Translations under genes and position numbers: made by a program
Part shown: positions 1 to 64,000 of the stretch, piece by piece
Layout: each line of letters begins with the position of its first letter
How positions within the stretch are numbered: position 1 is the stretch's first letter
The notes under the pieces: generated by a model
Told to the model about the DNA's origin: nothing
The model's input: only the letters and a program-made list of their open reading frames with translations
The model's database searches: none
Source of the DNA: an uncultured bacterium
GTDB lineage: Bacteria > Pseudomonadota > Gammaproteobacteria > Burkholderiales > SG8-39
Direction of reading: 5' to 3'
NCBI GenBank assembly: GCA_965233195.1
Contig: CBDDSB010000013.1
Span: 2,964 to 66,963, forward strand
Length of the DNA stretch: 64,000 bases

Positions 1-558
1 GTGCTGCGGCCCTCGCAGATGAAAGCGGCGGCAGAGCAGGCGAAGGCCGGCGCCGGTTCCCCGCTGAGTGGCGCGCAGGCGGCCGTCGCGCAGCGCGCAG
101 CCGCGGTGCAGCAGGTGGGGGCGACCGCCACGGCCGCCGGCATCGCCGACAAGGATACGGTCACCAAGCCCGTGACTCCTGCGCCGGCAGTTGCGCCCGC
201 GCCAGGCGGCGCGCCCGCTGCAGCGCCGGCGAAGGCTCCGGCCGCATCACCCGCCGCTGCCGCTTCCCCCGCGCCGGCGGGCAAGCCCGGCCAGCCGCTG
301 GGCGCGATCCAGCTGCTCTCGGGCGGCAATGCCGGCAAGGAGCTCGAGCTCACCAAGCCCCTGACCACGCTCGGCAAGCCCGGCGTGCAGGTTGCTGTTC
401 TCACCCGGCGCCCGGCCGGTTACTTCATCACCCACGTCGAGGGCGCCAACCGCCCGACGGTCAACGGCCAGGCGATCGGCGCCGCGCCGCATTCGCTCAA
501 GGACCACGACGTGATCGAGTTGGCCGGCGTCAAGATGGAGTTTTTTCTCAAGGCATAG
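1..558 (+). CDS. FHA domain-containing protein (C-terminal part; 5' end lies outside the window)
   Basis: The ORF is open from the window edge. An Ala/Pro-rich linker is followed by an FHA-like C-terminus ('LGKPGVQVAVLTRRPAGYFITHVEGANRPTVNGQAIG...HSLKDHDVIELAGVKMEFF'). Stop TAG 556-558 directly abuts the next start codon. Confidence 0.75.
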   Translation: MLRPSQMKAAAEQAKAGAGSPLSGAQAAVAQRAAAVQQVGATATAAGIADKDTVTKPVTPAPAVAPAPGGAPAAAPAKAPAASPAAAASPAPAGKPGQPLGAIQLLSGGNAGKELELTKPLTTLGKPGVQVAVLTRRPAGYFITHVEGANRPTVNGQAIGAAPHSLKDHDVIELAGVKMEFFLKA

Positions 559-2742
559 TTGAGGGTCGCGCTCGGCCTCGCGATCACGCTGTTCTTCGTA
601 GCCCACGCCGCGGAGTGGTTTCCCACCGCCGACGGCAAGCTGCGCCTGGTTTCCCAGCTCGACCACATCATCTACGACACGCGCCTGCGCATGTCGATGC
701 CGCGCAGCGTAGACCACCGCTTCGTGATCCTGGACATCGACGAGAAGAGCCTGGGCGAGCTCGGCCGCTGGCCGTGGAACCGGCGCTTGATGGCCGAGCT
801 GGTCGACAAGCTGTTCGAGCGCTATGGCGTGGCGGTGCTCGGCTTCGACGTAGTGTGGGCCGAGCGCGATCCAAGCTCGGGGATCGAGGTTCTGGACCGG
901 GTCGCTCGGGACGTTCCTGCATTTCAATCCGCGTACGCAAAACTGCGGCCGGGTCTGGACTTCGATGCCCGCTTCGCCGCGAGCATGAGGGACCGGCCGG
1001 TGGTGCTCGGCTATTACTTCAACTTCGAGGAGCGCGCGGTCAAGGCCAACGCGCTTCCCCGCCCGGTGCTGCCGAAGGGCAGTTTCGACGGCCGGCGCGT
1101 GTTCTTCCCGCAGACCTTCGGCTATACCGGCAATCTGCCGCTGTTTCTCGAAAGCGCGACCGTCGCCGGGCACATCAATCCGCGCGTGGACTTCGACGGC
1201 GTATTGCGCCGCGTACCGCTGGTCGTCGAGTACGGCGGCCAGTACTACGAAGCATTCTCGCTTGCCTTGGTGCGCGCGCTGCTCGCGCTCCAGACCGGCG
1301 CGGCGTTGCCGCCGGTCGAGCCCGGCTTTCCGCCCGACGACCCGAACCTGGAGTGGCTCAAGGTCGGCGGGCTGCAGATTCCGGTCGACGCCGAAGCCGG
1401 CGCGCTGGTGCCCTACCGGGCGCGCGGCGCCTTCCGCTACATCTCGCTGGCGGATGTCGCGGCCGACCGCGTCGCGCCGGACGCGCTGAAGGGGAAGGTC
1501 GCGATCATCGGCACCACGGCGCCCACGCTGCAGGACATGCGCGCGACCCCGATCGCCGACGTCTATCCGGGCGTGGAGGTCCACGCCAACATGATCGCGG
1601 GCATCATCGACGGCGAGGTGAAGCAGCGGCCGCTGTACGTGGTCGGCGCCGAGGTGGTGCTGCTGCTGATCGGCGGCATCGCGTTCGCGATCCTCATTCC
1701 GCGCCTGTCGGCGTTGTGGGCGACGCTCGTCACGCTGCTCGGCATCGTAGCGATCGCCGCGTTCAATTTCATGGTGTGGCAGGGCGGGCTGGTGCTGCCG
1801 CTCGCGGCCTCGCTGCTCATCGCCGCGGCGATCTACGTCCTCAACATGGCCTACGGCTACTTCGTCGAGTCGCGCTCCAAGCGGCGGCTCGCCGGTCGCT
1901 TTCGCGAGTACGTGCCGCCGGAAGTGGTCGAGCGCATGGAGCTCGATCCGGACAAGTACGACAAACCGAAGAGCGCGGAGCTGACCATCCTGTTCGCGGA
2001 CATCCGCGGTTTCACCAGCATCTCCGAGGCGCTCACGCCCGATGCGCTGCGCGACTACATCAACGAGTACCTGACCGAGATGAGCAGCATCATCCGCGAC
2101 CGTCACCGCGGCACGCTGGACAAGTACATCGGCGACGCGATCATGGCGTTCTGGGGCGCGCCGGTGGAGGACCCGCAGCACGCGCGCAACGCGTTGCTGG
2201 CGGCGCTGGCGATGCAGCGCCAGTGTGCGCCGCTCAACGCGCGCTTCGCCGCGCGCGGCTGGCCGGCGCTGAAGATCGGCATTGGCGTGAATTCCGGCAC
2301 AGTCCGCGTCGGCGACATGGGCTCGCAAGTGCGGCGTGCCTATACGGCGATGGGCGATGCCGTGAACGTCGCCTCGCGCCTGGAGGGGCGGACAAAAGCC
2401 TACGGCGTGGGAATCCTGGTCGGGGAGGCCACGCGCAGCCGGGTCCAAGATGTGGTATTCAGGGAAATCGACCGGGTCAAGGTCAAAGGAAAAGACGAGG
2501 CCATCACCATCTACGAGCCTCTGGAACCGGAAACAGGGGATGCGGAGCTGCGGGAATGGCAAGCCGCCCTGCATGCCTATCGCGCGCGCGACTGGGAGGC
2601 CGCAAACATGAGCCTCGGGCGCCTGCTCGCCGTGAACCCGGCCTGTGGCCTGTACGGCGTCTATCTCCAGAAAATCGATGAAAAGCGTCGCAACCCGCCG
2701 CCGTCCGACTGGGATGGCGTCACCGTGTTCGACGAAAAATAG
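559..2742 (+). CDS. CHASE2-type sensor adenylate/guanylate cyclase (class III)
   Basis: 727-aa ORF starting at TTG 559. It has a long N-terminal extracytoplasmic-type region, then a TM-rich block ('VVGAEVVLLLIGGIAFAILIPRLSALWATLVTLLGIVAIAAF...'). The C-terminus carries class III cyclase motifs ('LTILFADIRGFTSISE', 'GDAIMAFWGAP', 'IGVNSGTVRVGDMGS', 'YTAMGDAVNVASRLEG'). Confidence 0.9.
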   Translation: MRVALGLAITLFFVAHAAEWFPTADGKLRLVSQLDHIIYDTRLRMSMPRSVDHRFVILDIDEKSLGELGRWPWNRRLMAELVDKLFERYGVAVLGFDVVWAERDPSSGIEVLDRVARDVPAFQSAYAKLRPGLDFDARFAASMRDRPVVLGYYFNFEERAVKANALPRPVLPKGSFDGRRVFFPQTFGYTGNLPLFLESATVAGHINPRVDFDGVLRRVPLVVEYGGQYYEAFSLALVRALLALQTGAALPPVEPGFPPDDPNLEWLKVGGLQIPVDAEAGALVPYRARGAFRYISLADVAADRVAPDALKGKVAIIGTTAPTLQDMRATPIADVYPGVEVHANMIAGIIDGEVKQRPLYVVGAEVVLLLIGGIAFAILIPRLSALWATLVTLLGIVAIAAFNFMVWQGGLVLPLAASLLIAAAIYVLNMAYGYFVESRSKRRLAGRFREYVPPEVVERMELDPDKYDKPKSAELTILFADIRGFTSISEALTPDALRDYINEYLTEMSSIIRDRHRGTLDKYIGDAIMAFWGAPVEDPQHARNALLAALAMQRQCAPLNARFAARGWPALKIGIGVNSGTVRVGDMGSQVRRAYTAMGDAVNVASRLEGRTKAYGVGILVGEATRSRVQDVVFREIDRVKVKGKDEAITIYEPLEPETGDAELREWQAALHAYRARDWEAANMSLGRLLAVNPACGLYGVYLQKIDEKRRNPPPSDWDGVTVFDEK

Positions 2743-2758
2743 GAGAACGCCACCCGCC

Positions 2759-3526
2759 ATGCGTTTGCGCGTGCTCGGATGCTCGGGCGGGATCGGCGGG
2801 CGGCACCTGCGCACCACCTCGTTCCTTCTCGACAGCGACATCCTGATCGACGCCGGCACCGGGGTCGGCGACCTGACGCTGGCCGAGCTGTCGCAGATCG
2901 ATCACATTTTCGTCACGCATTCGCATCTGGACCACGTCACCTCGATCCCCTTCCTCGTCGATACCGTCGGCGGCATGCGCACCAAGCCGCTCACCGTGTA
3001 CACGACGCGCGCCACCATCGAGATCCTGAAGAACCATCTCTTCAACTGGGCGATCTGGCCGGACTTCACCGAGATCCCGACCCCCGAGGCCCCGTTCCTG
3101 CGCTACCAGGAGATCGAGCTCGGACAGACCACCGCGCTGGGCGCGCGCAAGATCACGGCGATTCCGGCGCGGCACACCGTCCCGGCGGTCGGCTACCACC
3201 TCGACAGCGGTGCCGCGAGCCTGGTGTTCACCGGCGATACCGGCCCGAACGACGCCTTGTGGCGGGTGGTCAACCGCATCGCCAACCTCAAGTTCCTCAT
3301 CATCGAGACCGCTTTTTCCAACAAGGAGCGCCAGCTGGCCGAGATCTCGCGCCACCTGTGCCCGCAAACCCTGGCCGACGAGCTCGCCAAGCTCGAGCGC
3401 AACGCCGAGATCTACATCACGCACCTCAAGCCCGGCGAGATCGAGCCCACCATGCTCGAGATCGAGGAGTGCGCGGGCAGCTTTCGGCCGCGCATGCTGC
3501 AAAACAACCTTGTCCTGGAATTCTGA
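2759..3526 (+). CDS. class II 3',5'-cyclic-nucleotide phosphodiesterase (metallo-beta-lactamase fold)
   Basis: ATG 2759 is preceded by AGGAGAA. Motifs 'MRLRVLGCSGGIGG' and 'HIFVTHSHLDHVTSIPFLVD' (HxHLDH) are typical of class II PDEs. The upstream part of the listed ORF (2645..) overlaps the cyclase gene and was not used. Confidence 0.8.
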   Translation: MRLRVLGCSGGIGGRHLRTTSFLLDSDILIDAGTGVGDLTLAELSQIDHIFVTHSHLDHVTSIPFLVDTVGGMRTKPLTVYTTRATIEILKNHLFNWAIWPDFTEIPTPEAPFLRYQEIELGQTTALGARKITAIPARHTVPAVGYHLDSGAASLVFTGDTGPNDALWRVVNRIANLKFLIIETAFSNKERQLAEISRHLCPQTLADELAKLERNAEIYITHLKPGEIEPTMLEIEECAGSFRPRMLQNNLVLEF

Positions 3527-4575
3527 AAACCACTCCGACCCAGCTCGCCGCGCTCGCGCCCCTGGCCGGGCTGTCGGCCGAGCGCCTGGCGGAGCTGTCT
3601 GAAGTCTCGCAGACCGAGCGCGCGCCGCGCGGCAGTGACCCGCTCGCCGGGCGCCTGCAGGGCGGACACTCGGTCTTCCTCCTCGCCGGCGAGGTGCTGC
3701 TGAGCCTGCAGGGCGGCGGCACGCTGGTGGTGGTGGGCGGCAGCGAAGAGACGCGGCAGGCGCTCAACCGGCGCAAGGAAAAGCTGGCGCGCGCCAAGGC
3801 GATCACCGATGTCGAGCTGCTGGTCATCGACGACGATCTGCTCGACATCCTCGCCACCTGGGACCAGGTGGCAGCGTCCGATCCGGAAGGAACGATCGCG
3901 CGGCTGCGCAGCGATCCGCGCTCGAGCGGCCCGTTCTCGCTCGGCAGCCTGCGCGCCGGCATCTTCGCGCAGCTCCCCGCGGCCCGCATCGACGACCTGC
4001 TGCGGCGCTTCGAGCGTGTAAAAGTGGCGCGCGGTGAAACCGTCATCCGCGAAGGCGACGAAGGCGACTTCTATTACCTGATCGAGTCCGGGCGCTTCCA
4101 GGTCGGGCGCATGGTGGGCGGCGCGGAAGTGGTGCTCGCCGAGCTCAAGAGCGGCGATGCCTTCGGCGAGGAAGCGCTGGTGTCGGAAGCAAAGCGCAAC
4201 GCGAGTGTCACCGCGCTGGTCGGGGGCTACCTGCTGCGCCTCAATCGAAGCAACTTCAACGAGATGCTGCGCGAGCCGCTGTTGCGGCGCCTGGGCTATG
4301 GCGACGCCGCCGAGCAGGTGCGCCGCGGCGCGCTGTGGCTGGATGTGCGGTATCCCTCGGAGTACCAGTACGACAAGCTGCCCGGCGCCATCAACGTGCC
4401 CCTGGCCGAAGTGAGGAACATGTTCGCAGTGCTCGATCGTAGTAAGGATTACATTGCCTACTGCCAGAGCGGCCGGCGCAGCGCCGCGGCGGCGTTTCTA
4501 TTCGCCCAGCGCGGCTTCAAAGTGTGGTTGCTCGAGGGTGGGTTAAAAGCTGTCGAGAGACCGGAAATTCGTTGA
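3523..4575 (+). CDS. cyclic-nucleotide-binding domain / rhodanese domain fusion protein (start codon uncertain)
   Basis: cNMP-binding signature 'GDAFGEEALVSEAKRNASVTAL'. C-terminal rhodanese active-site loop 'YCQSGRRSAAAAF'. The only in-frame canonical starts nearby are GTG 3469 (58-nt overlap with the PDE gene) and GTG 3694 (would delete about 57 N-terminal residues). CTG 3523 overlaps the PDE stop codon (CTGA). Confidence 0.72.
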   Translation: MKTTPTQLAALAPLAGLSAERLAELSEVSQTERAPRGSDPLAGRLQGGHSVFLLAGEVLLSLQGGGTLVVVGGSEETRQALNRRKEKLARAKAITDVELLVIDDDLLDILATWDQVAASDPEGTIARLRSDPRSSGPFSLGSLRAGIFAQLPAARIDDLLRRFERVKVARGETVIREGDEGDFYYLIESGRFQVGRMVGGAEVVLAELKSGDAFGEEALVSEAKRNASVTALVGGYLLRLNRSNFNEMLREPLLRRLGYGDAAEQVRRGALWLDVRYPSEYQYDKLPGAINVPLAEVRNMFAVLDRSKDYIAYCQSGRRSAAAAFLFAQRGFKVWLLEGGLKAVERPEIR

Positions 4576-4600
4576 AAATCAGGGTGCCTAGGCTTAACAT
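4572..4600 (+). promoter_or_regulatory. candidate sigma70-type promoter (TTGAAA-N17-TAACAT) upstream of the GAF-ATPase gene
   Basis: TTGAAA 4572-4577, a 17-nt spacer, then TAACAT 4595-4600. It lies in the only AT-richer gap of this region. A GGGAGGGGTAGGAG ribosome-binding stretch precedes ATG 4643. Confidence 0.35.
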
Positions 4601-4642
4601 GTCAAGTCTAGTCACAAGCAGTAAAGCAGGGAGGGGTAGGAG

Positions 4643-7021
4643 ATGAGTGCTGTCCTGAGCCAGCAGTCGCCGGCGCAGACCGATGTCGGCGCGCGCCTCG
4701 CGTTCCAGAAGCAGCTGCAGGCCGTCACCAACAAGATTCACGCCACCAACAACATCGACGAAATCATGTTGGAGGTGAGCGCGGATGTCTGCGCGCTGTT
4801 CAATGCCGACCGGCTGACGATCTACTCCATGGGCGAGGACAAGCAGTCCATCGTCTCGAAGGTCAAGACCGGCCTCAATTCCTTCAAGGACCTCAAGCTG
4901 CCGATCGCCGAGCATTCGATCGCCGGCTACGTCGCGCTCGCCAAGAAGACCGCCAACATCAAGGATGTCTACGACGAGAACGAGCTGCGCGCGCTGAACG
5001 GCAACCTGCGCTTCCTGCAGGAGGTCGACAAGCGCACCGGCTATCGCACCAAGCAGATGCTGGTGGCGCCGATCCTGGAAGCCGGCTCCAACGAGCTGAT
5101 CGGCGTGATCCAGATCATCAACAACAAGGCCGGTATCCCGTTCGGCGCGCTCGCCGAAGAAGGCGTGGGGGAGCTGTCGCAGACCCTCGCCATCGCCTTC
5201 AAGCAGCGCCAGAAACCGCAGGTCGCGAAGACCAAGTACGACTACCTGATCGCCGACGCGGTGCTGTCCGCCGGCGAGTTCGAGCTCGCCGCGCGCCAGG
5301 CGCGCAAGAAGGCGATCGACATCGAGCAGGTGCTGATCGACGAGTTCCAGGTCAAGATCCCGGCGATCGGCGCCGCGCTCTCCAAGTTCTTCGGCGTGGC
5401 GTACGAGGCGTTCAAGAGCGACCGCATCAAGCCGGCGGAGCTGCTGAAGAACCTGAAGCGCGAGTACGTCGAGTCCAACCAGTGGATTCCAATCGACGAG
5501 GGCAAGGATGGCCTGGTCGTGCTCTGCCTGGACCCCGAGCGCATCCGCTCCTCGCGCATCGCCTCGAACGTGTTCCCGAAGGCCCGCATCCTCTACAAGG
5601 TCGCGACACAGAAGGACTTCAAGGAGACGGTCAACCAGTTCTACGGAGCGGAGACCGGTCCGGCGGGCGGCGATCTGGGCAACGTCGAGGACCTGCTCGG
5701 CGCGATGGGCGACGATGCGGGGGAAGTGCTCGAGAGCTCGACCGACGAGGTCTCGGCGGCCGCGGACAACGAGCTGGTGAAGCTGGTGAACAAGGTCATC
5801 GTCGACGCCTACAACCAGGGCGCCTCGGACATCCACATCGAGCCCTATCCCGGCAAGGCGAAGACCGAGATCCGCTTCCGCAAGGACGGCTCGCTCGGGC
5901 CCTACATCGAGATCCCGGCGAGCTATCGCGCGGCGATCGTCGCGCGCCTGAAGATCATGTGCGACCTGGACATCTCGGAAAAGAGAAAGCCCCAGGACGG
6001 CAAGATCAAGTTCAAGAAATTCGGCCCGCTTGACATCGAGCTGCGGGTCGCGACCATCCCGACCGCGGGCGGCGTCGAGGACATCGTGATGCGGATTCTC
6101 GCCGCCGGCGAGCCGATCCCGCTGGAGAAGATGGGCTTCACCGACAAGAACCTGGAGCAGGTGAAGACCACGGTATCCAAGCCCTACGGCCTGTTCTTCG
6201 TGTGCGGTCCGACCGGCTCGGGCAAGACCACCACCTTGCATTCCGTGCTCAAGTTTCTGAACACGCCGGACACCAAGATCTGGACCGCCGAGGACCCGGT
6301 CGAGATCACGCAGAAGGGCTTGCGCCAGGTGCAGGTGAACAAGAAGGCGGGCCTCGACTTCGCGGTCATCATGAAGGCGTTTCTGCGCGCCGACCCGGAC
6401 ATCATCATGGTCGGCGAGATGCGCGACAAGGAGACCACCGGCACCGGCATCGAGGCCTCGCTCACCGGTCACCTGGTGTTCGCCACCCTGCACACCAACT
6501 CGGCGCCGGAATCCATCACGCGCCTGCTCGACATGGGGATGGACCCGTTCAACTTCTCCGACGCGCTGCTCGGCATCCTGGCGCAGCGCCTGGCGAAGCG
6601 CATGTGCAGCTGCAAGCAGCCCTACACGCCGGACGGCGCCGAGCTCACCGCCTTTTTGCGCGAGTACTGCGACGAGCTGATGGCCACCTCGCGCTTCAAG
6701 GCCGACCCCAAGGGCGCCATGGAGGCGGTCTACAAGGACTGGATCAGGGCCTACGGCAACGACAAGGGCCAGCTCACCTTCTACAAAACCGTGGGCTGCG
6801 ACAAGTGCGGCGGCTCGGGCTTCAAGGGGCGCTGCGGCCTGCACGAGCTGCTGATCGCCAGCGACCGGCTGAAGAAGGCGATCCAGGAGCACGCGCGTGT
6901 GGCTGACTTGCTCGCCATCTGCCTGGAGGAGGGCATGCGCACCCTCAAGCAGGACGGCATGGAGAAATGCCTGATGGGGGTGACCCACATGAAAGAAGTG
7001 CGCGCCGTTTGTGTCAAGTAG
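4643..7021 (+). CDS. GspE/PilB-family secretion ATPase with N-terminal GAF domain
   Basis: 792 aa. N-terminal GAF-like region ('DRLTIYSMGEDKQSIV...DKRTGYRTKQMLVAPI...LIGVIQIINN'). Then a GspE-N-like domain. Walker A 'GPTGSGKTTTLHS' and Walker B region 'DPDIIMVGEMRDKETT' follow. The C-terminus has a tetracysteine motif ('CSCKQ...CDKCGGSGFKGRCGLHELL'). Confidence 0.9.
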   Translation: MSAVLSQQSPAQTDVGARLAFQKQLQAVTNKIHATNNIDEIMLEVSADVCALFNADRLTIYSMGEDKQSIVSKVKTGLNSFKDLKLPIAEHSIAGYVALAKKTANIKDVYDENELRALNGNLRFLQEVDKRTGYRTKQMLVAPILEAGSNELIGVIQIINNKAGIPFGALAEEGVGELSQTLAIAFKQRQKPQVAKTKYDYLIADAVLSAGEFELAARQARKKAIDIEQVLIDEFQVKIPAIGAALSKFFGVAYEAFKSDRIKPAELLKNLKREYVESNQWIPIDEGKDGLVVLCLDPERIRSSRIASNVFPKARILYKVATQKDFKETVNQFYGAETGPAGGDLGNVEDLLGAMGDDAGEVLESSTDEVSAAADNELVKLVNKVIVDAYNQGASDIHIEPYPGKAKTEIRFRKDGSLGPYIEIPASYRAAIVARLKIMCDLDISEKRKPQDGKIKFKKFGPLDIELRVATIPTAGGVEDIVMRILAAGEPIPLEKMGFTDKNLEQVKTTVSKPYGLFFVCGPTGSGKTTTLHSVLKFLNTPDTKIWTAEDPVEITQKGLRQVQVNKKAGLDFAVIMKAFLRADPDIIMVGEMRDKETTGTGIEASLTGHLVFATLHTNSAPESITRLLDMGMDPFNFSDALLGILAQRLAKRMCSCKQPYTPDGAELTAFLREYCDELMATSRFKADPKGAMEAVYKDWIRAYGNDKGQLTFYKTVGCDKCGGSGFKGRCGLHELLIASDRLKKAIQEHARVADLLAICLEEGMRTLKQDGMEKCLMGVTHMKEVRAVCVK

Positions 7022-8660
7022 CACCGCTGGCGTGAACCTTTACGACACGAGCGCCGGGCACCTGCGGCTCGGCGCGCTCGCGGCCCCGGAGGACCTGGGG
7101 CAGCGGCTGGAGGAGCTGAACGCGATCGGCGCCTCGCTCTCCGCCGAGCGCGACATCAACCGCCTGCTGGAATCGATCCTCGCCGCGGCCAAGACCATCA
7201 CCGGCGCGGACGGCGGCACCCTGTATCGCCTGGCCGACGACAAGACGCTGCGCTTCGAGATCGTGCGCACCACCTCGCTCAAGTATTACCTCGGCGGCAC
7301 CAGCGGCAATCCGGTGCCGTTCTATCCGATCCAGCTCTACAAGGACGGCAGGCCCAACCACAGCATGGTCGCGGCCCACGCCGCCCTCACCGGCAAGACG
7401 GTGAACATCGCCGACGCCTACACCGCCGACGGCTTCGACTTCTCCGGCACGCGCGCTTTCGACTCGAAGACCGGCTACCGCTCCAAGTCGTTCCTCACCG
7501 TGCCGATGCGCAACCACGAGCACGAGGCGATCGGCGTGCTGCAGCTGATCAACGCGCGCGACCCGAAGACGGGCGAGATCGCCGCCTTCTCGGATTCCGA
7601 CCAGCGCCTGGCCGAGTCGCTCGCCTCGCAGGCGGCGATCGCGCTCACCAATCGCATGCTGATCAACCAGCTCGAGCAGCTGTTCGAGTCGTTCATCAAC
7701 CTGATCAACTCCGCGATCGACGAAAAATCGCCTTACACCGGCGGCCACTGCCAGCGCGTGCCGCAGCTCACCATGATGCTGGCGGAGGCGGTGAACGACA
7801 CGCGCGAGGGTCCGCTCGCCGACTTCCACATGAGCGAGAAGGACCGCTACGAGCTGAAGATCGCCGGCCTGCTGCACGACTGCGGCAAGGTCACCACCCC
7901 GGTGCACGTCGTGGACAAGGCCACCAAGCTCGAGACCATCTACGACCGCATCCACCTCATCGACACGCGCTTCGAAATCTTGAAGCGGGATCTGGAAATC
8001 CGCTCCCTGAAGAATGAAATTCCGGAACGGGAGCTGCGCATTCGATTACGCGAGCTGGACGACGACCGCCGCTTCCTCCATGCCTGCAACATCGGCAGCG
8101 AGCGCATGCGCGACGAGGACATGGCGCGCGTGAGACGCATTGCCGCCTACCGCTGGCGCGACATGGCCGGGCACGAAGTCAGCTTCCTGAGCGACGACGA
8201 GGTGACCAACCTCACGATCCGCGCCGGTACCCTCACCGACGAGGAGCGCAAGGTGATCAACCACCACATCGTCGCCACCATCAAGATGCTCGAGGCGCTG
8301 CCGTGGCCCAAGCACCTGACCAAGGTGCCGGAGTACGCCGGCGGCCACCACGAGCGCATGGACGGCAAGGGCTACCCGAAGGGCCTGAAACGCGAACAGA
8401 TGTCGGTGCAGGCGCGCTGCATGGGCATCGCCGACATCTTCGAGGCGCTCACCGCCAAGGACCGGCCCTACAAGAAGGGCAAGACCCTGTCCGAATCGCT
8501 CGAGATCCTCGGCCGCATGCGCCTGAACAACCACGTCGATCCGGACCTCTTCGACATCTTCGTGCGCCGCAAGGTGTACCGGCGCTATGCCGAGATGTTC
8601 CTCGATCCGGAGCAGATCGATGACGTCGACGAGGCGCGCATTCCCGGCTATCAGCCCTAA
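7011..8660 (+). CDS. GAF domain-containing HD-GYP phosphodiesterase (c-di-GMP-type)
   Basis: GTG 7011 overlaps the upstream stop by 11 nt. N-terminal GAF ('DSKTGYRSKSFLTVPM...AIGVLQLINA'). HD-GYP core ('LLHDCGKV', 'GGHHERMDGKGYPKGL'). Confidence 0.9.
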   Translation: MSSSTAGVNLYDTSAGHLRLGALAAPEDLGQRLEELNAIGASLSAERDINRLLESILAAAKTITGADGGTLYRLADDKTLRFEIVRTTSLKYYLGGTSGNPVPFYPIQLYKDGRPNHSMVAAHAALTGKTVNIADAYTADGFDFSGTRAFDSKTGYRSKSFLTVPMRNHEHEAIGVLQLINARDPKTGEIAAFSDSDQRLAESLASQAAIALTNRMLINQLEQLFESFINLINSAIDEKSPYTGGHCQRVPQLTMMLAEAVNDTREGPLADFHMSEKDRYELKIAGLLHDCGKVTTPVHVVDKATKLETIYDRIHLIDTRFEILKRDLEIRSLKNEIPERELRIRLRELDDDRRFLHACNIGSERMRDEDMARVRRIAAYRWRDMAGHEVSFLSDDEVTNLTIRAGTLTDEERKVINHHIVATIKMLEALPWPKHLTKVPEYAGGHHERMDGKGYPKGLKREQMSVQARCMGIADIFEALTAKDRPYKKGKTLSESLEILGRMRLNNHVDPDLFDIFVRRKVYRRYAEMFLDPEQIDDVDEARIPGYQP

Positions 8661-10638
8661 CGACCTAGCCGAGGGCTGGCAGGCCATCGAGCGCAACGAT
8701 TTGCGGGCGGCAGAGGGCATCGCCCGCGCCGCGCTAACGGCGAATCCTGGCGATGTCGAATCGCTGTATCTCCTCGGATCGAGCCTGCTGTTCCAGGACC
8801 GCTTCCAGGAGGCACTGGCGCCGTTGAGCGATGTGGTTCGAAGCGCGCCGCGCCGGGGAGCTTGCCACCGCCTCGGGTACTGCCATCTAGCTCTCGGCGA
8901 CTTCAAGTCCGCAGAACAGCTGCTGCGACGCGAGATTGCCGCGCACCCGGACCTGGTCGACGCGCACAACACCCTGGGCGTTGCGCTGATCAACCAGGGC
9001 AGCGCGCGCGACGCGCTCGCGGTGTTTCTCGAAGCAGCCAGGCTCGACCCGCGCTCCGCCACTGCGAACAACAACGTCGCGAACGTGCTTGGCGAGCTGG
9101 GACGCAACGACGAGGCGTTGCCGTACCTTCAAAAAGTCATCGAAGCGAACCCCGGGCTGGCGGATGCACGCCACAACCTCGGCATGCTGCTGCAGAAGCT
9201 CAAGCGCCATGAGGAGGCGGTGGCGAGCCTGGAAGCGGCGCTGCGCCTCGCGCCGGGGGCGGCGTATACGCTAAGCAGCCTGGTGTGGAATGAGCTCGCG
9301 ATCTGCAAATGGGACGGATTGACGGCGCACATCGACGCCCTTCGCAGCCAGGTGCGCCGGGCTGAGATCCCCGCCGAGCCTTTTGTCTTCGTCGCCGTGT
9401 CGCCATCTCCAGAGGAGCAGCGGCTGTGCGCGGAACGGCACGTGCGGCAAAAGCTGCCGCCGCGCGCACCGCTCTGGCAAGGATCCCGCTACCGCCACGA
9501 CCGCGTCCGACTCGCCTACCTGTCGGCCGATTATTGCGAGCATGCGACCGCCTATCTCGCTGCCGGGCTCTTCGAGCGGCACGATCGCTCCCGCTTCGAG
9601 GTTATCGGCGTCTCTTACGGGCCCGACGATCACAGCCCGATGCGACAGCGCCTGATGCGCGGCTTCGATCGGTTCGTCGACGTCCAGTCGCGCGGCGACG
9701 AGGAAACCGCGCGTCTGCTGCGGGAGATGGAGGTCGACGTCGCGATTGACCTCAAGGGGTACACCACCGGCGCCCGCCCGGAAATCCTCTCGTATCGCCC
9801 CGCGCCGGTGCAGGCGAGCTACCTCGGCTTTCCGGGAACGATGGCGGCGCCGTTCATCGACTACATCGTCGCCGACCGCTGGGTGCTGCCGGAGGCGGAT
9901 CGGCCTCACTACGCCGAGCAGGTCGTGTATCTGCCCGACAGTTATCAGGTGAACGATGCCGCACGCGCGATCGCCGGCGATGTCCCGACCCGGGCAGAGG
10001 CGGGATTGCAACAGCACGCGTTCGTGTTCTGCTGCTTCAACAACAGCTACAAGATCATGCCGCCGGTGTTCGAGATATGGATGAAGCTGCTGCGCGAGAT
10101 CCCCGAAAGCCTGCTCTGGCTGCTTGAAGACAGCGGCGGGGCGAGGCGGCGCTTGCAGCATGCCGCGCAGGCGAGCGGGGTGGACCCCAAGAAGCTGGTG
10201 TTCGCTGCTCGCGTCGCGCCCGCCGCGCACCTGGCGCGCCATCGCCTGGCGGACCTGTTCCTCGATACGCTGCCGTGTAACGCCCACACCACCGCGAGCG
10301 ACGCGCTATGGGCGGGCCTGCCGGTACTGACCTGCGTCGGCGATGCCTTCGCCGGCCGGGTCGCTGGCAGCCTGCTGCGCGCCGTCGGCCTGCCCGAGCT
10401 TGTCGCGCCGAGTCTGCATGACTATGAGACGCTCGCGTTCAAGCTCGCGCGAGCGCCGGCCCTGCTCGCGGAGCTCAGGGGCAGGCTGGTGCGCAACCGC
10501 GCCACGGCCCCGCTCTTCGACCTCGAGCGCTTCCGGCGTCATCTCGAAGCTGCGTATCTGACGATGTGGGAAACCGCGCAGCGCGGAGAGCCGCCGCGCG
10601 GATTTGCGGTCCAGCCGCTGCCGAACGATCAGCGCTGA
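8620..10638 (+). CDS. TPR-repeat protein with C-terminal GT41 (O-GlcNAc-transferase/SPINDLY-like) domain
   Basis: N-terminal TPR repeats ('ESLYLLGSSLLFQDRFQEALAPL...', 'AHNTLGVALINQGSARDALAVFLEAARLDP'). The C-terminal OGT-like region includes 'RLAYLSADYCEHATAYL', 'APVQASYLGFPGTM' and 'NAHTTASDALWAGLPVLT'. ATG 8620 is preferred over ATG 8587; both overlap the HD-GYP gene. Confidence 0.8.
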   Translation: MTSTRRAFPAISPNDLAEGWQAIERNDLRAAEGIARAALTANPGDVESLYLLGSSLLFQDRFQEALAPLSDVVRSAPRRGACHRLGYCHLALGDFKSAEQLLRREIAAHPDLVDAHNTLGVALINQGSARDALAVFLEAARLDPRSATANNNVANVLGELGRNDEALPYLQKVIEANPGLADARHNLGMLLQKLKRHEEAVASLEAALRLAPGAAYTLSSLVWNELAICKWDGLTAHIDALRSQVRRAEIPAEPFVFVAVSPSPEEQRLCAERHVRQKLPPRAPLWQGSRYRHDRVRLAYLSADYCEHATAYLAAGLFERHDRSRFEVIGVSYGPDDHSPMRQRLMRGFDRFVDVQSRGDEETARLLREMEVDVAIDLKGYTTGARPEILSYRPAPVQASYLGFPGTMAAPFIDYIVADRWVLPEADRPHYAEQVVYLPDSYQVNDAARAIAGDVPTRAEAGLQQHAFVFCCFNNSYKIMPPVFEIWMKLLREIPESLLWLLEDSGGARRRLQHAAQASGVDPKKLVFAARVAPAAHLARHRLADLFLDTLPCNAHTTASDALWAGLPVLTCVGDAFAGRVAGSLLRAVGLPELVAPSLHDYETLAFKLARAPALLAELRGRLVRNRATAPLFDLERFRRHLEAAYLTMWETAQRGEPPRGFAVQPLPNDQR

Positions 10639-12599
10639 CCGGCACACCACGCGCGCCACATCTCGCGGTAGACCTTCTCCAGATCCCTGGTGAAGCGCGC
10701 CTCGTCCATCAGCGGGCTCGCCTGCAATTTCGCGCGTAGCGTGGAGCGCAGCTCGGCGAGCAGCGCGGGGTTTCTGGAAGCGTCGACGGCACGCTGCACA
10801 TACTCATCGGGGCTCGACGCGATCCAGTCAGTCAGGCCGGCCGTCGTCAGGATGCTGGCCGCGCTGCGCGAGGGCGGTCGCGAGCCGGGAAGCGTGACCA
10901 CCGGCACGCCCATCCACAGTGCGTCGCAGGTCGTGGTGCCGCCACTGTAGGGGGTGCTGTCGAGGGCGATGTCGACGCGCGCGAACCAGTCGTAGTACTC
11001 GCGCAGCGGCGCGAAGGGCACGAGGGTCACGCGGCTCGCGGCGATGCCGACAGCGCCGAGGCGCCGCAGCACCTCATCGCTCGCGCGACCCGGCGCGACG
11101 CCGAGCACCGTGAGGCGCGCCTCGGGAAGCTGCCGGAAAACGTTCCCCCACAGCGCGACGGTGGCGGCTGAGAGCTTGGCGATCTGCGTGAACGTGCCGA
11201 AGGTGACGTGCCGTTCGCGCACGCACGGCGGCGCGGCGGCGGCTGGCGCGTCCACAAAAGGGCGGTAGCACCACTGGCTGTGCGGCAGGCGCACCAGCGT
11301 CTCGGTATGCAGCCGCTCGGCCTCCGGCGGGTCGCTGACGGCGTCCGTGATGCGGTAGGCGATGCGCGTAAGGCCGGTGGTGTTGAGATAGCCGAGCCAT
11401 GCCGCCTGCACGGGCGCAGGCTGCAGGGCGAATGCGCCGAGCCGCGCGATGCCGGAATGACCGGAGAGGTCGACCAGGATGTCGACGTGGTCGGCACGAA
11501 TCGCCTGCGCCAGCTGCGCCTCGGAGGCGCTGGCGGCGTCGCGCCACAGGTCGGCGTGCGCTGCCACGCGGCGAGTGAAGTCGTCCGCCCGGGTGCTGGT
11601 GCCATAGCAGCAGATCTCGAAGCTGGCACGGTCGTGACGCTCCAGCAGCGGCAGCATGAACAGCGCGACCGGATGCGAGTGGAAGTCGCCGGAGACGTAG
11701 CCGATGCGCAGCCGGCGCTCGGCATCGGCGGCGGGGGCGAAGGTAAAGGCGGGTGGCCGCGCGCGCTCCAGCCGCTCCCCGAAGGCGCGGTGCCGCTCGA
11801 ACAGCGCCTCGGCCGAGATCGTGTCGCTGAAATTGAGCAGGAACAGCTCAAATGACGCAATCTCGAGCTGGCCTGGGTCGCGCTCGAGGGCGCCGGCGCA
11901 GAGCGCGAGGATTTCGTCTACGCGTCCCTGCCGGTGCAGCAGGTTGCCGAGCATCCGGTAGGCGAGGACGAACCCCGGGTCAAGGGCGAGCACGCGGCGC
12001 AGCGCCGCCTCGGCCTCTGCGTCGCGCTCCAGGCGCATCAGCGTCCTGCCGTAGTTGTAGACAGCCTCGGTCCAGTCGGGCTTGTCGCGCAGAACGGCCT
12101 CGAGCTGCGCCGCGGCCGCCGCAAGGTCGCCTTGCGCCTCCAGGATATGGAAAAGCGCCGCGCGGGCCATCAAGTCCTTGGGCCGGTGCGGCAGCGCGCT
12201 CTTCAGCTCGGCGGCCGCGGCGGCAAGCTCGCCCTGCGCCTGCAGCACGTAGGCGAGCACGATGCGCGCGTCCGGGAAGTCGGGACGCTGGCGCAGCGCG
12301 TGCTCGAGCAGCTGCCGCGCCCGCGGCAGCTCGCCGCGCGCGTATAGCAGCTTGCCGAGGTTGTACCCGGCGAAGGGGTCCGCCGCGTCGAGCGCCAGCG
12401 CGCTTTCATAGCAGGCGACGGCGCCGGCGGCATCGCCGAGCGCCTCAAGGCCGATGCCCAGGTTGAGATGCGCCTTGGCGTAACGTGGCGCGCTGGCCAC
12501 CGCCCGGCGATAAAGCTCGCAGGCCTTTTCAAACGCGCCGGCGGTCTCGGCGCGGTTGCCCTCGGCAATCAACTGGTCCGCGGCCTCATTACCCGACAC
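10629..12599 (-). CDS. TPR-repeat protein with C-terminal GT41 (O-GlcNAc-transferase-like) domain, paralog of 8620..10638
   Basis: GTG start at 12599. TPR repeats ('AKAHLNLGIGLEALGDAAGAVACYESALALD'). OGT-like C-terminus ('RIGYVSGDFHSHPVALF', 'APVQAAWLGYLNTTG', 'YSGGTTTCDALWMGVPVVT'). Confidence 0.8.
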   Translation of the reverse strand: MSGNEAADQLIAEGNRAETAGAFEKACELYRRAVASAPRYAKAHLNLGIGLEALGDAAGAVACYESALALDAADPFAGYNLGKLLYARGELPRARQLLEHALRQRPDFPDARIVLAYVLQAQGELAAAAAELKSALPHRPKDLMARAALFHILEAQGDLAAAAAQLEAVLRDKPDWTEAVYNYGRTLMRLERDAEAEAALRRVLALDPGFVLAYRMLGNLLHRQGRVDEILALCAGALERDPGQLEIASFELFLLNFSDTISAEALFERHRAFGERLERARPPAFTFAPAADAERRLRIGYVSGDFHSHPVALFMLPLLERHDRASFEICCYGTSTRADDFTRRVAAHADLWRDAASASEAQLAQAIRADHVDILVDLSGHSGIARLGAFALQPAPVQAAWLGYLNTTGLTRIAYRITDAVSDPPEAERLHTETLVRLPHSQWCYRPFVDAPAAAAPPCVRERHVTFGTFTQIAKLSAATVALWGNVFRQLPEARLTVLGVAPGRASDEVLRRLGAVGIAASRVTLVPFAPLREYYDWFARVDIALDSTPYSGGTTTCDALWMGVPVVTLPGSRPPSRSAASILTTAGLTDWIASSPDEYVQRAVDASRNPALLAELRSTLRAKLQASPLMDEARFTRDLEKVYREMWRAWCAGQR

Positions 12600-12644
12600 G
12601 CGCGGATTCTACCGTTCGGCGCGGGCGCCTATAATCCACGCCGC

Positions 12645-12971
12645 ATGCTGAGCTGGTTCTCGAGTAAACAGGTCGACGCGTTCGCGGACTCGATCGTCGC
12701 CGAATTGCTCGAGCGCTTTCCGCCGACGGGCATAGAGCTGTCGACGGAGAAGGCGGCAGAGCGCGCGATGAAGAATTTAGAGCGCATCCTGTCGCTCATC
12801 GGCGTGTTTGCCGCGGAGCACCGGCCTGGCCTCTACCAGAAGGCACGCTTCGGCAACCGCGTCAAATGGGCGTTGAAGGAGGCTGGCTACCCGCCGCCGG
12901 TGGTCGAGCTCATCACGCACGAGGTCGTGGCCAAGATGGCGCTGGCCGCCCGGGCGCGGCCCCCGAGGTGA
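12645..12971 (+). CDS. hypothetical protein (108 aa)
   Basis: ATG 12645 within the listed ORF 12468..12971. The sequence upstream of this ATG overlaps the divergent gene. No recognisable motif. Codon third positions are GC-rich like the neighbouring genes. Confidence 0.5.
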
Positions 12972-13066
12972 CCAAATTCGGCAGTCGAGCGCGCGATTGG
13001 GCAGATCAGCGTGAAGAAATCCCCCCTTTGGACGTGAAAAGCTTGGCGAAAGAGCGGTTTGGCCTA

Positions 13067-13082
13067 TGGCATGGGAGTTGCT
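13067..13082 (+). promoter_or_regulatory. sigma54 (-24/-12) promoter upstream of the pilin gene
   Basis: TGGCAT-GGGAG-TTGCT matches the TGGCAC-N5-TTGCW consensus. It lies 63 nt upstream of the pilA ATG. Type IV pilin genes are classically RpoN-dependent. Confidence 0.6.
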
Positions 13083-13144
13083 CAACAGGGGTGCGTCAGA
13101 GAATAATGCTGACCGAATTAATTCACCAAGAGAGGGAAATCACA

Positions 13145-13615
13145 ATGAAAACGATGCAGAAGGGCTTCACCCTGATCGAACTGATGATCGTGGTTGCGAT
13201 CATCGGAATTCTGGCGGCCGTCGCGCTGCCGGCGTATCAGGACTACACCATCCGCGCGAAGATGTCGGAAGTGATTCTCGGGATGAGCGCTTGCCGCACC
13301 TCGATCACCGAGGTGTACCAGTCCGGTCCTACCCAAGCGCCGGGAATCAACGGCTGGGGCTGCGAGGTCTCGGCCTCGCAAGCGACGAAGTACGTCGCGG
13401 GAATCACCACCAACGGCGACGGCGCGGTGGCTGCCACAGTGACGGGCATCAGCAGCTCGGTGAACGGCTCGGTGGTCACGCTGATCCCGATGTCGACTTC
13501 CGCTGCGGCCGCCACGTTCTCCGCTGGCGACAGCAAGAGCCTGTACGGCTGGGTCTGCGGCGGCACGGGCACCAACGTGACGCTGAAGTATCTGCCCGGC
13601 TCCTGCCGCGGCTAA
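13145..13615 (+). CDS. pilA: type IV major pilin (type IVa)
   Basis: Class III signal '[34 protein letters not shown]' with Gly-1/Phe+1/Glu+5. C-terminal Cys pair ('[19 protein letters not shown]'). GAGAGGGA ribosome-binding site upstream. Confidence 0.92.
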
Positions 13616-13635
13616 CAGGTCCTAGCTTTGAAAAG

Positions 13636-13663
13636 AGGTACCCTTCGGGGTACCTTTTTTTTT
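13636..13663 (+). terminator. rho-independent terminator after pilA
   Basis: Perfect 8-bp stem AGGTACCC/GGGTACCT with a TTCG tetraloop, followed by T8. Confidence 0.75.
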
Positions 13664-13687
13664 GACCTGGGGGGGTCGCGCAAAGGG

Positions 13688-14836
13688 ATGACGGAGCTGA
13701 CGATTCTCATGCCGTGCCTTAACGAGGCGGCGACCGTCGGCAGCTGCATCGGCAAGGCGCGCGACTTCCTGCAACGCACCGGGATCGAAGGCGAAGTGCT
13801 GGTGGCCGACAACGGCTCCGACGACGGCTCGCGGGCCGTGGCGGAACGCGCCGGCGCCCGCGTCGTGCAGGTCGCGCAGCGCGGGTACGGCGCCGCGCTC
13901 ACCGGCGGCATCGCCGCGGCGCGCGGCCGCTATGTGATCATGGGCGACGCCGACAACAGCTACGACTTCGGCCGCCTCGAGCCTTTCGTCGAGAAGCTGC
14001 GCCAGGGCTATCCCCTGGTGATGGGAAACCGCTTCAAAGGCGGCATCCGGCGCGGTGCCATGCCGCCGCTGCACCGCTATCTCGGCAACCCGGTGCTCAG
14101 CTTCCTAGGCCGCCTGCTGTTCGGCGCGCGGGTTGGCGACTTCCATTGCGGCCTGCGCGGCTTCGACCGCCGGGCCGTCGGCGCGCTCGATCTTAGGACC
14201 AGCGGGATGGAGTTCGCGAGCGAGCTGGTGGTGAAGGCGGCGCTCGCCGGATGGCGCATCGCCGAGGTGCCGATCACGCTGCACCCGGACGGCCGCGGGC
14301 GACCCGCGCATCTGCGCAGCTGGCGTGACGGGTGGCGCCACCTGCGCTTCCTGCTGCTGTTCAGTCCGCGCTGGCTGTTCCTTTATCCGGGGCTCGCGTT
14401 GCTCGCTTGCGGCATGGCGCTGACCACCGCGCTGTACTTCTCCCCGCTGCGCATTCTGGGCGCCGGGCTCGACGTGCACAGCATGCTCTACGCTTCCGCC
14501 GGCGCCTTGCTCGGCCTGCAGCTGTGCCTGTTTGCGCTGTTCGCGCGCGTATCCGCGCAGAGCGCCGGGCTGCTGCCGCGGCGGCCGGCGCTCGATCGGC
14601 TGCTGCAGGCACTTACCCTCGAGCGCGGCCTGCTCCTCGGGCTTGCGGTTGCGGCCTGCGGCCTGTTCTGGAGCGCCGCGGCCTTCTGGCAATGGCGCGA
14701 GACCGGGTTCGGCGCGCTCGACCCGCGCGTGGTGATGCGCGACACCATCCCGGCGGCGACCCTGATGGTTGGCGGCATGGAGCTGGTGCTTGCCTCGTTC
14801 CTGCTGAGCGTCCTGCGGCTGAGGGAGGGCGGCTAG
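13688..14836 (+). CDS. family 2 glycosyltransferase with C-terminal multi-TM domain (polyprenol-phosphate sugar synthase-like)
   Basis: 'LTILMPCLNEAATVGSCI', 'VLVADNGSDDGS' and 'VIMGDADNSYDF' (DxD) form a GT2 core. A hydrophobic C-terminal half follows ('FLLLFSPRWLFLYPGLALLACGMALTTALYF...'). Confidence 0.85.
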   Translation: MTELTILMPCLNEAATVGSCIGKARDFLQRTGIEGEVLVADNGSDDGSRAVAERAGARVVQVAQRGYGAALTGGIAAARGRYVIMGDADNSYDFGRLEPFVEKLRQGYPLVMGNRFKGGIRRGAMPPLHRYLGNPVLSFLGRLLFGARVGDFHCGLRGFDRRAVGALDLRTSGMEFASELVVKAALAGWRIAEVPITLHPDGRGRPAHLRSWRDGWRHLRFLLLFSPRWLFLYPGLALLACGMALTTALYFSPLRILGAGLDVHSMLYASAGALLGLQLCLFALFARVSAQSAGLLPRRPALDRLLQALTLERGLLLGLAVAACGLFWSAAAFWQWRETGFGALDPRVVMRDTIPAATLMVGGMELVLASFLLSVLRLREGG

Positions 14837-14843
14837 GCCGATC

Positions 14844-15941
14844 ATGCCGCAGATCACGGTGGTGGTGCCGGCGTTCCGCGAGCGGGAGAACATTGCGCCC
14901 CTTCTGCTGGCGCTCGGCCAGGCGCTGGCCGGTGTCGACTGGGAAACCATCGTCGTGGTCGACGATGCGTTCGACGGCACCGAGGACTACGTACGGGAGC
15001 GCGCGCAGCAGGACCCGCGCGTGCGCTGCATCCATCGCATCGGACGCCGCGGCCGCGCCTCCGCGTGCCTGGAAGGAATGATGGCCAGCTCGGCGCCCTA
15101 CGTGGCGGTGATGGATGCGGACCTGCAGCACGATGAAAGCCTGCTGCCGCGCATGCTGGAAACGCTCGAGCGGGGCGACGCGGATATCGTCGTCGCCAGC
15201 CGCTACATGGAGGGCGGAAGCACCGGCGCTTTACCGCCGTCGCGCGTCTGGGTCAGCCGCACCGCGCGCGCGCTGAGCCGGCTGCTATCCAGCGGGCTGA
15301 GCGATCCCACCACCGGGTTCTTCATGGTGCGCAGGCAGTACCTGGAGCGCGTCGTGCGCCGCCTCTATGGCCGCGGCTTCCAGACGCTGCTCGACCTCAT
15401 CGCGGCGCAGCGCGGCGCGGTGAAGGTCGAGGAACTGCCCTACCGGATGCGCGGCCGGCAGCACGGCGAGAGCAAGCTCGGCCTGCGCGTGATCGCCGAA
15501 TTCTTCATGCTCGTGCTGTACCACCTGACCGGACGGCTGGTGCCGGCGCGCTTCTTCCTGTTCTGCGCGGTGGGCACCACGGGCGTCGGGGTGCACCTCG
15601 CGGTGCTGTGGGCGGCGTTCAACGCCACCGGGGGGCAGTTCCTGGCGAGCCAGGTGCTCGCCACCCTCAGCGCGATGACCAGCAACTTCTTCCTGAACAA
15701 TGCATTTACCTACGGCGACCAGCGCCTATACGGCCGCAAGGTCTGGCGCGGCCTGCTGAGCTACTACGTTGCCTGCGGCGTGGGCTCGATCATCAACCTC
15801 GCGATCGCCGACTGGCTGTTCCGCAATTCGGTGCGTTACTGGGTTGCCGGTCTGGCCGGCGCCGGCATCGCTGCCGTCTGGAATTTCTACACCACCGCTT
15901 CGCTCACCTGGGGCGCGGAAGGCTCGCGCAAAGCCCGATGA
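14844..15941 (+). CDS. GT2 polyprenol-phosphate glycosyltransferase fused to a GtrA-like domain
   Basis: 'ITVVVPAFRERENI', 'VVVDDAFDGTEDY' and 'VAVMDADLQHDE' resemble Dpm1/ArnC/GtrB. The C-terminal 4-TM GtrA-like region contains 'FCAVGTTGVGVHLAVLW...SNFFLNNAFTYG'. Confidence 0.85.
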   Translation: MPQITVVVPAFRERENIAPLLLALGQALAGVDWETIVVVDDAFDGTEDYVRERAQQDPRVRCIHRIGRRGRASACLEGMMASSAPYVAVMDADLQHDESLLPRMLETLERGDADIVVASRYMEGGSTGALPPSRVWVSRTARALSRLLSSGLSDPTTGFFMVRRQYLERVVRRLYGRGFQTLLDLIAAQRGAVKVEELPYRMRGRQHGESKLGLRVIAEFFMLVLYHLTGRLVPARFFLFCAVGTTGVGVHLAVLWAAFNATGGQFLASQVLATLSAMTSNFFLNNAFTYGDQRLYGRKVWRGLLSYYVACGVGSIINLAIADWLFRNSVRYWVAGLAGAGIAAVWNFYTTASLTWGAEGSRKAR

Positions 15942-18019
15942 CCGTTGCCCGCCTGGAACCGTTCCGCCCCGCGCGCGCCGACTGGCTGCACGCCGGGCTG
16001 GTCGCGCTTGCGCTGTTCACGCTCTACGCGGCGACCAGCCCGCGCAGCGTCGCCCTTGAGGACGATTCGCTGTTCGTGCTGTCGAGCTATTTCCTCGGCG
16101 TCGAGCATCCGCCCGGCTATCCGCTGTTCACGCTGATCGGCCATCTCTTCACATACCTGCCGTTCGGCTCGGTCGCCTACCGCGTGCATCTCGCGAGCGC
16201 GCTGTTCGGTGCGCTCTCCGGTGCCGCGGCCTGGCTGTGCGCGCGCAGCCTGATCCACGGGCGGCTGCCGGCGTACCTGGCGGCCTTCGCGCTCGGTCTG
16301 TCGCCGGTATTTTGGTCGCAATCGATCATCGCCGAGGTCTACACCCTCAACACCTTTTTCTTTCTCGTCCTTGTCTATCTCGGGCTTCAGGCCAGCAGGG
16401 GATCGGCGCAGGTGCCCGACGGCCAAGGTGGTGGCGGGGTCCTCTTTTGGATGGCGTTTGTTTTCGGGCTGAGCCTGAGCAACCACTGGCCCCTCATGCT
16501 GCTCGTGGCCCCGGCCTTCGTCGGCCTACTTTGGCCAAGGCGCACCGAGCTGCTGAAGCGCTTCGGATTGCTGTCATGGCTGGTGATCCTGGGTCTCGTT
16601 CCGTACGTGTGGATGATTCGCCGCTCTTGGATGGCCCTGCCGATCAGCTTCGACGGCCCCCTGGAGACCTTCCCCGAGATCGCGTTCTTCATCAGCCGGG
16701 CAGGCTACGCCGGGATCGACAATTCGGCGTCCGCGGACTGGATCGACCGCATCAAGTTTTTCCAGTTCTTTGGCGGACAGCTCCTGGTGCAATTCGCGGT
16801 TGCCGGCACGCTGCTCGCGGTCATCGGCTTCGCGGTGCAATGGCGTCTCCTGGGCCAGCGCGTGGCCGCGTTTCTCACCGTGGCCTTCCTGATGTCCTCG
16901 GCGGTGCTGTTGCTGCTGCTCGGCTTCGACTACAGCGCGGCGACCAAGCACGTCTTCCACGTCTATCCGCTGCCCGCCTACGCGGTGTTCGCGCTCTGGA
17001 TCGGCCTGGGATTTGCCTGGCTGACCCACCGCTACGCGCTGCGGCACAACCATGCCGCCGCCGGCGGCGCCGCAGTGCTCGCGCTCATCCTGGCGCTCGG
17101 CGCGCGCACCAACCTGCTGGCGAGCCACGATTGGGGCGCGCGTTACGCGCAGGCGATCTTGAGAATCGTGCCCGAGAATGCGGTGGTGTTTGGGCAAGGG
17201 GAGGCGGATCTGGGGCCGATGGCCTACTTCCACATGATCGAGAACTGGCGGCCGGACATAACGCTGTACCAGTCGAAGGGGCTAATCCTGGGCAACCGCC
17301 TGTTCCATCCGCTGCGCACCGATGAGAAGACGGCGCAGAGCAAGGTGAAGGAGATGATCGAGCAGCAGACCGACCCGGTGGTCTTTACGCTCGACGCCTT
17401 TAGCGGCAATGCGCAACTCGATCGATGGCTCTACATCCAGGTCGACAAGTCGTCTACCGATCCGCTGCAGGTGACGGTCGACATTCCGGACGACGCGGTG
17501 CGCTTTTTCGAGGAGTCCATTGCCGTTGAGCAGGATGCCAACGCCTGGGTTGCCTATTTCCAGGGCGAGCTGCGCCGCCGCTACGCGCTTCTGCTGGCGC
17601 GCTCACTGCAGCGCGAGCGGCCGCCCGACGAGCGCACCCTCCGGCATCTCGACCTGCTGGCCAAGGACTTCCCGGGAGCGCTTGGCATCGCCGAGGGCAT
17701 GTTCATGAACAAGGAGGGTTACTCGGTGGGCGCCGTGGGCAGCTACCTCGAGAAGGCGCGGCAGGCGATGCCGTCGGACGCCGGCAAGGCGCACGTATCG
17801 CGCTTTTTCTATCTGCGCGGGGCAGTTCGCTCGAGCATGGGCGATCGGACCGGCGCCACCCAGGACCTGGAAACGGCGGTTGCCGTCTGGCCGCGGGAGG
17901 ACAACAAAGCGATCGAGCAGCTCGAGGATCTTTACCGCGAGGCGGGCAATACGGCCGCGTTGAAAGCGCTTCAGGGACGCATCAAACGCACCAAGTCGCT
18001 CAACCTCCCCGGATCGTAG
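15938..18019 (+). CDS. DUF2723-type polytopic membrane glycosyltransferase (GT-C fold-like) with C-terminal TPR-like region
   Basis: ATG 15938 overlaps the upstream stop (ATGA). The first-loop motif 'ALEDDSLFVLSSYFLGVEHPPGYPLFTLIG' is characteristic of DUF2723. It has more than 10 hydrophobic helices and a soluble C-terminal helical-repeat region. Confidence 0.75.
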   Translation: MTVARLEPFRPARADWLHAGLVALALFTLYAATSPRSVALEDDSLFVLSSYFLGVEHPPGYPLFTLIGHLFTYLPFGSVAYRVHLASALFGALSGAAAWLCARSLIHGRLPAYLAAFALGLSPVFWSQSIIAEVYTLNTFFFLVLVYLGLQASRGSAQVPDGQGGGGVLFWMAFVFGLSLSNHWPLMLLVAPAFVGLLWPRRTELLKRFGLLSWLVILGLVPYVWMIRRSWMALPISFDGPLETFPEIAFFISRAGYAGIDNSASADWIDRIKFFQFFGGQLLVQFAVAGTLLAVIGFAVQWRLLGQRVAAFLTVAFLMSSAVLLLLLGFDYSAATKHVFHVYPLPAYAVFALWIGLGFAWLTHRYALRHNHAAAGGAAVLALILALGARTNLLASHDWGARYAQAILRIVPENAVVFGQGEADLGPMAYFHMIENWRPDITLYQSKGLILGNRLFHPLRTDEKTAQSKVKEMIEQQTDPVVFTLDAFSGNAQLDRWLYIQVDKSSTDPLQVTVDIPDDAVRFFEESIAVEQDANAWVAYFQGELRRRYALLLARSLQRERPPDERTLRHLDLLAKDFPGALGIAEGMFMNKEGYSVGAVGSYLEKARQAMPSDAGKAHVSRFFYLRGAVRSSMGDRTGATQDLETAVAVWPREDNKAIEQLEDLYREAGNTAALKALQGRIKRTKSLNLPGS

Positions 18020-18030
18020 CGCGCGGGAGC

Positions 18031-27049: not shown

Positions 27050-29208
27050 GCCGGGCGCGGCCGCAGCGCAACGGACAGCAGGTAATAGGCGGTCGCCACC
27101 AGCAGCAGGTGGTTGAAGCCGAGCACGAGCGACAGATGCTCGCTCAGGCCACCGAGGATGATGCCGGCGACGTTCCAGCCGAAATCGACGTCGGGCTGCC
27201 GGCTCTCGCGGAACACGGTGGCGAAGATCACACCGGCGAAGAACACCGGCACGAAGACCACCAGGCACGAGGCGACGGTGCGCTCGAGCGGCGCCAGGGA
27301 CAGAAACAGGTTCATCGGCACCAGCGCATTGACGAGCAAAGCGGCCACCAGCAGCAGGTAATAGGGCGCCAGGCGCCCGGGCTTCGCCTTGATGACGTAG
27401 AGGTTCGCGCACAGGATCATCACCAGGATGGCGAAGAACACGATCGAATTGACGATCCAGGTGCTGCCGAAGAGCAGCGCCATGTGCACCACGCCCTTGG
27501 TCTCGAGCAGCATGAAGCCGGCGCCGAGGAAGAACATCTGCCAGTTCGGCCGCACGCGGCCCGGCGGCGCGAAGGCGAGCAGGATGGCGAGCGAGAGCAG
27601 CGCGATCACGAGCATGCCCTGGCCGATGGGCGCCCAGGGAATCGCCCGCTCCCGGAGATAGAGCTGCGGCCAGTCGTCGCTCGGCAGCCGGTCGATGCCG
27701 GCCAGATCGAGGCGCGCCGGCGCGCTGCGGAACCAGCCTTCGCTCGCCGGCGCGGCGGTCCTGAAGGCGTTGATCGCTTCGTTCATCGGCGGCTTGGGAT
27801 TGAGCCAGAAGCTCTCACCCTTCGCGAATCGCGCGCGGATCGCCTCCAGGCGCTTGGAATCGCTGCTGACGAGCAGGAAGGTGATGTGGCCGAACTGGTT
27901 GTCGCCGGGCTGGATGGTGTCGCGCTGCGGCAGCGAGATCACCAGCGGCTTCTCGCCGAACACCTCTTCGGCCATTTTTGCCAGCCGGCCGACCACCCAG
28001 CCCTGGCGATAGAAGTTGTACATCGCAAACACGCCGTCGGGCTTGAGCGTGCGCTTGACGTCCTGCAGCGCCTCGGGCGTGAACAGGAAGTTCTCCAGGC
28101 GCAGGCTGGAGTAGCCGGAATGCAGCACCAGCGAGTCGACCAGAGCGTAGACCGCGAGATCGTATTTCCGGTCGGTATTGCGCGCGAAGCTGCGACCGTC
28201 GTCGAGGTGGACGGACACCCGCGGGTCGGAATAGGGCTGGTCCGGATGCGCGCGCCGGCCGATCGCGTTGATGCGCGGGTCGATTTCGACCGCGTCGATG
28301 TGCTTCACGCCGCTGCGCAGCGCGCCGGCGACGTCGTTGCCGCTGCCCGCGCCGATGATCATCACGTCCTCGAACGGCTTGCCGCCGGCATCGCGGTTGA
28401 GCAGGTGCGGCAGGACATAGGCCACGCCGTTGTGCTCGATTTTGAGCATCTGCTGGTGGCCGATGTCGTTGGTGGCGATCTGGCCAAATGCCGGCGTGTA
28501 GGCGACCTTGTAGTAAGGCGACCAGGACACCTCCCCGTTGACGATCAGGCCATGCGAGCCGATGGCGACGAGCGTGAACACGGTGCCTGCGGCGGCGAGC
28601 TGCACCGGCTTGCGCCAGCCCGCGAAGTGCAGCATCAGCAGCACGATGGGGACGAACCAGACCGTCGGCGGCAGCTGGAGATAGCTCATCGCCGCGAAGG
28701 CGGCGATGCCGCTCAGGCTGCCGCAGATGTCCACGGTATAGGCGGCGACGCGGTCGGGAATCGCATCGAAGGCACGGCCCATTACCTGCCCGAGGCCGAC
28801 GAAGGGGAGGGCAATGAGCGCGAAGAACACGCCGCCCACCGCCCACATCGGGATGACCCAGCGGCTCGGATCGGCCGGCCGGTACTCGGTGCCGAAATAA
28901 ATCAACCCCGGCGATGTGCCCTGGTCGCCCAGGCCGATGGAGACGCTGTCCGCCCATTGCCAGTAGAGCAGGTGGGTGACGATGGCGGCTGCGCAGGCGA
29001 GCATCGCCACCGGCAGCGCCGCGGGCACGAAATTCCGCGGGCCACGCGCCGACAGCAGGCCGACGCTCATGCCGAGGAAGCTGGCGAGCAGGACGATGTT
29101 GGTGAAGAAGGTGAGGAATACCACCGTCGCGCCGAACCAGCGGATCGCCGCCAGTTCGAAAAACAGAATCAAAAAGCTGACGAGGAAAAGATCGCGCCGT
29201 GCGCTCAT
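27046..29208 (-). CDS. polytopic membrane protein with embedded spermidine-synthase-like domain (paralog of 20662..23016)
   Basis: ATG 29208 overlaps the galE stop (ATGA). N-terminal TM bundle. 'VMIIGAGSGNDVAGALRSGVKHIDAVEIDPRINAIGRR...VHLDDGRSFARNT...YDLAVYALVDS'. C-terminal TM bundle. Confidence 0.75.
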   Translation of the reverse strand: MSARRDLFLVSFLILFFELAAIRWFGATVVFLTFFTNIVLLASFLGMSVGLLSARGPRNFVPAALPVAMLACAAAIVTHLLYWQWADSVSIGLGDQGTSPGLIYFGTEYRPADPSRWVIPMWAVGGVFFALIALPFVGLGQVMGRAFDAIPDRVAAYTVDICGSLSGIAAFAAMSYLQLPPTVWFVPIVLLMLHFAGWRKPVQLAAAGTVFTLVAIGSHGLIVNGEVSWSPYYKVAYTPAFGQIATNDIGHQQMLKIEHNGVAYVLPHLLNRDAGGKPFEDVMIIGAGSGNDVAGALRSGVKHIDAVEIDPRINAIGRRAHPDQPYSDPRVSVHLDDGRSFARNTDRKYDLAVYALVDSLVLHSGYSSLRLENFLFTPEALQDVKRTLKPDGVFAMYNFYRQGWVVGRLAKMAEEVFGEKPLVISLPQRDTIQPGDNQFGHITFLLVSSDSKRLEAIRARFAKGESFWLNPKPPMNEAINAFRTAAPASEGWFRSAPARLDLAGIDRLPSDDWPQLYLRERAIPWAPIGQGMLVIALLSLAILLAFAPPGRVRPNWQMFFLGAGFMLLETKGVVHMALLFGSTWIVNSIVFFAILVMILCANLYVIKAKPGRLAPYYLLLVAALLVNALVPMNLFLSLAPLERTVASCLVVFVPVFFAGVIFATVFRESRQPDVDFGWNVAGIILGGLSEHLSLVLGFNHLLLVATAYYLLSVALRPRPA

Positions 29209-30175
29209 CGCACGCGGCGCTGCTCGTAGTTCCAGGCGTCGCGCACGATGCCGTCGATATCGGCGCGCGCCGGCTGCCAGCCGAGCACCTGCCGCGCTTT
29301 GCTCGCATCCGCCACGAGGGACGGCGGATCTCCCGCTCTGCGTTCAGCCTGGACCATTTTTATTGTCTTTCCTGTGACGCGGCGCGCGGCCTCGATGACC
29401 TCGAGCACGGTAGCGCCGTCGCCGTTGCCGAGATTAAAGCATTCATAGCGTCCGCCCTTCGCCAGCCAGTCGAGCGCCAGCAGGTGGGCGACGCACAGGT
29501 CGCTGACATGGATGTAGTCGCGCACGCAAGTGCCGTCGCGCGTTGGCCAGTCGTTGCCGAATACCGAGATCGACGCTCGGCGCCCCGCTGCCGCCTGCAA
29601 CACGAGCGGGATGAGGTGGGTCTCCGGATCGTGCCGCTCGCCGAGCTCGCCGCCGGGATCGGCGCCCGCGGCGTTGAAGTATCTCAGCACCACCGCGCCG
29701 ATCCCGTAGGCGCTGCTGCACTCGGCGAGCATGCGCTCGATGGCGAGCTTGCTCGAGCCGTAGGGATTGACCGGCTGCGTGGGGTGCGCTTCGTCGATGG
29801 GCGTGCGCACGGGATCGCCGTACACCGCCGCCGTCGATGAAAACACCAGCCGCGTCACCTTCGCCTCGCGCATCGCTTCCACCAGCCCCACCGTGCCCCC
29901 CACGTTGCGCCGGTAGTACTTGAGCGGGTCGGCGACCGATTCGCCCACCAGGCTGCAGGCGGCGAAATGCACCACGGCCTCGATGCCGTTCTGCGCCAGA
30001 AGATTCTTGGTGGAGGCGACATCGGTGAGGTCGCCACGCACGAGCTTTGCACCGCGCACGGCCTCGGCGTGCCCGGTGGAGAGGTCGTCGAGGACCGTGA
30101 CCTCCGCCCCGCGCTCGACGAGCAGCTTCACCATGTGCGAGCCGATGTAGCCCGCACCGCCGGTGACAAGCGCCC

Positions 30176-30179
<4 letters not shown>
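29205..30179 (-). CDS. galE: UDP-glucose 4-epimerase
   Basis: 'MRALVTGGAGYIGSHMV', 'FSSTAAVYG', 'NPYGSSKLAIE' (YxxxK), 'RYFNAAGA'. Confidence 0.9.
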
Positions 30180-31404
<1,225 letters not shown>

Positions 31405-31408
<4 letters not shown>

Positions 31409-32142
31409 GCAGAGGCTAGCGCCGTCTCGCCGCCTCTGGCGGCGATCGCCTCATTGTGTTCGTCCTGGACGACCTTGCCGTCGCGGAACACCAGGATGCG
31501 CCGGGCGAAGCGCGCGACGTCGGCCTCGTGGGTCACCAGCACCACCGTCATGCCCTGCCGGTTGAGCTCCTGGAACAGCGCCATGATCTCCAGGCTGGTC
31601 TTGGAGTCGAGCGCGCCGGTGGGCTCGTCGGCGAGGATGAGGAGCGGCTCGGTGACCAGCGCCCGCGCGATCGCCACGCGCTGCTGCTGGCCGCCGGAGA
31701 GCTGCGCGGGGTGGTGGTCGGTGCGCTCGCCCAGCCCGACGCGCTTCAGCATCGCCATCGCCCGGCTTTTTCTTTCGGGGCCGGAAACCCCGGCGTACAC
31801 CAGCGGCAGCGCGACGTTCTCGAGCGCGGGGGTGCGCGCGAGCAGGTAGAACTGCTGGAACACGAAGCCGATGTGCTTGTTGCGCACCACGGCCAGCTCA
31901 TCGCCCGCGAGCTCGGAAACCCGTTTTTCCCGGAGCACATACTCACCGCTCGTCGGCCGATCCAGGCAGCCGAGCAAATTCATGAACGTGGACTTGCCGG
32001 AGCCTGAGGCGCCCATCACGGCGACGAACTCGCCCTCGTCGATGTCGACGCTCACGCCGTCGAGCGCGTGCACCTCGAAATAGGTGGCACCGCGTTCACC
32101 CATGCGATACGTCTTCACCAGCTCCCGCGTGTGGATCAGCAT
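31405..32142 (-). CDS. ABC transporter ATP-binding protein (MacB/LolD-type)
   Basis: Walker A 'GASGSGKST', signature 'LSGGQQQRVAIARAL', Walker B 'LILADEPTGALD'. Confidence 0.92.
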
Positions 32143-33692
32143 CAGAAGAAGCGGCCGCGCGGCAGGCCGCCGCCCGGGGCGCCGGGGGCGCCGGCGCGCG
32201 CATCGGCGGTGCCGATGATCACCTCGGCGCCTTCGGCGAGCCCGCTCGCCACCTCGGTCGAGGTGCCATCGGTCAGCCCGAGGCGCACGTCCACTGCCTT
32301 GGGCTGCGAATTCTCCAGGACGTAGAGACGCCCCGCGGCCGACGGCCCGCGGCTGCCGGATTCGGCCAGCAGGCGCTCCCAGGCCGGACGCTGCTCGGGC
32401 GTGAGGAGGTCCGCGATGCGCGCGTTGGTCTCGGCGCGAATCTTCTCGGCTTCGCGGCGGCGCTCGCCGTCGCCCTTCATGTCGCGCACCCGCGCGAACT
32501 TCTGCCGCGAGTCGTTGAAGATTTCGTCGATCTGCATGCGCTGTGCATCGCTCGGCTTGAGATCGCTGGCGATGCGCGTCCGGAACTGCTGCACCGCCGC
32601 GCCGCCAGCCTGCTGGGCAGGTGCATCGCCGTTTTTCGGGTTTTCAGGTGACGAACCGGCAGGTCGCCAGCGCAATGCCGCATTCGGCACTTTCAGCGCG
32701 TTGTCGCGGCTGTCCACGGCGATGCGCACGTTGGCGGTCATTCCCGGCAGCAGCGCCATGTCGGGATTCGCCGCCGAGATCACCACGGTATAGCTCACCA
32801 CGTTCTGCACGTTGAGCGGCGACTTGCGGATCTGCCGGATTTCGCCATTGAAGCCGCGCCGCGGAAAGGCGTCCACCGCGAAGCTCGCCGCCATGCCCGC
32901 GCGCAGGCGGCCGACGTCGGCCTCGTCGATCGCCGCCTCGACCTGCATGTCGCGCAGATCCTGCGCGATGGTGAAGAGGACCGGCGCCTGCAGGCTCGCC
33001 GCCACGGTCTGGCCCGCGTCCACGTTGCGCAGGATCACGGTGCCGTCAACCGGCGCGCGGATCACCGTGCGCTCGAGATCCACCTGCGCCTGCTTGAGCA
33101 GGGACTCGCGCTGCTTGACCGCAGCCTGCGCGCTAGAGATCTGCGCAAAGCTCACCTTGAGCTGCGCCTCGACCGCTTTGAGCTGCTCGCGCGTGCTGTC
33201 GACAAGGCTGCGCGCCTTGTCGAGCTCTACGCCCGAGATGTAGTTCTTGTCCACCAGCGCCTTCTTGCGCTCGAGGTCGCGCTGCGCCTCGGCGAGGATC
33301 ACTTTCACGCGGCCGAGTTCGGCCTGCGCCGCGGCCTGGTTGGAGCGCGCCACCGCGACCGCGCTTTGCGCGGAGTCCATGTCGGCGCGCGCCTGGTTCA
33401 CGCGCAGCTCGAAGGTCGACGGATCGATGCGCGCGATCACCTGGTCCTTCTTCACCGCGGTATTGAAGTCGGCGTAGATGTTCTGTACCTGGCCGGAGAT
33501 CTGCGAGCCGACCTGCACCGTGGTCGTGGCATTCAGCGTGCCGCTCGCGACGACCACCGCGGCGATCGGGCCGCGCTCGACCTTGGCGGTGCGATAGCGC
33601 ACCTCGCCCTCGCCGCTGCGGCTGTCATACCAAAACCAGCCGCCCGCGGCGAGCACCGCGAGGACGAGGACGATGAGTGCGGCGCGTTTCAT
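32142..33692 (-). CDS. HlyD/MacA-family periplasmic adaptor with a helical insertion of about 110 aa
   Basis: N-terminal TM. Lipoyl/hairpin/barrel pattern ('VIARIDPSTFE', coiled coil, 'IRAPVDGTVI'). The insertion covers residues about 343-454. The start overlaps the soxB stop (ATGA). Confidence 0.85.
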   Translation of the reverse strand: MKRAALIVLVLAVLAAGGWFWYDSRSGEGEVRYRTAKVERGPIAAVVVASGTLNATTTVQVGSQISGQVQNIYADFNTAVKKDQVIARIDPSTFELRVNQARADMDSAQSAVAVARSNQAAAQAELGRVKVILAEAQRDLERKKALVDKNYISGVELDKARSLVDSTREQLKAVEAQLKVSFAQISSAQAAVKQRESLLKQAQVDLERTVIRAPVDGTVILRNVDAGQTVAASLQAPVLFTIAQDLRDMQVEAAIDEADVGRLRAGMAASFAVDAFPRRGFNGEIRQIRKSPLNVQNVVSYTVVISAANPDMALLPGMTANVRIAVDSRDNALKVPNAALRWRPAGSSPENPKNGDAPAQQAGGAAVQQFRTRIASDLKPSDAQRMQIDEIFNDSRQKFARVRDMKGDGERRREAEKIRAETNARIADLLTPEQRPAWERLLAESGSRGPSAAGRLYVLENSQPKAVDVRLGLTDGTSTEVASGLAEGAEVIIGTADARAGAPGAPGGGLPRGRFF

Positions 33693-35314
33693 TCCAGTCC
33701 GGGATTATCCTTAACGCCGATGAAGCGGGGGCGGCTCGCGGCCAGCGGCGGCACGGACTTCACCGCGCGCAGGTGCCGGCTCAGCACCTCCCAGATCGGC
33801 TCACCCGTTATACCTTCTCCCACTGGCGCCCACCCCGCGACTTTGTAACGCTTTGTTCCCTCGAGCGGCTCGCCTTTCACTCTCAAGTCCGAGATCCTGC
33901 TTCCCATCCGGGCTCCCGGCGCCAAGGCATAGCTCAGGCCGGCGACGCGCACCATGTCGCCGCCCTGCTGCAGGTAGGGATCCGGGTTGAACACGTTGTC
34001 GGCGATGTCTTCGAGGATGCCCTTGATCGCCGCGCCGCTGAGCTCGTTCACCGTGGTCTGCGGGTAGGTGATCGCCGTCTGGTCCATCACGTGCTCGAGT
34101 GTGATCGCATCGCCAGGCAGCAACGTGGTGCCCCAGCGAAAGCCCGGCGAGAACGCGATCTGCGCGTCCCGCGCCTGCAGCAATGCCTGCAGGATGAGCT
34201 CGTCGAAGGAGCCGTTGAAGTTGCCGCGGCGGTAGAGCAGGCCTTCCGTGGTCGCGAGTTTTCCTTCAAGTTTTTCTCTATAGGGCGCACGCGCGGCCTC
34301 GACGTAGGACGCCATCTCCCTGTCCGCGTCGAGCAGCCGCGAAAATATCGGCAGCAACCGGTAACGAAGATCGGTGACGCCCGAAGCGCCCACCTGCAGG
34401 TCGAGCACGGCGAGGAACTTGCCGTTCGAGCCGGCATTGGTGACCAGCGTCTTGCCCACGCGCACCGGCCGCGGCACCGCGTCGTGCGTGTGGCCGCCGA
34501 GGATCGCGTCCAGGCCGCGCACGCGGCCGGCGAGCTTCAAATCCACGTCCATGCCGTTGTGCGACAGCAGCACCACGGCCTTCGCGCCTTTGGCACGCAC
34601 CTCATCTACAAACTTTTGCAGCCGACCCTCTTGGATCCCGAACGTCCAGTCGGGAACGAAATGCCGCGGATTGGCGATCGGCGTGTACGGGAAGGCCTGG
34701 CCGATGATCGCCACCGGCACGCCGTTGATCGGGCGCAGCGCATAGGCGTCGAACACCGGGTCCTCGAAATCGGCGGTGCGTACGTTCTGCGCGAGCATCT
34801 TGACCGGGGAGGCCTGGATCGGCTGCTGCCCATAGGTGAATTCCCAGTGCGCCGTCATGTAGTCGACGCCGAGGCGGCGTTGCGCGCCCCGCATATCCTC
34901 GCCCTTGGTCCATAGCGCAGTCGCGGAGCCCTGCCAGCTATCGCCGCCGTCGAGCAGCAGCGCATGCGGCCGCGATGCGCGCAGCCGCTTCACCAGCGTG
35001 GCGAGGTGCGCGAAGCCGCCGACCTTGCCGTAGCGCCGCGCGAGTGCCTCGAAGTCGAGGCGCGTGCAGGCATACGCGAGCGCGCTGCCTTTCTGGAGGC
35101 CGTACTTCTTGAGCGCGCGTTCGCCCACCGGCTCGCGAAAGTAGACCGGCAAAAGCTGGGCGTGGGTATCGGTGATGTGGAGCAGCGAGACGTTGCCAAA
35201 TGGCGGCACGTCGTAAAGATCGGCGGCGGCTTGCGCCTCGCTAAGTCGGGGACGGAGCCCTGACCCCGCCGCGGCGGCGATCGCTAGTAGCTGAAGAAAT
35301 TCGCGCCGTTGAAT
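33689..35314 (-). CDS. soxB: thiosulfohydrolase SoxB (probable ATT start; first canonical start is GTG 35209)
   Basis: Metallophosphoesterase motif 'SLLHITDTHAQL' and 'DGGDSWQGS', with a 5'-nucleotidase-like C-terminus. A twin-arginine signal ('QRREFLQLLAIAAAAGSG') is encoded in frame upstream of GTG 35209 and downstream of an in-frame TAA. Confidence 0.88.
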   Translation of the reverse strand: MQRREFLQLLAIAAAAGSGLRPRLSEAQAAADLYDVPPFGNVSLLHITDTHAQLLPVYFREPVGERALKKYGLQKGSALAYACTRLDFEALARRYGKVGGFAHLATLVKRLRASRPHALLLDGGDSWQGSATALWTKGEDMRGAQRRLGVDYMTAHWEFTYGQQPIQASPVKMLAQNVRTADFEDPVFDAYALRPINGVPVAIIGQAFPYTPIANPRHFVPDWTFGIQEGRLQKFVDEVRAKGAKAVVLLSHNGMDVDLKLAGRVRGLDAILGGHTHDAVPRPVRVGKTLVTNAGSNGKFLAVLDLQVGASGVTDLRYRLLPIFSRLLDADREMASYVEAARAPYREKLEGKLATTEGLLYRRGNFNGSFDELILQALLQARDAQIAFSPGFRWGTTLLPGDAITLEHVMDQTAITYPQTTVNELSGAAIKGILEDIADNVFNPDPYLQQGGDMVRVAGLSYALAPGARMGSRISDLRVKGEPLEGTKRYKVAGWAPVGEGITGEPIWEVLSRHLRAVKSVPPLAASRPRFIGVKDNPGLE

Positions 35315-35316
35315 GG

Positions 35317-35901
35317 CTACTTATTGACCGGTGACGCAGGATCCAGCAGCAGGCCGACGAGGTCCTTGATCTGCTCGGGGGTGAGGGTGCCGGTGTGGCC
35401 AAGCCGCGGCATCTGCGAGCACAGGTTGTACGCCTTGGCGTTGTAGATCTTGCCGTAGACGTAGCGCTGCATCTCGGGGCCGCTGCCGCGCATCCAGCCG
35501 AATTTCAGCAGGCTGGGGCCGAGCGTGCCGTGCGAGCTCTCCTGCGGCGAGATCTGGTGGCAGTTGTAGCAGCTGCCGCCGCCGGTTGACCCTGCGGGGT
35601 CGGTCCATTGCAGCCCGCGACCGTTCTGCGCGATGCGCTCGCCGTTCTTCCAGTCGCCGATCAGGTTGCCGGCCGGGAAGGCGATGGTCTTCATCTGGTC
35701 GGCTTCCAGCTGCCTCGCCACGTCGCCCGGCGGGCGGTCGTTGGTGTCGGTGCACAAGCGCTGCAGCCCGTCCTGCACCACGCGGTCCATCGTCGCCTGG
35801 CCGCGCGCCTGGAAGTCGCGTTGCAGGACTTTCTGGACGTCTTGGGCCAGTACTGCTGTGCAAAAAATCGAACAAATGGCAAAAGCCAGGGCGCTCCTCA
35901 T
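35317..35901 (-). CDS. soxX: SoxX, monoheme cytochrome c subunit of SoxAX
   Basis: Signal peptide 'MRSALAFAICSIFCTAVLAQD'. Heme motif 'CYNCH'. The start overlaps the soxA stop (ATGA). Confidence 0.8.
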   Translation of the reverse strand: MRSALAFAICSIFCTAVLAQDVQKVLQRDFQARGQATMDRVVQDGLQRLCTDTNDRPPGDVARQLEADQMKTIAFPAGNLIGDWKNGERIAQNGRGLQWTDPAGSTGGGSCYNCHQISPQESSHGTLGPSLLKFGWMRGSGPEMQRYVYGKIYNAKAYNLCSQMPRLGHTGTLTPEQIKDLVGLLLDPASPVNK

Positions 35902-36695
35902 CGCTTGGTCCCCGGGCCGCGGTAGGGCTCGCCGGCGGCGGTGACGGTGAGGAAGGTGTTCAGCGCGATGGTGGCGTCCGAAGCGAACTTCGGCTCCGGG
36001 TAGCGCATCTGCCGGAAGCAGTCGTTGATGCGCCACTGCATGGTCTTGAACTGGCTGTTCGACACGCGGTAGGCGGGCCAGGTCGCCATGATCGGCCGAG
36101 CGAACTCGCGCTTGGACAGCACCGGCAGCTCCTGCATGCGGATGCGCTTGTTTTCCTCGCCGTGGCAGCTGGCGCACGACATGTCCCACCCGCCCGCGCG
36201 ATGGAAGAACAGCGCCTTGCCGAGCTCGTAGGCCTCTTTCTCCTTCGGGTGCGAGTTGCCGGCGGCGAGCTTGACCCCGCGCGACTGGCTGGCGACGTAA
36301 GCCGAGAGGTATTCCATTTCCGAGGGCTGGTTCTCGTTGCCGAACACCCGCTTGGTGGCGTCCTCGCGGCTGCGGCCCTGCAGCGTCGTCATGCAATGCA
36401 GCAGGCGCGTTTCCAGGTCCATCACCCGGTCGGCGTCCTTGAAGTAGCGCGGCAGGCGCGCATAGGCGCCTTTGACGACGCCGGCGCCTTGGCCGAGGTC
36501 GCATTTCTCGAGCGAAACGTTCTGCGGGCCCTGCGGTTTCTTCCAGAGCGCTTCGCCTTCGAGCTCGAACAGCTCCACGGGCGAGCCGTCGGCGATCATC
36601 TGCTGGTACTTCTGGATTTCTTTCTTGGTGTCCTGAGCGAGGACCGGGCTCGCGACCAACCCGAGAACGAGCAGGGTTGCGAAAAACCTGTTCAC
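35898..36695 (-). CDS. soxA: SoxA cytochrome c (single CxxCH form)
   Basis: Signal peptide. One heme motif 'CASCH'. Conserved 'WRINDCFRQMR' region with the Cys ligand. GTG 36695 overlaps the soxZ stop (GTGA). Confidence 0.85.
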   Translation of the reverse strand: MNRFFATLLVLGLVASPVLAQDTKKEIQKYQQMIADGSPVELFELEGEALWKKPQGPQNVSLEKCDLGQGAGVVKGAYARLPRYFKDADRVMDLETRLLHCMTTLQGRSREDATKRVFGNENQPSEMEYLSAYVASQSRGVKLAAGNSHPKEKEAYELGKALFFHRAGGWDMSCASCHGEENKRIRMQELPVLSKREFARPIMATWPAYRVSNSQFKTMQWRINDCFRQMRYPEPKFASDATIALNTFLTVTAAGEPYRGPGTKR

Positions 36696-36985
36696 GCGAC
36701 GGCGGTTTCGATCTTGTTGGTCTCGCCCTTGTTGTCGAGCCAGCTGACTTCGATCTTGTCGCCCTTGGCACCGCCCTTCAGCCGGAAGGAGAACACCGGG
36801 TTGCGCGACACCGCCTGGCTGATCTCGGCCTCGACCACCGCCTTGCCGTTCTGCTTCACCGTGATGTTCTGGATGAAATGCAGCGCCTGGCCGCTCTGCG
36901 CGGTGGTCATCGGGTGGGTCATGAGCACGCGCACTTCCGTGAATCCGCCCGCGATGCTGGCCCGCATCTTCATTGGTCCCGCCAT
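36692..36985 (-). CDS. soxZ: thiosulfate oxidation carrier complex protein SoxZ
   Basis: 97 aa, containing 'TEVRVLMTHPMTT' and 'HFIQNITVKQNGKAVVEAEISQAVSRNPVFSF'. Confidence 0.85.
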   Translation of the reverse strand: MAGPMKMRASIAGGFTEVRVLMTHPMTTAQSGQALHFIQNITVKQNGKAVVEAEISQAVSRNPVFSFRLKGGAKGDKIEVSWLDNKGETNKIETAVA

Positions 36986-36986
36986 G

Positions 36987-37418
36987 TCAGCCTCCGCACC
37001 CGCCGATAGTGACCTTGATCTCGCGCGTGGCGACGTACTGGCGCCCGCCCGCGACCGCGACCACGCGCACGTCGGAGGTCTCGCCCATCTTCACGTTGAG
37101 CTTGACGAAGGGCAGGGCGCCCTCCCTGAAATCGAACTTGCCGGCGAGCGGGAACGGGTTCTTCTCGATCACCACCGCAATCGAGGTGGTGCCCGGAATG
37201 TTGGAGGAGATCTCGATCGGCACCACCGCGCCGTTCTCGGCGATCTGCGGCGCTTCGATCATGATGTCCTTGCTCGGCGCGGCGGCGGAGGCGCCGATGT
37301 TTTTCAGCGCGTCGGCGGCGGTCTTCGCGCCGAAGGCCTGCTCGTTCCAGGCGGCGAGGACGGTGAGCGGCTTGGCGAGGAGCAAGCCGAGAAACGCGAG
37401 CAGCGATCTTCTCGTCAT
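36987..37418 (-). CDS. soxY: thiosulfate oxidation carrier protein SoxY
   Basis: Tat-like N-terminus 'MTRRSLLAFLG'. Diagnostic C-terminal 'VTIGGCGG'. Confidence 0.9.
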   Translation of the reverse strand: MTRRSLLAFLGLLLAKPLTVLAAWNEQAFGAKTAADALKNIGASAAAPSKDIMIEAPQIAENGAVVPIEISSNIPGTTSIAVVIEKNPFPLAGKFDFREGALPFVKLNVKMGETSDVRVVAVAGGRQYVATREIKVTIGGCGG

Positions 37419-37423
37419 GGGCG

Positions 37424-37930
37424 CTATTTTATCCTCGCGGAGCGCCGAAATACCCCCGACTTTCCTCCGTGTTTCTCTTCGAGGCGGATCTCGCCGAGGG
37501 TCATGCCCCGGTCGACGGCCTTCACCATGTCGTAGACGGTGAGCAGGCCGACCGCGGCCGCCGTCAATGCCTCCATTTCGACCCCGGTCTGCCCGCGGCA
37601 TTCCACCCGGGCGACGATGCGCACCGCCGGCGGTTTTTTGCTTATTACGAATTCGACCGCGACGCGCGTGAGCGCGATCGGGTGTGCGAGCGGAATGAGC
37701 TCCGCCGCGCGCTTGGCCGCCTGCACCGCGGCGATCCGCGCCACCCCGAGGACGTCGCCCTTCTTGGCGCGCCCGGCGGCGATCAGACGCAGCGTGGCCG
37801 GCTGCATGCTGATCCGGCCCGAGGCGATCGCCACCCGGTGGGTGGCAGCTTTGTCCCCCACATCCACCATATGGGCGGAACCCTTGGCGTCGAAATGGGT
37901 CAACGGCAGGGTCAGCGATTTGCGTCTCAT
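37424..37930 (-). CDS. moaC: cyclic pyranopterin monophosphate synthase MoaC
   Basis: '[25 protein letters not shown]', '[10 protein letters not shown]', '[24 protein letters not shown]'. Confidence 0.9.
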
Positions 37931-37951
37931 TCGGGGCGCTATGATAAACAG

Positions 37952-39394
37952 ATGCGGAAGACCGCGTTCCTGACCGCAATACTGATCCTTCTTGCCCCGC
38001 GGGCAATGGGACAGGCGTTGCCGGATCTTGGCAGCAGCGGCGACGCGGGCCTGTCGCCGCAGCTCGAGCGGCGCATCGGCGAGAGCATCATGCGCGATAT
38101 CCGCTTCCGCGAGCCGAGCTACGTCGACGACGCCGAGATCGCCGACTATCTCGCCAACCTCGGCGGGCGCCTGACGCAGACCCCGGCGGGGGCGCGCCAG
38201 GACTTCGAGTTCTTCGCCATTCGCGACCACACCATCAACGCCTTCGCGCTGCCTGGCGGCTTCATCGGGGTGCACACCGGGCTGCTCTCCGCCTCGGAGT
38301 CCGAGTCCGAGGTGGCCTCGGTGCTGGCGCACGAAGGGGCGCACGTGACCCAGCGCCACATCGCGCGCATGCTCGGCCAGCAGCAGCAGATGCAGCTGCC
38401 GGTGCTCGCGGCGCTCGCTGCCGCCATCTTGCTCGGGCGCTCGCGGCCGGACTTGGCGAGCGGCGCGGCCGCCGCCGCCTCGGCCGGCGCGATCCAGACG
38501 CAGCTCAGCTACTCCCGCGATTTCGAGCGCGAGGCCGACCGCATCGGCTTCCAGTCGCTCGAGTCGGCCGGTTTCGACGTGCACGCGATGGGCAGCTTTT
38601 TCGAGAAGATGCAGCGCGGCAGCCGCATCGCCGACGACGGCACCGTGCCGGGCTACCTGCGCACCCACCCGATCACCACCGAGCGCATCGCCGACGCCCA
38701 GAACCGCGCTGCCAGCCTGCCCTACAAGCAGCATCCGGACAGCCCGGAATTCCAGCTGGTGCGCGCCAAGCTGCGCGCCGAGTGGGGCGACCCGCGCGAT
38801 ACGGTGCAATTCTTCCAGTCGGCGGTGCGCGAGCGCCGCTTCGCATCGGAGGCGGCAGCGCGCTACGGCCTCACGGTGGCGTATGTGCGCGCGAAGCGCA
38901 CGAAAGAGGCCGAAGCCGAGCTCGCGCGGGTGCGCGCCGCGGGCGCCGGCGGGCCGATGATCGAGTCCCTGGCGGCGCGCGTGAAGTTCGCGCAGGGCGA
39001 CCGCGCCGGCGCTGCCAAGCTTCTCGGCGAATCCTACGCGCGCTATCCGAACTCTCGCCCGCTGCTCTATGCGCACGCCGACGCGCTGTACGACGCGGGA
39101 CAGCACGAGCAAGCGATGAAACTGCTCGGCGAATCGCTGCGCCTGCATCCGCGCGATCCGCGGCTGTATGCGCTGCAGGCCAAGACCTACGCCGCGCTCG
39201 GCAAGCGCACCTCGCAGCACCAGGCGCAGGCCGAGGTCTATGTGCTGCAGGGCAGCCTGCCGACGGCTATCGAGCAGCTGCAGATTGCTCGCACTGCCGG
39301 CGATGGCGATTTCTACCAGCTCTCGGTGATCGACGCACGCCTCAAGGACCTGCGAGCCCAGCACGCGCAGGAGCTGAAGGACGCGAAGCGCTAG
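37952..39394 (+). CDS. bepA: M48-family periplasmic metalloprotease with TPR domain (BepA/YfgC-like)
   Basis: Signal peptide '[20 protein letters not shown]'. HExxH motif '[12 protein letters not shown]'. C-terminal TPR-like repeats. Confidence 0.82.
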
Positions 39395-40380
39395 TGTTTT
39401 GGTGGCTGGTAGTAGGCTTCGTACAGCAGGTCGAAGGTCTTCTCGGCTTCCGACAGCAATTCCGCATCGCTGGTCGAGCGGCGCTGCGCGCCCTGCAACA
39501 GGGTCTGTACGCCGGCGGCTTCGGCGACCGGCGAGCCCCGCACCTCGAGGAAGTGCACGATGCTGCCGATCTTGGACAGCGCGGGATTCTTGGCCAGATC
39601 GAGGCGGGCGAGCATTTCCTCGTACGTGACGCGCGCCTCGCTGTTGGTGAAGTGCGCGCCCTCGAAGCCGAAGCTGATCGCGTTCGCGGGCAGCGACTGG
39701 GTCTTCTCCAGCCACGTGAGGCTCGCCTCGGGGTCGACGAAGCGCCGGATGAGCCATGCGCTCGCCAGGCGATCCGCCCACAGCGGCTTGCGCGTCACCC
39801 AGGTGCGCCCGAGCAGCGCCTCGCCGGGGGCGAGCGCGGTCTGCGACTGCGTCGGGAACATGAGCTTCTTCACTTCAGCGTCCGCCGCGGCCAGGCTGGC
39901 CTGCGCGCGCGCCCGCGAGGCGGTGGGGAAGAAGTCGAGCGCGGCGATGCTCTCGAACTCGCGCCGCTGCTTGTGCACCACGCGCGAAATGGCGCTGGGG
40001 TCCGCCTGCCCGAAACCAACGCGCAGGCTCTCGACAGTCTTGATCAGATTTTCATAGCGCGCCGAGCGGTCGAACAGGCGCTGGAACTCCTCCTCCTGGT
40101 CGAGCGTGGTGGCGGCCACGTTCATCACGTGCGCGCTGCCGCCGATCTTGACGATGTACTCGGTGAGCGTGTGCAGCGACTGCCGGTTGCTCTCGGTATC
40201 GGGCAGCAGATACACGCCCTCGCGCATCACCGCCGCGCCGAGCGACTCGAGCGTGCGCAGCACGCGCATGCGCGCGGCGGGATCCTCGATCGGCAGCTGC
40301 GCGATGGTCAGCAGCCAGCCGGCCGGCGCCGAGCGCTCGGCCGGGGCGGAGCGCGCTTCGTCTTCGGTCATGTGCGGCAT
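39391..40380 (-). CDS. ChrB-like protein (chromate-resistance regulator family, N- and C-terminal domains)
   Basis: '[26 protein letters not shown]' matches ChrB-N. '[26 protein letters not shown]' matches ChrB-C. The start is ATG 40380 or ATG 40371. Confidence 0.72.
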
Positions 40381-40389
40381 AATAACTTC

Positions 40390-40617
40390 ATGAACTTCGA
40401 CAAGGAACTCGACGCGCGCGGCCTCAATTGCCCGCTGCCGATCCTGCGCACCAAGAAGGCGCTCACCGACATGGGCTCCGGGCAGGTGCTGAAGGTAGTT
40501 GCCACCGACCCCGGGGCGGTGAAGGACTTCCAGACTTTCTCGCGTCAGACCGGGCATGAGCTGGTGTCGCACGACGAAGCCAACCGCGAATTCACTTTCT
40601 TCATGAGGAAGAAGTGA
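40390..40617 (+). CDS. tusA: sulfurtransferase TusA/SirA family
   Basis: 75 aa, 'LDARGLNCPLPILRTKKAL' with the CPxP active-site motif. Confidence 0.85.
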   Translation: MNFDKELDARGLNCPLPILRTKKALTDMGSGQVLKVVATDPGAVKDFQTFSRQTGHELVSHDEANREFTFFMRKK

Positions 40618-41099
40618 AGTGGCTGGGTCTATTAGGCGTCGGGCTAGCATTCGCCGTCCACGGGCAGAACGCGACTTTCACCGTCAAGGTGCTCGCGCCT
40701 GAAACGGCGCTCAAAGCGGCGCAGGCGGCGCTCGAGAACTGCCGCAAGCGCGGCTTCCAGGCAACGGTCGCGGTGGTCGACCGCATGGGCGTGGTGCAGG
40801 TGCTGCTGCGCGACCGCTTCGCCGGTCCGCACACGCCGGACATGGCCACGGCGAAGGCCTATACCGCCGCGAGCTTTCGCACCAATACTACCGAGCTTGC
40901 GGAGGCCAGCCAGCCCGGCCGACCGGCGAGCGGTATCCGCCACCGTCCTGGCATCGCCGCGGTCGGCGGCGGCATGGTGATCGAGGCGGGCGGCTCGCTG
41001 CTCGGCGCGATCGGCGTCTCCGGTGCGCCGGGCCAGCGCGAGGACGATGCTTGCGCGGCGGCCGGCATCGCCGCGATCCGCGAGGACATCGAGCTTTAG
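40614..41099 (+). CDS. GlcG/HbpS-like (DUF336) protein with signal peptide
   Basis: GTG 40614 overlaps the tusA stop (GTGA). Signal 'MKWLGLLGVGLAFAVHG'. 'AVVDRMGVVQVLLRDRFAG', 'GGGMVIEAGGSLLGAIGVSGAPG'. Confidence 0.72.
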   Translation: MKWLGLLGVGLAFAVHGQNATFTVKVLAPETALKAAQAALENCRKRGFQATVAVVDRMGVVQVLLRDRFAGPHTPDMATAKAYTAASFRTNTTELAEASQPGRPASGIRHRPGIAAVGGGMVIEAGGSLLGAIGVSGAPGQREDDACAAAGIAAIREDIEL

Positions 41100-41121
41100 A
41101 AGATTGTGAAATAATCGCCGC

Positions 41122-41604
41122 GTGAAAGCGCGCTGGATTCGACTCGGCGCCGTCGCGCAGCAGGAGTTCGACGCCGCCCATGCCGCCATCGCCGCCGCGC
41201 AGCCGCGCGACGCGGCGCCGGTGCTGCTGTGGGCTGAGGAAGCCGCGCGCTATCCGTTCGCGCTCATCGCGCCGCTCAAGTTCGCGCCCGGCCGGCCGCA
41301 GCGCTGGCTGTCGTGGGGCCTCGCCGCCGTGGTCGCGACCTACCGGCAGTTCGGCGTGCCGGCCTATCTGGATGGCGAGCTATTCCTGCACGGCCGCGAT
41401 ATCGCGCGCAGCCGCGCGGCTGCGCTCGGCGAGTGCGCGGTCATCGCCTCGAGCTTCCTGATGCGCTTTCCGGGCAGCTGCGTCGCCACGCCGTCGTTCG
41501 AGCTCGAGCAGGCGTTTCGCTTGCGGCTCGAGGCACAGCACGGCTGGGAATTCGACCACTCCTGGCCGACGCAGCCGGAATGCATCGTCGCTGACTCTTA
41601 CTAG
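41122..41604 (+). CDS. hypothetical protein (160 aa)
   Basis: GTG 41122. No motif I can name confidently. Third-position GC is high. The stop shares the tetranucleotide CTAG with the valS stop. Confidence 0.45.
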
Positions 41605-44384
41605 CGCGGCGCGCTAAGCCTGCCGAGTTGCTCGCGCAGCTTGGCCAGCGTGGCCTCGTGAGCGGCGAGGCGGGCGCGGTGCTCGTCGACCACCTTGGCG
41701 GGCGCCTTGTCGACGAACGAGCGATTCGCGAGCTTTTCCTTCGCCTTTTGAATTTCGCCTTCGAGGCGCGCGGATTCCTTGCTCAGGCGTTCGCGCTCCG
41801 CGGCAGCATCGACTTCCACCAGCAGCATGACGCGGTGCGCACCCACCACGGCGACCGGAGAATCGGAATCCGGCAGCGCGGCCACCGCGTGGATCGCCGA
41901 GGGCCGCACCAGCGCCTCGAGCGCGCTCAACGTCGCGCCGCCCGGCGTTCCGGTGAGGTACAGCGGCACGCGCTGCTGGTTGGTCAGCTTCATCTCGCTC
42001 TTCAGATTGCGGCTGGCGTTGACCACGTCCTTCGCGACCGAAACCTCGCGCTCGACCCCCTCGTCGATCTTCTCCGGCTGGGACTTGGGGTAGGGCTGCA
42101 GCATGATGGTTTCGCCCCTGCCGTTTCCCTTCTTCCCCGCGAGCGGGCCTACGCTTTGCCAGAGCTCCTCGGTGATGAAGGGAATGATCGGATGCGCCAG
42201 CCGCAACGCGGTTTCGAGCACGCGCACCAGGGTGCGGCGCGTGCCGCGCTGCGCGGCGTCGTTGCCCGCATCTGCGCCCCGGGCGAGCTGCCCCTTGGCG
42301 AGCTCCAAGTACCAGTCGCAATACTCATCCCACACGAACTGGTAGATCGCATTCGCGGCATTGTCGAAGCGATATTCCGCGAAGGCCTGCTCGACCTCGG
42401 CCTCGGTGCGCTGCAGGCGGCTGATGATCCAGCGGTCCCAGGTCGAAAGCTCGACCGGCAGCTTCTCGTCGACCCCGCAGTCCTTGCCTTCGGTGTTCAT
42501 CAACACGAAGCGCGCCGCGTTCCACAGCTTGTTGCAGAAATTGCGGTAACCCTCGCAGCGGCCGAGGTCGAAGTTCAGCGTACGCGCGAAGCTCGCGAGC
42601 GAGGCGAAGGTGAAGCGCAGCGCATCGGTGCCGAACGCCGGGATGCCGTTCGGAAAATGCGACTTCACGTAGGCCTCGACCTTCTGCTGGTGCTCCGCTT
42701 TCATCAGTCCCTGCTTCGATTTCTTCAGCAGCTCGTCGAAGGTGACGCCGTCGATCAGGTCGAGCGGATCGAGCGTGTTGCCCTTCGACTTCGACATCTT
42801 CTGCCCCTCGGCGTCGCGCACCAGGGCATTGATGTAGACGTGGCGAAAGGGCACCTTGCCGGTGAAGTGCGTGGTCATCATCACCATGCGCGCCACCCAG
42901 AAAAAGATGATGTCGAAGCCGGTGACCAGCACGGAGGAAGGCAGGAAGGTGTCGAGGTCCTTGGTCTTGTCCGGCCAGCCGAGCGAGGAGAAGGGCACCA
43001 GGGGCGAGGAGAACCAGGTGTCGAGGACATCGGGGTCCCGTCGCAGGGTTTTGTTGCCCGATTGCTTTAGTGCCTCGGCTTGCGTTCTGGCAACGTAGAT
43101 CTTGCCATCGTCGTCGTACCAGGCCGGAATCTGGTGGCCCCACCACAGCTGACGCGAGATGCACCAGTCCTGGATGTTCTCCAGCCACTCGTTGTAAGTC
43201 TTGGTCCAATGCTCGGGGAAGAACTTCACCTCGCCGCTTGCAACAACCTCGAGGCCGCGCTTGGCGAGGCTTTCCATCGCCACGAACCACTGGTCGGTGA
43301 GCATCGGCTCGACGATCACGCCGGTGCGGCCGGAGCGGGGCATGCGGAGCTTGTAGGGCTTCTCCGCCACGAGGAGGTTTTCCTTCTTCAAGTCCTCAAT
43401 CACCTGCTTGCGGGCCGCGAAGCGCTCGAGACCGCGATATCGGGCGGGCGCCTGGTCGTTGATGCGCGCGTCGAGCGTCATCACGCTGATCGGCTCGAAG
43501 CCATGGCGCTTGCCGACCTGGTAGTCGTTGAAATCGTGCCCGGGGGTGATCTTTAGCGCGCCGGTGCCGAACTGCGGGTCGACGTAGTCATCGGCGACCA
43601 CGGGAATGCTTCGGCCCGTGAGAGGCAACTGGACGCGCTTTCCGACCATGGATTTGTATCGGGGATCGCCTGGATGGACGGCCACCGCCACATCGCCGAG
43701 CATGGTCTCGGGCCTGACCGTTGCGACGCTGATTGAACCGCTGCCGTCCTCCAGCGGATAGCGGATCTCCCAGATCTTGCCGTCTTCTTCCTCGGTGTCG
43801 ACCTCGAGGTCGGACACCGCGGTGCCGAGCACCGGGTCCCAGTTGACGAGGCGTTTGCCGCGATAGATCAGTTTTTGCTCATACAACCGGACAAAAACTT
43901 CGACCACCGCCCTGGACATCTTCGCGTCCATGGTGAAGTAGCCGGCCTTCTGTCCCTCGGTGTCGGCATAGGTCCAGTTCGCCGAAGCGCCGAGGCGGCG
44001 CATCTGGCGGGTGATGGTCGAGCCCGACTGCTGCTTCCACTGCCACACGCGCTCGACGAACTTCTCGCGCCCGAGGTCGTGGCGGGTCTTGCCTTGTTCC
44101 TGCAGCTGGCGCTCGACCACGATCTGGGTCGCGATGCCGGCATGGTCGGTGCCCACCACCCAGTTGGTGTTGAAGCCGCGCATGCGGTGGTAACGGGCGA
44201 GCGAATCCATCAGCGTCTGCTGGAAGGCGTGGCCCATGTGCAGCGTGCCGGTGACGTTCGGCGGCGGCAGCTGGATGCAATAGGCCGGCGTGTCGTGGTT
44301 TTTGTGCTGGAAAACCCCGGTCGATTCCCAGCGCTGATACCAGCGCTCCTCGATCCCCTGCGGGTTGAAGCTCTTGTCCAGCAC
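41601..44384 (-). CDS. valS: valine--tRNA ligase
   Basis: 927 aa. '[15 protein letters not shown]' (HIGH motif), 'KMSKSKGN' (KMSKS motif), C-terminal coiled coil. Confidence 0.97.
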
Positions 44385-44400
44385 GAGCGCTTGTCCGGTA

Positions 44401-44763
44401 CTACTTCTTTTCGGGTTCTGAAAGGGCGTGCGCGACCGAAGCGGCGACCGCTTCGCGCACCATCTGGATCACGCTGATGGTGAGCTCGGCGCGCACCGTG
44501 TCGAGCGCCTGGCCGAGCACCGTGTTCAGCTTGTGCGCGATCTTCTCTTCGATCACGCGATGGACCTCGGGACCGAGCCGCTCCAGCACCGCGCGCTCGA
44601 GCTCCCGCGCCAGCGCTTCCAGCGCCTGGCTGTCGACCGTCCGGCGCGGCGCGTGCTCGTCGCTGACGACCTCGGTAAGGACCGGCACCTCGCCCGCGGC
44701 GCGCGGGCTTCCCTGGCGCTTCATCAGCGCGTCGATGCGCTTGCCAAGCGGCTCGTCACTCAT
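44401..44763 (-). CDS. hypothetical protein (120 aa)
   Basis: ATG 44763 overlaps the holC 3' end by 8 nt. Helical, charged sequence with no named motif. Confidence 0.5.
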
Positions 44764-45184
44764 TGCTTTGCGCGAGGTCGTGGTTGGTGATCGGATACCC
44801 GCGCTCCTGGTAGAAGCGATAGCGGCGCCGGCCGTTGGTTTTTTCCTCCTCGCTGGAAGAAATCACTTCGAACAGCCGCGTGAAGCGCTCGAAATGCGGC
44901 GGGCATTCACCGCCCAGGTTGAGCAGCAGCTCGCAGTCCGCCGGTGTCTCCTCGCCGGAGGCGATCAGCACCGGTGTTTCGGCGGCGAGCGGGCCGTTGA
45001 CCATCGAATGCGGCACGAAGCCGATCGCGGGCCAGGTCCACATCATGGTGTCGAGGCGGCTGGCCGTGTCGGCGTCCGGCGCGTAGATCAGCATGCGGCT
45101 TCCCTGCTTCAACGCTTTGGCCGCCAGGCGGCAGGCGACCTGCAGCCGGTCCTCTGCATTGAAGTAAAAATCGATGCTCGTCAT
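44756..45184 (-). CDS. holC: DNA polymerase III subunit chi
   Basis: 'MTSIDFYFNAEDRLQVACRLAAKALKQGSRMLIY...MMWTW...FVPH'. ATG 45184 overlaps the pepA stop (ATGA). Confidence 0.85.
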   Translation of the reverse strand: MTSIDFYFNAEDRLQVACRLAAKALKQGSRMLIYAPDADTASRLDTMMWTWPAIGFVPHSMVNGPLAAETPVLIASGEETPADCELLLNLGGECPPHFERFTRLFEVISSSEEEKTNGRRRYRFYQERGYPITNHDLAQSNE

Positions 45185-46653
45185 TTCCGGCCTGCGTGCC
45201 GCAACGCGTACCGCACCAGCAGGGGGACGGGCCTTCCGGTCGAGCCCTTGTCGCGGCCGCTCTTCCACGCGGTGCCGGCGATGTCGAGGTGCGCCCAGCG
45301 CAGCTTGCGGGTGAAGCGGGCGAGGAACGAGGCGGCGGTGATGCTGCCGCCCGGCCGGCCGCCGATATTCGCCATGTCGGCGAAGTTGGAGCGCAGCTGC
45401 TCCTGGTACTCCTCCCACAGCGGCATCTGCCACACGCGGTCCCACGCGTCATCGGCCGCTTCGCGGATCTCGTCGGCCAGCTTCTGGTCGTTGGCGAACA
45501 GGCCGCTCGTCACATGGCCGAGCGCGATCACGATCGCGCCGGTCAGGGTGGCGATGTCGATCACCGTGTCGGGCTTGAAGCGTTCGGCGTAGGTGAGGGC
45601 GTCGCAGAGGATCAGGCGCCCTTCGGCGTCGGTGTTGAGGATCTCGACGGTCTGGCCTGAAAGGGTGGTGGCGATGTCGCCGGGCTTGGTGGCGTGGCCG
45701 CCGGGCATGTTCTCGCATGCCGGGATCACGCCGACCACGTTCACCGGCGCGCGCATCCCGGCGAGCGCCCGAATGGCGCCCAGCACCGAGCCGGCGCCCG
45801 ACATGTCGTACTTCATCTCGTCCATCTCGCCCGCGGGCTTGAGGGAAATGCCGCCGGTGTCGAAAGTGATGCCCTTGCCGACCAGCGCCAGCAGCTTCTT
45901 GTTCTTCGCGTTTCCTTTGTAGTGCAGCACGATGAGCTTGGGCGGCTGGTGCGAGGCGCGTGCCACGGCGAGCAGCGCGCCCATGCCCAGCTTCTCCATG
46001 TCTCTGCGCTCGAGCACTTCGACCTTCAGCTTGAAATCGCGCGCGATCTTTTCCGCCTCGGCGGCGAGATAGGCCGGGGTACAGATGTTCGGCGGCAGGT
46101 TGCCCAGCGTCTTCGCCAGCGCAATTCCATCGGCGGTGGCGATCGCCTCTTTCAGGGCGTCCTTCAGCTCCGCCTTGGGGCTGAGGGGCAGGATGACCTC
46201 GGCCAGCGCCGGCGGCGAAGCTTTCTTGTCGGTCTTGAGCTGGTCGAAGCGGTACAGGACGTCGCGCACGCCGAGCACGGCATGGCGCACGTTCCAGGAA
46301 AGCGGGCGAGAGCCGACCTTCATGTCAACGAGGAACAGCGCCGCGTCCTTCGCGCCGAGCTCCTTCAGTGCCTGGGCGGCGGCGCGCACCGCGTCGCGGT
46401 ACGAGCCTTCGGCCGCTTTCTCGCCGAGACCGACCAGCAGCACGCGCTCGGCGGCGATGCCCGGCAGGCTGTGAAGGAGAAGCGTGGAGCCCGTGCGACC
46501 GGAAATGTCGCGCAGCGCTTTTTTCACGGCCCCTTTCGAGGCCTGATCCAGGCGGCGCGCGGCCGGCGTGAGTTCCCCACCCTGGTGAACGCCGAGCACT
46601 ACGCAGCCGACGCGCGCCGTCTCGGGCGACAGCGCCTTTATGCTAAATTCCAC
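45181..46653 (-). CDS. pepA: leucyl aminopeptidase
   Basis: 'VGKGITFDTGGISLKP' and 'NTDAEGRLILCDAL' are M17 signature regions. GTG start at 46653. Confidence 0.95.
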   Translation of the reverse strand: MEFSIKALSPETARVGCVVLGVHQGGELTPAARRLDQASKGAVKKALRDISGRTGSTLLLHSLPGIAAERVLLVGLGEKAAEGSYRDAVRAAAQALKELGAKDAALFLVDMKVGSRPLSWNVRHAVLGVRDVLYRFDQLKTDKKASPPALAEVILPLSPKAELKDALKEAIATADGIALAKTLGNLPPNICTPAYLAAEAEKIARDFKLKVEVLERRDMEKLGMGALLAVARASHQPPKLIVLHYKGNAKNKKLLALVGKGITFDTGGISLKPAGEMDEMKYDMSGAGSVLGAIRALAGMRAPVNVVGVIPACENMPGGHATKPGDIATTLSGQTVEILNTDAEGRLILCDALTYAERFKPDTVIDIATLTGAIVIALGHVTSGLFANDQKLADEIREAADDAWDRVWQMPLWEEYQEQLRSNFADMANIGGRPGGSITAASFLARFTRKLRWAHLDIAGTAWKSGRDKGSTGRPVPLLVRYALRHAGRK

Positions 46654-46674
46654 GGGCCGAAAGTATCACATCAC

Positions 46675-47751
46675 ATGATCTTCCACCGGGCGCTGCTGAG
46701 AGAGTTCGCAGGTCTCGCGGGCGCCGTATTCATGACGCTGTTTGCCATTGCGGTGACGACGCGGCTCATCCGGCTGCTCGGTCAGGCCGCGGGCGGCAAG
46801 TTCCCGTCGGACGCGGTGTTCGCGTTTCTCGGTTTCTTCGCGCTCGGCGCATTGCCGGTGCTGCTGTCGCTCACCATGTTCATCTCGGTGCTGCTCACCA
46901 TGACGCGCAGCTGGCGCGACTCCGAGATGGTGATCTGGTTCGGCGCCGGGCAGCCGCTCACCGCCTGGCTGAAGCCCGTCATGCTGTTCGCGCTGCCGCA
47001 GATCGCGGTGATCGCGGCGCTGTCGCTCTTCATCTCGCCGTGGGCGGCGCAGATGGCCGGCCAGTATTCCACCAAGCTCGAGTCGCGCGACGATGTGTCG
47101 CGCGTCAGCCCGGGCGTATTCGGCGAAACCGCGAACCGGCAGCGCGTGTTTTTCGTCGAGTCGGTGTCGGGCGATTCGAGCGCGGTGCAGAACATCTTCG
47201 TCAGCTCGGTGCACCAGAATCGCAGCGGCGTGAGCATGAGCCGCAGCGGCAAGACCGAAACCGCGGCCAACGGCGACCGCTTCATCGTGCTGGAGCAGGG
47301 TCGGCGCTACGAGGGCGCCCCCGGCGATCCCGAGTTCCGCCTCACCGAGTTCGACCAATACGCCGCGCGCATCGAGACCCGGGAGAGCAAGGAGGTGGTG
47401 CCGACGCACAAGAACCTGCCGACCTGGGCGCTGGTCACCGCACCGACCAATCAGAACCTGGGCGAGCTGCTGTGGCGCGTCGGCATCCCGATCTCGGCGC
47501 TGGTGCTGGTGCTGCTCGCGATTCCGATGAGCTTCGTCAATCCGCGCGCCGGGCGTTCGGCGAACCTGCTGTTCGCGCTGCTCACCTACATCGTGTATTC
47601 CAACCTGCTCAGCGTGAGCCAGGCGCGCGTCGCGCAAGGCCGCATGGATTTCGGCGTCGGCTGGTGGCTGGTGCACGCCGGCATGATCGTCCTGCTGGTG
47701 GTGATGTTCGCGCAGCGCATGCAGCTCATCCGCCTGCGGTTGGGTAAATGA
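46675..47751 (+). CDS. lptF: LPS export ABC transporter permease LptF
   Basis: 'MIFHRALLREFAGLAGAVFMTLFAI' matches the YjgP/YjgQ pattern. Divergent from pepA and followed by lptG. Confidence 0.9.
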   Translation: MIFHRALLREFAGLAGAVFMTLFAIAVTTRLIRLLGQAAGGKFPSDAVFAFLGFFALGALPVLLSLTMFISVLLTMTRSWRDSEMVIWFGAGQPLTAWLKPVMLFALPQIAVIAALSLFISPWAAQMAGQYSTKLESRDDVSRVSPGVFGETANRQRVFFVESVSGDSSAVQNIFVSSVHQNRSGVSMSRSGKTETAANGDRFIVLEQGRRYEGAPGDPEFRLTEFDQYAARIETRESKEVVPTHKNLPTWALVTAPTNQNLGELLWRVGIPISALVLVLLAIPMSFVNPRAGRSANLLFALLTYIVYSNLLSVSQARVAQGRMDFGVGWWLVHAGMIVLLVVMFAQRMQLIRLRLGK

Positions 47752-47775
47752 GTCGGCAAATGAGCGGGCGATAAG

Positions 47776-48855
47776 GTGGCCGCCCGCACCCTCGAGCGCT
47801 ATCTCGCGCGCCAGATCTACACCGCCGTCGGCTTCGTGCTGTTCGGCTTCCTCGGCCTGTTCGCGTTCTTCGATCTGATCAGGGAGCTGGCCGATCTCGG
47901 CAAGGTCGACTATCACCTGCGACAGGTGTTCACCTTCGTGCTGCTGTCGATGCCGACGCACGCCTACGAGCTGTTCCCGGTGGTGGTGCTGATCGGCACG
48001 CTCTACGTGATGGCGCACCTCGCGAGCAACTCCGAGTACACCGTGATGCGCGCCTCCGGACTCTCGCCGCGCCGCGCGGGGCTGATCCTGGCCAAGGTCG
48101 GGATCGCGTTCGTGGTGCTGACCTTCGTCATCGGCGAATGGGTCGCGCCTTGGGCCGAAGAGCAGGCGCAGAAGGTCAAGCTCCGCGCCATGAGCTCCAT
48201 GATCGGCCAGGACCTCGAGTCGGGCCTGTGGTTCAAGGACGAGGGCTCGTTCATCAACGTGCGCGAAGCGCGCCAGACCCACCAGCTCGGCGGTATCCGC
48301 ATCTACGACTTCGACGCGGAGTATCGCCTGCGGCAGATCACGCTCGCGGAGCGCGCCGAGTACGCCGGCAAGGGGATCTGGCGGCTGCAGGAGACGCTGC
48401 AGACCCAGTTCACGCCCGAGGGCCCGCGCACCCGGCGTTATCCCGAGTCGGATTGGCGCTCGCGCGTGACCCCGGACATGCTCGACGCGCTTATCGTGCG
48501 GCCCGAGCGCATGTCGGCGTGGGCGTTGCACAAGTACACCGAGCACCTGCAGGGCAACCGCCAACGCACCGAGCGCTACGAGATCGCTCTGTGGAAGAAG
48601 CTCTTCTATCCGATCGCGGCCCTGGTGATGATGGCGCTCGCGCTGCCGTTTGCCTACATGCAGGCGCGCGCCGGCATGGTCGGCGTCAAGGTCTTCCTCG
48701 GCATCATGCTCGGCATCTTCTTCCACATGATGAACAGCCTGTTCGCGCACATCGGTCTCTTGCAGAACTGGCCGCCGCTCTCCGCGGCGATCGTGCCGAG
48801 CGCGGCCTTCCTCGCCGCGGCCATGCTGCTGATGTGGTGGGTCGAGCGCCGCTGA
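47776..48855 (+). CDS. lptG: LPS export ABC transporter permease LptG
   Basis: 'LERYLARQIYTAVGFVLFGFLGLFAFFDLI' matches the YjgP/YjgQ family. GTG start at 47776. Confidence 0.9.
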   Translation: MAARTLERYLARQIYTAVGFVLFGFLGLFAFFDLIRELADLGKVDYHLRQVFTFVLLSMPTHAYELFPVVVLIGTLYVMAHLASNSEYTVMRASGLSPRRAGLILAKVGIAFVVLTFVIGEWVAPWAEEQAQKVKLRAMSSMIGQDLESGLWFKDEGSFINVREARQTHQLGGIRIYDFDAEYRLRQITLAERAEYAGKGIWRLQETLQTQFTPEGPRTRRYPESDWRSRVTPDMLDALIVRPERMSAWALHKYTEHLQGNRQRTERYEIALWKKLFYPIAALVMMALALPFAYMQARAGMVGVKVFLGIMLGIFFHMMNSLFAHIGLLQNWPPLSAAIVPSAAFLAAAMLLMWWVERR

Positions 48856-48926
48856 AAAGGGGTCAGGACCCTTTTTGGTAAAAGGGCTAACGCCTTTTGA
48901 CCAAAAAGGGTCCTGACCCCTTTTCA
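48853..48926. terminator. bidirectional intrinsic terminator formed by a 74-nt near-perfect palindrome
   Basis: The 27-nt arms TGAAAAGGGGTCAGGACCCTTTTTGGT (48853-48879) and 48900-48926 are exact reverse complements. Each arm also contains its own GGGTC-AG-GACCC hairpin followed by T5. The stop codons of both flanking genes lie inside the arms. Confidence 0.7.
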
Positions 48927-49274
48927 GGTGCTGATGAGCCGGGTGCCGGCGAGGCGGTCGTGCAGGAACTGGCGATCGCGGTCGAACAGGGCCCAGACAA
49001 TGGAGATGGGTAGCAGCAGCCCCGCGAGCACCAGGCGGATCAATGCCCTCTGCGGTGTCACCTCAACCAGCCTTACATGCCAGGCCTTCATCGCGAGGGT
49101 CTGGCCGCCGCGCAGCCAGCACCACAGAAAGTAGGCGGCGAACACGGTGCCGATGAAGAGCTGGAGCGCGTGCCGGCGCCAGCCGGACGTCGCGTCCTGG
49201 GCGCCGCTCACGAAGAAGAAAAGCCAGGCGGCGAAGAAGGCGACGGCGAAGAGCAGGACCGCCTCGTACGCCAT
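48924..49274 (-). CDS. RDD family membrane protein (true start may lie upstream, e.g. CTG 49295)
   Basis: 'YEAVLLFAVAFFAAWLF...LAMKAWHVRLV...DRDRQFLHDRLAGTRLI'. The in-frame sequence upstream of ATG 49274 encodes 'PGLARRLAS', the usual RDD N-terminal Arg motif. Confidence 0.7.
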   Translation of the reverse strand: MAYEAVLLFAVAFFAAWLFFFVSGAQDATSGWRRHALQLFIGTVFAAYFLWCWLRGGQTLAMKAWHVRLVEVTPQRALIRLVLAGLLLPISIVWALFDRDRQFLHDRLAGTRLIST

Positions 49275-49311
49275 GGAGGCGAGCCGCCGGGCCAGCCCCG
49301 GCGTGCTCCCG

Positions 49312-49791
49312 TCACTTCTTACGGCGCGGCTCCGGGGCGATCTCTTCGCGCTCGCGCGGCGGGAGCGACTGGTATTCAGCCCACTGGTCGCGCAGCTTGC
49401 CGCGCTTTTCCGGCGGCACTTTGACGATCTGCTTGTAAGTCTCGCGCGCCTGGCGGCGCTGCTCGGGCGAGAGCGCGGCCCAGCGCTGCATGCGCCGCTG
49501 CACGCGCTCCTGCTCTTCGGCCTTCATCGTCGGGTAGCGCTTGGCGATGCCGATCCACTTGCGTCGGCGCTCGGTCTCGATGCTTTCCCATTCGGCCTTG
49601 AGCGGCGCGAGGGTCTTCTGCTGCTCGGCGGTGAGCTCTGCCCACGCCGGGCGCGCTTTTGCCTTGGCCTGCGCCGCCGGCTTGGCGACGGCTTTCTTGG
49701 CGGCCACTTTGGGCGTGACGTCGACCGGAGGCTCGGCGAACGCCGCGCCGGTCAGGAGGAGGGCGACGATCAGCCACACCCGTCGCATCAT
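49312..49791 (-). CDS. DUF3106 domain-containing periplasmic protein
   Basis: Signal peptide, then repeated 'W..L(T/S)xEQ(Q/R)' helices ('WAELTAEQQKTLAPL', 'WAALSPEQRRQARETY'). Confidence 0.8.
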   Translation of the reverse strand: MMRRVWLIVALLLTGAAFAEPPVDVTPKVAAKKAVAKPAAQAKAKARPAWAELTAEQQKTLAPLKAEWESIETERRRKWIGIAKRYPTMKAEEQERVQRRMQRWAALSPEQRRQARETYKQIVKVPPEKRGKLRDQWAEYQSLPPREREEIAPEPRRKK

Positions 49792-50162
49792 TGCTCCGCG
49801 TCCCGCTTTTTAAGCCAGTTCTGGAACCCGCGGTCGAGGTAGGCATCGATCGGCAGGTCGTCGGTGAGGAGCAGGGCGTCGACTTCCTCGATTTCGGCGG
49901 CGCGCTGGTTTTGCTGCCAGGTGTAGACCGCCCCGGCGAAGGCAATCAGCATGGCGAGCGGCACCAGCACCCGCAGCGCGATGCCGGTCCAGCCGATGCT
50001 GCCGGTGACGTTGTCGGCCCATGCCACCGCCGGCTCGGCGCTGTGGCGCTCGAGCGCGCGGCTACGCGCCTGTGCGAGGCGCTGGGCGATATCGGGCTCG
50101 ACGGTGATCCCCTGATTCAGGATCTGACGGACCCTGTGAGCAAATTGCATTTCGTTCATCAT
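49788..50162 (-). CDS. DUF3619 family protein (putative anti-sigma partner)
   Basis: 'FAHRVRQILNQG...LAQARSRALE' followed by a single TM helix. Sits directly downstream of the ECF sigma gene (ATGA overlaps on both sides). Confidence 0.78.
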   Translation of the reverse strand: MMNEMQFAHRVRQILNQGITVEPDIAQRLAQARSRALERHSAEPAVAWADNVTGSIGWTGIALRVLVPLAMLIAFAGAVYTWQQNQRAAEIEEVDALLLTDDLPIDAYLDRGFQNWLKKRDAEQ

Positions 50163-50734
50163 TTTGTCTCGAGCGTGATGCCGCGCGCCCTAAGCGCTTC
50201 CGCCAATGCGTGCGCCGCCCGGGAGCAGTGCGTTTTCACACTGCCCTCGGAGCAGTCCATCGCCCTGGCGGTTTCGGCCACGTCCAGTTCCTCCCAATAA
50301 CGCAGGATGAAAGCCTCTCGTTGACGTGCTGGCAAGCGTGAAATCTCTTGTCTAATGATTTCAAGCACTTGAGCTTGCTCCAGTTGCGTCGCAGGCCCCT
50401 CATCAGTCTCTGACCCGCCGGCGGCCTGCAGGGTTTCCAGCGGGTCCTGGTCGTCGTCCTCGCGCCCCGGCCCGAGCGAGGACAGCAAGGTGGTCCAAAG
50501 CGAGCGCACCTTCTGGCGGCGGAACCAGTCGCGGATCGCGTTCTGCACGATGCGGTGGAAGAGCGCCGGCAGCTCGCCGGACGGCAGGTGGCCGTACTTC
50601 TCGGCGAGCCGCAGCATCGCGTCCTGCACGATGTCGAGCGCGGCATCCTGATCGCGCACGGCGAACATCGCCTGCTTGAAGGCCCGCTTTTCGACGCCCA
50701 CCAGGAATGCGGAAAGCTCGCTTCGCGAGGCCAG
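50159..50734 (-). CDS. ECF-type RNA polymerase sigma-70 family factor (probable CTG start; first canonical start is GTG 50701)
   Basis: Region 2 'DAALDIVQDAMLRLAEKYG...FHRIVQNAIRDWFRRQ'. Region 4 'LPARQREAFILRYWEELDVAETARAMDCSEGSVKTHCSRA'. AGAGGA lies 5 nt upstream of CTG 50734. Confidence 0.85.
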   Translation of the reverse strand: MASRSELSAFLVGVEKRAFKQAMFAVRDQDAALDIVQDAMLRLAEKYGHLPSGELPALFHRIVQNAIRDWFRRQKVRSLWTTLLSSLGPGREDDDQDPLETLQAAGGSETDEGPATQLEQAQVLEIIRQEISRLPARQREAFILRYWEELDVAETARAMDCSEGSVKTHCSRAAHALAEALRARGITLETK

Positions 50735-50797
50735 GGGAATCCTCTGTTGTTGCCGGCGATGGTATCAAAAGGCGGCGCCGCGGCACCCGGGCGCGGC

Positions 50798-50826
50798 TTG
50801 ACCGCACCGCACCAAGCACCTATTCT
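50798..50826 (+). promoter_or_regulatory. candidate sigma70 promoter for ilvIHC (TTGACC-N17-TATTCT)
   Basis: TTGACC 50798-50803, a 17-nt spacer, then TATTCT 50821-50826, 33 nt upstream of the ilvI ATG. Confidence 0.4.
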
Positions 50827-50858
50827 TCAAAGCTTTTCCGCCACTTGGGCCCCATTTA

Positions 50859-52567
50859 ATGGACCGCGCGAAGACCACCACGCTCACCGGCGCCGAGATC
50901 GTCGTGCGCTGCCTCCAGGAGGAGGGCGTCGAGTTCGTCTTCGGCTATCCCGGCGGCGCGGTGCTCTTCATCTACGACGAGCTGTTCAAGCAGGACAAGG
51001 TGAAGCACGTGCTGGTGCGCCACGAGCAGGGCGCGGTGCACGCCGCCGACGGCTTTTCGCGCTCGTCGAAAAAGGTCGGCGTAGCGCTGGTCACTTCGGG
51101 CCCCGGGGTGACCAACGCCGTCACCGGCATTGCTACCGCCTACATGGACTCGATCCCGCTGGTCGTGCTCACCGGCCAGGTGCCAACGCACGCCATCGGT
51201 CTGGACGCGTTCCAGGAATGCGACACCGTCGGCATCACGCGCCCGATCGTCAAGCACAACATGCTGGTGAAGGACGTGAAGGACCTCGCCTCCGCCATGA
51301 AGAAGGCGTTCCACATCGCCACCACAGGGCGGCCGGGCCCGGTCGTGGTGGACATCCCCAAGGACGTCACCGCTCAAACCTGCGAATTCGTCTACCCCGA
51401 GCGCGTGGAAATGCGCTCGTACAACCCGGTGCGCAAGGGCCACGCCGGCCAGATCAAGAAAGCGGTGCAGCTGCTGCTCGAGGCCGAGCGGCCCATGGTG
51501 TACACCGGCGGCGGCGTGGTGCTTTCCGATGCTTCTTCCCAGCTGAGGGAACTGGTCAGGCAGCTCGGTTTTCCTATCACCAACACGCTGATGGGCCTGG
51601 GCGCGTACCCGGCCACCGATCCGCAGTTCCTCGCCATGCTGGGCATGCACGGGACGTACGAAGCCAACATGTCGATGCAGCACTGCGACGTGCTGCTGGC
51701 AATCGGCGCGCGCTTCGACGACCGCGTGATCGGCGACCCCGTGCACTTCGCGCAGAACCCGCGCAAGATCATCCATATCGACATCGACCCGTCGTCGATC
51801 TCCAAGCGCGTCAAGGTCGACGTGCCGATCGTCGGCAATATTCCGGACGTGCTGGATGAGCTGCTCAAACTGCTCAAAGCGGCCCCGGTCAGGGATCTGA
51901 AGACCTGGTGGAAGCAGATCGGCGAGTGGCGCGCCAAGGACTGCCTGCGCTACGACCGCAAGTCGGCGATCATCAAGCCGCAGTTCGTGCTGGAGAAGCT
52001 CTACGAAGTGACCAAGGGCCAGGCGTTCGTGACCTCGGATGTCGGCCAGCACCAGATGTGGGCGGCGCAGTTCTACAAGTTCGACGAGCCGCGGCGCTGG
52101 ATTAACTCCGGCGGCCTCGGCACCATGGGCTTCGGCCTGCCGGCGGCGATGGGTGCGCAGATGGCGAACCCGGGCGCGACGGTGGCCTGCGTCACCGGCG
52201 AGTCGTCGATCCAGATGTGCCTGCAGGAGCTCTCGACCTGCAAGCAGTACCGCCTGCCGATCAAGATCATCAACCTGAACAACAAGTACATGGGCATGGT
52301 GCGCCAGTGGCAGCAGTTCTTCCACGGCAACCGCTACTCCGAGTCCTACATGGACGCGCTGCCGGACTTCGTGAAGCTCGCCGAAGGCTACGGCCACCGC
52401 GGCGTGCTGATCGACAAGCCCGCCGACGTGGAGCCCGCGCTGCGCGAGGCGTTCGCGGCGAAGAACGACCTGGTGTTCCTCGACTTCATCACGGACCAGA
52501 AAGAAAACGTCTACCCGATGATCCCCGGTGGCAAGGGGATCACGGAGATGATCCTCTACGAGGATCT

Positions 52568-52571
<4 letters not shown>
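50859..52571 (+). CDS. ilvI: acetolactate synthase (AHAS) large catalytic subunit
   Basis: 'GAEIVVRCLQEEGVEFVFGYPGGAVL', 'VTSGPGVTNAVTGIATAYMDSIPLVVLTGQV', ThDP motif 'GGLGTMGFGLPAAMGA...NNKYMGMV'. Confidence 0.95.
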
Positions 52572-54756
<2,185 letters not shown>

Positions 54757-55794
54757 CTTACCGGCACGACGATCTACCGGCCGAGCCAGCGGCGCCGCGC
54801 CTGCGCCGCCGCGGCATCTACCTGCTGCCCAATCTCTTCACCACCGGCGTGCTGTTCTGCGGCTTCTTCGCCATCGTGCAGGCGATGCAGGGCCGCTTCG
54901 ATATCGGCTGCATCGCGATCTTCGTCGCCATGGTGCTCGACGGCATGGACGGGCGCGTCGCGCGCTGGACCAACACGCAGAGCGAGTTCGGCGCGCAGTA
55001 CGACTCGATCGCCGACATGGTGGCGTTCGGCGCCGCGCCGGCGCTGATGGCCTACACATGGGTTCTGAAGGACATGGGCACCGCCGGGTGGATCGGCGCT
55101 TTCATCTACTGCGCCGGCGCCGGGATCCGGCTGGCGCGCTTCAACGCCAACATCGCGGTGGTCGACAAGCGCTATTTCCAGGGCCTTCCCAGCCCCTCCG
55201 GCGCGGCGGTGATGGCCGGTTTCATCTGGGTGCTGGTCGATTTCTTCAACATCGCGCCGCGCGATTACCAGTGGCTTGCACCGCTCACCTGGACGGTGGC
55301 CGTGTTCGCCGGTGTCACCATGGTCTCGAACGTGCCGTTCTGGAGCTTCAAGGAAGTGAACTGGAAAAAGCGCGTGCCGCTATGGGTGATCCTGGCGCTA
55401 GTGGTCGGTTTCTCCATCGTCGCATCGAGCCCATCGCTGGTCCTCTTCTGCGTGTTCATGGCGTACGGCTTCTCCGGCTACATCATGTGGGCGATGGGCC
55501 ACCGTGCCCGGCCGATCCTGCCGGACGATGACTCGGATGGTTAGGATTTCTTGAACAGCGGTAACCGGGGTTCAGATCCCCGTGCTGATCGCAGGCCCGG
55601 CGCAAACGCTTTGAGCACCTAACGACGCCCGTTAGTACGAACAACCCAGTGCGCCGCAACGTTGCCAAGTAGCTGGCGTAGGCAACGCGGAGCCGTAGCA
55701 ATACGCGCGATCAACGGCTGTAAGACGCTCGCCCGCAAACCGTAGGAAGGGTAGGTAGCCCGCCTACGGGCATCCGTTCCAGCTAATGTAGCTG

Positions 55795-55827
55795 GGCACC
55801 GCCACCCCCTCTATCGGCCTAACTAAC
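55795..55827 (+). repeat. 33-nt direct repeat, copy A (27/33 identical to 56104..56136)
   Basis: GGCACCGCCACCCCCTCTATCGGCCTAACTAAC, preceded by the hairpin CCAGCTA-ATG-TAGCTGG (55779-55795). Confidence 0.5.
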
Positions 55828-55893
55828 GGCGGCATTGACATGCCATTTGGATTGAAGGAGGCTACGAGCAGGGGATAGTAGTAAGGGGGGCTT

Positions 55894-56094
55894 TTGCCCA
55901 CCGTGCATGCACAAACGCTACGCCGCGCTGCCCAGATTGTTGGGGGCACGGAGCAGCTCGCCCAGCAACTAGCCGTTAAGCCCAGTCAACTGGCGCTATG
56001 GATGGGCGGCGCAGAACCGACGCCCCCTGACATCTTCCTAAAGGCCGTCGATCTTTTGGCGGAGCATAACGACCCGAGTAAGCGCTCCAACTAG
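55894..56094 (+). CDS. small ORF (66 aa), possible Cro/YdaS-like helix-turn-helix protein
   Basis: TTG 55894 (or GTG 55903) follows AAGGGGGG. 'GGTEQLAQQLAVKPSQLALWMGG' resembles an HTH followed by the W..G motif of small Cro/antitoxin-type regulators. Lies in a lower-GC region. Weak call. Confidence 0.35.
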   Translation: MPTVHAQTLRRAAQIVGGTEQLAQQLAVKPSQLALWMGGAEPTPPDIFLKAVDLLAEHNDPSKRSN

Positions 56095-56103
56095 CCCCCT
56101 AGT

Positions 56104-56136
56104 GGCACGGCCACCCCAGCAATCGGCCTAAGTAGC
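56104..56136 (+). repeat. 33-nt direct repeat, copy B
   Basis: GGCACGGCCACCCCAGCAATCGGCCTAAGTAGC, 309 nt downstream of copy A. It runs into TAGCTGG and a TATATAAAG box. Confidence 0.5.
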
Positions 56137-56248
56137 TGGTATATAAAGCTTGGTGTTCCCGTCAGGCATCGATCCACGGTTAAGAGCTCCACCACCAGCT
56201 TCCTTGAAAAGCGCGTCGCTGGGGTGTATAGCTTCTCTCGGGAACGAA

Positions 56249-56650
56249 ATGAACGGGAAGCGTCGCGTTTTGGTTGCTGCACAGCCGCCTGCTTGGGCTG
56301 TCATTGAGGCAATGCTGGGCGACCTAGCAAACCTATCCCCGGCGCACAACACCGCAGACGCTTTCAAAATCCTCGAACGCGAGCGGATCGATCTCATCGT
56401 CTGCACCATCGCTTTCGATGAGTCGCGGATGACGGAGTTGCTGGCAACAGTCAAGCGCACCACCCCGACGGCGCACATTCCCTTTCTCTGCGTACGCGTC
56501 CTGCCTGGCATCGTTCGCGATAGTCTAGTTCCATCGATACGCGATGGTTGCAAGGCGATTGGCGCAGCGGATCTGGTGGACATTGCAAGACTTTCACCCC
56601 AGCACGCAAAGGCTGCCATGCGCACGGCAGTTGAGGGTTTTCTTCAATAA
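56249..56650 (+). CDS. receiver-like (degenerate CheY-fold) single-domain protein
   Basis: The spacing pattern 'RRVLVAAQ...AFKILERERIDLIVCTIAFDESRMTELLATVK...IPFLCVRV' resembles a REC domain. The acidic pair and the phospho-acceptor Asp positions are not conserved. About 51 of 133 codons end in A/T by hand count, unlike core genes. Confidence 0.45.
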   Translation: MNGKRRVLVAAQPPAWAVIEAMLGDLANLSPAHNTADAFKILERERIDLIVCTIAFDESRMTELLATVKRTTPTAHIPFLCVRVLPGIVRDSLVPSIRDGCKAIGAADLVDIARLSPQHAKAAMRTAVEGFLQ

Positions 56651-56765
56651 GTCCCTTGCCTGTGAGTAAGCAGAACCAAGTTTTTCCCTCTCAAGTGAGA
56701 CTAGCCGCCGGTAGCTAAACAAGTCTTACAGACCACGGCGTTGTTTGGGCGCAGGCTTGCCGCTT

Positions 56766-57497
56766 ATGACTTCGCCGCGGTCCTTCCTCGCAGTGATCAC
56801 CAGCCGTTTGCGACGCAGCAGAGCATTGCACCCGGACGCGTTCCAGCGCGACTGCGGCCAGGCGCTTACCAGGGATAGCGAGCCGGTCGTACAGGTGTGG
56901 GGCGCCCGCGCGCGGGGTTTCAAGGGGATCTTCGGCGTCCATAGCTGGATCGCGGTAAAGCCGAGCGCCGCGACCGAATACACAGTCTACGAGGTGATCG
57001 GCTGGAGGCTGCGCCGGACCGACACCGCGGTCGTCGTACGAACCCGTGCGCCCAACCTTTGGCTCGGCGCCGAGGGCACTCTCTATACGGAAAAGCGCGG
57101 GCGCGGCGTCGAGGCGCTCATCCAGCGCATCGACACGTTGGCCCGCGAATATCCCTACGCGAACACTTACACGCTCTGGCCGGGGCCGAATTCCAACACT
57201 TTCGTCGCGTGGATCGCCCGCGGGGTGCCGGACCTGGAAGTGGACCTGCCGGCCACCGCGATAGGCAAGGACTACATCGAGAGCATCGTCTCCACCGCGC
57301 CGAGCGGCAGCGGCTTCCAATTCTCACTGCGCGGGCTGCTAGGCGTGGCGGCGAGTCGTGTAGACGGCTTCGAGCTTAATTTTCTCTCCCTGAACTTCGG
57401 CGTGAGCTCGTCCGGCCTCAAGCTGCCGATCGTCGGGCGTATCGGGCTGCCGCGCATCCCCACTGCAATCGCCGTCGAAGAGCCGGGGCGACCCTAA
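56766..57497 (+). CDS. DUF3750-like protein
   Basis: 'VHSWIAVKPSAATEYTVYEVIGWR' and 'YTLWPGPNSNTFVAWIARGVPDL' are the motifs I associate with DUF3750. The assignment is from memory, not from a search. Confidence 0.6.
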   Translation: MTSPRSFLAVITSRLRRSRALHPDAFQRDCGQALTRDSEPVVQVWGARARGFKGIFGVHSWIAVKPSAATEYTVYEVIGWRLRRTDTAVVVRTRAPNLWLGAEGTLYTEKRGRGVEALIQRIDTLAREYPYANTYTLWPGPNSNTFVAWIARGVPDLEVDLPATAIGKDYIESIVSTAPSGSGFQFSLRGLLGVAASRVDGFELNFLSLNFGVSSSGLKLPIVGRIGLPRIPTAIAVEEPGRP

Positions 57498-57519
57498 AGG
57501 AGTAGTAAGCGTTTAAGCG

Positions 57520-57669
57520 TTAGCCGCGGCGGCTGCGCTTCTGGTTGCTTCTTTCCGTGGGTCGCTTCGACGCACGCGGCACGTTGACGCGGGGAGTGAC
57601 CTCACGCACGTCCGCGCGCTTGGTCTTGGCCGAAGGAGAGTTGCGGCCGGGCTTGCGGGACTTTTTCAT
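57520..57669 (-). CDS. small, highly basic ORF (49 aa) translationally coupled to dctM
   Basis: ATG 57669 overlaps the dctM stop (ATGA). 'MKKSRKPGRNSPSAKTKRADVREVTPRVNVPRASKRPTERSNQKRSRRG'. About 39 of 48 codons end in G/C by hand count. Confidence 0.35.
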   Translation of the reverse strand: MKKSRKPGRNSPSAKTKRADVREVTPRVNVPRASKRPTERSNQKRSRRG

Positions 57670-58952
57670 TGGAAGACGTCCTTGACGAGCAGGTTGGGCA
57701 GCCAGGTGGCGAGCTCGGGGAAGAAGATCACCGCCAGCAGCACGAGGCCGTCGCCGATGAAGAACGGAATCGTCCCCTTGATCACCTCGTGCAGCGAGAT
57801 CTTCGATGTTCCGCTCACGGCGAACAGGTTGAGGCCCACCGGCGGCGTGACCACGCCCATCTCGATGTTCAGCGTGAGCATGATGCCGAGCGCCACCGGA
57901 TCGATCTTCATCGCGTAAGCCACCGGGAAGATCACCGGCACGGTGAGCAGGATCATCGCGACGCCGTCGACGAACATGCCGAGGATCAGCAGTACGCCCA
58001 TGTAGGCGAAGATGAAGCCGAGCGGCGTCAGTCCCCAGCTCACGATGGTGTCGGTGATCTTCTGCGGCCAGTACATGTTGGCGGCGAGAAACTGGAACAC
58101 GCCGACGCTGCCGACGAGGAACAGGATCACGCCCGTGAGGTTCATCGCGCGCATCGCGGTGGGCAGGAGCTGGCGGATGAACTCGCCGCGCCCGACGATC
58201 AGCCCGTACAACATCGCGTAGCCGCACGCCGCCGCGGCCGCCTCGGTCGGCGTGAAGACACCGCCGTACAGCCCGCCGAGGACGACCACCGGCATGCCGA
58301 GCGCCGGCAGCGCGCCTTTCGATTCCCGCAACGCCCGGGCCGCCTCGAACTTGCCGCCGCGCGGCAGCTTGATCCACAGCGCGATGGCCATGATGGTGAG
58401 GATGTTCCCCAGCGCGAGCAGCAGCCCCGGAATCACGCCGGCGAAGAACAGCCTCACCACCGAGGTCTCGGTCACGATGCCGTAGAGCAGCAACGGAATG
58501 CTGGGCGGTATGAGGATCGCGATGCCCCCCGCGGTCGCCACCAGCCCTCCCGAGAGCCAGTCGGGGTAGCCGCGCTTCCTCATCTCCGGGATGGCGATGA
58601 CGGACATGGCCGCCGCCATTGCGACGCTCGAGCCGGAGATGGCGCCGAACAGCACGCACGCGACCACCGTCGCCACGCCGAAGCCGCCGGGCAGGTGGCC
58701 GACGAGCGAATCGGCGAACGCGAAAAGCTGGCGGATGAGGCCGGTCTTCTCCATCAGGAAGCCGGCGAAGATGAAGAGCGGGATCGCGGTGAGCGAGTAG
58801 CGCGCGATGAAGCTGAAGAACTGCCGGAAGATGACCGTGGTCTCGAGCAGCGGGTCGCCGATGATGAACGCTGCCGCGGCCGAGCTCAGCGCGATGCCGA
58901 TCGGCACCGCGAGCAGCAGCAGAACGAAGAGGACGATGCCGACGATCGCCAT
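57666..58952 (-). CDS. dctM: TRAP transporter large permease
   Basis: 428 aa from ATG 58952. 'LTAIPLFIFAGFLMEKTGL', 'GGFGVATVVACVLFGAISGSSVA'. Confidence 0.92.
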   Translation of the reverse strand: MAIVGIVLFVLLLLAVPIGIALSSAAAAFIIGDPLLETTVIFRQFFSFIARYSLTAIPLFIFAGFLMEKTGLIRQLFAFADSLVGHLPGGFGVATVVACVLFGAISGSSVAMAAAMSVIAIPEMRKRGYPDWLSGGLVATAGGIAILIPPSIPLLLYGIVTETSVVRLFFAGVIPGLLLALGNILTIMAIALWIKLPRGGKFEAARALRESKGALPALGMPVVVLGGLYGGVFTPTEAAAAACGYAMLYGLIVGRGEFIRQLLPTAMRAMNLTGVILFLVGSVGVFQFLAANMYWPQKITDTIVSWGLTPLGFIFAYMGVLLILGMFVDGVAMILLTVPVIFPVAYAMKIDPVALGIMLTLNIEMGVVTPPVGLNLFAVSGTSKISLHEVIKGTIPFFIGDGLVLLAVIFFPELATWLPNLLVKDVFQ

Positions 58953-59509
58953 CAGTGGGTCCCGTCGATCTTTTCCACCGGCTCTTCGAGCACCGTGCGT
59001 CCCCGCAATGCCTGGATCTCGCGGTAGATCTGGAACGCCATGGTGATCGCCATGCAGGCGAACGAGAACAGCAGCACCGCGAGGAACGGCCACATCGGGA
59101 AGGCAAGGCTCTCGGTGCGGCTTTCGTACTTGATGCTGTCCTCGACTTCGGGGATTCCCCACCAGACCACCGCGGCCATGAACGCGCACGAAAAGATCAG
59201 GGCAACGAGCTTCACCACCTCGGCGGCGGCGCGCCAGCGCCCGCCGAACACATGGAACAGCTCGGGAATCAGCGTGACGGTGAGATGCGCGTCACGCCGC
59301 TGCGAGATACTGAAGTAGAGGAAAACGCCGCTCAGGATGAAGAAGGTGACCGCGTCCTGCTGCCACTCGAAGGAGTAGCCAAGGACGTAGCGCCGCCCCA
59401 CCTCGAGCAGGGCGAGCAAGGTGGAGCCGACGAAGAGAACCGCCGCGACGGGCGCCAGGATGCGCTCCTGGAACGCCCGCCAGGCGGCGTACGCCTTCTC
59501 GACCGGCAC
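58952..59509 (-). CDS. dctQ: TRAP transporter small permease
   Basis: 185 aa with 4 TM helices, located between the dctP-type and dctM-type genes. GTG start at 59509. Confidence 0.85.
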   Translation of the reverse strand: MPVEKAYAAWRAFQERILAPVAAVLFVGSTLLALLEVGRRYVLGYSFEWQQDAVTFFILSGVFLYFSISQRRDAHLTVTLIPELFHVFGGRWRAAAEVVKLVALIFSCAFMAAVVWWGIPEVEDSIKYESRTESLAFPMWPFLAVLLFSFACMAITMAFQIYREIQALRGRTVLEEPVEKIDGTH

Positions 59510-60615
59510 TACCTAATGACGATCTTGGAGGCGTGCTTCGAGCAGTCGATCTTCTCGATCCACGACGAACCCGGGGGGTTCGCGCGCGACAGCTCCTGGC
59601 CTTCCTTCTTGAAGTTGTCCACCAGCTGCTGGGCCGGCGGCGGCATCTTGCTCTTGATCCAGCGCGAAGGCCCGTCGCCGAGGGCGCCGGTGAGCGCGGT
59701 GACTTCCTGCGGCGTCATCCAGTACACGCCCGGCTTGGACGGGTCCTTGGTGCCGTACTTCTCGTAGGTCAGGCGGTCGACGCACCAGTTGAATTCCTTC
59801 TGCAGCTGGATGGTCTCGGCGACCAGTCCCTCGAGCGCCTTCTGCGTCGCGGGGCTGAGCCGGTCCCACCAGCGGCGGCTGGCGCTCACCATGTAGTAGT
59901 CGCCGGTGAACACGCCGGCGCCGCCGGTCGTGTAGAAGGGAGACTGCTCGCGCACGCCGAGCCAGCCGCCGATGCTCGTCATCAGGCCGTCGATCACGCC
60001 CGACTCGAGCGCGGTCGGCACCTCGCCGAAGGCCATCACCACCGGGTTGGCCTTCCACGCCTCGAGCACCGGGTTCTCGGCCGGGCCCATGCTGCGCACC
60101 TTGCGGCCGTTGAAGTCCTCGGGCTTGAGGTAGCGCTTCTTCGCGCCCACGCCCATGCCGAAGCTCATGTGGCCGGCGCCGAACACCTTGATCGCCTGCT
60201 GCTTCTGCAGCCGGTCGACCAGCGTCTGGTAGGTCTTGGTCTTGTCGAAGTTGTCGACCGCGCCCACCGTGGTGAGGATGCCCGGCCCGACCACCGCCAT
60301 CATGTACGGATCGACCGGCGCCGCCTTGCCCATCTGCATCCAGGTCATCTCGAGGTTGCCCTGGCGCATGGCCTCGAAGGCCTCCGGGATCGTGTACAGC
60401 GCACCGGCGTAGTAGAGGCGCGCCTCGCTGCCCGGGATGACCTGCGGCAGGCGGTCGCCGAAATGCTTCATCGCCATCCCGGCGGGGTGCGGCGGCCCGG
60501 CGAAGTCGGACACGAAGCGCAGAACGACGGGCTTGGTCTGGGCTTGGGCGACAAACGGCGCCGCGCCAAGCGCACAGGCAAGGCCAATCCACAGCATCTG
60601 TTTTGCTTTCATCAC
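59509..60615 (-). CDS. TRAP transporter substrate-binding protein (DctP family)
   Basis: Signal peptide 'MMKAKQMLWIGLACALGAAPFVAQA'. DctP-like fold and operon position. The start is GTG 60615 or ATG 60612, after GGAGGAGG. Confidence 0.88.
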   Translation of the reverse strand: MMKAKQMLWIGLACALGAAPFVAQAQTKPVVLRFVSDFAGPPHPAGMAMKHFGDRLPQVIPGSEARLYYAGALYTIPEAFEAMRQGNLEMTWMQMGKAAPVDPYMMAVVGPGILTTVGAVDNFDKTKTYQTLVDRLQKQQAIKVFGAGHMSFGMGVGAKKRYLKPEDFNGRKVRSMGPAENPVLEAWKANPVVMAFGEVPTALESGVIDGLMTSIGGWLGVREQSPFYTTGGAGVFTGDYYMVSASRRWWDRLSPATQKALEGLVAETIQLQKEFNWCVDRLTYEKYGTKDPSKPGVYWMTPQEVTALTGALGDGPSRWIKSKMPPPAQQLVDNFKKEGQELSRANPPGSSWIEKIDCSKHASKIVIR

Positions 60616-60662
60616 TGATCCTCCTCCAAAGAATCGAGTAGATTCTAGCCGCGAGGAGGCTT

Positions 60663-61184
60663 ATGAAAAACTTAATTCCGCTGGCCGCCGCGGCGCTGCT
60701 CGCCGGGTGTCAATCCATGTCCACCCCCGAGGAGCCGCTGCGCGCCACTGCTGCACTGCAGCCAACCAAGGGCAGCAAGGCTTTTGGGGAGGCCACGTTC
60801 GAGCAGGTTGGCAACAAGGTGCGCGTGATCGTGTTCGCCCAGGGCCTGCAGCCCGAGCGCGAGCACGGCTTCCACATCCACGAGGCCGGCGACTGCAGCT
60901 CCGGCGACGGCATGAGCGCCAAGGGGCACTTCAACCCGCACGGCAAGCCACATGGCGACCCGAAGTCGGCCGAACGCCATGCTGGCGATCTGCCCGCGCT
61001 CAAGGCCGGCAAGGATGGCCGCGCCAGGGTCGACGTGGAAATGGACGTGATCACGCTGACGTCCGGGCCCGCGAACGTCGTCGGCAAAGGGCTCATCATT
61101 CACGCCGATCCCGACGACTACAAAACCCAGCCCACCGGAAATGCCGGCGCGCGCCTCGCCTGCGGCGTGATCAAGTCCGGCTAG
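60663..61184 (+). CDS. sodC: Cu/Zn superoxide dismutase, lipoprotein-type
   Basis: Lipobox 'LLAGC'. 'HGFHIHEAGDCS', 'GHFNPHGKPHG', 'HAGDLPAL', 'LIIHADPDDYKTQPTGNAGARLACGVI'. Confidence 0.93.
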   Translation: MKNLIPLAAAALLAGCQSMSTPEEPLRATAALQPTKGSKAFGEATFEQVGNKVRVIVFAQGLQPEREHGFHIHEAGDCSSGDGMSAKGHFNPHGKPHGDPKSAERHAGDLPALKAGKDGRARVDVEMDVITLTSGPANVVGKGLIIHADPDDYKTQPTGNAGARLACGVIKSG

Positions 61185-62280
61185 GCGCAGGCTCCTCGCC
61201 GAGTCCGCGCCGCACCCACTGCGCGAAGCGGTGGCAGTCGAATTCCTGCGGCACGTAGTGCCCGTGCCGGAATTCGCGCGAGCGCATGCCTTCCTGCTGC
61301 CACTCGCAGTTGCGCGCATCCTGCCGGTTGGTGATGTCCCACAACGCCACGTAGTGCGCGAGGTCGTCCGGCGATAGCGGCAGGTGCCGCGGCTCGAACA
61401 GCCAGTCGTAGACGATGCGCACGCTTTGCGGCCCGGTCGGGAACATGAGGTGCGAGTTCACGTAGTCGGGCTGGATGTTGAGGAAGAGATTCGGCAGGAC
61501 CATCTCGGGCCGATACAGCGTGCGCCGCTCCGCCTCGTCCAGGTCGGCGAAAGGCTCGAGCCGCGCGGTTCCGTCCAACGTGAGCGTGGCCGCGCCCGCC
61601 TGGTACTCGGGACGTTGCGAAGGCTTCAGTCCCCACGCGCCGGCGTCCTGGTAGGCGGTGATCACGCGGCAGAGCTCGGGATGCACCGGGGGGCAGTGGA
61701 AGCACTCCGAGAAGTTCTCCGCCAGCAGCTTCCAGTTGGCCTGCACGTCCGCCACGATGCGCTTGCCGATGCGCAGCTTGTCGAAGCCGTAGCGGCCATA
61801 GCGAGCCGGCGCCTCGAACGCAGGAGGATTCCGCTCGAGGCAGACGAACACGAATCCGCCCCACGTCTTCACCGCCACCTCGTAGAGCGGGAAGCGCTGC
61901 GGGTCGAAGTCCGGCGTTTCCATGCGCCGCGGCGTGGCGATCAACTTGCCGCCAAGATCGTAGGTCCAGGCGTGGTAAGGACAGACGATGCGCTTGCGCG
62001 CGAAGTTGCCCTGCTCCTCGGTGCACAGGATCGATCCGCGGTGGCGGCAGGTGTTGTGGAACGCCTTCACCTGGAGATCCTCGCCGCGCAGCACGATGAG
62101 CGACTGGGTGCCGATGCGCGCCACTCGCCAGTCGCCGGCCGCGGCGATCTCCTCCTCGCGGGCGACCGCTACCCAGCCTGCATACCAGAACGCGTTCAGC
62201 TCCCGTTCGTAGTGCCCCGGGTCGGAATACCAGGCGGCGGGTAGTCCCGCTTCGAGCTGCTCAAGGGCCTTTCTAGACAT
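61171..62280 (-). CDS. Rieske [2Fe-2S] aromatic-ring-hydroxylating oxygenase alpha-subunit-like protein
   Basis: Rieske motif 'CRHRGSILC...CPYHAWTY'. The C-terminal catalytic domain has 'NFSECFHCPPVHPEL'. Confidence 0.85.
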   Translation of the reverse strand: MSRKALEQLEAGLPAAWYSDPGHYERELNAFWYAGWVAVAREEEIAAAGDWRVARIGTQSLIVLRGEDLQVKAFHNTCRHRGSILCTEEQGNFARKRIVCPYHAWTYDLGGKLIATPRRMETPDFDPQRFPLYEVAVKTWGGFVFVCLERNPPAFEAPARYGRYGFDKLRIGKRIVADVQANWKLLAENFSECFHCPPVHPELCRVITAYQDAGAWGLKPSQRPEYQAGAATLTLDGTARLEPFADLDEAERRTLYRPEMVLPNLFLNIQPDYVNSHLMFPTGPQSVRIVYDWLFEPRHLPLSPDDLAHYVALWDITNRQDARNCEWQQEGMRSREFRHGHYVPQEFDCHRFAQWVRRGLGEEPAPSRT

Positions 62281-62289
62281 CGTGCAAGA

Positions 62290-63273
62290 CTACCGCCGAC
62301 GGCGGTGCGAGTCGAAGAAGTCGCATACCAGGGCTGTGGCGTCCGGGTGGCGCTCGTCGGCGTATTCGAACGCGGAATCTCCGCCGCTCCAGGCGTGCCC
62401 CAGGCCCGGCACCGTCAACAGGCGCGCCGCGAGGCGCCGGCCGGCGTAGTACTCGCTCAGGATGTAGCCGAAGCCGCGCGGATGTACCGCGCGAGTCGCG
62501 GTCGGCGGCAGCGCGTTGCCCGGCGGCAGCTCCACCATCCCGTTGAAAAGCAGGAACTGGCGCACGAGGTAATTTCCGTTTGCCGGCGAGACCGTCGGGT
62601 CCTCGGACCCATGGATCACGAGCGCGGGCAGACGCGCATTCGCACCTGCCGTGGCGCGCGCTTCGAGCGCCAGGGCATCGGTGCGCTGATCCAGCGGTCC
62701 CTCGGCCATGACGCGGCCTGCGTCGTGAGTGTCGTACGCCGCGCCGCACGGAATGCCGGAATGGAGCGCCACCGCAGTGAACAGATCCGGCATGCGCAGC
62801 GCGAGCGTCGCCGCGAGGCCGGCGCCTGAGGAAAGGCCGGCAAGGTACACGCGTGCCGGATCGACGCCGAATTTCTCGATCACCTCGGTGGTTTGCGCGG
62901 CGACGATGGCCGCCTCGCCCAGGCCGCGCGCGGTGCGCCGGTCGAACCAGTTCCAACAGCGCTCCGAGTTCGCCATGCGGGTCTGGCGCGGCAGCAGCAC
63001 TAGGAAGCCGCGCTCGTCGGCGTAGCGTGCGATGCGCGTGGCGCCGGCGAACGCCTCCGGCTCCTGGCGGCAGCCATGGATCCAGACCACCAGGGCAGGG
63101 CGCTCGATCGTTTCGAAGTTGCGCGGAAGGTAGAGGAGGTATTCGCGCCACGGCGGCGCCATGGCCACGCTCAACATGCCGTGCAGGCTGGACTTGCGGC
63201 CGAGCGAGAACCGTCCGGGCGCGGGCGGCCTGCGCCGCAGCAACGCGCTGAGCCGTGCGAAGATTTTTTTCAC
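62290..63273 (-). CDS. PHB-depolymerase-family esterase (alpha/beta hydrolase)
   Basis: GTG 63273 overlaps the upstream stop (GTGA). 'LVVWIHGCRQ', 'CWNWF', nucleophile elbow 'GLSSGAG', 'LVIHGSEDPTV'. Confidence 0.78.
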   Translation of the reverse strand: MKKIFARLSALLRRRPPAPGRFSLGRKSSLHGMLSVAMAPPWREYLLYLPRNFETIERPALVVWIHGCRQEPEAFAGATRIARYADERGFLVLLPRQTRMANSERCWNWFDRRTARGLGEAAIVAAQTTEVIEKFGVDPARVYLAGLSSGAGLAATLALRMPDLFTAVALHSGIPCGAAYDTHDAGRVMAEGPLDQRTDALALEARATAGANARLPALVIHGSEDPTVSPANGNYLVRQFLLFNGMVELPPGNALPPTATRAVHPRGFGYILSEYYAGRRLAARLLTVPGLGHAWSGGDSAFEYADERHPDATALVCDFFDSHRRRR

Positions 63274-63923
63274 CGCAGCGACAGGCTGCGCCAGCCGCGC
63301 TCGGTGGCCGCTTTTTGCAGACGAGAATCGGGATCGACCGCGACGGGATGCGTCACGCGCTCCAGCAGCGGCAGGTCGTTCACCGAATCGCTGTAGAACC
63401 AGCTTTGCGGGAAGTCGCGCAGCGACTGACCGCGCGCCGCGAGCCACTTGTTCAGATGCTCGACCTTCCCCTCGCGCATGCACGGCGCGCCGACGATGTC
63501 GCCGGTAAAGCGGCCGTCGACGATCTGCGGCTCGGTGGCCATCAGGTGCTCGATGCCGAACGCTGCGGCGATCGGCTCGGTGAGGAAGCGATTAGTGGCC
63601 GTGATGATCGCCACCAGGTGCTGCTTCTGTTCCTGAATCAGTTTGCGCGCAGCCCCGAGCATCCGCGGCTCGATGCGTTCCTTCATGAAGCGGGCTCGAA
63701 AAGCCAGGAGCGCCCCCATGTCATGCGGTGGGTAGAAACGCAGATAGAACCGCACGTAGTCGAGCGCGTTGGCGTGGCCCGAGCGGTAGCGCCGGTCCAT
63801 CTCGAGGTTGTCCTGCTGCGCGGACGGCGGGACGCTGCCCTGCTCGATCAGGAAGTCCAGCCACTCGACATCGGTGTCGCCGCTAAGAAGCGTGTTGTCG
63901 AGATCGAACAGGACCAGATTCAT
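63270..63923 (-). CDS. HAD-IB family hydrolase (SerB-like)
   Basis: 'LVLFDLDNTLL' (DxD motif I), 'IITATNRF', 'FYSDSVNDLPLL'. Confidence 0.85.
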   Translation of the reverse strand: MNLVLFDLDNTLLSGDTDVEWLDFLIEQGSVPPSAQQDNLEMDRRYRSGHANALDYVRFYLRFYPPHDMGALLAFRARFMKERIEPRMLGAARKLIQEQKQHLVAIITATNRFLTEPIAAAFGIEHLMATEPQIVDGRFTGDIVGAPCMREGKVEHLNKWLAARGQSLRDFPQSWFYSDSVNDLPLLERVTHPVAVDPDSRLQKAATERGWRSLSLR

Positions 63924-64000
63924 GGAGCCGGATGTTCTGCTCGGCGACGGTGTCGGCGATGGCGTGGATCGCGGCGCGCACGACGTGCTCGTCGATCGCG
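63883..64000 (-). CDS. 3' end of an unidentified CDS running off the window
   Basis: The reverse-strand frame reads '...AIDEHVVRAAIHAIADTVAEQNIRLHESG...' with near-100% GC3 until it overlaps the HAD start. It is too short to name. Confidence 0.3.
   Translation of the reverse strand, partial: AIDEHVVRAAIHAIADTVAEQNIRLHESGPVRSRQHAS

Follow-up and report, generated by a model that had tools for sequence, protein, structure and literature searches.

Which second messenger, if any, acts on a PilB/GspE-type ATPase that carries a GAF domain at its N-terminus and whose gene runs into that of a GAF-HD-GYP protein, and what would such a motor serve? The question is raised by a locus in a 64-kb stretch of DNA (64,000 nt, analyzed at its full length and called the window below) from a soil betaproteobacterium, in which all the genes discussed lie on the forward strand. 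The region is read here as one half, that of the effectors, of a conserved cAMP signaling module, combining a cAMP-gated motor of the PilB family with an HD-GYP protein, a reading that we regard as probable, albeit far from secure.

Domain Architecture and Motor Core of the ATPase

The ATPase gene (4643–7021; 792 aa) begins with the ATG at 4643, with GGGAGGGG just 5' of the start codon, and its product was assigned to the PilB/GspE family with the domain order GAF-N1D (MshEN fold)-N2D-CTD on the basis of Pfam, NCBIfam, solved relatives and an AF2 model (mean pLDDT 83). Pfam placed a GAF domain at aa 38–185 (31.8 bits, cutoff 22.4), MshEN at aa 253–338 (34 bits, cutoff 23) and T2SSE at aa 374–786 (E 9e-111), in agreement with an earlier sequence-only reading, which had located a GspE/PilB-type ATPase with an N-terminal GAF here. 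The N2D and the catalytic CTD (5762–7018; motifs, Pfam, alignment and AF2) have an intact Walker A (GPTGSGKT, aa 522–529), Walker B including the catalytic Glu (DIIMVGEMRD, aa 586–595) and His box (aa 609–619). The Walker motifs and tetracysteine listed in that reading are thus all present, the latter now specified as a CxC...CxxC zinc site (C655, C657, C719 and C722), which is invariant across a diverse alignment and whose two Cys pairs are separated in the AF2 model by a helical insert at aa ~665–704. The best solved relatives were M. xanthus PilB and T. thermophilus PilF, with 40–43% identity to the core and a target-normalised TM of ~0.9 between them and the modeled core, while the scores against the PilB (TIGR02538, 472 bits) and GspE (TIGR02533, 431 bits) models stayed below the respective cutoffs of 676 and 630 bits, in view of which the protein may be a paralog with another job.

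Loss of the c-di-GMP Site in the N1D

The domain described before as 'GspE-N' is indeed present and proved to be the MshEN family itself (PF05157, of which T2SSE_N and 'GspE-N' are older names), with both c-di-GMP motifs degenerate. In this N1D/GSPII domain (5234–5647; alignment, Pfam and AF2), for which the model shows an alpha/beta unit after four helices, alignment to residues 8–109 of M. xanthus PilB placed K198-Y-D at the position of RLG and D226-I-E at the position of RIG, and these motif columns are invariant in the ATPase orthologs. The relaxed c-di-GMP motif (PMC5013675) was matched by none of the 74 orthologs and none of the 20 diverse members, while the M. xanthus control did match. 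The proposal that the GAF represents an alternative to the MshEN solution therefore holds as far as the c-di-GMP motifs are lost in all orthologs, but the GAF was added to an MshEN-fold domain and not substituted for it.

Compared to the known c-di-GMP sensors of this type (V. cholerae MshE, M. xanthus and Chloracidobacterium PilB, T. thermophilus PilF), the ATPase shares the N1D (MshEN fold)-N2D-CTD motor, the Zn-binding Cys cluster and the N-terminal position of a second-messenger sensor, which is putative in the ATPase. In contrast to them, it lacks both 24-residue c-di-GMP motifs (KYD and DIE), carries an extra cNMP-type GAF ahead of the N1D, has the CxC...CxxC form of the Zn site with the helical insert, misses the PilB equivalog cutoff and is encoded apart from pilC and pilD. 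A PilB without a working MshEN site, reached by another second-messenger route, is also found in the PilB-PilZ-FimX system of Xanthomonas and Pseudomonas.

Ligand Type of the ATPase GAF Domain

The GAF of the ATPase (aa 13–190, 4679–5212) falls into the cNMP-binding clade. The top phmmer match in PDB was CyaB2 (1ykd, the cAMP-binding GAF tandem of Anabaena; E 3e-26), followed by PDE10A, PmGH, PDE5, PDE2 and PDE6, with the other top matches all being either cNMP-binding GAFs or the PmGH GAF, and Foldseek with a GAF-only model (pLDDT 84) returned the same ranking. The modeling against cAMP- and cGMP-binding GAFs, suggested in the sequence-only reading, thus ranked CyaB2 first and the PDE GAFs next, with the residues of the predicted pocket in place. 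The cAMP contacts of CyaB2 (R291, T293, I308, D356 and N359; PMC4411481) mapped onto R57, T59, V74, D129 and T132, which make up a putative cAMP pocket. Among the 74 orthologs R57, T59 and D129 are invariant and the five-residue set including V74 and T132 is invariant or nearly so, while in the diverse members (33–57% identical) R57 and T59 are conserved in at least 90% and D129 is invariant; the adenine-contacting Arg and Thr, together with the Asp, are kept as far as the Nitrospirota and Desulfobacterota members. The NKFDE signature is partial (N161, K162 ... F167 ... A171, E172).

The GAFs of Anabaena CyaB1/CyaB2 and of mammalian PDE2, PDE5 and PDE10, being the best sequence and fold matches, have the Arg/Thr/Asp cAMP contacts and a hydrophobic lid in common with the ATPase GAF, as well as a long C-terminal helix running into the effector. 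They are, however, arranged in tandem, while the ATPase has a single GAF that retains NKFDE only in part, and their output is a cyclase or a phosphodiesterase instead of a PilB-family ATPase. Since GAF-B of CyaB2 binds cGMP as well as cAMP in isolation (PMC4411481), the residue matches do not settle the specificity.

Predicted cAMP Genes Upstream

The cyclase gene (559–2742) encodes a CHASE2 sensor (E 3e-54) joined to a class III nucleotide cyclase domain (Guanylate_cyc, E 1.5e-23), with P. aeruginosa CyaB (3r5g) as the best solved relative. Its substrate residues are of the adenylyl type (Lys in 'LDKYIGD' and Thr in 'YTAMGD'), the Lys being kept in all 62 loci that carry the motif, and the protein is predicted to be an adenylyl cyclase. 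The next gene (2759–3526, with a probable start MRLRVLG at 2759) codes for a metallo-beta-lactamase-fold, class-II-like cAMP phosphodiesterase (PDE), recognized by Lactamase_B_2, PDEase_II (E 5e-15) and HSHLDH as the class-II HxHLDH motif; its 255-aa ortholog in locus L081 also matches the Apyc1 family. It is followed by a gene for a cNMP-binding domain (CNB)-rhodanese protein (3469–4575; cNMP_binding E 1.6e-20, Rhodanese E 1.3e-14) with the phosphate-binding cassette 'GEEAL...KRNAS' and the loop 'CQSGRRS', whose start is uncertain, GTG 3469 being the first canonical one in frame. The cyclase had been described as adjacent to the ATPase; it does lie upstream on the same strand, but the PDE and CNB-rhodanese genes stand between the two.

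A GAF of the CyaB2 type with the contacts kept, next to a syntenic cyclase of the adenylyl type, speaks for the earlier idea that a cNMP made by the nearby cyclase may be the ligand, and cAMP binding by the ATPase GAF is accordingly proposed from sequence as putative. The GAF might instead be a structural or dimerisation module, or it might bind cGMP, some different nucleotide or a metabolite in place of cAMP, with only an indirect link to the cyclase, for example via the CNB-rhodanese protein. The diversity of GAF ligands, the close match to PmGH, whose GAF has no known ligand, the incomplete NKFDE motif, the dual binding by isolated CyaB2 GAF-B and the His that replaces the pocket Arg in Undibacterium would all fit this explanation. 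We consider it quite unlikely, since the invariance of the adenine-contacting Arg/Thr and the Asp is the pattern expected of a ligand pocket and not of a scaffold, and since both an adenylyl-type cyclase and a cAMP-PDE-like enzyme are co-conserved.

The HD-GYP Gene

The gene at 7011–8660 encodes, as had been read from the sequence, a GAF-HD-GYP protein (Pfam GAF, E 5e-15; HD and HD_5), with PmGH as the best solved relative (4mcw, E 1e-31). The motifs 'LLHDCGK' (HD) and 'HHERMDGKGYP' are invariant in 88 orthologs. The architecture and the intact HD and HHExxDGxGYP motifs are those of PmGH and of Thermosynechococcus Tlr0485, which is activated by cAMP, while the protein differs from both by ~90 aa inserted between the HD and GYP halves, by Gly at the adenine-N1 Arg position of its GAF and by the fixed location of its gene beside a PilB-like ATPase. 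This GAF keeps T70, D151 and T154, has Gly-Gly at the position equivalent to Arg291, and resembles the GAFs of PDE5 more closely in sequence than it does CyaB2; without the Arg its ligand is less certain, and control of the HD-GYP protein by cAMP is putative. The GAFs of the ATPase and the HD-GYP protein are 30% identical over 168 columns (pairwise E 5e-14), so the local motifs noted earlier are shared, but calling them partly generic understated a similarity that exceeds generic resemblance.

With a start at GTG 7011 the gene has the 11-nt overlap with the ATPase gene reported before, but with the alternative in-frame GTG 7032 there would be a 10-nt gap, and the overlap length is not conserved: in relatives the spacing ranges from -25 to +7 nt, with a single exception of 67 nt. 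It is therefore the tight, translational coupling that is conserved, not the exact overlap.

Conservation of the Module

In the survey of genomes for the GAF-GspE/GAF-HD-GYP pair, a check put forward with the sequence-only reading, 64 of 65 close loci had the HD-GYP gene after the ATPase gene. The cyclase was syntenic in 54/57, the PDE in 62/69 and the CNB-rhodanese in 55/74 close loci, and the four-gene core (cyclase, PDE, ATPase and HD-GYP) persisted at 57–70% ATPase identity. It has the same order in Parachitinimonas as in the window, while in cultured Duganella, Pseudoduganella and Massilia the four genes occur together in a divergent or rearranged order; the ATPase and HD-GYP genes still adjoin each other in Magnetococcus. 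No HD-GYP gene was found in the retrieved DNA of Methylophosphatis relatives (L104–L106), Aromatoleum MAGs (L120, L122) and Chitinolyticbacter albus (L123). Undibacterium has an ATPase-less GAF-like/N1D homolog near a CHASE2 cyclase, which is an independent recurrence. The adjoining position even where the order is inverted, together with the invariant catalytic motifs, supports the suggested genetic coupling of the motor to c-di-GMP turnover.

A cyclase combined with cNMP-binding effectors and an Apyc1-like PDE also recalls Pycsar-like cyclic-nucleotide defence against phages. The cyclase domain matched the PADLOC PycC models (best 96 bits), the CNB domain weakly matched PycTIR and effector models, and the L081 MBL ortholog belongs to the Apyc1 matches mentioned above. 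These PADLOC matches were, however, confined to two generic domains, the class III cyclase and the CNB, with no meaningful match for the ATPase, HD-GYP and MBL proteins; the specificity of the cyclase is for purines (Lys/Thr) and its CHASE2 sensor is extracytoplasmic, a TIR or pore effector is absent, and the module is vertically conserved across an order at a stable locus, in contrast to the patchy defence islands. The defence reading is disfavored as highly improbable.

Possible Link to the Pilus

A type IVa major-pilin-like gene with a C-terminal Cys pair (13145–13615) starts 6.1 kb past the ATPase stop and corresponds to the pilin already mentioned as the only one, 6 kb downstream. The lack of GspF/PilC, PilM-Q and secretin genes nearby was borne out as well: a domain search of the sizeable ORFs of the 64-kb window found no PilC/GspF, PilM-Q, PilD or secretin. 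Of 58 close loci, 45 have a type IVa pilin downstream of the HD-GYP gene, which it directly adjoins in 14 of them, and a pilin also lies downstream in L106 and L128; the pilins of L081 match Pfam N_methyl and Pilin. Because the pilin neighbor is absent in Oxalobacteraceae and in the distant family members, the pilus link rests on one clade.

The ATPase could also be a cNMP-sensing orphan of the PilB/GspE type with a signaling or other mechanical output, acting as neither pilus nor secretion motor, and with an incidental pilin in one clade. The neighborhoods of distant members consist of unrelated genes and contain none for a pilus or a T2SS, and GNAT, PHO4 and DnaB genes border the four-gene module of cultured Oxalobacteraceae; the unreached equivalog cutoffs, the helical insert by which the Zn subdomain of this family stands apart and the existence of the GAF/N1D unit without the ATPase, once fused to a TIR domain (P0170), point in the same direction. 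On the other hand, the close likeness of the core to bona fide PilB/PilF with every motor motif, the retained platform-docking N1D and the recurrent downstream pilin argue for a pilus motor, and extension ATPases are often encoded apart from the remaining genes of the machine; in Ramlibacter three PilB paralogs accompany one machine (PMC3164672). On this evidence the orphan role appears fairly unlikely, and the ATPase is predicted to act in pilus extension.

Proposed Mechanism and Significance

In the cAMP-gated motor model, some extracytoplasmic cue would be perceived by the membrane CHASE2 sensor-adenylyl cyclase, which would produce cAMP, and the level of the latter would be reset by the class-II-like PDE. 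Three cAMP receptors would be encoded just 3' of these two genes: the CNB-rhodanese protein, the hexameric PilB-family ATPase with its N-terminal GAF and, probably, the GAF of the active HD-GYP c-di-GMP phosphodiesterase. In the ATPase, cAMP bound in the GAF pocket would act via the long C-terminal GAF helix (aa 169–190) on the N1D and would be expected to regulate, in one direction or the other, either the activity of the motor or its docking onto the platform of a type IV pilus whose genes lie elsewhere; in the source lineage the motor would assemble the pilin from the downstream gene, with a simultaneous drop in c-di-GMP through the co-translated HD-GYP protein.

A link of cAMP to type IV pili is known from the Pil-Chp/CyaB/Vfr system, and the cyclase of the module is closest to P. 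aeruginosa CyaB. In contrast to the input by FimX/PilZ, which comes in trans, and that by Vfr, which goes via transcription, the sensor is here fused to the motor. No published description of a GAF-PilB-type ATPase fusion was found, and a 2024 review on PilB regulation does not mention GAF, which suggests that direct switching of a type IV pilus-type motor by cAMP would be a seemingly undescribed mode of its control.

Gene organization of the locus

The analyzed window (G+C content about 67%) starts with a truncated ORF, followed on the forward strand by genes for a CHASE2 class III cyclase (559-2742), a metallo-beta-lactamase (MBL)-fold, class-II-like cAMP phosphodiesterase (PDE; 2759-3526, with a PDEase_II match and the HSHLDH motif), a protein combining a cNMP-binding and a rhodanese domain (CNB-rhodanese; about 3469-4575), a GAF-MshEN-T2SSE ATPase (4643-7021) and a GAF-HD-GYP protein (7011-8660). 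The nearest relatives of the ATPase are proteins of metagenome-assembled genomes (MAGs) labelled Burkholderiales or Betaproteobacteria, for the most part from soil. Its gene starts with ATG preceded by a strong Shine-Dalgarno sequence. For the CNB-rhodanese gene, no canonical start codon was present close to where the preceding gene ends. The 11-nt overlap between the ATPase and HD-GYP genes described in the sequence-only reading holds if GTG at 7011 is the start of the latter and disappears with the alternative GTG at 7032; in relatives the spacing of the two genes ranged from -25 to +7 nt with a single exception of 67 nt. A promoter and terminator scan of positions 1-14000 gave counts equal to or below those in shuffled sequences; a promoter-like site just 5' of the ATPase gene (4572-4600), found in the same scan, is weak evidence.

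Motor core and family assignment of the ATPase

The GAF, GspE-N and ATPase domains read earlier from the sequence were all recovered above the Pfam cutoffs (T2SSE, E 9e-111; MshEN/PF05157; GAF). The AlphaFold model (mean pLDDT 83) resolved into the GAF domain (aa 13-190), an N1D with a four-helix and an alpha/beta part (aa 200-334), a disordered linker (aa 337-373), the N2D (aa 374-490) and the CTD (aa 495-792). On superposition, the core matched Thermus thermophilus PilF and Geobacter PilB with a target-normalised TM score of about 0.9 at 40-43% identity, and the best solved relative by sequence was Myxococcus xanthus PilB (E 1e-105). The protein has the architecture of PilB, with the N1D(GSPII)-N2D-CTD order, Walker A and B motifs, the Asp and His boxes and a cluster of Zn-binding cysteines in a variant CxC...CxxC form. 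The tetracysteine core recognized previously thus corresponds to C655, C657, C719 and C722, all invariant. However, the protein scored below the NCBIfam cutoffs of both the PilB equivalog TIGR02538 (471.9 vs 675.65 bits) and GspE TIGR02533 (431.5 vs 630.25 bits), and is therefore classed as a subfamily of its own within the PilB/GspE clade. The window is devoid of gsp genes.

In the model, a confident helical insert of about 40 residues separates the Cys pairs of the Zn site (window 6605-6754, aa 655-704, counted from the first pair). Both this insert and the CxC instead of CxxC in the first pair are conserved family-wide, GAF-less paralogs included; the GAF-less paralog of locus L096 has CxxC. 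Such GAF-less members of the subfamily occur in Massilia and Janthinobacterium (L129:9357-11180, L096:5926-7836 and L131); the L096 paralog has a degenerate N1D motif ("KYA") and retains the Zn-subdomain insert, and in Massilia sp. TWP1-3-3 the GAF-less paralog lies directly 3' of the GAF-bearing copy.

A cNMP-type GAF domain ahead of a degenerate MshEN site

The GAF domain of the ATPase scored 31.8 against a Pfam cutoff of 22.4. A phmmer search against all PDB sequences placed Anabaena CyaB2, with its cAMP-binding GAF tandem, on top (E 3e-26), followed by GAF-B of PDE10A (a cAMP binder), the GAF of PmGH and then those of PDE5, PDE2 and PDE6. The sequence-only reading had proposed to model the pocket and compare it with cNMP-binding GAFs; at the level of the fold, a GAF-only model (pLDDT 84) ranked its relatives as the sequence search had done, the top Foldseek matches being CyaB2, PmGH, PDE2, PDE5, PDE10 and PDE6. 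In CyaB2 GAF-B, cAMP is contacted by Arg291 (N1), Thr293 (N6/N7), Ile308 (stacking) and the Thr309 backbone, and by Asp356 and Asn359 at N3 through water (PMC4411481). HMMER and MAFFT alignments mapped these six residues to R57, T59, V74, K75, D129 and T132 of the ATPase, the Thr at the Asn359 position being shared with CyaB2 GAF-A and PDE10. In 74 orthologs R57, T59, D129 and T132 were invariant and V74 nearly so; in a diverse alignment that included members just 33-57% identical, R57 and T59 were at least 90% conserved and D129 was invariant. Homologs from Desulfobacterota and Nitrospirota also retained these residues. The NKFDE signature was partly kept (N161, K162 ... F167 ... A171, E172), with the Asp replaced by Ala or Thr. 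By its closest relatives and its contact residues, the domain is thus predicted to be a GAF of the cNMP type.

The N1D behind it has the MshEN fold and a Pfam MshEN match. The c-di-GMP motif of MshEN domains consists of 24 residues in tandem, RLGxx(L/V/I)(L/V/I)xxG(L/V/I)(L/V/I)xxxxLxxxLxxQ, and also has a relaxed form (Wang et al., PMC5013675). Alignment to M. xanthus PilB showed that the two repeats start with K198-Y-D and D226-I-E in place of RLG and RIG, and the columns of both were invariant across orthologs. Searched as a regular expression, the relaxed motif was matched by the M. xanthus control, by 0 of 74 orthologs and by 0 of 20 diverse members, and on these grounds the c-di-GMP site of the ATPase is predicted to be lost. 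In the Nitrospirota homolog motif 1 still begins with RLG, a hint at a secondary loss. The earlier proposal of an alternative to the MshEN solution is borne out to the extent that a cNMP-type GAF precedes an N1D whose c-di-GMP motifs were matched in none of the 74 orthologs.

The predicted cAMP module

The catalytic domain of the cyclase was closest to Pseudomonas aeruginosa CyaB. Aligned to CyaB, CyaC and the Cya2 variants, it carries Lys in "LDKYIGD" and Thr in "YTAMGD", the residue pair of class III adenylyl cyclases, and is accordingly a predicted adenylyl cyclase; the guanylyl cyclase Cya2 has Glu at the position of the Lys. This Lys was retained in all 62 loci having the motif. The CNB-rhodanese protein has, beside its rhodanese domain, a plausible phosphate-binding cassette in the cNMP-binding domain. 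Together, the neighbours of the ATPase form a predicted cAMP module. A Pycsar anti-phage system was rejected as an explanation of the locus: PADLOC gave generic domain-level PycC and CNB matches only, TIR or membrane effectors were absent, and the cyclase residues were of the purine type.

The CHASE2 cyclase recurrently adjoins two-partner-secretion (TPS) genes, for a ShlB/FhaC transporter or a TPS-domain protein (L113:669-3002, L100:10240-13044), or a second CHASE2-like protein, weak matches to which lie 3-4 kb 5' of the cyclase in loci L108, L110, L117-L119, L121 and L123; these neighbours may be relevant to the cue sensed by CHASE2. In the close relative L081 the cyclase gene is preceded by genes for a PP2C phosphatase and an FHA-domain protein (4055-5669), which points to Ser/Thr phosphorylation as a possible input. 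The truncated first ORF of the window (1-558), conserved in 26 of 80 loci, matches L081 positions 5549-5821, just upstream of the L081 cyclase, a stretch overlapping the 3' end of the FHA gene and a 53-aa ORF.

The GAF-HD-GYP neighbour

The gene directly downstream of the ATPase encodes an N-terminal GAF and an HD-GYP domain with the HD and HHExxDGxGYP motifs, i.e., the architecture already catalogued as the PmGH family, to which Tlr0485 also belongs. Its best solved relative is PmGH, an active enzyme, and the HD and HHERMDGKGYP motifs were invariant in 88 orthologs. The likeness between the two GAF domains of the window, suspected from shared local motifs, was substantiated (30% identity, E 5e-14). 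The HD-GYP GAF retains T70, D151 and T154 as equivalents of Thr293, Asp356 and Asn359 (Thr), while Gly-Gly occupies the Arg291 position, which makes its ligand less certain than that of the ATPase GAF; cAMP-dependent activity is a feature of its family member Tlr0485. An insertion of about 90 residues splits the HD-GYP domain (window 7935-8210, aa ~309-400; the Pfam HD match stops at aa 315 and the HD_5 match picks up at aa 396), like that reported in GAF-associated HD-GYPs such as Leptospira LIC_11189 (PMC12943098).

Conservation of the module and the wider family

Species-representative genomes, scanned with the first 380 residues of the ATPase, contained at least 255 loci, each in a species-level genome; the best 80 of these 255 were at least 77% identical and came predominantly from soil Burkholderiales MAGs. 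Synteny was counted among these best 80 loci wherever the flanking DNA sufficed. The HD-GYP gene lay directly 3' of the ATPase in 64 of 65, as anticipated by the earlier claim of genetic coupling, which had called for such a survey; the cyclase was found in 54/57 loci, the PDE in 62/69 and the CNB-rhodanese gene in 55/74. A second scan, covering relatives with 57-70% ATPase identity and including cultured strains, found the window gene order in Parachitinimonas caeni DQS-5 and a Gallionella MAG. In Pseudoduganella sp. R-43 (complete genome), Duganella spp. Root336D2 and Root1480D1 and Massilia sp. TWP1-3-3, the cyclase and HD-GYP genes are on the opposite strand and diverge from the MBL and ATPase genes, and in Magnetococcus sp. 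MYC-9 an HD-GYP gene adjoins the ATPase at just 39% ATPase identity. The persistence of the module genes through rearrangement is strong evidence for their functional linkage.

When 1.84 billion cluster representatives were searched exhaustively with the GAF+N1D region, 260 clusters at 50% identity were obtained (E<=1e-30), among them GAF-GAF- and triple-GAF-MshEN-T2SSE proteins. Two further architectures came from the family search: P0170, a 1106-aa HEAT...MshEN...TIR protein 40% identical to query residues 53-347, and P0135, with multiple GAFs behind an Mrr nuclease. Given its presence in such architectures, the GAF/N1D module appears portable.

Several individual loci stood out. A metagenomic contig (L085:4581-13156) carries three consecutive GAF(-GAF)-MshEN-T2SSE ATPases of 1018, 804 and 942 aa between topoisomerase genes. 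The cultured Undibacterium sp. Di24W (L100:5929-7218) has a 429-aa homolog of the GAF+N1D region without the ATPase domain, in which Pfam sees MshEN only and His stands at the Arg57 position; it is located about 1 kb from an opposite-strand CHASE2 cyclase, beside a gene for a TPS-domain protein, and could serve as a sensor acting in trans. MAG MFD02416.bin.2.181 contains two whole cyclase-PDE-CNB-ATPase-HD-GYP clusters on different contigs (L033 and L041), with ATPases each 81-82% identical to the window protein; either the cluster is genuinely duplicated or the bin mixes strains.

Relation to type IV pili

None of the sizeable ORFs across the 64 kb showed a PilC/GspF, PilM-Q, PilD or secretin domain, in agreement with the earlier observation of a motor gene isolated from platform and secretin genes. 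A second, canonical PilB/GspE/PilT gene was sought in 133 loci and the window, and only paralogs of the same family were found (L129, L085). The remoter relatives of the ATPase are orphans amid unrelated genes. This setting bears on the main rival explanation, an orphan ATPase whose function is unrelated to pili. On the other side stand the PilB-like core and a type IVa pilin gene downstream of the module (13145-13615), the presence of which had also been noted from sequence; among the best 80 of 255 loci, a downstream pilin was found in 45 of the 58 with sufficient flanking DNA, in 14 of them immediately. An extra, specialised PilB paralog is plausible, since in Ramlibacter, which is also a member of the Burkholderiales, a single pilus machine is accompanied by three PilB paralogs.

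The window pilin lies inside a glycosyltransferase island (8587-18019). Upstream are two convergent genes for O-GlcNAc-transferase-like TPR-GT41 proteins (8587-10638, forward strand; 10629-12599, reverse strand), and downstream follow genes for GT2 (13628-14836), GT2-GtrA (14844-15941) and a TMEM260-like GT-C (15608-18019). The GT2, GtrA and GT-C genes co-occurred with the pilin in 16-21 of the best 80 loci, and the island looks like a pilin glycosylation locus. In the clade of the window, the putative motor probably serves the downstream pilin, itself probably glycosylated. Large proteins with a spermidine-synthase-like domain are encoded both in the window (27046-29343, reverse strand) and in L081 (14023-17016), where the gene sits between the HD-GYP and two pilin genes.

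Interpretation and significance

According to the best-supported reading, the locus encodes a PilB-family motor that is gated by cAMP, and expresses along with it a c-di-GMP phosphodiesterase probably responsive to cAMP. Both the motor and the HD-GYP protein would act downstream of the CHASE2 adenylyl cyclase, and the dedicated PDE would reset the cAMP signal. A wider reading is put forward tentatively, as we judge it to fall somewhat short of probable: cAMP would act directly and post-translationally on a motor of the type IV pilus family. In this wider reading, a single extracytoplasmic cue would be converted by the module of four genes, for the CHASE2 adenylyl cyclase, the cAMP phosphodiesterase, the GAF-PilB-like ATPase and the GAF-HD-GYP protein, into a double response, with the motor activated and c-di-GMP lowered at the same time. 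The GAF/N1D unit would act as a portable adaptor for cAMP; it is also seen by itself in Undibacterium, in forms with tandem GAFs and in fusion with a TIR domain. The orphan GAF-PilB-like ATPases of Nitrospirota, Desulfobacterota and Magnetococcia would then make up an uncharacterised class of messenger-switched motors.

To our knowledge, second-messenger control of pilus-extension ATPases takes three forms: c-di-GMP binding to MshEN, FimX/PilZ partners, and cAMP-Vfr transcription. A 2024 review of PilB regulation does not include GAF domains and treats cAMP solely as a transcriptional input via Vfr, in contrast to the present ATPase with its GAF fused to the motor. No description of a GAF-PilB or GAF-GspE fusion was found in the literature, nor in that on GAF with T2SSE or MshEN and on CHASE2 with HD-GYP or PilB, although the incomplete coverage leaves its absence unproven. 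Since the family is present in cultured strains of Duganella, Pseudoduganella, Massilia and Parachitinimonas, direct testing is feasible. With a cAMP-type GAF on the motor itself, the three forms of control would be joined by a fourth, direct one in a family abundant in soil Burkholderiales. The locus would also show how cAMP and c-di-GMP signalling are wired together at one site, and would provide a natural example of a sensor-domain swap on the same motor scaffold.
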